Below are positions 1-64,000 of a stretch of DNA of 64,000 nucleotides, piece after piece. This DNA is from Planctomycetota bacterium (lineage in GTDB: Bacteria > JAJVIF01 > JAPKYR01). The notes beneath the pieces are model-generated. The model had not been told where the DNA came from. It was given only the letters and a program-made list of their open reading frames with translations, and made no database searches. Each line of letters opens with the position of its first letter. Within the stretch, counting starts at the first letter, position 1. The stretch covers positions 2,603 to 66,602 of the forward strand of contig JAUWTM010000004.1 of NCBI GenBank assembly GCA_030614715.1, in the 5' to 3' direction. Made by a program: the position numbers and the translations under genes.

Positions 1-44
1 AACAGCAGGTTCTCTACCAGGTCCTTTACGCTTCTATGCGGCAT
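1..44 (-). CDS. scpB: segregation and condensation protein B (ScpB), N-terminal fragment running off the window start
   Basis: Minus-strand ATG at 44..42 about 60 nt downstream of the scpA stop; it translates MPHRSVKDLVENLL, which fits the ScpB N-terminus; synteny scpA then scpB. Only 14 codons are visible. Confidence 0.3.
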   Translation of the reverse strand, partial: MPHRSVKDLVENLL

Positions 45-104
45 TGTTTCAGCCAACTACCGCCACCTCTCTTCACAAAATTTACTTCTTACGATCGAGT
101 GGCA

Positions 105-848
105 CTAACGAAGTCTCTCGACCGCTAACTGCTCGGACGGGTCGGTTTGAGACAACGCGATCCGTCCCGATTTCGCAAGCTCCAGCAGCGCCAGGAATGT
201 CATCACGGCCTGGTGGAGATTGAACTGTTCGGGCAGAAGTGCCCTGAAAAACTTCCTTGCCCCTCTCGGAAGCCATCTCGAGAGGAGTTCACGTATAACT
301 TCGCTCAACCTGAGTTGCTTAACATTGATCTCCATCGTGCGATTACTATCATGACGGAGCAGCACTCGACGGTACATGTCGAGCAGGTCGAATATGCCAA
401 GTTCACCGAGATCGTACGTGATCACGGCTTCGTCCTCATTTTCGTTCATTCGGGAGAAACTTGCAAGGCTTTCCGTTTCCTTCGATCGGAGTATTGGTGC
501 GACGTTCCTTATGGCAAGAAGACGTTCGCGGTCCATGAGCTCCCTTATCAATTGCATCTTGGGGTCTTCAACGTCCGACCAGAGGCTCTCGTTCCCGGGT
601 GCTTCGTCGAGATACCGTCCCGGCAGAAGTGTGCAACTCTTAATATAGATAAGACGGGCAGCCATCGCGAGCCATTCACTCGTGAGGGTAACATCCACTT
701 TCTCACATGCCTTGATGAAAGTCAGGTATTCACGACAGATTGGTGCGATGGAAAGGTTGCGGATGTCCAGCTCCCGGGTCCGGACAAAATGGAGCAGCAG
801 GTCAAGTGGTCCTTCAAAGGACGGCAATTGAAGAATGTACTCTTTCAA
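105..848 (-). CDS. scpA: segregation and condensation protein A (ScpA kleisin)
   Basis: 247 aa; N-terminal FEGPLDLLLHFV motif and overall ScpA-like helical layout. Confidence 0.85.
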   Translation of the reverse strand: MKEYILQLPSFEGPLDLLLHFVRTRELDIRNLSIAPICREYLTFIKACEKVDVTLTSEWLAMAARLIYIKSCTLLPGRYLDEAPGNESLWSDVEDPKMQLIRELMDRERLLAIRNVAPILRSKETESLASFSRMNENEDEAVITYDLGELGIFDLLDMYRRVLLRHDSNRTMEINVKQLRLSEVIRELLSRWLPRGARKFFRALLPEQFNLHQAVMTFLALLELAKSGRIALSQTDPSEQLAVERLR

Positions 849-981
849 GCCTCTGTCACACTAACACTCAACCAGTCTTCTTCCTCGTTTCCCAAAGCCA
901 TGCTATCACTCTCCAGATGCAGGGTCAAGAGGGAAATGCATGATATTGACTGTTATTCTGATTGATTTTATTGAGAGGGTT

Positions 982-3486
982 TCAGTAAGACCCGTCCGGC
1001 AGGATCACGTTGACAAATCCGTCGGGATCGCCCACCGGATTCCTGATATTTTCACCGGAACCGGGATTGAAATCTACAGACGCATCGAAGCTGCCCACGA
1101 CATATGAATATCCATTCGCACCATGAGTGATACCGGTTGCCAGCGTTGACGCATCCTCGCCGCCCCACGACACCGCCCAGTTGTAGCCGGTGACGGGATT
1201 GTGGCTGAGTACATACGTATCCACCAGGCCTGATGTGAAATGTGGATCAGTTCCATCCGATGGATCGAGGTCTGCGTCGCTGTGAATATTACCGCAGATC
1301 AGAATGTCTCCGGATGCATTCACGGTCATCTCGAGTACGTTGTCGATATCGACTCCACCCCAGATCCAGGACTCAATGTAGGTGTCATCAACCTCAAAGG
1401 CATTCAGGTATCCATCTGTCTGACCAAGAGATGATTTCTCATCTTCTTCATAGATGCTGGGGTTGAAGTCCACAGTGTTCGAGAATTCACCCGACGTGAA
1501 TATTCTGTCAGCTATGGCGCAGACATCCGATCCCTGGTCGACCGATGTTCCACCCCATGCGTTTACCCAGTTGTACGTGAGATCGGTGTTGAAACTAAGC
1601 AGGTAGGCGTCTGAACCACCGTTGGAGCCTTCCCAGTCGTTACCGGCTCCGGGCTCGAAATCGACAGTGCCCCCGAAGTATCCTGTTATCAGGACAGCAT
1701 CGAGTTCCTCCGATATCTCGATATTCAGCGCTGACTCGAAATCTTCAGCCCCCCACGTGATGGCGTTCTGGAAAATCCCTGCGGAATTGAATTTCGAGAA
1801 CCATGCGTCGGTTCCACCGTGACAAAACCGAAGGGCATCGGCGGGGCCGGGATCAAAATCGAGGGCGGTAATCCCGCTGAATCTGCCGCAGACGTAGATA
1901 TTCCCGTCGTTGTCCGCGGCAAGACCGAGTCCGATGGTGGCATCCCACGTAAGTGTGTTGATGTAGTTGCCGTCGGGAGTGTAATTAGCGAGGTACGTCC
2001 CTGAGTAATCGTGGAAATCCTCACCGGGACCGGGATTGAAATCTGTAACTGCCTCGAAGGACCCGGTGACAAATATTGTGCCGTCAGGCGCGATCAGCAC
2101 GTCGTTGGCGGTATCGTTCTGGTAACTTCCCCATGAGTGCGACCACATTAGCATACCGTCGGGATCGAGTTTCAGAATGAACGAGTCCTGGATACCGTTG
2201 CTTGTGTGCTGGGTGACGCTGGGACCCGGGCTGAGATCGACTGTCTCCTGAAACCCCCCGACTATGTACAAATTTCCCTGGTCATCGACCTCGACCGCCT
2301 GTGGATTGCATTTCCCGTTCGCACCGCCGAACGTCCTCGCCCATCCGTGCTCGGGTAGGACTGTTAACGGAACGACTTGGTACATCGTGAGGTTCAGCCA
2401 TGGTGGCGACCATGAGTTGTCGTGGTCCTCGACAGATATCAGGAGTTTGTAGTCACCTGCTGGTGCAAGTAGTTCGTTTATGATCGTTACGTTGAACTGG
2501 CTGAACCCCATTCCGTCCTGTACGTACTCAGCCATCTTGAAACCGTTAAAGAGCTGCTCGCACTCGACCCTTGGCGGACTGTATGAGTCCTTCCCCTGGT
2601 GGTCGGCGACAAAAATTTCCAGCGTTACCTGACCGCCCTCGTAATCGAGTCCCTCGAAGAGCGGTACGACGTTATATGAAATAAACCTTGGCTCGGAACA
2701 GTTTGCGTTTGGCGGGAAATCGACCTGCGGATCGGTTACGGGAGTGACAGACGGTGGTGCCCAGCATGCATCGATTGCGTAACCGAAAATAAACTGTCCG
2801 GTCGGGAAATAAAGGTCGTAGGTCCTTGTCTCGGACGTCTCAGGATAGAACGCGAATCGGTCGTTACCGGGCCCGGGATTGTTGAATCGAATGAAGCCGT
2901 TTAGCGAAGCGTTCGGTGTGATTACGGCCGCGAAATTCCCTTTCGTATAACCCTCTAATCCTCCAGGTCCGCTTCCCTCGGTATACATGTTGTACAGGGT
3001 TGTGAATCCCTCGGGATTGATTAGTTCTCCCGTACCCATGTTGTGATCTGGGATCCCCAGCACGGAGTTGGAGAACACCCAGCTGGAATTGAACATCGCG
3101 ATTCCGCGAACATCGAATCCTGTCAGGTTTAGGCTTGAGAACGGATGATTGATCTGCAGATCGACCAGTTTTGTTCCGTAACCCGAGTTGGAAATGCCTG
3201 TCACCTGTACGCAGTCGTAACACGGTCCCGTTTCCAGAAAGGAGAGGATATTGTAGTGCCCGGAGACATCCCGTACGGGGATCATTTCAATACTGTTAGC
3301 CGATGAGTCGTAATATGCGTTGAAATATCCCCACAGGTAGTGATTTTCAACAGGTGACGATGCTGAACTTATGGCCTGCAGGTCGGTCGTAACGGGATTT
3401 CCACGACCTGTGCCCCTCGACGAGCAGGATGTGATCAATAATACGACCGCAATTGTAATCAGTATCGATATTGTTCGGCGTAACAC
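982..3486 (-). CDS. surface lipoprotein with multiple SBBP-type beta-propeller repeats
   Basis: 834 aa; lipoprotein signal (LLITSC); recurring repeats with DFNPGPG / DFDPGPA / DFEPGAGND / DLDPSDGTD cores typical of PF06739 SBBP repeats; last gene of the minus-strand operon. Confidence 0.65.
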   Translation of the reverse strand: MLRRTISILITIAVVLLITSCSSRGTGRGNPVTTDLQAISSASSPVENHYLWGYFNAYYDSSANSIEMIPVRDVSGHYNILSFLETGPCYDCVQVTGISNSGYGTKLVDLQINHPFSSLNLTGFDVRGIAMFNSSWVFSNSVLGIPDHNMGTGELINPEGFTTLYNMYTEGSGPGGLEGYTKGNFAAVITPNASLNGFIRFNNPGPGNDRFAFYPETSETRTYDLYFPTGQFIFGYAIDACWAPPSVTPVTDPQVDFPPNANCSEPRFISYNVVPLFEGLDYEGGQVTLEIFVADHQGKDSYSPPRVECEQLFNGFKMAEYVQDGMGFSQFNVTIINELLAPAGDYKLLISVEDHDNSWSPPWLNLTMYQVVPLTVLPEHGWARTFGGANGKCNPQAVEVDDQGNLYIVGGFQETVDLSPGPSVTQHTSNGIQDSFILKLDPDGMLMWSHSWGSYQNDTANDVLIAPDGTIFVTGSFEAVTDFNPGPGEDFHDYSGTYLANYTPDGNYINTLTWDATIGLGLAADNDGNIYVCGRFSGITALDFDPGPADALRFCHGGTDAWFSKFNSAGIFQNAITWGAEDFESALNIEISEELDAVLITGYFGGTVDFEPGAGNDWEGSNGGSDAYLLSFNTDLTYNWVNAWGGTSVDQGSDVCAIADRIFTSGEFSNTVDFNPSIYEEDEKSSLGQTDGYLNAFEVDDTYIESWIWGGVDIDNVLEMTVNASGDILICGNIHSDADLDPSDGTDPHFTSGLVDTYVLSHNPVTGYNWAVSWGGEDASTLATGITHGANGYSYVVGSFDASVDFNPGSGENIRNPVGDPDGFVNVILPDGSY

Positions 3487-3566
3487 CCTGGTTTGCCTCC
3501 TGTGTGATTCGGGGGATTACAGCCCGGGGATTCTCTACGGGTATATTGTATAACGCGGACGCGTTA

Positions 3567-5945
3567 TTAATCCAGTCCCAATGTCTCAAGGTCGACATCC
3601 GGATGGCTTTCGAGGTATGCGGGATAATCGCACCGGAAGAGGTAGGTCATCTGGTCCGAAAACACTATCTCCAGTCCGCCTGTCTCGACCATCTCGCGGA
3701 AGTCACGTACAAACGCATACTGTGCATATTTTTCCGGGTCGGCAAGAATATCCAGACGGTTTGCCACGTAATAATTTATCCCGTCGACATTCTCGATCGG
3801 GTAAACCTCTTTCTCGATCTCCCTCGGGAGCCAGTAATGCGTGAAGTGTCTTGCCCGATGTCCGAACGGCTCACCATCGAAGCTGTACCAGAGTTCCTGC
3901 AGCAGGAAATTAACCCTGTTTTCTTCGGGATGCTCGCGAAGGTACTCGATTCTCTCTTCCGGTGTCGCACCGGGTACGTCCCATCCGTGCGCATGGACCA
4001 CGTTGTAATAAAGCAGCGCCTTGACCATCACATCGTCACCGAGAAGGATGTGTGTGAAGCCTCCGCGATACCAGATCGCGACATTCTCAGCGGGTGTCGT
4101 GGGCACGGTGTCCTCTTTCAGTCCGAACCATGTGACCCAGTCCGCTTTAAGCCTGTAAAGCCGGGGTTCAAGGGCCAGGACGCGCATGTTCTCCCAGTCC
4201 ATCAGGTTGTTTATGTGGGTGATTACCCCGTAATTAAACGGAGAGGACCGGAGCATGTACGAATCCTCGGATTCAAGGTTCAACACGACCTCACGACGGT
4301 ATCCGAACTCATCATAGTCCGGTTGAATATCGAGCGTAAGTGAGCCTGCGCCGATTACGAATAGCAGAATTGTGATCAGTATAATTCGGGCTCTCTGCGA
4401 GCGCACGAAAATCATGCAGATCGAAATGACCGCGATAATATTTATCGTCCAGAGTACGACATTTGTATATTCGTGATGGATCACGCTGATGTAATACGCC
4501 ACGACCGCTGATCCGATGAGCAGCGCGATTCCACCGATGCGTTCAAATCCGAACGTGATCCATTGTGTGATCAGTATTCCCAGGACAAGTGCGGCGGTTG
4601 CGACAAACGGCAGGTGGTAACGGGTTTCCACGGCAATTAGTCCATAGAGGATTACTATTGAAATTACGGAAAGGATTGAGAGAAACCGTCCCGTGGGTTT
4701 GAGTTTTGGCACCAGTGCGAGAAGCGGAAGCAGCACGGGGAATGCCATCGAGTAGTTGCGTCCGAGTGCATGCCCGACTGTCGGTGTGAAAGTCAGGTAG
4801 AGCCAGTACGTTATGAATCCGGTCAGGGACCTTTCGTAATCTGGACGGACCCACGATGCCGACGTAAACGGCGGTTGAGCGGGTGTCGGGAGTCCGAATA
4901 CCCCGAACGGATAAAACGGATTCCCGGTGAACCACGCTGACCTGATATACCACGGCAGAACGATCAGTAGCGAAATTCCGATGAACGCGAACAGGTGCTT
5001 CCAGTTCGGACGGTTCGTTGCGTCAACTTTGGCGTTAAAAATAACCCAGATCAGGTACACGACGAATCCCGGAAAAATGATCAGTGCGAGATGTTTCGTC
5101 GCAAGCGCCGCGCCCGTAAAGAGTCCCGCCAGCATTATGTTTCGCCACGTTGGACAAGACTTGTACTCAAACAGAAAGTCGATAGTTAACAGCACCCAGC
5201 ATGCGAGTGGCAGATCGACATATCCTCCCGACGTCTGCACTCCGACGCCCGGGAACAGTGTGAACAGGAACGCCGCGACGATCCCCGCGAACCGTCCGGC
5301 ATTGAAACCGGGTTTGTCAGCCTTTGATATGAGCTCTCCCCCGTGACGCGCTCCAATACCGATAAGTATCAGTGCCGCAAGCGGTCCGAAGATCCAGCCG
5401 TAGAGGTTCGCCAGGAAATCGGTCCCGAGAGCCATCGATCCGGTCATGCCCATCTCGGCCAGCGACGGATAGTACGAGAAAATTACGCTTGGAAGGTCAC
5501 TCAGACGTCCGGTTGAGAGCCAGACCGACGGTACAAGGTAATGATGGCTTGTCGCGTCCCATGATATGTTCGGTGCGAGTGCGTTGAAAGCTCGAAGTAG
5601 ATTAATGCCGATTATCACAACAATAAAAACCACTTCAATTAGTGTGAATCGTACCGATGGCTTCCATGTTGCTTTTTTAAAAAATGTTATTACATCCCTG
5701 AGCCAGACTTTCCAGAATATCAGTGCCGGAAGTGCGGTCACGACCGCGGCAATTGTTGGCGTGAGAAGGTGCACGAACCCGAGGAGGGTCATCAACAGTC
5801 CATGCGCGAGAATCCCTAATCCAAGCGCACGTGCAATTCTGCCTGCAGAGAATTCCGATTCACCCAGAATTCTGAATCGCAGCCATTCACCCATCCCGTA
5901 AAGGCTGAAAAAGAGGAGAGGAAAAAGGAGGATCGCATACTTCAT
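3567..5945 (-). CDS. GT-C fold polytopic membrane glycosyltransferase (PMT/ArnT-like), paralog 3, with a roughly 250 aa C-terminal soluble domain
   Basis: 792 aa; more than 10 predicted TM helices N-terminally; shares N-terminal hairpin and a WDAxxxHY loop motif with the upstream paralog; ATGA overlap with the upstream gene. Confidence 0.55.
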   Translation of the reverse strand: MKYAILLFPLLFFSLYGMGEWLRFRILGESEFSAGRIARALGLGILAHGLLMTLLGFVHLLTPTIAAVVTALPALIFWKVWLRDVITFFKKATWKPSVRFTLIEVVFIVVIIGINLLRAFNALAPNISWDATSHHYLVPSVWLSTGRLSDLPSVIFSYYPSLAEMGMTGSMALGTDFLANLYGWIFGPLAALILIGIGARHGGELISKADKPGFNAGRFAGIVAAFLFTLFPGVGVQTSGGYVDLPLACWVLLTIDFLFEYKSCPTWRNIMLAGLFTGAALATKHLALIIFPGFVVYLIWVIFNAKVDATNRPNWKHLFAFIGISLLIVLPWYIRSAWFTGNPFYPFGVFGLPTPAQPPFTSASWVRPDYERSLTGFITYWLYLTFTPTVGHALGRNYSMAFPVLLPLLALVPKLKPTGRFLSILSVISIVILYGLIAVETRYHLPFVATAALVLGILITQWITFGFERIGGIALLIGSAVVAYYISVIHHEYTNVVLWTINIIAVISICMIFVRSQRARIILITILLFVIGAGSLTLDIQPDYDEFGYRREVVLNLESEDSYMLRSSPFNYGVITHINNLMDWENMRVLALEPRLYRLKADWVTWFGLKEDTVPTTPAENVAIWYRGGFTHILLGDDVMVKALLYYNVVHAHGWDVPGATPEERIEYLREHPEENRVNFLLQELWYSFDGEPFGHRARHFTHYWLPREIEKEVYPIENVDGINYYVANRLDILADPEKYAQYAFVRDFREMVETGGLEIVFSDQMTYLFRCDYPAYLESHPDVDLETLGLD

Positions 5946-8065
5946 TCGACCACGTCCTCCTCGGTTTGAGTCACATCAGGATAGCCGGTGATATCGTATA
6001 GCCTTCCTGTACGATCGGAAATAATCGGATCACCAAACCAGTTCAGTGCGCCATACTTTATCCAATGCATTGAGTTGACATCGAAGTCCAAGTCACGCTC
6101 ATCTGATTCAGGGAGTAGCAAAAAGAAATTGCCATTGTTTAAGATTGATCCCGGTTCATTGTAATAAGCCAATCTGCAGACCCATTCAGGAATATCCTCA
6201 AAGAACGCCGACTCGAAACTGAATGAAGCCCCCTGTGTAATCGCCAACGCGCGGTAGTTCGGACCGTACGTAAGCAAAAGGTACTTGTACATTCCATGTT
6301 CCTTGTTGGCATCAAGAACTTCATCAAATTTTAAATTCCAATCGGCAGTTTCCGGCGTCGGGAACGGATACCAGATTATGTATGGCCGTTGGATATAAAA
6401 AATCCTCGGTTCCACAAGTATTACGCCGTCCGCAGGACCGCCGTCCGCAGGTCCGGTCTCCTCGTTGATGTACTTCACGAGCGGCCAGATGTCGAGGCTC
6501 TTCTCGAAGTAGTCCTCAACCGAAGCTGCTCCTATGATTGTCGGCACACGATTATTCAATTCCTGCGTTCGATCAACCAGCGAAAATCCTATTGGAAGTA
6601 TTAGAAGCATCGGTAACACAATTTTCAAAACCCACGGAGCTCTCGCAAACAATCTGAACAGCCCCCATGCCCCAAGCCCCGCATAAAGTCCCCACGCTGC
6701 GAGCATGTACCTCGGTTCTCCCGGTGCAAGAAGGTAGATGAGCAGGATCAATACCCATGTGATCAGGCCTATTGTGCGTCCGTTGCCCTTCCGGACACTC
6801 CACCATATTGTTAAAGGTATGAGAGGTACGAAATACCAGCTCAGCAGCCTGAAACTGAACTGTGTGAGCGATACGTCCAATGTGAGCCGGGGTATGTACG
6901 TAATGAATCCCGTTACCGACCTCTCCACATTGGGATTCGACCAGTACATTATTTCCGGGAGTCCATCGCCAATGCCAAGTGCCTGGTATACGAAGGGCCA
7001 CATGGGATCGCCCGTGTGCATGAAGCTTTTTATGTACCAGGGTAGGGGAAACAGGAGTGCGAGTAGAACCGCAATTCCTAATGCTTTCCAGAGTTCCTTC
7101 TGTTTCGATCCAGCAAGCCAGACAACCAGTATCACCAGTACTATTGCATTCAGGAACAGGCTTGTATGCTTCGACGCGAGCAGTCCGCCCGCCAGTATCC
7201 CTATCACTGTAATAAATCTGCCATCCTTATTCTCTTTAAAATGAAGGAGGCAGATGAGCATCACAATCGAGAAAAAGACGAGGAAATTCTCGATGTACCC
7301 GCCCTCCATTTCCTCAACATACACGATCGGCAGGCTTAAATAAGCCACCGCTGCCACCAGCCCGGGAGTCCATGAATCCCAGAATGAACCTGCTTCAACG
7401 GGTTTACTGAATCTCCTGGTAATGGAAATAATCGCGAGAATGGAGAACAGTCCTGCAAACCATGTCACGTGGTTAGCCGCTAGATGACCGATCCCGAGAT
7501 TCGCTGAATTCAGTCCCCCCAGCGCGAATGCCCATCCGAACAGCATCTCCGATCCGTGTGGAAGTTCCGAGTAACAGATATCGAGTCGTTCGATGAATCC
7601 ACCCGCACGCAGCCATATCGCAGGCATCGGATAATGGTACGTGAGTGCGTCCCACGCAGTTGTCGGGACACACGTCAGCAGGAAATCCATGGCGAGTGCG
7701 ATAATTACTACCGCAAACAGGACTGCATTGAATGGGACTTTTCTTGATTCACGCCAGGGTTCCCCGAATCCTGAAAGCGATGTCGCAAGTGCTCGCCGTC
7801 CCTGGAAAAATGCGCTTGCCACGAGCGCGATGAAAAGTAGCCACAGTATCGGCGTTCTCATGAGGAACGTGAGACCGAGGAAAGCCATGAGAAATCCGAT
7901 CAGGATAAACCCGGATGCGATTTTTACCAGCACGTCATCCAGCCGGGATTCGAACGGATTCTCGATTCCGAAAATTCGAAGCAGAAGCCGTCCCGCCTCG
8001 TGACATGCCACGATAATCAGTATTGCCAGCGGTATGGAGATAAATAGTTCCAGCACGGTATTCAA
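5942..8065 (-). CDS. GT-C fold polytopic membrane glycosyltransferase (PMT/ArnT-like), paralog 2
   Basis: 707 aa; clear paralog of 3567..5945 (GRLLLRIFGIENPFESR vs GEWLRFRILGESEF; WDALTYHY vs WDATSHHY; SEMLFGWAFALGG vs AEMGMTGSMALG); C-terminal soluble domain. Confidence 0.55.
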   Translation of the reverse strand: MNTVLELFISIPLAILIIVACHEAGRLLLRIFGIENPFESRLDDVLVKIASGFILIGFLMAFLGLTFLMRTPILWLLFIALVASAFFQGRRALATSLSGFGEPWRESRKVPFNAVLFAVVIIALAMDFLLTCVPTTAWDALTYHYPMPAIWLRAGGFIERLDICYSELPHGSEMLFGWAFALGGLNSANLGIGHLAANHVTWFAGLFSILAIISITRRFSKPVEAGSFWDSWTPGLVAAVAYLSLPIVYVEEMEGGYIENFLVFFSIVMLICLLHFKENKDGRFITVIGILAGGLLASKHTSLFLNAIVLVILVVWLAGSKQKELWKALGIAVLLALLFPLPWYIKSFMHTGDPMWPFVYQALGIGDGLPEIMYWSNPNVERSVTGFITYIPRLTLDVSLTQFSFRLLSWYFVPLIPLTIWWSVRKGNGRTIGLITWVLILLIYLLAPGEPRYMLAAWGLYAGLGAWGLFRLFARAPWVLKIVLPMLLILPIGFSLVDRTQELNNRVPTIIGAASVEDYFEKSLDIWPLVKYINEETGPADGGPADGVILVEPRIFYIQRPYIIWYPFPTPETADWNLKFDEVLDANKEHGMYKYLLLTYGPNYRALAITQGASFSFESAFFEDIPEWVCRLAYYNEPGSILNNGNFFLLLPESDERDLDFDVNSMHWIKYGALNWFGDPIISDRTGRLYDITGYPDVTQTEEDVVE

Positions 8066-9784
8066 TTACTCAGGATCGCTTGTCGGCCTAAGATCCTGCG
8101 GACGCGGGAGGATTCTGTAAATCACATGCTTGAGCCCGGGATGGAGCTCGTCCACATAGATTCGCTCCAGCCCCTGATATGGCGGGTTGTTGGTACTGAA
8201 AAGATATTCAATTTCAGGTCGCCTGTTGCCGCGAAGGACGTAAAATTCATCGAGCGAAATAAGATCGACGTCGTATTCCCTCGCGATCCGGGTTAAATCA
8301 TCAAGGTCACCGTCAGGTATCAGAATGCTCTGTGCTCCAGAATAAAAACTGACCGAATGCGCGTACTCCATGATTCGTTCAGGCTGATATCCGGACCTTT
8401 CGAGCCATGTGGCCGCCTCAGCCCTCGGATTATATGAGATCATCGGGTCGTTCCAGTTCGTGACCTTATATAGCAGCTTCGGCATCGCGAGCAGGATGAA
8501 AATTGCGAGTATCAGTGTGATAGCAGGACCGTTCAGCGGTTTAGTGAACCATCCCGTAGAACCTGTGAAACGTGTGACGGCCCACTCGGCGATCTCTATC
8601 ACTCCACGCGCCATGAACGGTATCAGTAACGGTATTACAGGGATGTAATACCGGACCTCGACAAAGATCAGCGGGATTCCGAACAGAAACGGGCAGAGCC
8701 AGTACAAAATAAAGCGATCCGAGTGACGCTCCGTCCACCGTCCGGGTCCCGAGAAAAATCCAACACTCATCAGTATTACCGGGAATAAATAAAACAATAG
8801 GACGTTATTCGGATAGGTCGGTGCAAACGGAAAATCCTGGTATATACGCACGAGCTTCTGTACGTATTTCTTCAGGTAATTCGTCGTGAATATAAATGGT
8901 GTCAGATCTTCCGGTGTGAGAGCCGATGGATCGACGTTTATCAGAAAATCGGAGCCGTCCGATGTGAGTTCACCCGTGTACCTCGGATCGATATGCTCAT
9001 CTGTCAGGTTGGCGGCAAACACACGCGACGCCTGTCCCGTGCCCTTCCCGTCGATGGTCCATTCACCCGTGGCCTGGTGAATAATTATCCAGTACGGTAC
9101 CGCCAGAACGAGAAATCCAAGCAGCGCGAGTCCCGCCATCTGCATCGGTTTATTCTTTGAATGCCCGCCCCGGCCGAACATGTAGCTGAGTAACAGGAAT
9201 GGAAGCAGGAAAATGCCGAATGTTTTAGTCAGGAATGCCAGCCCGAGCCAGAATCCCGACCAGAATGCCTGAACCGGTTTACCGTCCTTAGCAAATGCCC
9301 GTGCGATCAGCACCAGTGCCATCAGTACGAACGCCGCGAACAGGTTCTCCGTCAGTATCACGACCGAGTAATCCACAAGTATCGGGTAGAATGCCGCAAT
9401 GACTGTCGCGATTCGTGCTGTCAGCTCCCCGTGGAAGTGACGGGTAAGCCAGTAGATCGGCAGCAGTAAAAAAGTTCCTGCGACCACAGTTGCCAGATGC
9501 CCGGACCATTCAAGACCAAATCCGATGAGCCTGAATATCGCGATTAACAGGGGCAGGGCAGGAGGGAGGATCCAGCGTCCACCGGTCGTATTCCACGTGT
9601 CGAAGCTCTTCAGATGGGCTATGTTATCGCCCATGAGGATGTAATGGACGCTGTCGACACCGACCTCGGTCTCGAAAAAAGCCAACAGGAGCCTGATCGC
9701 GAATGCCACCAGGAGGACCAGGATAAGTCGCTGGACCTCGAACTTCTGCTGGACTTGTCTGAATGTCGGAATTTTAAGTTTCAA
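8066..9784 (-). CDS. GT-C fold membrane glycosyltransferase, GT39/GT83-like (dolichyl-phosphate-mannose protein mannosyltransferase / ArnT family)
   Basis: 572 aa; about 11 TM helices; first-loop motif ETEVGVDSVHY resembling the DE..VHF(G) signature of PMT/ArnT enzymes. Confidence 0.6.
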   Translation of the reverse strand: MKLKIPTFRQVQQKFEVQRLILVLLVAFAIRLLLAFFETEVGVDSVHYILMGDNIAHLKSFDTWNTTGGRWILPPALPLLIAIFRLIGFGLEWSGHLATVVAGTFLLLPIYWLTRHFHGELTARIATVIAAFYPILVDYSVVILTENLFAAFVLMALVLIARAFAKDGKPVQAFWSGFWLGLAFLTKTFGIFLLPFLLLSYMFGRGGHSKNKPMQMAGLALLGFLVLAVPYWIIIHQATGEWTIDGKGTGQASRVFAANLTDEHIDPRYTGELTSDGSDFLINVDPSALTPEDLTPFIFTTNYLKKYVQKLVRIYQDFPFAPTYPNNVLLFYLFPVILMSVGFFSGPGRWTERHSDRFILYWLCPFLFGIPLIFVEVRYYIPVIPLLIPFMARGVIEIAEWAVTRFTGSTGWFTKPLNGPAITLILAIFILLAMPKLLYKVTNWNDPMISYNPRAEAATWLERSGYQPERIMEYAHSVSFYSGAQSILIPDGDLDDLTRIAREYDVDLISLDEFYVLRGNRRPEIEYLFSTNNPPYQGLERIYVDELHPGLKHVIYRILPRPQDLRPTSDPE

Positions 9785-9844
9785 AGCCGATTTGATCTTA
9801 TTTATAGTATCCGTAAAGCACTAACCGGTTATTCACCAGCTAAA

Positions 9845-10846
9845 CTATAACAGATGACCGGCATTGAGGGGTAATATCTGGAGGATGTACAGCCAGATCC
9901 AGAAAAGGACGGCGACATACGTGGCGAGTGTGTGCACGATTGTCTTCCACCACGCCAGCCTGTGAAGACCCCCGACAATCCATGCGTAATACCATCCGGC
10001 TATAAATATCGTGAAAATCGTGGCCATACGCTCACCGTATTGGACCAGCGTCATGACCTCAACCGGGTTGTAAAGCCTCTCGAGGATCAATTCAATATTA
10101 CGGGTGTTGGCAATCGCGATGTAACCGAGCACGAACCTGAAAATCCCGATTATCAACAAAATGATCAACCCGCCGGAGAGAGCCCGGACGGTTCGACTGA
10201 ACGAGGCGTGTCCCCCAAGCATCCGTGCGACCATGTACGCTAGTCCGGCAGACAGGAACACGAGAATCGGGATGCCAAGGACGTACATCGGTATTGCGAT
10301 AAGCGATGGCTCAATCGGAATATCATACGCTGTCCGGTATAACCAGACACTCGCGCGTGAAAAAGGAAGGGCTATGACGAAGAAAGCCGCGAAAATTCCC
10401 GGGTAGAGCACAGGCTGGAGGTTACCGCCCTTGATCGGGTATGGCAGGTTAACCGCGTAGTGCCTTGGAGCGAGGATCAGATGAAGTGAGTTACGGAGTA
10501 CAAGCCAGATATAAGGGTCCTGGTCGGTCCGGGTCGGCAGTGTGTCACCGCAGGTCTGGCACATGGTGCCGATCTCCGCGACGGTACCGCACATCGAACA
10601 TCTGAACCGTTCATCATCGTCAGTTTCGGTTGAAGCCTTCTCCTCCCCCGACACATACGAGACCACGGGAGGATTCTCAGGGTCGGTTGTTTCTACCTCA
10701 GGTTTGCCGATTATACGTTCCGCCCAGCCCATAGCGGCATCTGCTTCTTCACGGATGCGTTTGCGGATGCGGTCGAGCGGGAAGCCGCAGGACGGGCAGA
10801 ATTTATCATTATCCTGTGACTCTCGACCGCAGTCAGGGCAGAACAA
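9845..10846 (-). CDS. double zinc-ribbon protein fused to a Yip1-like multi-TM membrane domain
   Basis: 333 aa; N-terminal CPDCG...CPSCG and CSMCG...CQTCG ribbons; C-terminal five-TM region resembling the Yip1 family. Confidence 0.45.
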   Translation of the reverse strand: MFCPDCGRESQDNDKFCPSCGFPLDRIRKRIREEADAAMGWAERIIGKPEVETTDPENPPVVSYVSGEEKASTETDDDERFRCSMCGTVAEIGTMCQTCGDTLPTRTDQDPYIWLVLRNSLHLILAPRHYAVNLPYPIKGGNLQPVLYPGIFAAFFVIALPFSRASVWLYRTAYDIPIEPSLIAIPMYVLGIPILVFLSAGLAYMVARMLGGHASFSRTVRALSGGLIILLIIGIFRFVLGYIAIANTRNIELILERLYNPVEVMTLVQYGERMATIFTIFIAGWYYAWIVGGLHRLAWWKTIVHTLATYVAVLFWIWLYILQILPLNAGHLL

Positions 10847-10850
10847 TGAG

Positions 10851-11621
10851 CTAGTCCTCCTCTTTCATAATTTCTATCAGGCGGAAGGTGACATCGGAAA
10901 ATGTTATCTCGTCCCCGGGATGCACGCGTATGCGGGTATGCGCCGGGACAGGTTTCTGGTTTACGAAACTGCCGTTGGATGAACCGAGGTCGGTCAGGTA
11001 GAGGAAATTCAATCCCGATGGGGCCAGCTCGAGTGACAGAACCGCGTGCTCGCGAGCCACGTAGGGGCAGTCTTCAAGCGTGACAGTGTTGAGCGGAAGA
11101 CGGCCGACAGTATTATCTCCCTGCCTCAGCCGTGATTTTGTGCCTTCCTCGTCGACAAGGTAAAGACCCGGCGATTCCTCGCCCTCCTTGTCCAGACCCT
11201 TGAATTCCACCTTCAACGCACTGTCGCCGGCGGTTATCACATCTCCCGTTGAAAGCAGGTACCTGCGTCCCGGCGGGATTTTTACCCCGTTCAGAAGCGT
11301 TCCGTTGGAGCTCCTGAGGTCCTCTACGTAGAGTCCGCCGTTTTCAGCGACCAGGGCAAGCTGGATTCGGCTGATGTTCAGGTCGTCCGGTATCTGGATG
11401 TCGCCGAACTCGCGTCCGATCACGGTCCTTATTTTTTTCAGACCTACGCTTCCTCTCTCGGGAAGTATCAAAAACGCCTTGAAATCGAGTTCATCGTCGA
11501 TGTTACCCTCATCCTGAACCGATGATCCCGGTGCTTTCTGGCTCAGCAGCCAACCGCATTCGTTGCACCAGTCCTCGGATTCAGCGTTCTGGACCTTGCA
11601 GATCGGGCAGGTGAGTGTCAT
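10851..11621 (-). CDS. zinc-ribbon plus tandem FHA-domain protein
   Basis: 256 aa; N-terminal CPICK...CNECGW ribbon; two FHA domains (GREFGDIQI...SRIQLAL...SSNGTLLNG and VGRLPLNTV...AREHAVL...SSNGSFVNQ); ATGA translational coupling with the vWA gene. Confidence 0.75.
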   Translation of the reverse strand: MTLTCPICKVQNAESEDWCNECGWLLSQKAPGSSVQDEGNIDDELDFKAFLILPERGSVGLKKIRTVIGREFGDIQIPDDLNISRIQLALVAENGGLYVEDLRSSNGTLLNGVKIPPGRRYLLSTGDVITAGDSALKVEFKGLDKEGEESPGLYLVDEEGTKSRLRQGDNTVGRLPLNTVTLEDCPYVAREHAVLSLELAPSGLNFLYLTDLGSSNGSFVNQKPVPAHTRIRVHPGDEITFSDVTFRLIEIMKEED

Positions 11622-13006
11622 GACTCATCACCACCCTCATCGTCGTCTTCGTCCACGACAGGGGCATCTTCCGAGGTTCGCTTGCCCCGTTCCAGTGTGA
11701 AGGTCGACTGCGCCAGCTTCTTGCTGGCATCCTCCTCTTCACCGCGTGCAAGCTGCTGGATCGCTTCACCAAGCTCCCTGGCTTCCCTTGTGTCACCAGA
11801 CAGGATTAGCGTACGCTGGTAGTCCCTGAGCTGCTCCTGGGCTGATTCCTTGCTGAGAACCCTTGTCCTGATGCCCCTGATGGTGCTTATAAGGTCGCTT
11901 TTTACATTCCGACGGAGGAGTGCCTTATCGACCCGTGGATTTTTACCTCGTTTAATGATCGTGGGATCGTCGACAAACCTTCCGGCAGCCCATCCGGACA
12001 CCTCTCCCTCGACTCCCGTACCGACATGATGGTACCGGGCCTTCACGTCGATCAGCCTGAAGACCCCCGACGGGTGCGGTTCGTACTGGATTGTGCAGAG
12101 GACTGTCTGTTCGGTGTACTTTTCGAGGTCCGGCAGCTGAATTACATGTTTACCATTCTCGTACTTGTGCGGCAGACCGAAGATCTCCTTTATCTTGACC
12201 AGCTTGCGCGGGATGACCTGTAATTCCAGCGCTCGATGGCTTACGTTCAGAAAATGTGCGATTTCCTTCTTGAATATCTTTTTGATCTCGCGGGGACGGG
12301 CCGAGTGGTAAAATCCGCCGCCTGACAGGCGTGCGATCGAGCTCAGGAGGTCCTCGTTGTAATCCAGTCCGATGCCGACCGCGCTCACGCTGCCGCCTTT
12401 ATCGCGAATTGTCTCCGACAGGTTGAAAAATTTTACGTCCTCCGATTCACCGTGTGTCGGACGGCCGTCGGTGAGAAGGACCATTTTATCGATCGTGTTG
12501 TCGCCTGAAAATTCCCTCAGTTCCTTCAGTCCCATTTTCAGTGCAGCGTATATGTCCGTCGAGCCACCTGCTACTTCAACCGAACTCAGACGGCGCTTGG
12601 CCTCGTCCTTGTTGAGGACCCTCCGGCTTGAGAGTATTACAGATGCCTCATGGTCGAAAGCTATCACTGTCAGGCTGTCCCGACCCGTCAACTGGTCGAT
12701 GACAACCCGTCCCGCCTTGAGAACCTCGGTGAACGGACCGCCGAACATGGAATGTGACCGGTCGAGGAGAAGGCAGAGATTCAAAGGTGACTCACGTCCC
12801 GCCTTCGGTTTTTCCTTGGATAAAAGCTCGACAAGCAGGAACGTTTCACCGGCCGACTGGTGCAGTATGAAGCTGTTGAACAGGGCGACGTTCATGTCGA
12901 GAGCATGGACTTCACGTGAGAACTGGTACTCACGCCTGAGATACTCATCGTAGAGATCATCCGGTACTTTCGGGCTTGGAGCGGCTATTTCATCTAAGGG
13001 ATTCAT
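11618..13006 (-). CDS. von Willebrand factor A (vWA) domain protein with acidic C-terminal tail
   Basis: 462 aa; MIDAS-type motif LLLDRSHSM ... TDGRPT; C-terminal DEDDDEGGDES; ATGA coupled to the upstream and downstream genes. Confidence 0.75.
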   Translation of the reverse strand: MNPLDEIAAPSPKVPDDLYDEYLRREYQFSREVHALDMNVALFNSFILHQSAGETFLLVELLSKEKPKAGRESPLNLCLLLDRSHSMFGGPFTEVLKAGRVVIDQLTGRDSLTVIAFDHEASVILSSRRVLNKDEAKRRLSSVEVAGGSTDIYAALKMGLKELREFSGDNTIDKMVLLTDGRPTHGESEDVKFFNLSETIRDKGGSVSAVGIGLDYNEDLLSSIARLSGGGFYHSARPREIKKIFKKEIAHFLNVSHRALELQVIPRKLVKIKEIFGLPHKYENGKHVIQLPDLEKYTEQTVLCTIQYEPHPSGVFRLIDVKARYHHVGTGVEGEVSGWAAGRFVDDPTIIKRGKNPRVDKALLRRNVKSDLISTIRGIRTRVLSKESAQEQLRDYQRTLILSGDTREARELGEAIQQLARGEEEDASKKLAQSTFTLERGKRTSEDAPVVDEDDDEGGDES

Positions 13007-13569
13007 TTCGTGGATTCAGAGCGTGACGGCAGGTCCTCACCGCAGTACTGGCATCTCGCATATCTCAGTGTATTCGATGCGCCGCAGGACGCACACAGGA
13101 CGTCCTCAATATCGCTTCCGTGAAACCTGCCGCAGTTATAACAGAAACGTCCCGTTCCCCTGACCTCGGTTCCGCACCTCGGGCAGGATTCCGCACCGGG
13201 CACGGTTTCAGCATGATCGATGCCCTGTTCATCTGTTGATTCTACAGGATCGGCAGGTGCTGGTTCCTGTACATCACCAGCAACACTTGTTCCGCATGTT
13301 GGGCAGTACTGGGTTCCATCCGGTACCTGGTTCCCGCACCGGAAGCATTTTCTTCCGGCATTTTCCTGGCCGATGCCGGTCAGGTGATCCGGAATTCTCG
13401 CCTTGGCGGGTTTCTTGACATTGGAACCGCAACGGTTGCAGAATCGTGCATCGAGCCCCATGCGTGCGCCACATATCTGGCAGACAATGGATTCGTCAAG
13501 TTCATTGCCGCATTCGAGACAGTGGATAGCGCCTTCGGGAATATATGCGTTACATACTTTACAGCGCAT
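13003..13569 (-). CDS. multi-zinc-ribbon protein (about five CxxC...CxxC ribbons)
   Basis: 188 aa; repeated CKVCN/CLECG, CQICG/CNRCG, CFRCG/CPTCG, CPRCG/CYNCG, CASCG/CQYCG pairs. Confidence 0.7.
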   Translation of the reverse strand: MRCKVCNAYIPEGAIHCLECGNELDESIVCQICGARMGLDARFCNRCGSNVKKPAKARIPDHLTGIGQENAGRKCFRCGNQVPDGTQYCPTCGTSVAGDVQEPAPADPVESTDEQGIDHAETVPGAESCPRCGTEVRGTGRFCYNCGRFHGSDIEDVLCASCGASNTLRYARCQYCGEDLPSRSESTK

Positions 13570-13658
13570 CGTGCCTATATTAAATGAACCGGGGGGAACT
13601 GTCGAGGTTCATAATTACTTAATTTGTATTTCAGGTCCGGTTGCAGGAAGGAGCCGGC

Positions 13659-15050
13659 CTAGAAGAAGTGATTGAATCCGAAGGATGTTTCCTCACCGTA
13701 TTCTCCCCAGGCGTAGTCAAACCTGAAAAGCAGGTTGTACGGGATGAATGGTGCGGTGTAAAGCCGGATTCCTGCACCGTAGCCGTATTCCATGTCGTTC
13801 AGGCTGAGATCGTGACCGTCCCAGCTGCGTCCGAAGTCCGCGAACAGCACTCCCTGAAATATATCGGGTTCCGCGATGAAACGGTACTCGAAATTAAAGC
13901 ACAGCATGCTTTTTCCGCGATGCGTTCCGCCTGTGTAGCCTCGAACCTGCCAGTCGAAGGGTATCAGCTCGTAATTCGGCGGATCTCCAGTCAGGTATGA
14001 GTAGATCATCCGTCCGGCCAGCACGTGCTCACCTGCGTAAAGGTCATGGAAAGTCGCCGCTGTGATGGTATGACGGGTGAAGGCGAAGTCGCTGAGTGTG
14101 AAAGACTGGGACAATTCATTGTAAAAATCCCAGTAATAGCCTTCGGACGGGAAGAACCGTGAGTTCAGTGAACCACTCGACAACTGCAGACTCATGACTC
14201 CGACAGTTCCGTCGGTGATGTCGGTCCCGGAGTAGAAGAACCTGTCCTCGGTCCCGAAATCCCTGAACGGATCGCCGAATTTTTCAGCTTCGACCAGTTC
14301 GAGCTTGAAACCGACACCTACGGAGATATTCTGCATCCATCGCGTGCGGTAAATAATGGACCCACCGGTACGGTCTACGAGGTAGGACTCCCTTGTTGAA
14401 TAAATGGTATCAGTCCTGATGGTGTGGTTGGTATCAAGAATATGACCCTCGACCAGTAGCGAGTTATGGCCCCCGAGGAACTGCGGGTCCTGCCACATCA
14501 CGGTGTAATAGTAATCGTTCTCAGCGATAAAGATTCCAATCGACGCCAGATCGGCGGTTCCGAGGAAATTCCTGTCACCGATCGATCCACCAACCTGCGA
14601 CGGAGACAAAAACCATGTGCGTCGTGCCCTGAGGTCGATTGTTACAATAATGTAACCCTCTTCCTCGGCGGGTTCGTGCGTGATATCAGCCTGCCAGTAG
14701 ATACCGTTGAAACCAAGCAGCCGCGAACGGCAGACGTCGATATCCCTCTGCGAGATTTCGTCACCGATTTCGAAGGTCATCTGCCTGAGAACTGCGCCGC
14801 GGGATGTAACCAGGACACCAGTCAGGATAATTTCGTCCACTATGCCTATTGGTGTCATGTCCTCCGACACCAGTACTTCCTCGGTTTCATCATCTTCCGC
14901 CGGGACTCCGGTTGTCGTGGCCTCCTGACGTATCGTTCCGGACTCGGTAGCCTGCGCTGACACAGGGGTTACGCTGATACCCAGGTATAAGAGTAGACAC
15001 AGCACCAGCAGTATTGCCGGCACAAAAAGAATTGGTATAGGTCTTGCCAT
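13659..15050 (-). CDS. Omp85-family outer-membrane beta-barrel protein with a single POTRA domain
   Basis: 463 aa; signal peptide; POTRA-like segment (IVDEIILTGVLVTSRGAVLRQMTFEIGDEIS); Tyr/Gly-rich beta-barrel ending in FGFNHFF (C-terminal aromatic residue typical of OMPs); first gene of the operon. Confidence 0.6.
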   Translation of the reverse strand: MARPIPILFVPAILLVLCLLLYLGISVTPVSAQATESGTIRQEATTTGVPAEDDETEEVLVSEDMTPIGIVDEIILTGVLVTSRGAVLRQMTFEIGDEISQRDIDVCRSRLLGFNGIYWQADITHEPAEEEGYIIVTIDLRARRTWFLSPSQVGGSIGDRNFLGTADLASIGIFIAENDYYYTVMWQDPQFLGGHNSLLVEGHILDTNHTIRTDTIYSTRESYLVDRTGGSIIYRTRWMQNISVGVGFKLELVEAEKFGDPFRDFGTEDRFFYSGTDITDGTVGVMSLQLSSGSLNSRFFPSEGYYWDFYNELSQSFTLSDFAFTRHTITAATFHDLYAGEHVLAGRMIYSYLTGDPPNYELIPFDWQVRGYTGGTHRGKSMLCFNFEYRFIAEPDIFQGVLFADFGRSWDGHDLSLNDMEYGYGAGIRLYTAPFIPYNLLFRFDYAWGEYGEETSFGFNHFF

Positions 15051-15266
15051 TTGTGGGTCTCCCCGCGGCGATTCGGTGACTCTGGTAAATTAACCAGAGT
15101 ATAACAGGCTTTAAGCCTCTGGAATACTGTATCCAGATGAATACTTGGTTAATTTTCTTTTAACCCAGCCCCATTTTTTTTACATTAATCCAAAGAAAAC
15201 GGGTCCGGACTGCATCAAGTCTTATTAGAAGGACGTGTACCCATCTATTGAGATCGGAGCTTAATT

Positions 15267-15461
15267 ATGGATCTCCCCAAACCGCTGAAATGCTCCGAGG
15301 TGGGCAAGCCTGACGTGCTGGAAGCGCTTATCGCGCACAAGCTGTCCCCTGAGGACGAGGATCGCGTACTGGCCCATCTCAAAACCTGTCCCGACTGCCT
15401 GTCTATTATGGCCGTGGTGCTCTTTGATTCGAAATTTAAGGAATCCGGCCAGACGATCTAG
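15267..15461 (+). CDS. small zf-HC2-type (anti-sigma-factor-like) zinc-finger protein
   Basis: 64 aa; C-x(27)-HLKTCPDCL fits the zf-HC2 consensus; GGAG RBS 8 nt upstream; lone plus-strand gene in a divergent regulatory region; no TM segment and no ECF sigma nearby. Confidence 0.5.
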   Translation: MDLPKPLKCSEVGKPDVLEALIAHKLSPEDEDRVLAHLKTCPDCLSIMAVVLFDSKFKESGQTI

Positions 15462-15594
15462 CGATCCTCTCCGCTTCATGGCAATCATTAATTCTTAATT
15501 TCTTACTTCGTGTCTTTCTTTGTGTCCTTAGTGCCTTAGTGGTGATCTCCTTATTTTTCCCTTCGTGTCTTAGTGGTGATCGATTTATTTCTTA

Positions 15595-17112
15595 TCAGAA
15601 GAAGAACCTCTGACCCTGGAAGTTCCCACTTTCATCTATTAACAGAATCGACGTAGCTATCTGACGCCCCCCTGACGGTAGGCCGTTTTCCGGTACTGTA
15701 TAACCCAGTGCCATTCCAGTGGATGATCCACCATCGAGGTTTATAGCCCACGTTGCACCGAGGTCCAGCATGGTCCATGCGAGCTCCTGAAGTGTCGCGC
15801 CGATGCTTCGCCCTGTTCCCGAACCATCGACACAGACAAGGTATAATCGACCAAAATCATCGTAACCGATCGCCGTACGTGCGGCACGTCCGTGTGCGAT
15901 ATCCCTGCCGATGTCATCTTCCTCGATAGTTACATCCACAACACCGTTCTTCAGCAGGAACGGACCACCCTGGATCGCCGTGTAGATCCTGCTTAATCCG
16001 TCTTCAACATAATATGAAATTTCGACCGCCTCACCGGGGTAGAAGTAATCGAATGCAGGGAATGTTTCCTTCGACCAGATCACGTACCTGTCTGAAAAAT
16101 CCTCAATCTCACCGTCGCCAATATATTCGATCACGTTATCCTTAATTACACAGTATCGACCCGTCATCTGATCGCGAAGCCGCGACGGATGCCCCGGCGT
16201 CAACAATGCGGATTCCCTCGACCGCGGTACCTGGTTAACAAGATCAATATCTATTCTCTGTCCTGATTCCGACGTAACAACTCCACGCACAGGTGGATAA
16301 TCCATCGAGTACGTCCCGTTTTCCAGGATCATGAAAGCCGGACGGTGAAGCATGGGTGGCGCGGCGATTACACCCTCCTGGATCACCAGCGACAGGCTGA
16401 TTCCCGGCCACATGTAATAACCGCCGTTGATTCCTGCTGCGGCACCGGTGCTGTTTACGAAATTAGTTATCGTTGTCAGGTGGCTCGAACCGATGTCACC
16501 GGCCTTGTACACAAATGGCCTGAGCCTCGACGCTGACGGATCTGAAATTACCGCGTGCGTGTATCTTTGCCCCGATGGCGAGACATAACGCCGTGCGACA
16601 TACACCGTGCCCGTATCAAGCGCGATCTCCTCGACTGTCTGCCTGAATCGTAGATATACAAGGACGTCGAGACCGAGTTCATCGCTGGTTACTATTTCCC
16701 AATACAATTGGTACCGGGATTCAAGCACTATCCGTACGCCTTCGGACGTGCAGCTTGCCCTCAACTCCCTGATCAGCGACATCCCGGGAAAGGTCACTGC
16801 TTCATAAACTGGGTTGTCCTCCTCGCAAACGAGGTAGGGGACATCAAGTACGATTCTCGATGGTCCGGCGATTTCAAAGATTTCAAAGTTCCCCGGACGG
16901 AGCCCGTCGAAGCGTAGCAGCAACGTATCTTCGTCCCATCCGCAGTAAACCCACGGAAACATCTCTAGCTGGAAGCTTCCCTCGTTGGCGCGGGTAGGGG
17001 GGGAGTAGAGCAGGAATCCGCCTGTGATAACAAGGAAGATCAGCAGAGATGCAAAAGACCCGTTGACGGGTCGCTTTACTGATGAGGAAGTTGGTGCACG
17101 CATGGTTGACAC
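15595..17112 (-). CDS. secreted phosphodiester-glycosidase-family (NAGPA-like) protein
   Basis: 505 aa; signal peptide; INGGYY and NLDGGSST motifs resembling PF09992. Confidence 0.45.
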   Translation of the reverse strand: MSTMRAPTSSSVKRPVNGSFASLLIFLVITGGFLLYSPPTRANEGSFQLEMFPWVYCGWDEDTLLLRFDGLRPGNFEIFEIAGPSRIVLDVPYLVCEEDNPVYEAVTFPGMSLIRELRASCTSEGVRIVLESRYQLYWEIVTSDELGLDVLVYLRFRQTVEEIALDTGTVYVARRYVSPSGQRYTHAVISDPSASRLRPFVYKAGDIGSSHLTTITNFVNSTGAAAGINGGYYMWPGISLSLVIQEGVIAAPPMLHRPAFMILENGTYSMDYPPVRGVVTSESGQRIDIDLVNQVPRSRESALLTPGHPSRLRDQMTGRYCVIKDNVIEYIGDGEIEDFSDRYVIWSKETFPAFDYFYPGEAVEISYYVEDGLSRIYTAIQGGPFLLKNGVVDVTIEEDDIGRDIAHGRAARTAIGYDDFGRLYLVCVDGSGTGRSIGATLQELAWTMLDLGATWAINLDGGSSTGMALGYTVPENGLPSGGRQIATSILLIDESGNFQGQRFFF

Positions 17113-17119
17113 TGGAGTA

Positions 17120-18424
17120 TCAGCTTGATACTTCAGAATGGGAGTGTTTTTCGCTGGCGTCCTTGATCTTGACGCCGAGTCCGGTCAGTTTCTCGATCGG
17201 ACGCTCGTAGCCTCGATAGAAATGTTCGAGACCTTTCAGTCGTGTAGTACCCTCCGCCCAGATTCCCGCGATCATCAGGGCTGCTGCGGCACGGATGTCG
17301 GTCGCCTGTACCTCGCATCCGGTCAGACGTTTGCCGCCGTTAATGAGCGCGCAGTTTTCAAGCACGCGGATATCCGCGCCCATCCGAATCAGGTCATCGG
17401 CTGCGAGAAAACGTCGCTCGAATATTTTCTCGACGAACAGGCTCTCGCCCGCCGCTTTTACCATCAGGGCCATGAATTGAGGCTGCACGTCGGTCGGAAA
17501 GCCGGGATACGGGAGGGTCCGGACGTCTGTTGGACGGATCACGTCCGGTGCGTCTATTGTAATTCTGTCGGGTTCGGTCGTTATTTTGCATCCGGTCGAG
17601 GCAAGCTGGTTCAGAAGCGTTGTCATGTGATCCGGACGGGTGTCAAGCAGCGTAATTTTTCCGCCTGAGATCGCTCCGGCTACAAGGTACGTCCCCGCTT
17701 CGATGCGGTCCGGTATTACCCTGTGACCTGTCGCTCTCAGCGTCTCGGTTCCCACGACAGTGATCGTGTGATCGCCTGCACCCAGCACCTTTGCGCCCAT
17801 TTCGCTGATGAAATCGGCGAGGTCGATGATCTCAGGCTCTCTCGCGGCGTTCTCGATGATCGTCACGCCGTCCGCAAGCGCGCTGGCCATCATGATGTTC
17901 TCTGTCGCGCCGACCGACGGGAAATGCAGCTTGATATTTGTCGCGACCGGCCGCGTTCCCGATGAAAGCTTCACCATCACCGAGTCGGGCTTCTCCACGA
18001 CCGTTCCGCCAAGCATCTGCATACCTGTCAGGTGAAGGTCGATTGGACGCTTCCCGAGACTGCATCCGCCGGGTAGCGGGATCATCGCCTGCCCGAACCG
18101 CGCGAACAGTGGTCCCATCACGAGCACACTTGCCCGCATCTTCTTGACCAGCTCGGGATCGGGTTCGAGGCATGATACGTCCGACGTGTCGACCGAAAGA
18201 CTGCTGTCCCCGGTCCATTTCACCTTCGCTCCAAGCGACCGCAGCACGTCGGCAAGCGTGTAAACGTCCTTCAGCTTCGGGACATTTTCGATGTGGCTGG
18301 TGCCCTTGGCCAGCAGCGTGGCGGCCAGTATGGGCAGGCAGGCGTTCTTCGAGCCGGAAATTACCACTTCTCCGGCGAGACTGGCCCCGCCCTGGATATC
18401 CAGATAATTCTCTGTGTCAGGCAT
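17120..18424 (-). CDS. murA: UDP-N-acetylglucosamine 1-carboxyvinyltransferase
   Basis: Strong MurA similarity (LDIQGGASLAGEVVISGSKNACLPIL...PKLKDV; C-terminal RGYERPIEKL). The ORF-track start at 18565 adds about 47 non-conserved residues; the ATG at 18424 (MPDTENYLDIQGG) matches the usual MurA N-terminus. Confidence 0.88.
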   Translation of the reverse strand: MPDTENYLDIQGGASLAGEVVISGSKNACLPILAATLLAKGTSHIENVPKLKDVYTLADVLRSLGAKVKWTGDSSLSVDTSDVSCLEPDPELVKKMRASVLVMGPLFARFGQAMIPLPGGCSLGKRPIDLHLTGMQMLGGTVVEKPDSVMVKLSSGTRPVATNIKLHFPSVGATENIMMASALADGVTIIENAAREPEIIDLADFISEMGAKVLGAGDHTITVVGTETLRATGHRVIPDRIEAGTYLVAGAISGGKITLLDTRPDHMTTLLNQLASTGCKITTEPDRITIDAPDVIRPTDVRTLPYPGFPTDVQPQFMALMVKAAGESLFVEKIFERRFLAADDLIRMGADIRVLENCALINGGKRLTGCEVQATDIRAAAALMIAGIWAEGTTRLKGLEHFYRGYERPIEKLTGLGVKIKDASEKHSHSEVSS

Positions 18425-18618
18425 GATACGTAGAGCAGCGCAAGTCGACATACTACCACATCCATCAGGTTCTTTGATCGTTTTTCGGCCCGAAATCAAG
18501 CTTGTCCGCACCATTTCAGTACTATCTGAGACCCTATTCAGGTCCATCCTCACGTACCATCGCACTTAACGTGCCACACCCCGATTCCCAGCCGTTCCAT
18601 TAATATAATCCTGATTAT

Positions 18619-18810
18619 TTAAGTTTGTTTAACCCTTATTAAGAGGTTATTTGAGTAATAATCTAAGTTAGACCTTCTGTTCAATCCATCTTCGATCGTA
18701 TGTCGTCGTCGCACGACCCGAAACACGGATCGTTTGACGTGTATGTTCTTATCATTTCCGACACATTCGATATGGTACTTGGCGAGGTTTCGAACTTTCA
18801 GCTCAGTCAT
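18619..18810 (-). CDS. small basic hypothetical protein (63 aa) at the end of the AT-rich island
   Basis: Overlaps the stop of the upstream island gene by 8 nt (operon-like); no recognisable domain. Confidence 0.25.
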   Translation of the reverse strand: MTELKVRNLAKYHIECVGNDKNIHVKRSVFRVVRRRHTIEDGLNRRSNLDYYSNNLLIRVKQT

Positions 18811-19444
18811 AATTTTTAATCATGACCCTAATGGCTTCGGGCCAATCTCCAAAAGAAACATTTCTACCTATAATATGATGATAGTCACCAACTACGACAT
18901 AGATAAAAGATTCTGCAGATTCAAATATTGTAGGAAGTTCGACATTATCGGTCTTGATGGTGCTTAAAAATTTAAGCCACCAAAGTCTTTGTTTTTGCTC
19001 TACATTATAACTAAATAATTGTTCTTCCCATGGGATCCTGTTATTGAAATTGCATATTGAATATTCGAATCCAAAATGAATATCATTAAGCATAATTTCC
19101 AATAATTCGCAAAATGAATTGTTTTTATTAGGATTATATGCTATTGCCAGGTTTTTATACTGGCTAGTATAATATGTGGCTCTATCTTGGTTGTTTGAAA
19201 ATATATCAAAATTGAGCCAGTCCTGTGTGATTACGATTAATACGCTGGTAAAGTCCAAGGATGATGGCAGTAGAGCAGTAGCCATTGTTTCCCTGTTTAC
19301 TGAATTGTACAGACTATTAATATCTTCTGCATACAATAACAATTTTCCTGATGGCGATAAGGCTTTACCACCTTCTAAGTACATATAATGCGTATCTGTC
19401 GTATCATCAATGATTTTATAAGTGTTATTGATAGTTTTTTCCAT
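18803..19444 (-). CDS. hypothetical protein, AT-rich island gene C
   Basis: 213 aa; long ORF in a roughly 30% GC region; no signal peptide; no recognisable motif. Confidence 0.5.
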   Translation of the reverse strand: MEKTINNTYKIIDDTTDTHYMYLEGGKALSPSGKLLLYAEDINSLYNSVNRETMATALLPSSLDFTSVLIVITQDWLNFDIFSNNQDRATYYTSQYKNLAIAYNPNKNNSFCELLEIMLNDIHFGFEYSICNFNNRIPWEEQLFSYNVEQKQRLWWLKFLSTIKTDNVELPTIFESAESFIYVVVGDYHHIIGRNVSFGDWPEAIRVMIKNYD

Positions 19445-19488
19445 ATTTGATACTCCTGTACTTAGTTTCTCGAAATGTATATATAAAT

Positions 19489-20136
19489 TTATTTGTCTAA
19501 TATTAAAAACTTCAATTTATCAGACCAACCGCCATATTTTTTCTTCCTTCCAATTGTAATAGAAATTCCAGGTGCGTCCAGCTCAAACTCAATGAAAGCT
19601 TCACATATATTTGAAATATATCGACTGTCGAATTCATCTATTGTACCATACAAGAAGTCATGCCATTTTGTTCTAGTTTTTCCCTGTCTTTGGGATATTG
19701 ACGTTGAAGCTATACTCTTCCAATCCACTCCATCTTTAAAGCAGTAAATAGCAAAGTTAAATAATAATCCCTTCAGCCTGTGATTCATAAGGTCCAAGTA
19801 ATCCGACAAGCAATTAATTCCGATGTTTTTAGTGTATATTATGGTTTTGCCTAATATTATTTCAGTAATGTAATTCTGCACCAGTTCTTGATCCAATTTA
19901 TCAATTGTAAAATCAAAACTTAGAACAGCTAGTACGCATCGATTATCTAATTGTTGGTCAAATATGGATAAAATGAGATCCGTATAATGCCTATTACCTA
20001 TATATTCCGAGAAATCCGATGTGGTCAGAATATATTTTTCTTCACTAAGAAATTCAAATAGATCATAATCAATATGATCTTTATCAAACTGTTCACTATC
20101 AAACTCATGAAAATGTTTTTTAAACTTGACAATCAT
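19489..20136 (-). CDS. hypothetical protein, AT-rich island gene B
   Basis: 215 aa; AT-rich codon usage consistent with its neighbours; cytoplasmic; no recognisable motif. Confidence 0.5.
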   Translation of the reverse strand: MIVKFKKHFHEFDSEQFDKDHIDYDLFEFLSEEKYILTTSDFSEYIGNRHYTDLILSIFDQQLDNRCVLAVLSFDFTIDKLDQELVQNYITEIILGKTIIYTKNIGINCLSDYLDLMNHRLKGLLFNFAIYCFKDGVDWKSIASTSISQRQGKTRTKWHDFLYGTIDEFDSRYISNICEAFIEFELDAPGISITIGRKKKYGGWSDKLKFLILDK

Positions 20137-20200
20137 TTAATAATCGCCACCAGCCCATATCCTGAATGTTAATCAATAATTCCTCGTTCCTTTAACTTAT

Positions 20201-20539
20201 TTATGCCACCTCGCCTGTCAACAGCTTCTTTAACCTTTCAATATATCCGTTTATAATCTCCTCAAGTTTATCGTCACCAAAATATATACCGAGATCTCTC
20301 CTTCTTACTTCTTCGATGGCATTATAGTATTCAAGGTCATCACTTATCTGCACACAAATTTCTCCAAATCCCCTGATGATAGGATCAGGATGTTTTGGAA
20401 TATAAATCTCATCGGGGTAGTTTTCAACTGTTTCATCAATTAGCTTAGCTACCATCCACCACCTTAACTCAGAATCAGGCTCTGCTAGAATACAGCGCAA
20501 TTCAGCAATCATATGTTCTATTTCGCTCTTGTACTTCAT
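20201..20539 (-). CDS. hypothetical protein, AT-rich island gene A
   Basis: 112 aa; acidic and helical; first gene of the island cassette. Confidence 0.45.
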   Translation of the reverse strand: MKYKSEIEHMIAELRCILAEPDSELRWWMVAKLIDETVENYPDEIYIPKHPDPIIRGFGEICVQISDDLEYYNAIEEVRRRDLGIYFGDDKLEEIINGYIERLKKLLTGEVA

Positions 20540-20694
20540 TGTTAACTCCCCAGCTATATTTTATATTCCCATCCGGGATACTGCAAGTCGCTTTTACCTC
20601 ACCGATCCAGACTAAACTCTGGTGATTACCATAGACCTACGTGCCCCACCCATATAAAAATCCCCCAAAATCCCCCTTTTATCTTTGCCAATAC

Positions 20695-20723
20695 TTGACA
20701 AAATAGCAATATTGTGCTATGTT
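20695..20723 (+). promoter_or_regulatory. near-consensus sigma70-type promoter (TTGACA-N17-TATGTT)
   Basis: TTGACA at 20695..20700, a 17-nt spacer, and TATGTT at 20718..20723, about 48 nt upstream of the ATG at 20771. Confidence 0.4.
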
Positions 20724-20770
20724 TAACCTCGGAGGTTCTCTATTAACTCCTGCAGGACGTTCCCTCCATC

Positions 20771-21148
20771 ATGAATATTTGGCAATACCAGAGACGGATC
20801 CTGGCGCTTGATGATCAGTATGAGACACTCAAACGCCACCTGAGGCGCCTCCTTAAGCAGACCCGCTTCCACAGGGGTACGCTCAATAAGCTGGCAGTCA
20901 GGACACAGCTTGACACCATCAAGGCCCAAACCAGGGTCATAAAGGAAGAAGCCGCCTTCCTTGTCAGGCTGGGGCGGTTGTACGATCTCTCTAAGTTACA
21001 CACGGATCTTGCTGAAATACTCTCGCGCCGGGATCCCGATCTGTTTAAGGAAGTTCTTCTGGAAATAAACGCCAAATGGAAGGATGAAGCACCAAAACTT
21101 AGAAACAGAAACGAAAAGTTCCGCACAATCGGCCTTGACATGGACTAG
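20771..21148 (+). CDS. hypothetical helical protein
   Basis: 125 aa; ATG start; normal GC; follows the predicted promoter; no known domain. Confidence 0.45.
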   Translation: MNIWQYQRRILALDDQYETLKRHLRRLLKQTRFHRGTLNKLAVRTQLDTIKAQTRVIKEEAAFLVRLGRLYDLSKLHTDLAEILSRRDPDLFKEVLLEINAKWKDEAPKLRNRNEKFRTIGLDMD

Positions 21149-21174
21149 TTAGCGTATAACCGGTCAAGTCCATC

Positions 21175-21202
21175 AAAAAAAAGACAGGCCCGAAAGCCTG
21201 TC
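21175..21202 (-). terminator. rho-independent terminator after atpC
   Basis: Stem GACAGGC/GCCTGTC with loop CCGAAA, followed on the minus strand by an 8-nt U-run (plus-strand A-run 21175..21182). Confidence 0.6.
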
Positions 21203-21233
21203 CATCGCGAAAATCGCGTATCTGAAGTGACGT

Positions 21234-21674
21234 TTAATCCATTGATTTTGGCTTGATGTCGCAGATTTCGCACACCTTTATGCGGTTCAGGGCTCTCCTG
21301 TACGCCGCACGTGCGCGCTCGACATCGATATCCGGATCGGTGCCAGCCTCCGCAAGGTGCGCCTTCGCACGTTCAAGGGCAAGCTGCGCCCGGTCGATGT
21401 CGATACCCTCCGCTGCCTCCGCCGAGTCTGCGATAATTGTCGCTACGTTTTCCGATACCTCGAGGAACCCGTCGCTGATGGCAAGGTTATGTTCGTAGCA
21501 GTTTTCGTAGCGATACATCATCGTGCCGATGCCGATTGCCGTCATCAGCGGCGCGTGATTTGCGAGTATCCCGAGATACCCGTCTACACCCGGTAGCACG
21601 AGATATTCCGCATCGTCACTCGCGACCCATCCGGCGGGTGTGGCAAGCATCAGTTTGAAAATTTTTGTTGCCAT
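21234..21674 (-). CDS. atpC: F1 ATP synthase epsilon subunit
   Basis: 146 aa; N-terminal beta-sandwich and C-terminal helical hairpin typical of epsilon; last gene of the atp operon. Confidence 0.88.
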   Translation of the reverse strand: MATKIFKLMLATPAGWVASDDAEYLVLPGVDGYLGILANHAPLMTAIGIGTMMYRYENCYEHNLAISDGFLEVSENVATIIADSAEAAEGIDIDRAQLALERAKAHLAEAGTDPDIDVERARAAYRRALNRIKVCEICDIKPKSMD

Positions 21675-21701
21675 TTTTTTTCTTGGTCGATAGTTTTGCC
21701 C

Positions 21702-23390
<1,689 letters not shown>

Positions 23391-23402
23391 TTATCAAATC
23401 AG

Positions 23403-24305
23403 CTAACCACTAATTGCTTCCGCTCCGCCGACGATCTCACTGAGTTCCTTTGTGATGGCGGCCTGCCTGGCCTTGTTACGCTGGAGGGTTAGGGTCTTTA
23501 TCATGTCTCCTGCGTTATCTGTCGCGTTATGCATCGCGTTCATACGTCCGCCGTGCTCGCTTGCAAGGCTGTCGGCAAGCATCCGGAAAATAACCGTTCT
23601 CGCATACTTCGGTATCAGGATGGTGAACAACTTGCCCGGGTCGGGCTCGAAGATGTAATCGTGGGGTGTTTTCCCACGGTCCTCTTCCTCATCCGTGGTC
23701 GGCTCAAGTCCGACAATCGGGAGGAATTGACGTTTGACTATTTTATGAGATATTGCGCTCTTGAATTCCGTGTAAACAAGGTCTACCTGGTCGACATCTC
23801 CATCCAGGAAGGCGTCGGTGCAGATGTTTGTCATCTCCTGCAGCAGGCTGATTGGGAGATTCTCGTCGATTGCTGCATATTCCCGCGAATTTTTGTGCAG
23901 CTGCCAGTTACGCCTGTTGTAGAAGTCGAATAATTTCTTTCCAACCAGGAATAGCGTCACGTTCTGATTGGACTCCATTGCTTCTCTCGCATGTTGTCCG
24001 ACCGTGCGAATTATGTTCGAGTTAAAACTTCCGCAGAGACCCTTTGTGGATGCCACACCTATGATCCACAGGTTCCTGACCTCCTCGCGAGGCTCTAATA
24101 GGGGATGATGCACTATACCGGCCTGTATCGCAGTTGAGAGATGAGCGAGAATTTCATCCATCTTACCTGTATACGGCCGTCCGGCTTCGATACGCTGCTG
24201 CGCGCGTCGGAGCTTGGTGGCTGCCACCATCTCCATAGCCCGTGTGATCTGACGGATACCGTCGACGGACTTGATTCGGCGTTTTAAATCTCTGAGATTC
24301 GCCAT
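23403..24305 (-). CDS. atpG: F1 ATP synthase gamma subunit
   Basis: 300 aa; N-terminal MANLRDLKRRIKSV...ITRAMEMVAATKLRRAQ. Confidence 0.9.
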   Translation of the reverse strand: MANLRDLKRRIKSVDGIRQITRAMEMVAATKLRRAQQRIEAGRPYTGKMDEILAHLSTAIQAGIVHHPLLEPREEVRNLWIIGVASTKGLCGSFNSNIIRTVGQHAREAMESNQNVTLFLVGKKLFDFYNRRNWQLHKNSREYAAIDENLPISLLQEMTNICTDAFLDGDVDQVDLVYTEFKSAISHKIVKRQFLPIVGLEPTTDEEEDRGKTPHDYIFEPDPGKLFTILIPKYARTVIFRMLADSLASEHGGRMNAMHNATDNAGDMIKTLTLQRNKARQAAITKELSEIVGGAEAISG

Positions 24306-24319
24306 AATTTATCAGCCGG

Positions 24320-26647
24320 TCACTCTGCATCCTCTTCGGGAAGCGGTACGCGTCCACGAACCTCGTGGGCTTCTGCTGACTCCGCTTCCTCGGCGATGTC
24401 CTGTAACCGTTCTTCACGTGTCTGGGGATCGATCGGACTGAAGTCCTTCTCTCCCGTGTATAAAATTCCATTCTGTGCATAGACCATACGCGCCGCCATG
24501 CGTCGCTCACCCTGTGAGTTCTGGCCGTTGACGAAGAACGTCATGACAAGGCGGTCACGTGCGTCGAGTGGATCGTAATTACTGTATGAGTTTGATATCT
24601 GGCTCAGGTCGATTGAATAAACGAATCGGCCATCGTCCAGTTCGCGTTCGGTCTGCTCGATCACCGCTCCGTTGAAAGTCGCAGAGACGTGTACCGTGCC
24701 GGTCAGGATATCCGGCTCTGTCAGGTCGCCCGATAGAACGAGCAGGTCCGAGGTGGTGTCGATCGGTGACTGGAACGGCAGGTGGAACTCGATTGGACTG
24801 TCGTTACCGGGATTGATTACGTAGAACTCCCACGGATCTTCAAATCCGACCCCGAGAATTCCCCCGGTTTCTGCACCCTGAATCAGGGTCGAAGTTACGG
24901 TCCATACTCCCTGCCTGTCGAGTTCGAACCTCTCCCCCATGTCACACGCGTAACCCGAGTTACCGGTGACAATATTCACCGTGAGTGTGTCACCGCCGGG
25001 AGGAGTAACCTTGAACTCGACCGTGGACTGTGGAGGCAGGGGCAGGAAATATGCGCCAGCTGTGAACGAATCACCCTCGCCAACGATGGATCCGGGACGT
25101 ACTGCAAGGTTATGGAGCAGCAGGTTGCGAACTCCCCAGCCGTCGCTGACAAGGCCGTCACCAGCCCGGTGGGCTCGCATTGTTGGAACTGAATCGCTCA
25201 GAACAATGCCGGATGAGTAATAACCATACCTTGTACTGTTGGCGGTGACGTCGCGATAGACCATTGACGACCAGAAGTGATAGATGTCACCTGCAGCATC
25301 GACAGCCAGTTCCGACGGGTTCCATGGGTAATTGGGGAAGGGCAGGTGAGTGTACGGTGATCCTTCCGTGATTTTTACCTGGTGGTATGAATCTGCACGT
25401 GCAGCGATCGAACAAATGTATCCGCGACGGTCTATATCTTCGCTGTAAGCGAATGGGAATAAACCCGTTGAGCTTGCGAAGGCCGGTGCCACAAACGTGC
25501 CGGTGGCTCCGCTATCGATTTCCTGCAGAGCTGCGTCATCTGTCCGGAATCCGATCTGATCGCCAACGAAGAATCCAACCGGGAACGTGTAGTAGGTCGG
25601 CAGGTTCGCAGTAGTGTTGACAGGCAGTATGACTGTATCACCGGTATCCGATGGTGCCGGGACGTACCGTGCATCGGATGTGATCGAAAAAGAACCGGCC
25701 GCTGGTGGACGGCTTGCCATCACGATTGGATCGTCCGGCAGGACAATTCCTGTGAGTACCTTCTCACCCATCCAGAGAGTGCCGTCCTGCTCGCGATAAG
25801 TCGCCTGGAAGGTGACCTTGTACTCTCCCGGCTGTCCGAACTGCACCTGCGTTGCCCTCGCGAACCTGTCACGACCCGCAAGGATTGGAGGTGTGTAGTA
25901 ACCCCACCTGTTAGCCCTGACATCGAATGACTCTATCGTCGGTGCAAGTTGGGATTGTTCGTCCAGCTCCCAGGTGATTTTTACATCGGCGGGAACCGGT
26001 GGATAAAGCTGGAAACCGGGATCGAAGTACTCATTCTTGGTGTACGGTGTACCCGGCAGGACATTTGTGTCTATTGTGATCGGCTGGGCGACGTAAATAT
26101 CGTAAACGCCCCCGCCGACATATGTCTGGTTGGATGTATCCTTGATCCAGCCTGTAAGCTCGATCCTGTGAAGACCGTAGGATGAAAAACTGTACGCAAA
26201 CCGGTCCTGGAGAGTTGTAGCACCGATCCCCCTCGGTCCGCTGAACGGTGCACCGCCAAGATCGACAATAGTGCCGTCAGGATTTTCAATCCGGACATCA
26301 ATCGTGCCGGAGTTATAGTCAAGATCGATCGATGATCCCGATGCACGCATGAACGGATTCCAGATCATCGGAAAATCAGGTTCAAGCAGGTACCTGATCT
26401 GTCCTCCGCTGGGTGAATTCATTGGCAGTACCGGGGTATTTGCGTAACCGAGACCCCGGGAGATGCCCAGGTGTCCCTTGTCCTCTACCGCGACTACTCC
26501 ACCGGTTGGGATGCTCGATGAGAACAATGTCCAGATCATTTTCGGCTGATTCGTGGTGCCGATTGCCAGTGGAGCTGTTATCGCGTATGTCTGCTGGTCC
26601 TCGGTGACATTGGGTGAGCCGGGATCGACACCCCAGAGAGTCACCAC
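24320..26647 (-). CDS. large beta-rich hypothetical protein (775 aa) encoded inside the atp operon between atpA and atpG
   Basis: Uninterrupted 775-codon ORF (GTG start); no signal peptide; no recognisable catalytic motif; ends 14 nt before the atpG start. Confidence 0.55.
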   Translation of the reverse strand: MVTLWGVDPGSPNVTEDQQTYAITAPLAIGTTNQPKMIWTLFSSSIPTGGVVAVEDKGHLGISRGLGYANTPVLPMNSPSGGQIRYLLEPDFPMIWNPFMRASGSSIDLDYNSGTIDVRIENPDGTIVDLGGAPFSGPRGIGATTLQDRFAYSFSSYGLHRIELTGWIKDTSNQTYVGGGVYDIYVAQPITIDTNVLPGTPYTKNEYFDPGFQLYPPVPADVKITWELDEQSQLAPTIESFDVRANRWGYYTPPILAGRDRFARATQVQFGQPGEYKVTFQATYREQDGTLWMGEKVLTGIVLPDDPIVMASRPPAAGSFSITSDARYVPAPSDTGDTVILPVNTTANLPTYYTFPVGFFVGDQIGFRTDDAALQEIDSGATGTFVAPAFASSTGLFPFAYSEDIDRRGYICSIAARADSYHQVKITEGSPYTHLPFPNYPWNPSELAVDAAGDIYHFWSSMVYRDVTANSTRYGYYSSGIVLSDSVPTMRAHRAGDGLVSDGWGVRNLLLHNLAVRPGSIVGEGDSFTAGAYFLPLPPQSTVEFKVTPPGGDTLTVNIVTGNSGYACDMGERFELDRQGVWTVTSTLIQGAETGGILGVGFEDPWEFYVINPGNDSPIEFHLPFQSPIDTTSDLLVLSGDLTEPDILTGTVHVSATFNGAVIEQTERELDDGRFVYSIDLSQISNSYSNYDPLDARDRLVMTFFVNGQNSQGERRMAARMVYAQNGILYTGEKDFSPIDPQTREERLQDIAEEAESAEAHEVRGRVPLPEEDAE

Positions 26648-26790
26648 GTCGGTCTCTGTGATCTGAAGTCCAAGATCAATGCGCAGCTGGTACCAGCCCG
26701 GAGGTATCTCCCGATCGAGCTGGATTCCGTGGACGATTGTTCCGCTGATCGTGCCGGCGTGAGTGTCTACATCCAGTTCCGCCGATGGTG

Positions 26791-27219
26791 TCAGCTGGTA
26801 CGAGTCGATGGGGTGGTGGAAGTCACCGCCGAACCGGTCGGTGGCAGACCGTACGATTCCCCCTCGATCGGCAGGCCGACACCGTTCAGGATGGTGCTCG
26901 CCATTGCATGAGATCCGCCTATGGTGTCACCGTTACCATCAAACATCCGCTGGCCGGTAACGAGGGTGTATATTCCGTTTACACGGCTGATATTGTGAGC
27001 CAGGCCAATAGAGTTCACCGTGAACTCAACCGCGATTGTTAGACCGTCACCTGGAGTGAATTCTCGTCCCGAGGCGGTTACCCGCATTTCCCACGATCCG
27101 CCTTCGGTGACAAGCCCGGAGAAGTTCCAGTAAACCTGGCCTGTTATATCCTGGGCCGCGGCACCCGGACCCAGAAGTAGAAGTGTTAAAACCACGATGG
27201 CAGTTAATCTTGGTTTCAT
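26791..27219 (-). CDS. small secreted hypothetical protein (142 aa) inside the atp operon
   Basis: Clear signal peptide (MKPRLTAIVVLTLLLLGPGAAAQ); starts 77 nt after the atpA stop. It cannot be joined to the downstream 775-aa ORF by one frameshift, because both frames are closed across 26768..26793. Confidence 0.45.
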   Translation of the reverse strand: MKPRLTAIVVLTLLLLGPGAAAQDITGQVYWNFSGLVTEGGSWEMRVTASGREFTPGDGLTIAVEFTVNSIGLAHNISRVNGIYTLVTGQRMFDGNGDTIGGSHAMASTILNGVGLPIEGESYGLPPTGSAVTSTTPSTRTS

Positions 27220-27295
27220 GATCTCATCGTCCCCTCATTCAGTTCTACCAACGGTCTGCGAGCCACCCCAGCCTGCAGACCGGTACATCGATCGC

Positions 27296-28900
27296 TTATT
27301 CTGTATCCTTCGTTTCCTTCATCTTGTCTTCTGCACCCTCATCTTCGGTGGGAGCAGTGATCTCGCCAGCCTTGAATGCAGGTGTGAATGCCTCAAGCGC
27401 CTTCGTGAGCAGCTGGTCCGTTTCATCGTCCATTGCCTGTGTAGTTTTCAATGTATGGAGTACCTGCGGGTACTCGGCCTTCAGCCAGGGAATGAATGTA
27501 TGCTCGAATTTGTCTATATCAGATAGTTCGACCTCGTCAAGGAAGCCTCGGACAGCGGCAAATATGATCGCGACCTGCTCCTCGACCGGCATCGGTACGT
27601 ACTGCGGTTGTTTCAGGACCTCTGTCAGACGTTCACCGCGCCTCAGGCGCTGTAGGGTCGCTTTATCGAGATCGCTTCCGAATTGTGCGAAACTGGCAAG
27701 CTCGCGGAACTGTGCAAGGTCGATTCGAAGGCGTCCCGCGACATCCTTCATCATTTTTGTCTGTGCTTTTCCACCGACACGGCTGACTGACAGTCCAACG
27801 TTGATAGCAGGACGGATACCGGCGTAGAAAAGGTCGCTTTCAAGATAGATCTGACCGTCGGTGATGCTGATTACGTTGGTCGGGATGTATGCCGACACGT
27901 CACCGGCCTGCGTCTCGATGATTGGCACGGCTGTCAGGCTGCCTCCGCCGAGTTCATCATTGAATTTCAACGCCCTTTCTAACAGCCTTGAATGAAGGTA
28001 GAAGACGTCGCCGGGGTACGCCTCACGTCCCGGAGGTCGCCTGATCAGCAGTGACAGCTCGCGATACGCGACCGCGTGCTTGGAAAGGTCGTCGTAGAAT
28101 ATAGCGGCGTGCTGACCGTTCTCGGCGAAGTACTCACCCATTGCACATCCCGCGTACGGAGCGATAAACTGCATCGGTGCCGGATCGCTTGCCGTCGCTG
28201 AGACCACGGTGGTATATGCCATTGCTCCGAAATTCTCAAGGGTCTGAATCACATTGGCCACAGTCGACTGCTTCTGCCCGATTGCTACATAAATGCATTG
28301 GACCGGAGGATCGGCGTCACGCTGGTTAATGATCGTATCCACCAGCAAGGCAGTTTTTCCGGTCTGGCGGTCTCCAATGACAAGCTCCCTCTGACCTCGA
28401 CCGATCGGGATCATGCTGTCGATCGATTTCAGGCCCGTCTGAAGCGGTTCCTTTACCGGCTGACGTTTGACAACGCCGGGTGCGATCCTCTCGATTGGCC
28501 GGGTCTCGGTGAACGAGATCGGACCCTTTCCGTCGAGCGGCTGTCCTACTGCGTTCACGACACGTCCGATTACCGCTGTGCCGACCGGCACCTCTGCAAT
28601 TCGTGCCGTCCGCTTGACCGAGTCTCCCTCCCTGATGTGTCCGCTGGGTGATAAAAGCGCCGACGCTACGTTGTCTTCCTCAAGGTTGAGAACGACTCCG
28701 TAGACGGCGTCACCCGACGGGAGCGGGGGGAATTCGAGAAGCTCACCCATCATCGCTTCATGGAGCCCGTAGATACGTGCAATGCCGTCCCCGATCTGGA
28801 GGATAGTGCCCTCGGATTCCAGCTTCAACGGCTGTGTGAAGCTCTGAAGTTGAGTCTGTATTACGGAAGCAACCTCTTCTGGTCTGAGTGATGAAGTCAC
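27296..28900 (-). CDS. atpA: F1 ATP synthase alpha subunit
   Basis: 534 aa; Walker A GDRQTGKT; conserved alpha-subunit blocks throughout; short acidic C-terminal tail. Confidence 0.95.
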
Positions 28901-28970
28901 GGTCGATCAGATCCTTCCGTGTCATGGGACTAAGTAATCATGCAGCGAATGTCCCATGACCGTTTATTGA

Positions 28971-29828
28971 TTATTCAGCCGAAGCAAGCACGAAATTAAG
29001 CGCGGTACCCTGAGGTAAGTTCTGCAGGTCCGGGTGTGCGAGCATTGCTCCGGCAGATGCCACGGCTGCGGTGTGGTCGATATAGTATTTCCGATCGGAA
29101 TCGTAACAGGCGATCCGACCGTTCTCGTATCTCAGGACAACGGTCTGTGTAAGGTCCCAGTCGACCCACACAAGCCTCGTGTCGTCCCATTGCATGGTGT
29201 CTGACGTACTGGCGTATTGAAAATTGTTCCAGTCGCGGTACTCCTCGGGAACCGAGGGAGCGTCCGCCTGGTACGGCACTGTCATCAGCACCGGACCCTG
29301 GATCAGTTTGAAGTACAGGCGTTGAAGAAGGCGCTCGAGATATTCCTCCTGGTCGTATCTTACAGCGATCAGTCCGGGACTGTGCACGCTGACCTCACTC
29401 GGTGTGAGCTCGAACGGCTTTAACTCAATGGGTTCGGGTATGGCGTCACTGTATTGCTCTAATAGGGCATTGAGGACGTCGACCGCGAACGGTGCAAACC
29501 TGTAGTAGCCGTCTGAGTGCTCCTCGACCAGCCTGCGCTGAAGTTCGAGCTGCTCGGGTGACGCATGTCCGTCGAAAATCTGCCCGAGAGCACGGTTCAA
29601 CGCTGCGGCGGCACCTAAGGACGGGTCGAACTCACCGAATGGGTCGGATGTTGTCCAGGATGTCTCTACGACATAGCCGGAATCTGCAACCGCGGTCACA
29701 TCGTCTGAACCTGCAATGAGATCAATGGGTTCATCGGCGGATGCGATTCCGCAAAAGATGAATGTAATCAGGATTGTCAGAAGTATCTTACGTGTCATAG
29801 TTTCCGTTCCAATAATTTTGTATTCCAT
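28971..29828 (-). CDS. secreted hypothetical protein encoded between atpH and atpA
   Basis: 285 aa; signal peptide (MTRKILLTILITFIFCGIASA, probably initiating at the internal M around 29798); no known domain. Confidence 0.5.
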   Translation of the reverse strand: MEYKIIGTETMTRKILLTILITFIFCGIASADEPIDLIAGSDDVTAVADSGYVVETSWTTSDPFGEFDPSLGAAAALNRALGQIFDGHASPEQLELQRRLVEEHSDGYYRFAPFAVDVLNALLEQYSDAIPEPIELKPFELTPSEVSVHSPGLIAVRYDQEEYLERLLQRLYFKLIQGPVLMTVPYQADAPSVPEEYRDWNNFQYASTSDTMQWDDTRLVWVDWDLTQTVVLRYENGRIACYDSDRKYYIDHTAAVASAGAMLAHPDLQNLPQGTALNFVLASAE

Positions 29829-29834
29829 CCCACC

Positions 29835-30413
29835 TCAAATATCTGTATTCCTGTCAGGTACAAACTTTGGAAGCCTTGCAGCCAGCATTGTACGTCTGAG
29901 TTCCCTGAACCTGTGACGCAGGCTGCCGTCGATAACCTTGTCACCCATCCTGATCTGTACTCCGCCGATGATCGACGGATCGATCCTGAGGGCTACCTCG
30001 ACCTCCCTGGTGCTGAATCTCTGGATGGCGTCAACCAGACGCTTCTCAAGGTCCGGTGGCATGGGGATCGCAACGGTAATTTCCGCGTGTTCGACACCCC
30101 TTACCGCGTCGGTATGCTCTGTGTAACGCTCGGCAATATCCGGGATTATGTCCTGACGTCGCTTTTCAATGAGCAGTGACAGGAGTTTCATCATCACGGG
30201 ACTGAGTTTGTCAGACAGGGCAGCATCAAGGACCTTGATTTTCATCTGGGGAGGTATCTTGGGATTCTGGAGAAAACTTCGTGTCTCAGCCGACGCTTCC
30301 CATGTCCTGTGCATAAGGACGATCTCGTCCTTAACGCGCTCGATAGTCGCGAGATCGGGGCAGCTGTTAAGCAGCGCCCTGGCATAACGATCTGCTACGA
30401 CGTTAGCGAACAT
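29835..30413 (-). CDS. atpH: F1 ATP synthase delta subunit (OSCP)
   Basis: 192 aa; N-terminal VADRYARALL typical of delta/OSCP; overlaps the atpF stop. Confidence 0.8.
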   Translation of the reverse strand: MFANVVADRYARALLNSCPDLATIERVKDEIVLMHRTWEASAETRSFLQNPKIPPQMKIKVLDAALSDKLSPVMMKLLSLLIEKRRQDIIPDIAERYTEHTDAVRGVEHAEITVAIPMPPDLEKRLVDAIQRFSTREVEVALRIDPSIIGGVQIRMGDKVIDGSLRHRFRELRRTMLAARLPKFVPDRNTDI

Positions 30414-30906
30414 GCGTCAGTTCCTCCACGAATCGCTCGACAAGCCTCTTGTGCTTTTCCTCGTCCAGGACTTCCATGGCGGCCTGCTGGCCTGCCTTGA
30501 CGCCTACATCGATCACGAAATCCTTGAGTTCGAGACGGGCGTCCTCGAGAATCCTGTCGGTGTCTGCCCTGGCCTTGGCGAGAATCCCCTGTGCTCTTGC
30601 CCTGGATTCATCCTCGATCTGACGGGCAGCGTCCTGCCCCTCCTTGATCGCTTCCTGGATCTTCCTTGTAGCTTCCTCGTTGATCCGGTCGAGATGGCCT
30701 TCGTACTCGGCTTTCAGTTTGTCGAGGTCGGCCTTCTCTTCCTCGATCTTCCTGAAGTTACCGGCGATCTCCTCGCGACGCTGGTCCATGAAGTCGAGAA
30801 TGGGATTCCATGCGAACTTCCGCATCAGCCAGAGAAAGATCGCGAAACCAATAAAATTGGTTAAGATCTGGTTCCCATCAATGCCAAGGGCTTCTAGTGC
30901 TTCCAT
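30403..30906 (-). CDS. atpF: Fo ATP synthase subunit b
   Basis: 167 aa; single N-terminal TM helix followed by a long charged coiled coil. Confidence 0.85.
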   Translation of the reverse strand: MEALEALGIDGNQILTNFIGFAIFLWLMRKFAWNPILDFMDQRREEIAGNFRKIEEEKADLDKLKAEYEGHLDRINEEATRKIQEAIKEGQDAARQIEDESRARAQGILAKARADTDRILEDARLELKDFVIDVGVKAGQQAAMEVLDEEKHKRLVERFVEELTHVR

Positions 30907-30952
30907 ACGTTTCGCCCTCCATTCAAAGGGTAAGTCGGGAGGTTAATAATCG

Positions 30953-31225
30953 TTAGCCTCCTGATCCGACTACCTTGGCAGCCTCGATTGTTGCATTAAG
31001 GGCTCCCTGGCCCGCGAAAAATACTACGAGAGCGTAGATCGTTAGAGCCTCGATAAGGGCGCATCCGATTACAAAGGGCACGAACAGCTTTCCGGCAGCT
31101 TCCGGCTGCCGTCCGATTGCATTCATCGCACCTTCGACAGCCTTACCCAGTCCGAGTCCGCTGCCCAGTGCAGCCAGACCCAGTGCCATGGGTAGTGCAA
31201 AGCCGATTCCGAAACTGAGGTCCAT
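30953..31225 (-). CDS. atpE: Fo ATP synthase subunit c
   Basis: 90 aa; two-TM hairpin with a GRQPE loop and a conserved carboxylate (IEAL). Confidence 0.9.
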
Positions 31226-31301
31226 TGTTGATCCTCCTTGAGGTTATGTCTTTCATAGTTCTGTTTACTGATATTAGAGCCGGCAAAGCCGGATAATTCC
31301 T

Positions 31302-31943
31302 TTAATGCTCCTCCTCATGAGGACTCATCAGGAGAAGGTAAACGGTTGAGAGCAATGCGAAAACAAGTGCCTGGATGAAACTGCCCAGTAGTGCTATCGG
31401 ATACACCGCCACTTGCGTAGGCAGGAACCAGACTGGTGTGGCTGCAAGTAACATGACAAACACCGCGATCAGGACATCTTCACCGGTGATATTGCCGAAA
31501 AGACGCAGCGACAGGCTGACGGGCTTGGCAAGTTCGCCTATCAGGTGCAGTAAGAACATCAGGGGAGCCATAATAATCTGAGCCTTGTGAGGGTTCTTTT
31601 CAGGAACGTCGCAGAAGTGCAGGAAATAGCCCTTTAAGCCGAGGCTCTTCATTCCATGGTACTGAACCGTCAGGAACACGAACAAAGCCAGTGACAATGT
31701 AATGTTCAGACTGCTTGACGGTGAATGTCCGATGAACGGCACGAGCCCGAACAGGTTCATGAAGAGTATGTATATGAACAGCGTGCCTACCAGCGGCACG
31801 TATTTCCGTCCCTGTGGACCGAGAACGTCCTGCACAAAGCTGTCCAGTCCGCCGAAGATAAGCTCCACGAAGTTCTGGCGGCGTCCGGGGTGTTTTTTCA
31901 TACTTCGGGCAACTATCGCGAAAAATGAGATGATTATGATCAT
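31302..31943 (-). CDS. atpB: Fo ATP synthase subunit a
   Basis: Matches a-subunit C-terminal blocks (KPVSLSLRLFGNITGED; QALVFALLSTVYLLLMSP). Start uncertain: the frame stays open about 230 nt upstream without an ATG, GTG or TTG. Confidence 0.85.
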   Translation of the reverse strand: MIIIISFFAIVARSMKKHPGRRQNFVELIFGGLDSFVQDVLGPQGRKYVPLVGTLFIYILFMNLFGLVPFIGHSPSSSLNITLSLALFVFLTVQYHGMKSLGLKGYFLHFCDVPEKNPHKAQIIMAPLMFLLHLIGELAKPVSLSLRLFGNITGEDVLIAVFVMLLAATPVWFLPTQVAVYPIALLGSFIQALVFALLSTVYLLLMSPHEEEH

Positions 31944-32161
31944 TATCGCGAAGCTGTAAATAACATTAACATTCGTGGTGATCAGGTCCGACCAGTATTC
32001 GTTTGGAATCCTGTCCCCGATCCATGCGACGATGTTTTGAAGATGCGGTAAGCCTTCATGGCCGCCGTTCTCTGCAGCATGCTCCGCACCATGTTCAACG
32101 ACTTCTTCAGCAGCATGCTCTACCGCTTCGTTACCATGCTGGAATATCAGGTGAAGGAGAG

Positions 32162-32617
32162 TCAGACGGCATCATCTCCCTGTTGACCTGCATGCATATG
32201 TTTTGCATTGAGAATCACGGCATAGACGAGCAATGTTACGAGGAAAACCTGCAGTCCAACTGCGAAACCGACCAGGTTAACCAGCTTCAGGTAAAACGAA
32301 AGAATAAGAACACCATAAACGATGGGAATCTTGGCGAAGAAGACAAGTGCTGCAATAATAATGTTTTGCCTGGATGGATCGAGGACCGACCGGACAAGCA
32401 GCACTATCAGCCATGTGTTAACAACGCCAAACAGTCCACCGTACACGATTCCGTAAGCAAGGCTCGCACCGAAGAAAATGTATGCAAACAACGTAACCAG
32501 ACCCGTCACGATCGCGCAGATGGGAAAAATCTTCTTAAGTATGGCGTAGTCCAGCCCGTTCACATCCTCTTCTTCAACCCATCCTGACTGGCAGGAGCTT
32601 CTCGGGAGTTGCCGCAC
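32162..32617 (-). CDS. AtpI-like small membrane protein leading the atp operon
   Basis: 151 aa; four hydrophobic helices; immediately upstream of atpB; real start probably internal. Confidence 0.45.
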   Translation of the reverse strand: MRQLPRSSCQSGWVEEEDVNGLDYAILKKIFPICAIVTGLVTLFAYIFFGASLAYGIVYGGLFGVVNTWLIVLLVRSVLDPSRQNIIIAALVFFAKIPIVYGVLILSFYLKLVNLVGFAVGLQVFLVTLLVYAVILNAKHMHAGQQGDDAV

Positions 32618-32676
32618 CAGGCAATTTGCAATTCATTAATAACGATTGGCTATAATTAAGGCCAATTGAAGCAAAT

Positions 32677-32705
32677 TAAATACCACGTCAGCGCACGTAA
32701 GTCAA
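32677..32705 (-). promoter_or_regulatory. candidate sigma70-like promoter of the atp operon (TTGACT-N17-TATTTA on the minus strand)
   Basis: Minus-strand TTGACT (plus 32700..32705), a 17-nt spacer, and TATTTA (plus 32677..32682), about 55 nt upstream of the atpI-like ORF. Confidence 0.3.
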
Positions 32706-32726
32706 TTGGTAAAACAAAGAAGATTC

Positions 32727-34184
32727 TCACATCTTTGAGACTGGAATTCTCAGGGTGAATTCGGCACCGCCATCGGGGTGGTTACGGGCGGATAATTCAC
32801 CACCGTGGTTCTTGGCAATCGAGAAGCTGACGGACAACCCGAGGCCCGTTCCCTCGCCGGGCGGCTTGGTGGTGTAGAAGGGATCGAAGATCTTTTTCAG
32901 GCTGTCCTCCTGGATTCCGGGTCCCGTGTCCCTGATTCGGATTTCGATCCATTTATCGCCCCCCGTTTTTGACAGGGACGTCATGTGGGTGCTGATTTGA
33001 AGCGTGCCGCCGGTGTCCTTCATGGCCTGGGCTGCATTCATCGCGAGATTATGGAAAATCTGCTGAATCTGCTTCGGATCGACGAATATCTCTGGAAGGT
33101 CTTCTGCGATGTCCCACTCGACCGTCACACGCTGGTATATCGGGTGGAATTTGAAAAAATCCAGCACCTGTACCAGGAGTGCATTGATGTCTGAATTCCG
33201 GGGCTGGATCTGCGTCGGGTTGGCAAATTCGAGGGTCCTGCGGATGATATCCTCGATCCTGTCTATATTAGTCAGGATTCGCTGGTACGGTTCCTCGTTA
33301 CCGCCCTCACGTCGCACCCGTTTTGCCAGGACATCGATTACCGTGTATATCCCTGCGATTGGATTACGTATCTCGTGAGCGATTCCTGCAGCGAGGAAGC
33401 CCGTGCTTGCCAGCTTGTCGGCCTGCAGCATCTGTTCCTCGACTCTCATGAGCTCGGTCCGGTCCTCGATGATCGCTACAACGCCTTCGACCTTCCCGTC
33501 GGGGTTCATCTGCGGGATGACGGTCAGGCTGACGGTGAGATCCTCGGGACCTTCACCGCGAAGGGGTTTATTCGTGATTAATGCTTCCTTGTTGTCGAAG
33601 CCTGATTCGATTGCCTCAACCAGTTCAGGATTCATCTCGCCTGATACCCTGTCGAAACTCTGATCGATCAGCGATACAGGGCTCCTGATATTTAGAAGGC
33701 TGGTGAAAGCCCTGTTCACGGCCTTGAAAGTGCGGTCCTTGTCGAGTGAGAAAATCCCAATCGGTGCGGTCCTGATTATCGAGCTTGCGAGCTCGGCACG
33801 TTTACGGATTTCCTCCTCCAGTTTCTTGCGCTGAGTGATGTCGTGCGCGATTACGAGGACGCACTCGACCTCATCGTTATCGTCCTGAATTGGGCTTGCT
33901 GACACGTAAGCCGGGAAGACATCCCCCCCTGAGCGCACGAGAAGAATTTCCCCGTGCCATTCGATCCTGTTCAAAGTCTGGTTGAAAAGGTCCTCGACCA
34001 GCGACCGTGAATATTCTTCTACACCAAGCAGCAGGTCGCGTCCGATCAACCTTTCGGCTTCGATACCGATTTCACTGCTTGCGGATTGATTGACGTAGGT
34101 AATCCGACGCGAAGGGTCGCAGACAAACACCATGTCGTGAGCTTCTGCCAGGTACCTGGAGAGACTGTCGGGGGAAACCGTCAT
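32727..34184 (-). CDS. PAS-domain sensor histidine kinase
   Basis: 485 aa; two PAS-like segments; HisKA H-box HEIRNPIAGI; HATPase_c N/G boxes (HNLAMNAAQA, DTGPGI, GTGLGLS). No response regulator in the window. Confidence 0.8.
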   Translation of the reverse strand: MTVSPDSLSRYLAEAHDMVFVCDPSRRITYVNQSASSEIGIEAERLIGRDLLLGVEEYSRSLVEDLFNQTLNRIEWHGEILLVRSGGDVFPAYVSASPIQDDNDEVECVLVIAHDITQRKKLEEEIRKRAELASSIIRTAPIGIFSLDKDRTFKAVNRAFTSLLNIRSPVSLIDQSFDRVSGEMNPELVEAIESGFDNKEALITNKPLRGEGPEDLTVSLTVIPQMNPDGKVEGVVAIIEDRTELMRVEEQMLQADKLASTGFLAAGIAHEIRNPIAGIYTVIDVLAKRVRREGGNEEPYQRILTNIDRIEDIIRRTLEFANPTQIQPRNSDINALLVQVLDFFKFHPIYQRVTVEWDIAEDLPEIFVDPKQIQQIFHNLAMNAAQAMKDTGGTLQISTHMTSLSKTGGDKWIEIRIRDTGPGIQEDSLKKIFDPFYTTKPPGEGTGLGLSVSFSIAKNHGGELSARNHPDGGAEFTLRIPVSKM

Positions 34185-34291
34185 AAGCTCTATTAGTATC
34201 TGATTAACCGGTCAGGATTAGTACGAAGAGGCTGGATTGCCATCATAAAGATGATGAAAATTACCCATTTGCAGTGAAAAGGTCGTTGATT

Positions 34292-37200
34292 TCACTTCTT
34301 CTTTTTCTTCTTTCCCTTTGCGTCCCTGCGCTGAGTGAAGGGCCGGCGGATTCCGTGCTTCATCTTGCTCGCAGATTCAGCGACCGCGCCACCGATGCTT
34401 TTGGCCCTCGATCTCGCCATATCCAGGTTGGCCTCCGCCTGTTCGTTGTCGGGATCGAATTCAAGTGCCCTGCGGAATTCGTGTATCGCCTGCGTGTAAA
34501 GCGCCTCACGGAAGTAGTAACCGCCAAGCGCATTGTGAGCGTCGGGTGAATTCGGAGCGGTGGCGACAGCAAGCTCATACTCCTCACGGGCTTTGTCCCT
34601 GTTGCCGCGTTCGTAGAGTATATCCGCCAACCTGACGTGACCATCGGCGAAGCCGGGGAACAGGTCGAGTGATTTCATTGCATGCCGCAGCGCGAGTTCA
34701 AGCTGCCCCTTTTCCTTGAATGCCAGGGCGAGCTGGAAGTTGACCGAGAAGCTGTCGGGCTTGATTTCAAGGCCTTTCTGGAACTCCGAGATGGCCTTGT
34801 CCCACATGCCCTCATCGAGGTACGTCGTGCCCTTGGTGACGTAGTGATGAATGACAGGGGCGATGGGGAACCGTCCCGGTGTGATTCTCTGGGCTTCAAT
34901 CAGGTCACCGAACTGGATTACATTAACAGCCATTCCTTCCTTGAGTGTGGATCCGGTCCCCTTGAAACGTGAGCTGGCAAGGGAGATGATCCGCTCGCAC
35001 GCTTCCTGCGTATCGATCGTGCTGGTTACGCAGTTACGGATTTCCACATCCGAGAGAATCCGTCCTAGGTCGGAAGTGCCAAGTATCAGGATGTCGCCGG
35101 CCCTTAGATGTCTTTCCGCAGTCTCGACCTGCACGGTGAGGTCCCGACCAAGCATGCGCTTCTCGTCGGGACGTCGCATGAATTGCCGTATGGTGGAACC
35201 CCTGAGCAGATAAGCGAAGCCTGATCCGACCCTGGCCAGGAAGAGCCGATTCTGGCTGATCGTTGCGATCATCATATCCGCTCCGATTGTGCCGACCTTG
35301 TTAAGACTGAATGAGAATTGGTTTACAAGCCCGTTTGCGCGCTGCATTGCTGAGACTGCAAGCTGGTTGGGGTCATCAAGGATATCGAGACGGCTCAACG
35401 ATGAGTATGAAAATACGCTCTCTGCTTCCCTGAGAGCCTTGTCGGCGCACAGCATCGCTTCGTCGAGGTTGGATGAGACTCCCGATGCAACCCCGAACGC
35501 GCCTCGTATACCGAGATTCGACGGGGGATAACGCATCGCGAACGTCATCTGGACTTTGTCAGCCAGGAGTTCCTCTCCATCGGTCGAGCTTACGGACTGG
35601 TAACTTGCATTACCGGGGATGAACGAGAGGATTTTCTCTTCGGTATCAGCGGCGGCTGCTGTGGCGGCGTAATCATCGAGATCCTCGATCAGCTCCTGCC
35701 AGCTTGAATACCTTGCGGAATAGTCCTTCCTGAGAGCCCTGTCGAGGATTCTCTTAAGATCGGGCGAGACTGACGCTGCTTCCAGACGGTCCTTCGGGTC
35801 CTGGTATACATGCATCCCCGCAATCTCGTGGGGTTCACCCTGGAAGAGGTCCTCACCTGTCAGGAGGTAATAGACCAGGAGGCCCCATGAGTAGATATCT
35901 GACGCCCCGGTTATTTCCCCGAGACCTGTAACCTGCTCGGGGCTCAAATACTCAGAGCGATTCAGCTTCATCGGAGTGTCGTAGAAAATATCCCTTTCGA
36001 ATCCTGATATCTTGGCCTTGATCACAGGCTTGGGAACGAGGAATACGCTCTCCGGTGAGAGTCTGCCGAATACGTCGAACCCGGACGCCCTTAGATAGCT
36101 GAGTGCATCGGCAACCTGGTGCCCGATGGTCACAGCCTGGCCTTCACTCAGGACACCGTAATCCGCGATGTAATCCGCGATAGTGTGCGTCCTCAGCTCA
36201 CTGACAAAGAAATAAGCACCCTTGTCACGGCCGTGATCGAGGATGCGTATCAGCCCGGGATGGTCGTATTCCGACGCCTGGAGCATCCTTTCCCCCCAGG
36301 CATCGTCGAGAGCCCTCGTTTTCGGAATTCGATAAAACCAGAGCATCACGGGTGTATCGGTCCCGAGGTGAGTGCCCGAGTAAAGGTCGAGGTCTTTTTC
36401 CGGCGATGCTCCGAAAGCACCCCCGATATTCAGCAGGCGCTCCTCGAGTCGGTACTTGCCCTTGATGGTTGTGCCCTGATCGATCAGGTGGATGTTAATT
36501 CCGCTGTCGGCACCGCCGATTAACTGGTCGATGTCCTCTGCGAGGTTGTCGTATGTCTGGTACCGGTTCGCTGGATCCTTCTCCAGCATTTTGATCATGA
36601 TGTCGTGGAAGACCAGCGGGATCTCGTATTTCTCCTGGATTTTCGGAAGCGCCTCGGTGTTCATGTGGGCTTCCATGACATCCTGTGGAAGGTCATCGAA
36701 GAGGTACTCACCAGTGACAAACCTGTAAAGTATGCATCCGAGCGAGTAAATATCGGCGCGATCGTCTATCGGTACATCCGGCTCGTCCATCCAGACTTCC
36801 GGAGATGCGTAATGGTACCCGGCCGGTGGAACGCCGTATGTCGTGCGAGAAAATCTGTCGACCTCCGGCAGTCTGAAATCACGCAGGAAAATGTCCTCTC
36901 CACGAGGGTTGATGAGTAAGTGTTCAGGTTTGAGTGCACCATGTGCCTTCAGGAGGCCCTTGACCTTCAGATAGGAGAGTATGGCGATCACCTTGCGTAC
37001 GATCTTCAACGACTGTTCGGGAGAGAGCTTGCCGCGATCCTCAAGGACGCTTGTCATTGAAGACGGCACGTAGGTTTCCACGATGTAATACTGGTTTTTG
37101 TGCCATCCCTGTGCGATCAGGTCGCATACGTGCGGATGCTTGAGCTGCGCACGGTAATAGAGGTCCTTGTTCATCGAGCGGATGAAGCCTTCTTCGCGCG

Positions 37201-38209
37201 ATAATTTTTCATCGAAGAATTTGATGGTGACAAACTTGTCGCGTCCACGTTCAATCGCCTTGTAGAGGCTTGAAAACTGTCCGCTGCCGAGCTCTTCGAG
37301 AACCTCGTACTTGTCATCGATTGTTTCGCCGACGAGACTTCCCTCGGGCTTTGCCTTCTTGAAACTGACTGCAGCGAGTGCGTATGCGACGGCTTCCTTG
37401 AATTCATCGAGTGTCTGGTATCGCTTCGATGGGTCCTTCTGAAGCGCTGTGATAAGGATTTCCTTGACCGCTGACGGAATCTGCTTGTAATACTCGATAT
37501 GGGGACTGGCGTCGATATAGACTTGCTGGTAACGGACCTTCTGAATGTCGGTGTCGTGGAAAAGAGGGAATCCTGTCAGCATTTGATACAGGATCATGCC
37601 CAGTGAATAGATATCCGATGCCTGGGTCATCTCACCGATCCTGTGGATCTGCTCGGGTGATAGGTAGCGGGGATCCTCCCATCGCTTGCGATCGGCCTCA
37701 TCTACCATTTCCATCGCGCGGCCTACATACCAATCCGAAAGTTTGATCTCATTCAGCTCATCGTTGACAAGGATATTACTGGGCTTGATGGCAAGGTGAG
37801 GGGGAAGCCCGATGTTATATCCCACCTCGAGCGCCTCGATCATTTTCAGGGTGGTGGACAATGCACCCGTAAGATCGACCTGCTCTACATCGGTCATGTA
37901 CTCCTTCAGGCTGAGCGGCATGAGCTCTGTTACGATTTTCATGCGGTCGGAGTGACGTCCGACCTCCCAGACCGCGATCAGGTTGGGGTGCTTGACGGTG
38001 CGGAGCATGTTAGCGACGTTCTCGCACTCATTTATGAATCCCTCATGCTCACCGTATGGTTCCTTGAATATCTTTACACACGCGACTCTCGGGTCCTTGG
38101 GGTCTTTTCCCTTGTAAACTAAAGCGGCTTCGCTTCCACGAATGCGGTCAACGGGTTCGAAAGGCATAAGAAGCTCCTGATGATCATTAATCCACACCCA
38201 GCCTATCAA
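34292..38209 (-). CDS. multidomain signalling scaffold: three tandem Ser/Thr-kinase-like domains, a PP2C-like domain, TPR repeats and a poly-Lys tail; all catalytic motifs appear degenerate
   Basis: 1305 aa; kinase subdomains recognisable three times (VAxK lysines, SPE/APE, SDIYSxG); PP2C-like block in the 900s; three or four TPRs; C-terminal KGKKKKKK. Confidence 0.8.
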   Translation of the reverse strand: MIGWVWINDHQELLMPFEPVDRIRGSEAALVYKGKDPKDPRVACVKIFKEPYGEHEGFINECENVANMLRTVKHPNLIAVWEVGRHSDRMKIVTELMPLSLKEYMTDVEQVDLTGALSTTLKMIEALEVGYNIGLPPHLAIKPSNILVNDELNEIKLSDWYVGRAMEMVDEADRKRWEDPRYLSPEQIHRIGEMTQASDIYSLGMILYQMLTGFPLFHDTDIQKVRYQQVYIDASPHIEYYKQIPSAVKEILITALQKDPSKRYQTLDEFKEAVAYALAAVSFKKAKPEGSLVGETIDDKYEVLEELGSGQFSSLYKAIERGRDKFVTIKFFDEKLSREEGFIRSMNKDLYYRAQLKHPHVCDLIAQGWHKNQYYIVETYVPSSMTSVLEDRGKLSPEQSLKIVRKVIAILSYLKVKGLLKAHGALKPEHLLINPRGEDIFLRDFRLPEVDRFSRTTYGVPPAGYHYASPEVWMDEPDVPIDDRADIYSLGCILYRFVTGEYLFDDLPQDVMEAHMNTEALPKIQEKYEIPLVFHDIMIKMLEKDPANRYQTYDNLAEDIDQLIGGADSGINIHLIDQGTTIKGKYRLEERLLNIGGAFGASPEKDLDLYSGTHLGTDTPVMLWFYRIPKTRALDDAWGERMLQASEYDHPGLIRILDHGRDKGAYFFVSELRTHTIADYIADYGVLSEGQAVTIGHQVADALSYLRASGFDVFGRLSPESVFLVPKPVIKAKISGFERDIFYDTPMKLNRSEYLSPEQVTGLGEITGASDIYSWGLLVYYLLTGEDLFQGEPHEIAGMHVYQDPKDRLEAASVSPDLKRILDRALRKDYSARYSSWQELIEDLDDYAATAAAADTEEKILSFIPGNASYQSVSSTDGEELLADKVQMTFAMRYPPSNLGIRGAFGVASGVSSNLDEAMLCADKALREAESVFSYSSLSRLDILDDPNQLAVSAMQRANGLVNQFSFSLNKVGTIGADMMIATISQNRLFLARVGSGFAYLLRGSTIRQFMRRPDEKRMLGRDLTVQVETAERHLRAGDILILGTSDLGRILSDVEIRNCVTSTIDTQEACERIISLASSRFKGTGSTLKEGMAVNVIQFGDLIEAQRITPGRFPIAPVIHHYVTKGTTYLDEGMWDKAISEFQKGLEIKPDSFSVNFQLALAFKEKGQLELALRHAMKSLDLFPGFADGHVRLADILYERGNRDKAREEYELAVATAPNSPDAHNALGGYYFREALYTQAIHEFRRALEFDPDNEQAEANLDMARSRAKSIGGAVAESASKMKHGIRRPFTQRRDAKGKKKKKK

Positions 38210-38325
38210 TTATACCATTTGGACGAATTTCATATGCATATTGTTCAGTGGTTGCGGAATAGTTGAGTGAAAACTATGAGTAAGATGAGTGATCAACATT
38301 ATTGTGGAACGTGGATAATATTAAG

Positions 38326-39807
38326 ATGGCAAAAAAGCCGACAATTCTGTTCCTGGCAATAATCCCCCCGGACTATTCGCCATACCTTGCGGCATCGTAC
38401 GGCATGGAGCGTTCGTTCGACCTTCTCCCGCACAAACACTCGGTGCTGTCACTGGTAGCATGGCTGAGAGACAACGGCTGCGAGGGCCAGTATGTCTGGA
38501 TCGATGCTCCTGATGAGAAGGGATTTATGGTGCTGGATGACGCCATCGCCATTGCAGAGCCGGACGCGATAGGTCTCAGCCTTGTTTCCGAGGAAATGGT
38601 GTCACATTACAAGCTCATCAGATTCCTCAAGAAGCATTATCCCAAGATACAGATTATTGTCGGCGGACCGCACGTAACGGCACTGCCTGAACATACACTT
38701 CTCAATTTCCCGGATATCGATTTCGTCGCGATAGGCGAAGGTGAGAGAACCCTCCTGGAATGGATAATGAGGATCGCAGCAGGGCAGCGGGGCTTCGAGC
38801 TTGGGGATATCAATGGACTGGCATTTACACACATCGACGGCAAGGTGATTGTCACGCCACCACGCGAGAGCATCAAGGATATAAATATCCTTCCAGATCC
38901 CGCCTTCGACCTGATACACGATTCGGAAGCACCGCCTGACAAGAGGTCTGCATACCCGCTGGTTTGCTCATACGGCTGCTACTTCAACTGTACTTTCTGC
39001 TCTGTGGAACATGGAAATTACAGGTGCCTTACCCCGGTACGTGTTGTCGACAGGATGGAACGCGCAAAGCGCAAGTTCGGTGTGGAATATTTCGCAATAC
39101 GCGACAGCTTCTGGCCGCCGAAACGCGACTGGCTTGATGAGTTCTGCGATGAGGTGGAGAAGCGTAATTTAAAGGTCAAATTCCATTTCCAGACTCGCGC
39201 CGGTGTTCTTACAAAGGAGCAAGTTGTAAGGCTGAAAAAAATAGGCGCACAGGTGATAGCGATTGGCGTTGAGGCGGGTGATCCTGAAATTCTCAAGGCG
39301 ATTAAAAAGGGAATCACGGTCGATATGGCACGTGAGACAGTCGAAATGCTGAACGACGCGGGTATTTTTTCGATAGCGTTCTTTATCTTCGGTAACCAGT
39401 TCGAAAACAACCGCACGATCCAGGCATCGATAGACCTGTCGCACGAGTTGAACGCTTCAATTGCATTTTTTCACGTGCTCTTCCCGCTTCCTGGTGCCGA
39501 AGCGTTTGGTTTCCTGAAGGACGACGAAAAACTGTGGTGGATGGGCAGGGGCGACGGGCTTCCGTCGATCTGCGACCTGTCAACGGCTGACCTTGAGAAA
39601 CTGGCAACCCATGCGTTTATCCATTATCCCTTACGCTGGGACTGGTACAAACAGCACGTTCTTGGCGGGAAGCTTCCCGCAGAATTCAGGAACATCGCTA
39701 GGAAAATACACGCGATCCACACGAGAAAATCCATTCTCGGTACGCTCGAAAGGTACTGGCCGTTCAACATGATGATTCGCGGAACGAAGTCCATGTTGAA
39801 ACGCTAA
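38326..39807 (+). CDS. B12-binding-domain radical SAM protein
   Basis: N-terminal cobalamin-binding-like domain; radical SAM CYFNCTFC (Cx3Cx2C) motif. The ORF track starts at 38302 (MWNVDNIK); M at 38326 (MAKKPTILF) is the more likely start. Confidence 0.8.
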   Translation: MAKKPTILFLAIIPPDYSPYLAASYGMERSFDLLPHKHSVLSLVAWLRDNGCEGQYVWIDAPDEKGFMVLDDAIAIAEPDAIGLSLVSEEMVSHYKLIRFLKKHYPKIQIIVGGPHVTALPEHTLLNFPDIDFVAIGEGERTLLEWIMRIAAGQRGFELGDINGLAFTHIDGKVIVTPPRESIKDINILPDPAFDLIHDSEAPPDKRSAYPLVCSYGCYFNCTFCSVEHGNYRCLTPVRVVDRMERAKRKFGVEYFAIRDSFWPPKRDWLDEFCDEVEKRNLKVKFHFQTRAGVLTKEQVVRLKKIGAQVIAIGVEAGDPEILKAIKKGITVDMARETVEMLNDAGIFSIAFFIFGNQFENNRTIQASIDLSHELNASIAFFHVLFPLPGAEAFGFLKDDEKLWWMGRGDGLPSICDLSTADLEKLATHAFIHYPLRWDWYKQHVLGGKLPAEFRNIARKIHAIHTRKSILGTLERYWPFNMMIRGTKSMLKR

Positions 39808-39882
39808 TTCCCCCTTCTACGTGATATAATCCCCCGAATGGTTACCATGCCGTTTTGCTTAAATACGTCTTGAGGTGAAGAA

Positions 39883-40851
39883 GTGGAAATATCATACCCG
39901 GTTGCTTTTCTTGCGGGACTTCTCAGTTTCATAACCCCCTGTGTCCTGCCCCTTGTACCGGTCTACCTGAGCATTTTATCTGGCTCGTCGTTCGACGAGA
40001 TGACCAGCAGAGGTGCTGACATGACCGATAAGGAGAAGGCGGATATACACAAGAGGGTGATAACCAATGCGCTGGCGTTCATCACGGGATTCACGATCAT
40101 CTTTATGATAGCTGGAGTCGCTGCGGGGAGTGCAGGGGACTTGCTGATTGTCGTGCAGTCGAAATACGGCTCCAGCCTGACGAACTGGCTGCTCGTTGTG
40201 TTTGCAATCGTGATGGTCTTCCTCGGGATGAACATGGCGGGATTCTACAAGCCCATGTTCCTGAACACTGAGGCAAGGTTCCAGCTGCAGAAAGGGAAAT
40301 GGGGATTAGTTTCATCAGGTGTTGTTGGTGCGGCTTTTGCATTCGGATGGACACCATGTATCGGTCCGATCCTCGCGCCGATCCTCGCGATCGCGGCGGA
40401 GTCCGGCAGTCGCGGGCAGGGCGCACTGCTGCTGTTTGTGTACTCGCTCGGTCTGGCAATACCATTCTTCCTGTCCGCTCTTTCGGTGAATGGTCTTATC
40501 GCTTTCACAAACAAGATGAAGCATCACTTCCACACGATGGAAGTAATTGTGGGCTCCCTTCTCCTGCTGATCGGGATTACCCTCGGTATTCTTGGTGCGT
40601 ACGGTCTGACAATTAATAAATCCGGGCTCGATGTGGTCAGGGAGAAAATGGGCTGGCTGACAGAGGTCACGACAGAGCTTGAGGAGAGCCTGATGCAGGA
40701 AGAGGAAGTGGTTGATGATAGTGGATCGATAGTATCAACACCCGATGGCGAGTTTGATGTGACAATTGATGAAGATGATAACCTTGAAGGGATAACCGAT
40801 ATGGGTGGCGAGGATTCCGAAGATGTTGCAAGACCTGATGACACTGAATAG
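39883..40851 (+). CDS. ccdA: cytochrome c biogenesis / thiol-disulfide transporter CcdA (DsbD beta-domain family) with acidic C-terminal extension
   Basis: 322 aa; N-terminal SFITPCVLPLVPVYLS motif and second Cys motif WTPCIGPIL; six TM helices; about 70 aa acidic tail. Confidence 0.75.
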   Translation: MEISYPVAFLAGLLSFITPCVLPLVPVYLSILSGSSFDEMTSRGADMTDKEKADIHKRVITNALAFITGFTIIFMIAGVAAGSAGDLLIVVQSKYGSSLTNWLLVVFAIVMVFLGMNMAGFYKPMFLNTEARFQLQKGKWGLVSSGVVGAAFAFGWTPCIGPILAPILAIAAESGSRGQGALLLFVYSLGLAIPFFLSALSVNGLIAFTNKMKHHFHTMEVIVGSLLLLIGITLGILGAYGLTINKSGLDVVREKMGWLTEVTTELEESLMQEEEVVDDSGSIVSTPDGEFDVTIDEDDNLEGITDMGGEDSEDVARPDDTE

Positions 40852-40961
40852 ATGCAATTGCGGGGACTGGCGGACGGATTTGGCGAAACGATCAACTTGA
40901 CTTATTTATGGAAGTAATAGAGCCAAATCCGGGTGCCTGTCACCGCTGACTAAAAGAACCA

Positions 40962-40987
40962 GCCCGGGACAGTCTCCCGGGCTTTTT
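40962..40987 (+). terminator. rho-independent terminator after ccdA
   Basis: GCCCGGGA-cagtc-TCCCGGGC stem-loop followed by TTTTT. Confidence 0.6.
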
Positions 40988-41034
40988 CATATCCTTTACA
41001 AAACCGTGTGGGTTACTTCGTTGAATTCCTGACG

Positions 41035-42324
41035 CTATTCCGGCATCAACTCGATATCGATCACTGTGAACTGGTCGGGGAAGACCGGCACGGGTCCTTC
41101 ATGCACCCATGGAAGGAATCCGGGGGCGCCACAGTCGAGATGATACTGTCCGGGGATAACCGGATCGAATCTGTAGAATCCCATCGGATTGGTGAACTCC
41201 CACCTGATGAACGGCTCATTATCGTTCCCAGGATTCGGATGTATCAACCTTACCAGCGCGTGCGGGACCGGATCGCCGTCGGGATTAGTAACCTGACCCT
41301 CGACTCCACCGCATCCTGCCGGTTCGAGATGGAAATTAACGAGGTTCCGTCCGATGTGGATGTGTCGGACCTGGAATCCTGTGTTAAAGGAGGGAGCGTT
41401 GGCAGTTAGCTGGTAGTTCCCGGGTGGAACCGGTACGAACCTGTAGATTCCGAACTTGTTTGTGAAGGTTTCGACTTTCGGTGCGTTCGGATCGTTCAGC
41501 GGCTGAATCTCGACCTTCGCGTGCGGAATCGGCCTCATGTGACCGATTGGTCCCGTCACGACCTGTCCTCCAACGATACCGAAATCTATCTTTTTGGGAA
41601 GGAACAGGTTCTTCTGGATCTCGCCGTCAGGAATTACGAACAAGTGATCTATTGCCATTGCATGCTCGGGTGCGAAAGCAATGACCACACCGGGTCCTGC
41701 TGGTGCGTCGAGAATCTCGTAGAAACCATTTTCATCGGTAAAATCGATCCCGAAATTTTCCGATTGGTTGGTCACGATCACAAGAGCGTGATCCACGGGT
41801 CCGAACTGGTCGTGGACGAATCCCCAGACCATGCCCCGATCGATCTCAGGATCGGGATCGCCATACACCTGTCCGGTCCGGTTGTAAGGCGTGACGGAAG
41901 TCGAATAGACCACCTCATCCTCGATACGGGCCTCGAAAGAGTACTCTTCCTCCTCCTCGACTCCGTAGATCATGAAGGACCCATCCTCCTCGGTCCATCC
42001 GGCGAGTTCGCCATCAAGATACAGCTCGGTCCATGCCAGCGGATCGCCGTTTGAATCGGTCAGAACGCCGCTGAATGTACCGTCAGCAGCCTCTCTTTCA
42101 CCCTCATTGGGGGTGTCACCGGTGTTAGCCGCCGCCAGGTAATCAGTTGTACCGGCCGGGGCCACCGGACTGTCGCCTCCCGAGCATCCCAGGGCTGCCA
42201 GAAGAGCCCAGAGTCCCATTATCAGGAGGGTCAGCGTAGCGGTATTACGTAACATAAAGGGTACCTCTCCGTTCGTTAGTTTTGTGTATAACGGGGTTCC
42301 GATTAAAGGAACCAGTACCCACAT
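41035..42324 (-). CDS. secreted protein with three or four carboxypeptidase-regulatory-like (CarboxypepD_reg) beta-sandwich domains
   Basis: 429 aa; signal peptide; repeated motif (G.V.d..g.P...A.V.........tn..G.Y.F..v.pG.Y.L...a.GF). Confidence 0.5.
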   Translation of the reverse strand: MWVLVPLIGTPLYTKLTNGEVPFMLRNTATLTLLIMGLWALLAALGCSGGDSPVAPAGTTDYLAAANTGDTPNEGEREAADGTFSGVLTDSNGDPLAWTELYLDGELAGWTEEDGSFMIYGVEEEEEYSFEARIEDEVVYSTSVTPYNRTGQVYGDPDPEIDRGMVWGFVHDQFGPVDHALVIVTNQSENFGIDFTDENGFYEILDAPAGPGVVIAFAPEHAMAIDHLFVIPDGEIQKNLFLPKKIDFGIVGGQVVTGPIGHMRPIPHAKVEIQPLNDPNAPKVETFTNKFGIYRFVPVPPGNYQLTANAPSFNTGFQVRHIHIGRNLVNFHLEPAGCGGVEGQVTNPDGDPVPHALVRLIHPNPGNDNEPFIRWEFTNPMGFYRFDPVIPGQYHLDCGAPGFLPWVHEGPVPVFPDQFTVIDIELMPE

Positions 42325-42508
42325 CCTTGGTGTCAGGGTTTCAGACGAACCGACTTAAAGAATGTTCCCGGTAACCTGTGGATATCTAAATGAGCTTCAT
42401 CATTCCATGTAAATTTCAGTTTTTACCCTGATTTGTACACATAAACCATTTGTCTTGACCAATAACCGATACTATATATACTGCTGCTACCATGTTGGGA
42501 GGGTCACC

Positions 42509-42982
42509 ATGAAGCGCATATTATTTACAATCACGGTTATCAGTCTGCTGGCAATAAATAGTTGTGGAGGTGGTAGTACAACACCTACTGTATTCGATCT
42601 GGCTGGTATTGCCGGGCTGTGGAACTACACAATTAATGCCGAGGGCACACTCAGCGGACTGGGAGGATCTTTTCCTCTTTCTAATACATACACAGGCTCC
42701 TTCTCTATTACGTCTGACTCAGTTATCGATGACGGGATTTCATGCTTTTGGAGCTATGATGGATCAACTCTGATACTTTCAGAAGCTGTGACTGAAGCTA
42801 TTGACTGGGATCCGGTTTTTGGGAATAGTACAGGGACGTTTAATATAGATATGATAATCCCGGTTATAGCAGGTGAGACTGTTGCTGGTATTACGGGCAA
42901 TATGCAGATGATATATCTCACCGAATATATAGGTGAAATTGCTGGTGTAATGCAGTTGACAGGCAATATGGCTAAACAATAA
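42509..42982 (+). CDS. small lipoprotein, hypothetical
   Basis: MKRILFTITVISLLAINSCGG lipobox; GGGAGGG RBS at 42497..42503. The ORF-track start at 42455 is probably too far upstream. Confidence 0.5.
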   Translation: MKRILFTITVISLLAINSCGGGSTTPTVFDLAGIAGLWNYTINAEGTLSGLGGSFPLSNTYTGSFSITSDSVIDDGISCFWSYDGSTLILSEAVTEAIDWDPVFGNSTGTFNIDMIIPVIAGETVAGITGNMQMIYLTEYIGEIAGVMQLTGNMAKQ

Positions 42983-42986
42983 CCGC

Positions 42987-43015
42987 TAAAAAGACCTCCC
43001 GGCCGTCAGGCCGGG
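42987..43015 (-). terminator. candidate terminator after flgI (bidirectional hairpin)
   Basis: CCCGGCC-gtca-GGCCGGG stem; on the minus strand it is followed by UCUUUUU (plus A-run 42987..42993). Confidence 0.4.
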
Positions 43016-43095
43016 ATGGTTAGAGAGGAGGCATCAAATGCTCTTGTTTGGGTACTTCTCTTTGTACGTTTATTTATGAGTTCCGAAAACCAAGG

Positions 43096-44379
43096 CTAAA
43101 TTATTTCGAGTTCCGCCTGCAGTGCGCCCGATGCTTCGAGCGCCTGAAATATAGCTACAATATCCGTTGGAGTCGCGCCAAGTGCATTCAGCGCTGCCAC
43201 AAGATCCTCAGATGTAATGCGTACGAAATTAGCGGGACTTTCCTCTATCACGGTTCCCGCACGGGGCAGGGCAAGCGAGTAACCACCGCTGATGGGCGGA
43301 CCTCCCTCGCCGTAGATATTCGCTACGGTGATTGACAGGGCTCCGTGTGCAATGGCAACTGGAATGATCTGCACCCCGGCACCCATCACGATCGTACCCG
43401 TTCGTTCATTGATAATAACCTTGTTGGGTATATCAGGTACCACGGTCAGATTTTCCACTTCCGAAATGAACCTGACGATATCGTTTTCATAATTGCGCGG
43501 TACGTAGATCTCGATACTTGCAGCGTCGACAGCCATTACGTCGGTGACCGATGGAAAAGACCTTGCGATCTGGTCTCTCAGTCGTATGGCGGTTGTGAAA
43601 TCAGGAGGCATCAGTACAAGGGTGAGAATGTTGTCCTGGGTGAGCTCAAAATCGACCTCACGCTCCACGTAAGCACCGTTGGGTATCCGTCCGACGGTCA
43701 GGAAGTTGGTCTGGCTCCTTGTGCCACCGGAGCCACCGCCCGCACCGAATCCTGCAAGGCTCACGGGTCCCTGCGCGACCGCATATATCTCTCCGTTTGC
43801 AGCCTTCAGTGGCGTCATGATCAGGACGCCACCCTGGAGGCTCTCGCAGTCGCCCATCGCCGCGACGGTTACGTCAATTGAATCGCCCTCGCGTGCAAAC
43901 GCAGGAAGGTCGCACAGGATCATTACTAGAGCGAAGTTCTCGACCTTGATCTCATTCGGGTCGGTTGGAAAACCGGCCCTGTTGAGCATATTGGCTATCG
44001 CCTGGGCAGTAAAGTCGACCGACGATGAGTTATCTCCTGTGCCGGCTAGGCCGGTAACCAGCCCTATCCCTAACAGCTGGTTTCCCCGGACCCCGAGGAT
44101 ACGCGCGATATCCTTCACACGGACTTCGGGGTATCTCGATTCGTAGTCGTCAGGTCCGAATTCCCAGAATTCCATCTGGTCTTCCTCGGAATTTTCCGCG
44201 TCCGTTCCGGTATCCGTGTCCGTTCCGTTATCCATGTCCTGATCGACAGCAGCGGTGACGTCCGGGCCTAAGTCGGGCTCCTCACCGTTACCGAAAGCCG
44301 CTGCAGGGAACAGTCCCAGCAGGATTATCAGGGTGATACGGATAAATGAACTCAGTAATTGCTTTTGAATGCTGGCCAT
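43096..44379 (-). CDS. flgI: flagellar P-ring protein
   Basis: 427 aa; signal peptide; conserved FlgI core (VRVKDIARILGVRGNQLLGIGLVTGLAGTGD...). An acidic insert of about 50 aa follows the signal peptide. Confidence 0.9.
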   Translation of the reverse strand: MASIQKQLLSSFIRITLIILLGLFPAAAFGNGEEPDLGPDVTAAVDQDMDNGTDTDTGTDAENSEEDQMEFWEFGPDDYESRYPEVRVKDIARILGVRGNQLLGIGLVTGLAGTGDNSSSVDFTAQAIANMLNRAGFPTDPNEIKVENFALVMILCDLPAFAREGDSIDVTVAAMGDCESLQGGVLIMTPLKAANGEIYAVAQGPVSLAGFGAGGGSGGTRSQTNFLTVGRIPNGAYVEREVDFELTQDNILTLVLMPPDFTTAIRLRDQIARSFPSVTDVMAVDAASIEIYVPRNYENDIVRFISEVENLTVVPDIPNKVIINERTGTIVMGAGVQIIPVAIAHGALSITVANIYGEGGPPISGGYSLALPRAGTVIEESPANFVRITSEDLVAALNALGATPTDIVAIFQALEASGALQAELEII

Positions 44380-44390
44380 TGTTTTTCCGA

Positions 44391-45032
44391 TCAGAAGAAG
44401 AAGTTAAATATCCTCGACAGGATTCCGTCATGCTGGCGGTCGGCGATAATGCCCTCGCCCTCGTACAGGATTTCCATTTCAGCCATCAGGTTGGACGTGA
44501 TGGTGTTATCGCCTGTTATGTCGGATGGATCTATTACCCCGCGAATGGTCAGTTCTGCCGTATCCTCGGCTATCGTGATCTCCCTGACGCCCTCAACGAT
44601 CATGTTTCCGTTAGGGAGAATGTCTACGACGGTAGCTGTAAGGCGTGTTGTGAATGTGCCGGATGTGCTTACGCGTCCTTCGCCCTCAAAACTCTCCGAT
44701 GGGGTAAAGGTAATATCTTCTACAGGTGCAATGGTATCCGGAAGCCCGGCTACCCATTGGAGAAAACCCGAGACGGATAACTGACCGTCGGTGTTGAGTT
44801 TCTTGTCGGTTTCGGTTGTGGCGCGATTGGATGCCGAAACCGATTCGGAAATGATGATCGTGACCAGGTCTCCCAGCTCCGCTGCACGGTCGGCTGTGAA
44901 GAGATCGCAGCCGTCCTCATCGAAGAGACTGGTTGCTCCGGCTGGAATCGCGATTAATAGTCCCGTTAACAGCAGGATTGACAGTATTATTCTACGCATC
45001 TTTCTTCCTCTGCGAATTATTCGCCTGATCAA
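44391..45032 (-). CDS. flgH: flagellar L-ring protein
   Basis: 213 aa; signal peptide; SLFDED...GDLVTIIISESVSAS and C-terminal ILSRIFNFFF typical of FlgH. Confidence 0.85.
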   Translation of the reverse strand: MIRRIIRRGRKMRRIILSILLLTGLLIAIPAGATSLFDEDGCDLFTADRAAELGDLVTIIISESVSASNRATTETDKKLNTDGQLSVSGFLQWVAGLPDTIAPVEDITFTPSESFEGEGRVSTSGTFTTRLTATVVDILPNGNMIVEGVREITIAEDTAELTIRGVIDPSDITGDNTITSNLMAEMEILYEGEGIIADRQHDGILSRIFNFFF

Positions 45033-45778
45033 AGGAGAAATATCCGGGCTTGAGACGGACCGGTTACGGTCGCGGTGATTATCATGCTTGAATCGGGATT
45101 CCTGACCCTGATTTCATCGCCAACAGCTCCTGAATCCAGTGCGGTTCCGTGAAGTGATATCCTGGCGGACGTAAGCTCTATAAAGACGATTACAGTTTCG
45201 CCCCTGACCACCATTGTCGGTGGTTCGAGCATTCCATCGGTGAGAATCCGCCCGGCCTGGAGGTTCACTCTCGCGGCCATGCCGACGATGTCCTCAATAT
45301 TCTGGTAAAGATCGCCCGAAGGCAGGTTTCTGACGTCGGTCGGGACCTCAGAAACGTTTATTGAGTTTATAATTTGTCCGCGATCGAGATCGGTCGCGGT
45401 TGTGTAAACAGGTACGGTGACGAGCAGGTAAGGGGACGGGTCGAATCTCATGTAAAGCTCCCCGCCGGCGTAAACGTCAACACCTACAGCCCCGATATCT
45501 CTGAGGCTGTTAGGCACGCGTTCGAGATAAGCCTCCACATCGATTCGTCCGGAGTGATAGATCGTGATATCAGATGGAGTGCCGTTGACCTCTACCGAAC
45601 AGCCTTCTACTGCCCATGGATCGCTTGTCAGGATGACATTACGTGCGGATTCGAGCAGCCATCCGATATTCAGCGTCTGTGTTTCGGTTGCCTGTGCGCG
45701 TGAGAATCCAGAAACGCCCGAAAGCAGGCAGAATGCGATTACTGCAATTGCGAATCTTATGTGGGGTTTAGTGATCAT
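45029..45778 (-). CDS. flgA: flagellar basal-body P-ring formation protein
   Basis: 249 aa; signal peptide; C-terminal SAF-like block (VVRGETVIV...GDEIRVRNPDSSMIITATVTG); ATGA coupling with flgH. Confidence 0.75.
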   Translation of the reverse strand: MITKPHIRFAIAVIAFCLLSGVSGFSRAQATETQTLNIGWLLESARNVILTSDPWAVEGCSVEVNGTPSDITIYHSGRIDVEAYLERVPNSLRDIGAVGVDVYAGGELYMRFDPSPYLLVTVPVYTTATDLDRGQIINSINVSEVPTDVRNLPSGDLYQNIEDIVGMAARVNLQAGRILTDGMLEPPTMVVRGETVIVFIELTSARISLHGTALDSGAVGDEIRVRNPDSSMIITATVTGPSQARIFLL

Positions 45779-46040
45779 GTCAATTCAGAGTAAACCTCCG
45801 GACGTCGTCCGGAGTGTTTGTTTAAAAAAGGGAAAGGGAAAGAATTCAGGTTAGATGTTATTTTGGTGACGTGGGCTCCGGGAGCTGGGAGACGGGATCG
45901 TATCAGGCCCCTCCTCGATAATCGATCTGTTTTGCGTCTCTCAGTGCCGGGCCTCATCGCCCTCTTTGTCTAATATTCTCTCCCCCCCCTTAAGTGTCAG
46001 TAGTTAGCTCCTCTTGAAATTCACCTCCACCTCAGAGATG

Positions 46041-46829
46041 TTATCTAGCCAGGTTGTTTGAAATGTTCAATAACTGGTCAGCAACATCCACAGCGCGCGA
46101 ATTGGTCTCAAACGCACGCTGGGCAATAATGAGCTGGATTAGTTCTTCAACGATGGAGACGTTCGATGCTTCGAGATAGCCCTGTGCTATCTGTCCGTAG
46201 CCCTCTTCTCCGGGTGTCCCGGTGATGGGATCGCCCGATGCGTCGGTTTCCTTGTATAAATTCTGACCGATAGTTTCCAGTCCTGCCGGATTCTGGAATC
46301 GTACGAGTTGGATCTGTCCGACCTGCGTAAGCGTTGTATCGCCACCGATCAGCACGCTTACTGTGCCATCACTGGCGATCTCAATGCTTATCGCATCGGC
46401 CGGTATTGTGATCGCAGGCTCCATGAATAAGCCGTCCGCGGTGGTCACGTTTCCCTCGGAATCGATCTTGAACGTTCCGTCTCGCGTATATGCGGTGTTA
46501 CCGTCGGCAAGTGTGACCTGGAAGAATCCGTCACCCGAGACCATGAGGTCGAGGGGATTTCCCGTCGGTTGTGCCGCGCCGAGAAGGAATAATTTCTGGG
46601 TTGCGATGGGCCTTACACCGTGTCCTACACGTAAACTGGTTGGGACCATCGAGCCTGTTAAAGTCGACTGACCCGCTCTGCGGAATGTCTGGTAGAGGAG
46701 GTCCTGGAAATTGAGACGGTCCCGTTTGAAACCGGGCGTGTTCGCGTTTGCGATGTTGTTCGCGATTACATCGGTGTTCATCTGCTGGGCATGTAGCCCT
46801 GTTGCCGCCGTAAATAACGCTCGAATCAT
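46041..46829 (-). CDS. flgG: flagellar basal-body rod protein
   Basis: 262 aa; MIRALFTAATGLHAQQ...ANNIANANTPGFKRDR and C-terminal EASNVSIVEELIQLIIAQRAFE. Confidence 0.9.
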   Translation of the reverse strand: MIRALFTAATGLHAQQMNTDVIANNIANANTPGFKRDRLNFQDLLYQTFRRAGQSTLTGSMVPTSLRVGHGVRPIATQKLFLLGAAQPTGNPLDLMVSGDGFFQVTLADGNTAYTRDGTFKIDSEGNVTTADGLFMEPAITIPADAISIEIASDGTVSVLIGGDTTLTQVGQIQLVRFQNPAGLETIGQNLYKETDASGDPITGTPGEEGYGQIAQGYLEASNVSIVEELIQLIIAQRAFETNSRAVDVADQLLNISNNLAR

Positions 46830-46862
46830 TTCTTTCCTCGATTACTGCCTGTGCGACGCTAC

Positions 46863-46961
46863 TTATATTCCGAGAGGTATCGTCGCGAGGTATAGAAGCA
46901 GCAGAACAGTCCCGATAAAAATGTCCTCTAGGTTGTTCTGCAATCGTCGGAATTTCAACAT
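46863..46961 (-). CDS. unannotated 32-aa single-TM small ORF between flgF and flgG
   Basis: ATG at 46961..46959 preceded 5 nt upstream by GGGGAGGAG; encodes MLKFRRLQNNLEDIFIGTVLLLLYLATIPLGI; below the 60-aa cutoff of the ORF track. Confidence 0.3.
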   Translation of the reverse strand: MLKFRRLQNNLEDIFIGTVLLLLYLATIPLGI

Positions 46962-47053
46962 CGGGCTCCTCCCCGGATCAAAGCCACCCTTCGAATCCTC
47001 CTCCCGATATTGCCGACTTCATCTACTGATTTATTTAGACAGAATTATCGTTT

Positions 47054-47845
47054 CTAGCCTGGCAGGCTTCCGAGTTCAGTACAGACCCTCTGGAGGCTCT
47101 GATTAAACATATCGACAGCTCTGGCCGCAGCTTCATAGGATCTTTGCGCAGAAATTAACCTTACCAGTGCACGGATAGTGTCGACATTGCTGCCTTCGAT
47201 CACTCCCTGTTCCACGGTCGACTCCTGTGCCCTGTAAGGCTGCGGGAGCGTGTTGTCGATCATCCTGAAATTATTCCCGCCATCCTTTTCAATTACCCTG
47301 ATGTCAGGGAACTCGACAATCCTAAGTTGGCCTATGGGCAGGCCGTTCTGGACTATCTCACCATTGCTGTTAACGCTGAAGGGAGCGGTGTCTATGATCC
47401 TGAGTTCTCCGCCAGTCGTGCCCTGTACGGTATTCCCAACGTTCGTTACGATTTTTCCCTCGTTGTCGAGCATGAAATTGCCATTTCTCGTGAAGCGTTC
47501 ACCTTGATCGGTTTCAACGACGAAAAATCCCGGTCCCTGGATGTAAATGTCGAGTGGATTACCGGTCGTTCTGGGTGTGCCGGGTGAGAAATCGACGAAC
47601 TCGCTCTCGGCGATGGGTCCACCGAGGTTCATGACACCGATGCATGGTGGGACCTGGGTGTCATCGGAGATATTTTCAGGATGCCTTTCGATGCGTGACA
47701 TCAGCATGTCGCCGAATGACCGCATGGCGATGCGGTCACGCTTGTATCCATCGGTGGAGACATTCGCGAGATTGTTCGCGATGGTCTCAACCTCGTGGAC
47801 CCTGTAGCGCATTGCGTTTGCTGCTGAATAAAGACCTCTAAGCAT
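47054..47845 (-). CDS. flgF: flagellar basal-body rod protein FlgF (FlgG-family)
   Basis: MLRGLYSAANAM...ANNLANVSTDGYKRDR plus C-terminal rod-protein block. The ORF-track start (TTG at 47881) adds 12 non-conserved residues; ATG at 47845 preferred. Confidence 0.8.
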   Translation of the reverse strand: MLRGLYSAANAMRYRVHEVETIANNLANVSTDGYKRDRIAMRSFGDMLMSRIERHPENISDDTQVPPCIGVMNLGGPIAESEFVDFSPGTPRTTGNPLDIYIQGPGFFVVETDQGERFTRNGNFMLDNEGKIVTNVGNTVQGTTGGELRIIDTAPFSVNSNGEIVQNGLPIGQLRIVEFPDIRVIEKDGGNNFRMIDNTLPQPYRAQESTVEQGVIEGSNVDTIRALVRLISAQRSYEAAARAVDMFNQSLQRVCTELGSLPG

Positions 47846-47945
47846 ATAAAAGCACCAGATGGGGTATTGATTTATACCCAATGGTATTTATCGGTCGAAT
47901 TCCGGGGCGCTAAACAGCGCGGGGGTCGATAAAATGGGGGTTATT

Positions 47946-48386
47946 TTAACGTTTCCTCCTGCGACCCCTTTCATCGGGGGGTGGAGGTTGTTCCTTGATA
48001 GCGTCCGCCCAGGTTGCGGTTTGCGGACGGTCAGCGAATTTTTCCTGCCTGCCATCCTGCCAGTATTTATTAGATGCCGAGACGTACCAGATGACAAGAT
48101 AATATATTGGAATACTGTAGAAGTGCAATATTGAGAATAGCAGCCACCAGAGGTACATGAATCCGATTTTTCTGCCGGGTGTCTCGGCCAGATACCTGGT
48201 GATAAAAAAATAGCATGTGATACCGAAGATAGAGATTGCCAGCCAGTGGGCGTTGTCCAGGTCCAGTGGCTCGTACTGCATGGCCTTGTTGGCAAGGTAC
48301 ACAACCGGGTGGGTCATTACTACATAATGCCAGATATAATGCATCATGAAACGGGCTTGCACCTCCTTTAGTCCATTATATACCAT
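47946..48386 (-). CDS. hypothetical polytopic membrane protein with basic C-terminal tail
   Basis: 146 aa; three or four hydrophobic helices; sits between the Ig-like lipoprotein and flgF. Confidence 0.4.
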   Translation of the reverse strand: MVYNGLKEVQARFMMHYIWHYVVMTHPVVYLANKAMQYEPLDLDNAHWLAISIFGITCYFFITRYLAETPGRKIGFMYLWWLLFSILHFYSIPIYYLVIWYVSASNKYWQDGRQEKFADRPQTATWADAIKEQPPPPDERGRRRKR

Positions 48387-48456
48387 TTTATCGGCAGGAT
48401 AGAGTAAAAAAAAACGGGCTCCACCGGAACCCGTTGCAGATTACGATTTTTTTGTG

Positions 48457-49491
48457 TTATTCAACGCTGACGTTGATTGTAATCTCCGCCGTGTCACTGC
48501 CCGACCTGTTGTCCTCGACAATACAGGTCACTTTCGCCGTGACTGCCTCAGCCGGTGCACGCCATACCGCGACATTTTCATTCACCATGTTAAAAGTGCC
48601 AGAGTCAGCGGTCCAGTTGTACTCAAGTGGATCACCATCGATATCATCAGCGTTGATCGTGATGGTAACAAGCTCGTTTACGAGAACCGAATTGCCCGGA
48701 TCGAGATCCCATCCCTGTATGATTGGATTATGGTTCTCCTGAACAACGATGGGAAGGTCCCTTGAAACGGTGCCTCCAAGCTGATCTTCCACAATCACCG
48801 TTAATACATAGTTTCCGGAGGTCGGGCTGATCCAGCGCGCTTCACCATCGCTCTCGAACGTGAAATAACCGCCATCAGCCTGCCATGAGTACATGAGGGG
48901 AGTATTACCGTCAGGGTCCTCAGCCTCAACTGTGATTGTGATCTCAGCATTGACGAACGGCTGAGTGTCGGAGATTACAATCTGGGTTATGACCGGCTGC
49001 TTGTTGGCGTTTACCTCGACAACGATGGTTTCCTGCGACGGTGTTCCGTAGCGGTCCCGGACCTCCACGAGGAACCTGTAGTACCCTGTGACATCAGGAG
49101 CCTTCCAGATGCAGGGATTCTCATCGAAAACGATGAAGGATTCGTTCGGGTTGAATGTGCTGATGCCGCCACCAACCCTCTCGACCACCCATGTCGCCGA
49201 GTACCAGTTCGGATCGGGATCGTCACCGGCATCGGGATCTATGTAGTCGACAAGTATGTTCAATATGCTGCCGGGCTCGATCTGCAGCGTTCCCGCGGGT
49301 GTAACCACGTCACCATTCTCGTACAGCGTGAAACCCTGAATTAACACGGGCTTGTTGGTGTCCTCGGCTGTCTTGTTACATCCGGTAAGGGGGTAAACGA
49401 ACATAAGCAGAGCTATCCCCGCAATAACCCATCTCAGGACAGACGTACGCATATCGTCTCTCTCCTCCAGGCATATGTTTGAAAAGTACAC
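48457..49491 (-). CDS. lipoprotein with tandem Ig-like (PKD/cadherin-like) domains
   Basis: 344 aa; lipobox LTGCN; repeated modules of about 90 aa (EDPDGN..YSWQADGG.F / DDIDGDPLEYNWTADSG.F). Confidence 0.55.
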   Translation of the reverse strand: MYFSNICLEERDDMRTSVLRWVIAGIALLMFVYPLTGCNKTAEDTNKPVLIQGFTLYENGDVVTPAGTLQIEPGSILNILVDYIDPDAGDDPDPNWYSATWVVERVGGGISTFNPNESFIVFDENPCIWKAPDVTGYYRFLVEVRDRYGTPSQETIVVEVNANKQPVITQIVISDTQPFVNAEITITVEAEDPDGNTPLMYSWQADGGYFTFESDGEARWISPTSGNYVLTVIVEDQLGGTVSRDLPIVVQENHNPIIQGWDLDPGNSVLVNELVTITINADDIDGDPLEYNWTADSGTFNMVNENVAVWRAPAEAVTAKVTCIVEDNRSGSDTAEITINVSVE

Positions 49492-49502
49492 ATCAGGCGA
49501 AT

Positions 49503-59046: not shown

Positions 59047-59889
59047 ATGGTAGTCGATACACATTGCCATCTTACCCTTCGATTCGAGCCAGATGAGCTT
59101 GCAGGAGTGCTCCATAACGCCGTTGATGCGGGAGTTGAGGGTGTACTGCTGGTCGGGTACTGCCCGGTTCATTACCGTCGGACTGCGGATATCCTTGACC
59201 AGTTTGGTTCAGGCGGTGGATCACTTCCGGCACTGGCTGGTACGATCGGGATTCATCCTCACGAAGCTGATAATTACGGGCCTTCCGATATCGAATTTTT
59301 TGGTGGTGAATTGGAGCGCCAGGATATTGTGGCGATCGGTGAAACAGGGCTGGATTTCTTCCGGGATTACGCGGACAGGACACGTCAGGAGGATTTATTT
59401 AATGCGCAGGTCGCCCTCGCCGCTGAATCCGGATACCCGCTTGTAATCCATTCGAGGAATGCATTCGATCGGACAATTGAAATTCTTGAGAACTATGATC
59501 TGCCCGATAAACCGGGTGTTTTTCACTGTTACGGTTACGGTCCGGATGAGATCGATAAGGTTACCGGCATGGGTTTTTACGTATCATTCGCCGGTAACCT
59601 GACATACCCGAAAGCAACCGAGCTTCACAGCGCGGCACGTAAAGCTCCGGAAGACAGAATACTTACTGAGACAGACAGTCCCTTCCTGATTCCCAACAAG
59701 GCGAAAAATCGGAAGGTGCGAAGGTGTGAACCTGCCAACGTGATCGAAACAGCGGAGAAGCTGAGTGAGTTCAGGGGATGGACACTTGAGAAGACAAGTA
59801 ATATTGTGAGTGTAAACACGCTGAATTGTTTTCCATTGCTCAGAAATATAGAGCCATGGGCTGAGATCGGTCGGGGGGTGGATGCCTGA
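59047..59889 (+). CDS. tatD: TatD-family metal-dependent hydrolase (DNase)
   Basis: VVDTHCHL first metal-binding motif and conserved His/Asp/Glu positions. The ORF-track GTG at 59032 is possible; ATG at 59047 gives the canonical N-terminus. Confidence 0.85.
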   Translation: MVVDTHCHLTLRFEPDELAGVLHNAVDAGVEGVLLVGYCPVHYRRTADILDQFGSGGGSLPALAGTIGIHPHEADNYGPSDIEFFGGELERQDIVAIGETGLDFFRDYADRTRQEDLFNAQVALAAESGYPLVIHSRNAFDRTIEILENYDLPDKPGVFHCYGYGPDEIDKVTGMGFYVSFAGNLTYPKATELHSAARKAPEDRILTETDSPFLIPNKAKNRKVRRCEPANVIETAEKLSEFRGWTLEKTSNIVSVNTLNCFPLLRNIEPWAEIGRGVDA

Positions 59890-60677
59890 TGGCAACGCGC
59901 TACTTCGTACTTCTCTCGGTAATTCTTGCCGGCACCGACCAGCTTACCAAATGGCTCGCACGTGAATACCTGCCTGAAAGAATCCAGCACGAAATTATCC
60001 CGGAATTTTTCCGGGTCACGCTGAACTATAACGAGGGAATCGCATGGGGCATGCTGCCTGAGTGGAGCGAGTACTTTACATACTTCGCAATCATCATGGT
60101 ACTCGTGATCCTCATGATCCTCCGTAAGCTTGACAAGGACGAGGTCTGGCTCAAGACGGCACTCGCCTTCCAGATGGCTGGGGCAATCGGCAACATGGCC
60201 GACCGCCTGATGTACCACAAGGTGACCGACTTCCTTGATGTCACGCTGTTTCCCGGAACGGGCTGGGAATACGACTGGCCGATATTTAATCTCGCCGACA
60301 GTTTTGTCGTTGTCGGAACAATCGTGCTGGTGCTGGTATTGCTTCTCGCGCGCGAACAGGTTGATGATCCGAAACCTGCTTCCGAAAAAGTGCATGGTAG
60401 TCTCACCGGGCTGCCCGACGAACGCGGTGGATGGGAAGAATCCGAACGGCTGCCGGGAAGTATCGCAATGGATGAGGGGCTCCGGGAAATACCTGTCGAG
60501 GAACCGAGTGAAATGCTGGTGCCTTTTGAAGAGGTGGACGGTACTCAACCCGAGGAACTTGACGAACCCCTTGGTAATGAACCGGATACGATAAAAGAGC
60601 CTGTCGATAAACCTGTTCTTGAGGACAAAGGGGGCGGCCTCAGCGAACTCAGCAGGCGTCCGGAACCCAACGATTAA
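59889..60677 (+). CDS. lspA: lipoprotein signal peptidase II with acidic C-terminal extension of about 100 aa
   Basis: NEGIAWG and FNLADSFVVVG motifs; four TM helices; TGATG overlap with tatD. Confidence 0.85.
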   Translation: MATRYFVLLSVILAGTDQLTKWLAREYLPERIQHEIIPEFFRVTLNYNEGIAWGMLPEWSEYFTYFAIIMVLVILMILRKLDKDEVWLKTALAFQMAGAIGNMADRLMYHKVTDFLDVTLFPGTGWEYDWPIFNLADSFVVVGTIVLVLVLLLAREQVDDPKPASEKVHGSLTGLPDERGGWEESERLPGSIAMDEGLREIPVEEPSEMLVPFEEVDGTQPEELDEPLGNEPDTIKEPVDKPVLEDKGGGLSELSRRPEPND

Positions 60678-60682
60678 AGAAA

Positions 60683-61748
60683 ATGACTTCGCCGGTTTTC
60701 CAGTACGAGGAAAAGGTGGATAAATCAAGGGCTGAACAGCGCCTTGACACATTCCTGCTTGACTTTCCGTTCGATGAATTCGACGAAGCATTGTCGCCGT
60801 CGCGCACCACGATCCAGAAATGGATCGAGGATGAGTGCGTGGTGGTCAACAATGCTGTTATGACGTCAAAATCCTACAAGGTCCGTCCCGGCGATCTTAT
60901 AAGGCTCGAAGTAGTTATCGAATCGGAGATCGAGACGCCCCCTCCGGAAGACCTCGATATCCCAGTCGTATATCAGGACGATCACATACTCGTAATCGAT
61001 AAACCTCCGGGAATCAGCAGCCATCCGACACTGAACGCGATGACTGGATCGGTAGTCAACTTCCTTTATTACAAGGGGATCTCGCTGCCACCGACATCGC
61101 ATCCACTCCGACCGGGGATAGTGCACCGTCTCGATAAATATACCAGCGGACTTATGGTTATCGCTCGCACCGATCAGGCGATGTCGCGTCTGATCGAGAT
61201 GATCAAGGACCGGGATATTCAGCGAATTTACCTTGCGTTAGTCTTTGGAAGTCCGCCGCTGGATTCAGGAACCGTTGAAAAACCGATCGGACGTCACCCG
61301 ACATACCGAAAACGTATGACTGTAACACGTGAGTCTGCGGGAAAACCCGCGAAGACCCATTTCCGTGTACTAACCAGGTATCCTGGGTTCAGCCTTGTCG
61401 GATGCAAGCTGGATACGGGTCGGACGCACCAGATAAGGGTGCATATGTCCAATCTCGGGTATCCTGTTGCGGCGGATCAGATATACGGTGGTAAGAAGGC
61501 TGCCGATAAGGTTGCGCGCACGCTGAAGAGTATGTCTAAGAAGGATCGGGAATTTGCGAAAATTGAGAAGGTGTTGGAGAGGATCACAGCAATTCTGGAA
61601 TCAAGTAACGTCCACTTGTTACACGCAACGCGTCTGAAATTTCCGCATCCAGATTCCGGTGATCTGATGTCCTTCGCCAGTGAGCCGTCCGGGAAATTCG
61701 GCAAGGTGCTTGAACTCCTGGACACACTTCCCAAAGAGGAGACAAGTC

Positions 61749-61765
<17 letters not shown>
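60683..61765 (+). CDS. rluD: 23S rRNA pseudouridine synthase (RluA family, RluD-like) with N-terminal S4 domain
   Basis: S4-like N-terminus; catalytic HRLDKYTSGLMVIART motif. Confidence 0.85.
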
Positions 61766-62861
<1,096 letters not shown>

Positions 62862-62908
62862 ATAAAACGTTACTAATAACTGCATGCTATACTTTAATCG
62901 ATTGATTA

Positions 62909-63202
62909 ATGCTGAAAATCTCCGAACATACAGGTTATGTTGAATTTGAGGTCATAGCGAAGCCCAAAGCCAGCCGTAACGGGGTCGACGGCATCCACGA
63001 CGGTGCATTGAAAATCTCCGTTACAGCTCCCCCGGACAAGGGCAAGGCAAACGAAGCGATTACAAAGCTCCTCGCCGGCAATTTGAAGATTTCAAAATCA
63101 TCGATCTCAATTACCAGGGGTGCGACATCACGCAGGAAAACCGTACGGATTGAAGGAATCTCACAAGCGTCGATTCTCAGGCTCGTGGAGGCATCGCGAT
63201 GA
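62909..63202 (+). CDS. yggU: DUF167/YggU-family protein
   Basis: 97 aa; LKISVTAPPDKGKANEAITKLLAGNL...KSSISITRGATSRRKTVRIEG matches the YggU pattern. Confidence 0.7.
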   Translation: MLKISEHTGYVEFEVIAKPKASRNGVDGIHDGALKISVTAPPDKGKANEAITKLLAGNLKISKSSISITRGATSRRKTVRIEGISQASILRLVEASR

Positions 63203-63801
63203 GTCCCGACATGCGCATAAATGCCGGTAAGTACAAGGGGCGTAAGATTGCATCTGTGGATAGTGGTGATTATCGTCCCACAACGGGAATTATAAAAAAA
63301 TGCCTGTTTGATATGATCGGGGAGGACATTACCGACTCACGGTTTCTGGATTTATTCTGCGGAACCGGGCCGGTTGGAATCGAGGCCCTGAGCCGGGGAT
63401 CTGGATTTGTCGCTTTTCTGGATTCAGATCATTCACGCACGTGGACACTTGAAAAAAATCTTGATAAATTGGGGATCGACCGGGATAGTATCAAGGTGAT
63501 CACTAACGATTTCGCCGACGGTCTTCAGAAACTGATGGATCAGGAGTACAGTTTCGACCTGATATATATCGATCCGCCGTATAATTCGATCTCCCCCGGA
63601 CGCATACTGGGCGCAATCGTTCAGTCGAGGGTTCTGGAGAAATCGGGTTTGATTATTTACGAAGCCGGTCGAAATGAAGTAAAGGAACTGCTTGGCGAGA
63701 CACCCTCGGAGCTGTATCCATTGAAGGAGAGGGTGCATGGTGGGACGGCACTGGTATTTTTCAGATGGCGCGACGAGGAAATCCGCGATATGATGCAGTA
63801 G
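63199..63801 (+). CDS. rsmD: 16S rRNA (guanine966-N2)-methyltransferase
   Basis: [20 protein letters not shown] motif and IYIDPPY; ATGA overlap with yggU. Confidence 0.85.
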
Positions 63802-63827
63802 TCGATATTCACGTCAGGAGCATTAAG

Positions 63828-64000
63828 ATGATAGGGATTTACCCAGGAACATTTGACCCAATCACACTCGGCCACCTCGACATAATCAAGAGGGCCAAGA
63901 AGGTTGTCGATACACTCATCGTGGCTGTCGGCAATAACCCGTCCAAGAAGACCACGTTCGATCTTGAGACGCGAATGAATATGATTCGCGACAGTATCGG
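63828..64000 (+). CDS. coaD: phosphopantetheine adenylyltransferase, N-terminal part (continues beyond the window)
   Basis: [20 protein letters not shown]; AGGAG RBS at 63816..63820. Confidence 0.85.

What the first reader, a model, noticed from the sequence alone, without database searches (positions are those of the whole stretch)
34292..38209. 1305-aa scaffold of three pseudokinase domains plus a pseudo-PP2C domain plus TPR repeats
Three complete Ser/Thr-kinase-like domains are present, each with a recognisable VAxK lysine (domains 1 and 2), SPE/APE and SDIYSxG blocks. In every one the HRD catalytic loop is degenerate: HLAIKPSN, HGALKPEH, FGRLSPES, so the catalytic Asp is absent. Domain 3 also lacks the beta3 lysine. 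The following PP2C-like domain likewise appears to lack metal-binding aspartates: FGVASGVSS where DGHGG is expected, and RVGSGFAYL where GDSRAY is expected. The protein ends with TPRs and a KGKKKKKK tail. An all-pseudoenzyme multi-kinase/phosphatase scaffold is rare in bacteria. It sits directly upstream of an orphan PAS histidine kinase and about 20 kb from the FHA/vWA operon.
Basis: partly seen in the sequence, partly recalled or inferred. Interest (0 to 1): 0.7.

Follow-up and report, generated by a model that had tools for sequence, protein, structure and literature searches.

The report
Four-domain all-pseudoenzyme kinase/phosphatase scaffold protein
This gene encodes a large soluble bacterial protein of three kinase-like domains, one PP2C-phosphatase-like domain and TPR repeats; every catalytic centre has lost key residues, yet the protein is strongly conserved, so it most likely acts as a non-enzymatic signalling scaffold.

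Summary
The gene (34292..38167, minus strand) starts at an ATG with a Shine-Dalgarno site, 14 codons inside the listed ORF, so the protein is 1291 aa, not 1305. It has three Hanks-type kinase folds, a PP2C fold, about four TPRs and a polybasic tail.

Alignments to PknB and StkP place HLA, HGA and FGR exactly where HRD belongs. Alignment to 60 ordinary PP2Cs puts S, S, S and E where four metal-binding Asp residues belong. Nothing is offset.

About 28 orthologue clusters (43-79% identity) exist, all in uncultured MAGs, some labelled Planctomycetota. Every domain is under strong purifying selection.

New findings:
- The KD1 catalytic Asp is kept (H[LM]D) in the distant half of the family. It was lost only in the window's subclade and once more independently.
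- A sister family of about 9 clusters has two dead kinase domains, a dead PP2C and TPRs.
- No gene neighbourhood is conserved across the family.

Best reading: a cytoplasmic non-catalytic scaffold or allosteric switch in Ser/Thr phospho-signalling. KD2, and perhaps KD1, may still bind nucleotide. This is inferred, not shown. It is a new variant of known pseudoenzyme themes, of moderate interest.

The parts
34292..38167 (-). Coding sequence of the 1291-aa protein (stop codon at 34292-34294)
   Evidence: ORF. Start fixed by orthologue N-termini and the Shine-Dalgarno site. A 100% identical protein, P0001, exists in the database.
38174..38178 (-). Shine-Dalgarno AGGAG, 6 nt upstream of the ATG
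   Evidence: Read directly from the sequence.
37358..38167 (-). KD1, kinase-like domain 1 (aa 1-270). Gly-loop is degenerate (RGSEAA). K32, N131 and D145 (DWY) are kept. HRD is replaced by HLA.
   Evidence: phmmer to S. aureus PknB 4eqm, E 3e-22, with residue alignment. Family motif table. AF2 pLDDT about 90.
37775..37798 (-). KD1 catalytic loop HLAIKPSN (aa 124-131). The catalytic Asp is replaced by Ala.
36512..37312 (-). KD2, kinase-like domain 2 (aa 286-552). GSGQFS, VTIK (K316), D335 in helix C and DFR (D430) are kept. HRD is replaced by HGA, and the catalytic-loop Asn by His.
   Evidence: phmmer to M. tuberculosis PknB/PknE, E 2e-22, with alignment. Motif table.
36920..36943 (-). KD2 catalytic loop HGALKPEH (aa 409-416)
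35663..36457 (-). KD3, kinase-like domain 3 (aa 571-835). It has no beta3 Lys (MLWFY), FGR in place of HRD, Ser in place of both the loop Lys and the loop Asn, and SGF/GFE in place of DFG.
   Evidence: phmmer to StkP, E 2e-17, with alignment. Motif table. AF2 strand assignment.
36047..36070 (-). KD3 degenerate catalytic loop FGRLSPES (aa 700-707)
34898..35542 (-). Pseudo-PP2C domain (aa 876-1090). S895, S982, S1032 and E1077 sit at the Asp metal-ligand columns. The TxDHS motif is deleted.
   Evidence: AF2 model. Foldseek PDB top hits are PppA, STP, PstP and tPphA. Profile alignment to tPphA 2xzv. MAFFT with 60 PP2Cs.
34418..34837 (-). TPR region, about four repeats (aa about 1111-1250)
   Evidence: Pfam TPR_2, TPR_11, TPR_1 and related models, E 1e-19 to 1e-8.
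34295..34417 (-). Conserved C-terminal segment (AKSIxGAxAExASKxKHGIRxPF) ending in a polybasic tail (KGKKKKKK)
   Evidence: There are 16 Lys/Arg in the last 45 residues.
32727..34184 (-). Downstream PAS-PAS-HisKA-HATPase histidine kinase, 107 nt after the stop codon. It is a possible co-transcribed partner only in the closest subclade.
   Evidence: Pfam. Synteny holds in L005, L006 and L007 but not in L002, L003, L011 or L012. No terminator-like site on the minus strand in the gap.

Best explanation
The gene encodes a soluble cytoplasmic signalling scaffold or allosteric switch built entirely from catalytically disabled signalling enzymes: three Hanks-type pseudokinase domains, one PP2C pseudophosphatase domain, a TPR module and a polybasic tail.

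Shown:
- The folds are present.
- The catalytic Asp is missing in all three kinase domains of the window protein.
- No Asp occupies any of the four aligned PP2C metal-ligand columns.
- There is no transmembrane segment.
- All domains are under strong purifying selection.
- The protein is a single-copy orthologue across a lineage of uncultured bacteria.

Inferred:
- KD2, and possibly KD1, still bind nucleotide and act as conformational switches. KD2 keeps an intact GxGxFS loop, the beta3 Lys, a helix-C acid at the canonical spacing and the DF motif. KD1 keeps the Lys, the loop Asn and the DW[YF] Asp.
- KD3 is a pure protein-interaction domain.
- The pseudo-PP2C keeps the fold and many invariant Arg residues. 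It may bind, without hydrolysing, a phospho-Ser/Thr protein or a partner kinase, as TAB1 does.
- The TPRs recruit further partners.
- The basic tail tethers the assembly to an anionic surface such as membrane or nucleic acid.

The family records stepwise loss of catalysis. KD3 and the PP2C domain are dead in every member and in a sister family. KD2 is dead in nearly all members. KD1 lost its Asp only recently.
For: Fold and homology: Pfam Pkinase x3 at E 2e-78; per-domain PDB hits at E 1e-17 to 1e-22 with residue-level alignments; AF2 of aa 1-845 gives mean pLDDT 85 with three kinase folds.

PP2C fold: AF2 pTM 0.76 and Foldseek E 3e-13, probability 1.0, to PppA, PstP and tPphA.

Dead sites:
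- HLA, HGA and FGR align to HRD.
- S895, S982, S1032 and E1077 occupy columns that are 97-98% Asp in 60 ordinary PP2Cs.
- D34, D119 and D193 of tPphA align to S, S/G/T and G/S/T/A across the family.

Selection: pN is 0.10-0.21 against saturated pS of about 0.74 in every domain. The pseudo-PP2C is the most conserved domain, with 26% invariant columns.

Retained nucleotide-site residues: K32, N131 and D145, and G294, G296, K316, D335 and D430, are invariant in 17 orthologues.

Other points: no hydrophobic segment (maximum hydropathy 1.08). The sister family P0164 and P0272-P0279 has the same dead architecture. PPM phosphatases need two or three metals, and TAB1 and PHLPP2 are PP2C-fold pseudophosphatases (PMC12002173).
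Against: No binding or activity was measured. Everything rests on sequence and predicted structure.

No partner is identified, and gene neighbourhood is not conserved across the family.

Some kinases lacking canonical residues are still active. From my own knowledge: WNK, CASK, weak HER3, SelO.

KD1 keeps the Lys, Asn and Mg-binding Asp, and its relatives keep HxD, so residual or non-canonical catalysis cannot be excluded.

AF2 gave no confident inter-domain arrangement (pTM 0.44), so a rigid scaffold is not supported either.

The KD1 helix-C acid (E49) lies two residues before the column of the PknB Glu in the gapless alignment.
Confidence: 0.6

Rival explanations
1. One kinase-like domain, most plausibly KD1, is still an enzyme. 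It would phosphorylate through a non-canonical mechanism or carry out a different nucleotide-dependent reaction such as AMPylation or glutamylation. The other domains would regulate it in cis, as in JAK JH2-JH1 or plant tandem kinase proteins.
For: KD1 keeps K32, N131 and D145 and an invariant acidic residue in helix C. Eight distant orthologues keep a full H[LM]D[IL][KR][PS]xN loop, and P0020 has HQDLKPAN in KD2. Purifying selection on KD1 is the strongest of all domains (dN/dS about 0.04).
Against: All 16 members with at least 64% identity whose sequence covers the loop have Ala or Gly at the catalytic-base position. The Asp was also lost independently in P0028, which suggests it is dispensable for the conserved function. 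The KD1 Gly-rich loop is degenerate in every member (RxR[GS]S..A). No substitute acid is visible in the loop.
Confidence: 0.15
2. The protein is a dedicated accessory or regulator of the downstream PAS histidine kinase, linking Ser/Thr-type and two-component signalling. The two genes would form one operon.
For: The genes are on the same strand with a 107-nt gap and no terminator-like site on that strand. The histidine kinase orthologue (55-70% identity) lies immediately downstream in L005, L006 and L007.
Against: The histidine kinase is absent downstream in L002 and L003, which are 73-75% identical orthologues, and in the distant L011 and L012, whose neighbours are an RM methylase, an ABC transporter and an alpha-2-macroglobulin. 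The pairing therefore cannot explain conservation of the protein across the family.
Confidence: 0.15
3. It is an immune sensor or decoy. It would resemble plant tandem kinase-pseudokinase resistance proteins, or bacterial anti-phage kinases such as PD-T4-6, MADS Mad6 or BREX PglW.
For: PADLOC kinase models (PD-T4-6, mad6, MkoA, PglW) and NCBIfam MAD6 hit the protein. An Eco57I-type methylase lies next to the gene in L011 and L012.
Against: The hits are generic kinase-domain similarity summed over three domains and fall far below the family cut-offs (MAD6 242 against 460 bits; PglW 75 against 990). There is no effector domain. The window neighbours are housekeeping genes: the F-ATPase operon, a radical SAM gene and DsbD. 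The family looks like a vertically inherited orthologue with saturated synonymous divergence, not a mobile defence gene.
Confidence: 0.05
4. It is a decaying, functionless remnant of a multi-kinase/phosphatase gene.
For: Catalytic residues are lost in all four enzyme-like domains.
Against: There is an intact 1291-codon ORF with a Shine-Dalgarno site. About 28 full-length orthologue clusters exist down to 43% identity. pN is far below pS in every domain. 13-26% of columns are invariant in each domain.
Confidence: 0.02

Closest known systems
Bacterial Hanks-type Ser/Thr kinases of the PknB/StkP type, and their partner PP2C phosphatases (PstP, Stp1, PppA, tPphA)
   Same: These are the closest solved structures for each kinase-like domain (E 1e-17 to 1e-22) and for the PP2C-like domain (Foldseek E about 1e-12). 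The C-lobe blocks APE/SPE and DIYSxG are shared.
   Different: There is no PASTA domain and no transmembrane segment. The protein has three kinase domains in one chain, fused to the phosphatase fold. The catalytic Asp is missing in all three kinase domains, and no Asp sits at the four aligned metal-ligand columns of the phosphatase fold. The NCBIfam PknB_PASTA_kin score of 342 is below the cut-off of 450.
TAB1 and PHLPP1/2 (eukaryotic PP2C-fold pseudophosphatases)
   Same: They have a PP2C fold with lost metal ligands and no phosphatase activity, and they act as kinase-binding or regulatory adaptors (PMC12002173; the TAB1-TAK1/p38 role is from my own knowledge).
   Different: They are eukaryotic, unrelated in architecture, and still hold one metal in the M2 site. 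Here the four aligned ligand columns hold S, S, S and E in the window protein, and none is a conserved acid across the family. No partner is known.
Tandem kinase-pseudokinase proteins (plant TKPs such as WTK1/Yr15; JAK JH2-JH1)
   Same: Several kinase-fold domains sit in one polypeptide, with at least one pseudokinase regulating or sensing (PMC6170490, listed).
   Different: Those keep at least one active kinase domain. The window protein keeps none by sequence criteria. It is bacterial and has an added pseudo-PP2C and TPRs. Distant orthologues with H[LM]D in KD1 may fit this model better.
Described bacterial pseudokinase families (ActPs1-3, GLW, CP1, DYD, DLHK; also YukC/EssB and the MviN pseudokinase)
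   Same: These are bacterial Hanks-fold domains with degraded catalytic motifs and unknown or scaffolding roles (PMC12599244).
   Different: The review and the bSTK atlas do not mention tandem kinase domains or PP2C fusions. The review does not mention TPR either; the atlas reports TPRs with single kinase domains only (text searches). Membership in any of those families was not tested with their models.
Planctomycetota and myxobacterial STKs with C-terminal TPR arrays; PknG
   Same: A kinase domain followed by TPR repeats is a common architecture (PMC11032199; 10.1101/2025.01.12.632604).
   Different: Those have a single, usually KDD-intact, kinase domain. Many are membrane proteins with periplasmic TPRs. 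None is reported with a pseudo-PP2C domain.
Sister family P0164, P0272-P0279 (uncharacterised, metagenomic)
   Same: It is colinear with aa 454-1239 of the window protein at 23% identity, E 1e-39. It has two dead kinase domains, a dead PP2C and TPRs.
   Different: It lacks the N-terminal KD1 and the polybasic tail, and its dead-site residues differ (HG for DG; GE[NS] for GDS).

Membership tests
Hanks-type (eukaryote-like) protein kinase superfamily, Pfam PF00069 | Kinase fold and sequence profile above the curated threshold | tested here: met
   Three Pkinase stretches, 263.7 bits against a cut-off of 31.7. PDB hits at E 1e-17 to 1e-22. AF2 pLDDT 85.
Catalytically competent Ser/Thr kinase | Catalytic-loop Asp (HRD) | tested here: not met
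   KD1 has HLA, KD2 has HGA and KD3 has FGR at the aligned positions.
Catalytically competent Ser/Thr kinase | Beta3 Lys (VAIK) and Mg-binding Asp (DFG) | tested here: inconclusive
   KD1 has K32 (VACVK, offset by one) and D145 (DWY). KD2 has K316 (VTIK) and D430 (DFR). KD3 has neither (MLWFY; SGFE).
Pseudokinase (sequence definition: lacks at least one of Lys, HRD Asp or DFG Asp) | At least one of the three residues is missing | tested here: met
   All three domains lack the HRD Asp, and KD3 lacks all three residues. Definition as in PMC11032199 and PMC13519141 (abstract).
PPM/PP2C phosphatase | PP2C fold | tested here: met
   AF2 model with pTM 0.76. Foldseek probability 1.0, E 3e-13 to 1e-11, to PppA, STP, PstP, tPphA and Stp1. 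The family profile finds 2008 PP2C-type proteins at E<1e-3.
PPM/PP2C phosphatase | Curated sequence-model threshold | tested here: not met
   Pfam SpoIIE 13.5 bits against 25, with no PP2C or PP2C_2 hit. NCBIfam Stp1_PP2C 35.7 bits against 230.
PPM/PP2C phosphatase | Asp ligands of the M1/M2/M3 metals (tPphA D34, D119, D193, D231; also D18) | tested here: not met
   S895, S982, S1032 and E1077 occupy columns that are 97-98% Asp in 60 PP2Cs. The NED motif has no conserved counterpart, and TxDHS is deleted. E1077 is not conserved in the family.
TPR repeat proteins | TPR profile matches above threshold | tested here: met
   TPR_2 66.8 bits, TPR_11 64.7 bits, TPR_1 53.9 bits, and others.
Tandem kinase-pseudokinase proteins (JAK-like or plant TKP-like) | At least one catalytically intact kinase domain next to the pseudokinase(s) | tested here: not met
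   The window protein has no intact HxD loop. Distant orthologues P0019-P0027 do have H[LM]D in KD1.
Anti-phage kinases (MADS Mad6, BREX PglW, PD-T4-6) | Family-specific model above cut-off, and a defence-island context | tested here: not met
   MAD6 241.9 against 460 bits; PglW 74.9 against 990. PADLOC hits are generic kinase matches. Neighbours are housekeeping genes.
Named bacterial pseudokinase families (ActPs1-3, GLW, CP1, DYD, DLHK) | Family-specific motif patterns and domain partners (for example COG3899 for CP1) | not testable with these tools
   Their profiles are not available here. The described architectures do not include tandem kinase domains, PP2C or this TPR combination.

The most novel reading that the evidence does not exclude
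Together with its sister family, this defines an undescribed bacterial superfamily of 'pseudo-signalosomes'. These would be single chains in which nucleotide-binding pseudokinases act as switches and a pseudo-PP2C acts as a phospho-Ser/Thr or kinase-binding reader. That would make them a prokaryotic counterpart of eukaryotic pseudoenzyme scaffolds such as TAB1, KSR, STRAD and PHLPP. The family would also be a natural series capturing the stepwise conversion of an active kinase (KD1 with HxD in deep branches) into a pseudokinase.
Probability: 0.3. Interest if true: 0.7.

Novelty: new variant of a known kind. Interest (0 to 1): 0.5.

Why it matters
Bacterial pseudokinases are recognised but almost unstudied experimentally (PMC12599244). 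I found no description of a bacterial PP2C pseudophosphatase or of an all-pseudoenzyme kinase/phosphatase fusion in four full-text searches.

The protein shows that a whole phospho-signalling toolkit (kinase x3 plus phosphatase) can be kept under strong selection after losing catalysis. This implies that binding or switching functions are the selected trait.

Orthologues differ in whether KD1, and rarely KD2, keeps the catalytic Asp. The family therefore offers matched active-looking and dead pairs for testing what a kinase fold does once catalysis is gone.

The practical limit is that all members come from uncultured MAGs, so function must be approached with recombinant proteins.

Tried and rejected
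1. Residue-level alignments to PknB, StkP, tPphA and 60 PP2Cs found none.
2. Conserved operon or partner. tblastn of ten window neighbours against 12 loci, plus Pfam of neighbours in L002 and L011, showed only subclade-level synteny with the PAS histidine kinase and a B12-radical SAM gene.
3. Defence-system reading. PADLOC and NCBIfam hits are generic kinase similarity.
4. Frameshift as the cause of the window-specific NQFSFSLNK in place of the family's NQEAFRLNK. The DNA shows in-frame multi-nucleotide substitutions.
5. Inter-domain architecture from AF2. pTM was 0.44, so nothing could be concluded.
6. Rfam scan of the window. It found only RNase P RNA, with nothing near the gene.
7. Promoter and terminator scan. 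Counts were no higher than in shuffles.
8. Taxonomy from cluster members gave no names. Only record titles ('bacterium', 'Planctomycetota bacterium') are available.
9. A literature search for Myxococcus Mkap TPR multi-kinase adaptors found nothing in the held library.
10. dN/dS values are only indicative, because synonymous sites are saturated.

Full report
**1. The gene**

A single minus-strand ORF spans 34292..38209. All orthologues start MPFEP, and AGGAG lies 6 nt upstream of the ATG at 38167. The product is therefore 1291 aa, encoded at 34292..38167. An identical protein, P0001, is in the public collection. No 19-residue window exceeds a Kyte-Doolittle mean of 1.08, so the protein is soluble and has no signal or transmembrane segment.

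**2. Domain content**

Pfam reports three Pkinase stretches (263.7 bits, E 2e-78), about four TPRs, and only a sub-threshold SpoIIE match (E 0.07) between them. NCBIfam gives sub-threshold PknB-type hits and a weak Stp1-type PP2C hit (E 6e-9).

Each kinase-like domain searched alone against PDB sequences finds bacterial PknB, PknE or StkP at E 1e-17 to 1e-22. AlphaFold2 on aa 1-845, with a 13-sequence family alignment, gives three confident kinase folds (mean pLDDT 85). The linkers at 268-275 and 553-560 are disordered, and pTM is only 0.44. The domains are therefore well supported but their mutual arrangement is not.

**3. Kinase catalytic residues**

The printed alignments put HLAIKPSN, HGALKPEH and FGRLSPES exactly on HRDIKPQN, HRDVKPAN and HRDLKPQN.

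| Domain | Lost or degenerate | Kept |
|---|---|---|
| KD1 | HRD Asp (HLA); Gly loop degenerate (RGSEAA) | K32 (VACVK, one residue off a strict VAIK), N131, D145 (DWY), invariant acidic residue in helix C (E49) |
| KD2 | HRD Asp (HGA); loop Asn replaced by His | GSGQFS, K316 (VTIK), D335 at the canonical helix-C position, D430 (DFR) |
| KD3 | Beta3 Lys (MLWFY on the predicted beta3 strand), HRD, loop Lys and Asn, DFG Asp | None of the catalytic residues |

In KD1, E49 lies 17 residues after the Lys but two residues before the PknB Glu column in the gapless alignment.

By the usual Lys/Asp/Asp definition (PMC11032199), all three domains are pseudokinases. KD1 and KD2 are of the kind that could still bind nucleotide. 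KD3 is not. That last point is inference.

The KD1 activation segment contains no Ser or Thr and is rich in acidic residues.

**4. The PP2C-like domain**

A family sub-alignment (A2, aa 840-1110) gave an AF2 model with pLDDT 72 and pTM 0.76. Its Foldseek neighbours in the PDB are exclusively PP2C phosphatases. PppA, S. agalactiae STP, PstP, tPphA and Stp1 lead at E 3e-13 to 1e-11, probability 1.0.

The profile's best PDB sequence hit is tPphA (2xzv). There, D34, D119 and D193 align with Ser, Ser/Gly/Thr and Gly/Ser/Thr/Ala.

A search of 1.84 billion representatives with the same profile found only the family itself below 1e-30, and about 2000 ordinary PP2Cs below 1e-3. In a MAFFT alignment with 60 of those, the columns that are 97-98% Asp hold S895, S982, S1032 and E1077 in the window protein. 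None of these is a conserved acid across the family. The TxDHS motif is deleted, and the RxxNED motif has no conserved counterpart.

PPM enzymes need two or three active-site metals (PMC12002173), so this is a pseudophosphatase by sequence criteria.

**5. The family**

About 28 clusters (P0001-P0028; 1260-1293 aa when complete; 43-79% identity) share the full architecture. After them, similarity falls to 26% identity over one kinase domain.

Twelve genomic loci were recovered. All are from uncultured MAGs titled 'bacterium' or 'Planctomycetota bacterium'.

Every domain is conserved, with 13-26% invariant columns. The pseudo-PP2C is the most conserved at 26%. Against three orthologues, pN is 0.10-0.21 while pS is saturated at about 0.74 in all domains. 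The gene is therefore under strong purifying selection and is not decaying.

The three kinase domains are only 24-30% identical to each other, so the tandem arrangement is old.

**6. Catalytic loss is graded across the family**

- In KD1, all 16 members with at least 64% identity that cover the loop have H[LI][AG]IKPxN.
- Eight more distant members have H[LM]D[IL][KR][PS]xN, with the Asp, the Lys/Arg and the Asn all present.
- P0028, from the distant group, has HMG. This is a second, independent loss.
- In KD2, only P0020 has HQDLKPAN. P0019 has HQE.
- KD3 and the PP2C domain are dead in every member.

The 'all-pseudoenzyme' state is therefore derived and specific to the window's subclade. The repeated loss suggests that the conserved function does not need the Asp.

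**7. A sister family**

P0164 was found through the PP2C profile. It aligns colinearly with aa 454-1239 of the window protein at 23% identity, E 1e-39. It has eight relatives.

These proteins carry:
- two kinase-like domains without catalytic Asp (HG[HYF]; YGG.KPTN);
- a PP2C-like region that Pfam does not recognise, with HG for DG, GE[NS] for GDS and LS[KR] for SDG;
- TPRs.

The module of dead kinases, dead PP2C and TPR is thus older than the family. KD1 looks like a later N-terminal addition; this is inference.

P0234 shows that a pseudokinase fused to an intact PP2C also exists. Other metagenomic proteins have two or three kinase domains, and most keep at least one HRDxKxxN loop. In P0033 and P0046 a regex found none, but this was not checked by alignment.

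**8. Gene context**

- Downstream, 107 nt away on the same strand, lies a PAS-PAS-HisKA-HATPase histidine kinase, followed by atpI and the F-ATPase genes.
- Upstream and divergent are a B12-binding radical SAM gene and a DsbD-like gene.
- The histidine kinase is syntenic in L005, L006 and L007. It is not in L002, L003, L011 or L012.
- The radical SAM gene is syntenic in L001, L006 and L008.
- Distant orthologues sit next to an alpha-2-macroglobulin, an amidohydrolase, an ABC transporter and an Eco57I-type methylase.

No partner is conserved family-wide. The FHA/VWA/zinc-ribbon operon is real (9845..13006), but it is 21 kb away and nothing links it to this gene. PADLOC hits are generic kinase matches.

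**9. Interpretation**

The best-supported reading is a cytoplasmic non-catalytic scaffold or allosteric switch in Ser/Thr phospho-signalling (confidence 0.6).

- Shown: the folds, the missing catalytic residues, conservation and solubility.
- Inferred: nucleotide binding by KD2 and possibly KD1; partner or phospho-protein binding by the pseudo-PP2C (as TAB1 does); recruitment through the TPRs; anionic-surface tethering by the polybasic tail.

Rivals are residual or non-canonical catalysis in KD1 (0.15), a dedicated partnership with the PAS histidine kinase (0.15, and not exclusive with the scaffold reading), an immune sensor or decoy (0.05), and a functionless remnant (0.02, refuted by selection).

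**10. Novelty**

Pseudokinases, PP2C pseudophosphatases, tandem kinase proteins and kinase-TPR fusions are all known. The recent review of bacterial pseudokinases and the bSTK atlas do not mention tandem kinase domains or PP2C fusions. Two further searches found no bacterial all-pseudoenzyme kinase/phosphatase fusion.

I rate it a new variant of a known kind, with interest 0.5. It is a clean and unusual case with an informative evolutionary series. However, it has no functional handle, and it occurs only in uncultured organisms.

Noticed in passing
window 35303-35329 (aa 949-957 of the protein): The window protein reads NQFSFSLNK where the aligned relatives read NQEAFR[LVIQ]NK, so the near-invariant E951, A952 and R954 are replaced. 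The change is due to in-frame multi-nucleotide substitutions, not a frameshift. It could be a local adaptive change or an assembly or consensus artefact.
   Followed up: partly
window 21702-23378 (-): The ATP synthase beta-like ORF is 558 aa, with the ATP-synt_ab domain split into two stretches. This suggests an insertion of about 90 aa. The surrounding 18-22 kb region has a markedly lower GC content (0.40-0.47 against about 0.52).
   Followed up: no
window 24320-26647 (-): A 775-aa ORF with no Pfam match sits within the string of F-type ATP synthase genes (alpha 27296-28900, delta 29835-30413, b 30403-30906, a 31302-31943, I 32162-32617).
   Followed up: no
window 55056-56060 (+) and 56090-56449 (+): IspF (YgbB) appears fused to an RNase H / RVT_3-like domain. 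It is immediately followed by a class A RNase P RNA (260.6 bits).
   Followed up: no
window 9845-13006 (-): An operon encodes a zinc-ribbon protein, a protein with two FHA-type domains and a VWA protein. FHA domains read phospho-Thr, so this is a candidate client of Ser/Thr signalling in this genome. No link to the studied gene was found.
   Followed up: partly
P0164, P0272-P0279 (metagenomic proteins, not in the window): This sister family of 1006-1097 aa proteins has two dead kinase domains, a dead PP2C-like domain that Pfam does not detect, and TPRs. It is 23% identical and colinear with the window protein.
   Followed up: partly
P0234 (metagenomic protein): This 564-aa protein has a zinc ribbon, a kinase-like domain lacking HRD (CLAVHPEQ) and a PP2C with all canonical motifs (NED, DGMGG, GDSR, CDGL, DN). 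It is a pseudokinase fused to an apparently active phosphatase.
   Followed up: no
window 43096-44379 (-) and 49503-52106 (-): A flagellar P-ring protein FlgI and a secretin are encoded here, so the organism is probably a flagellated diderm.
   Followed up: no
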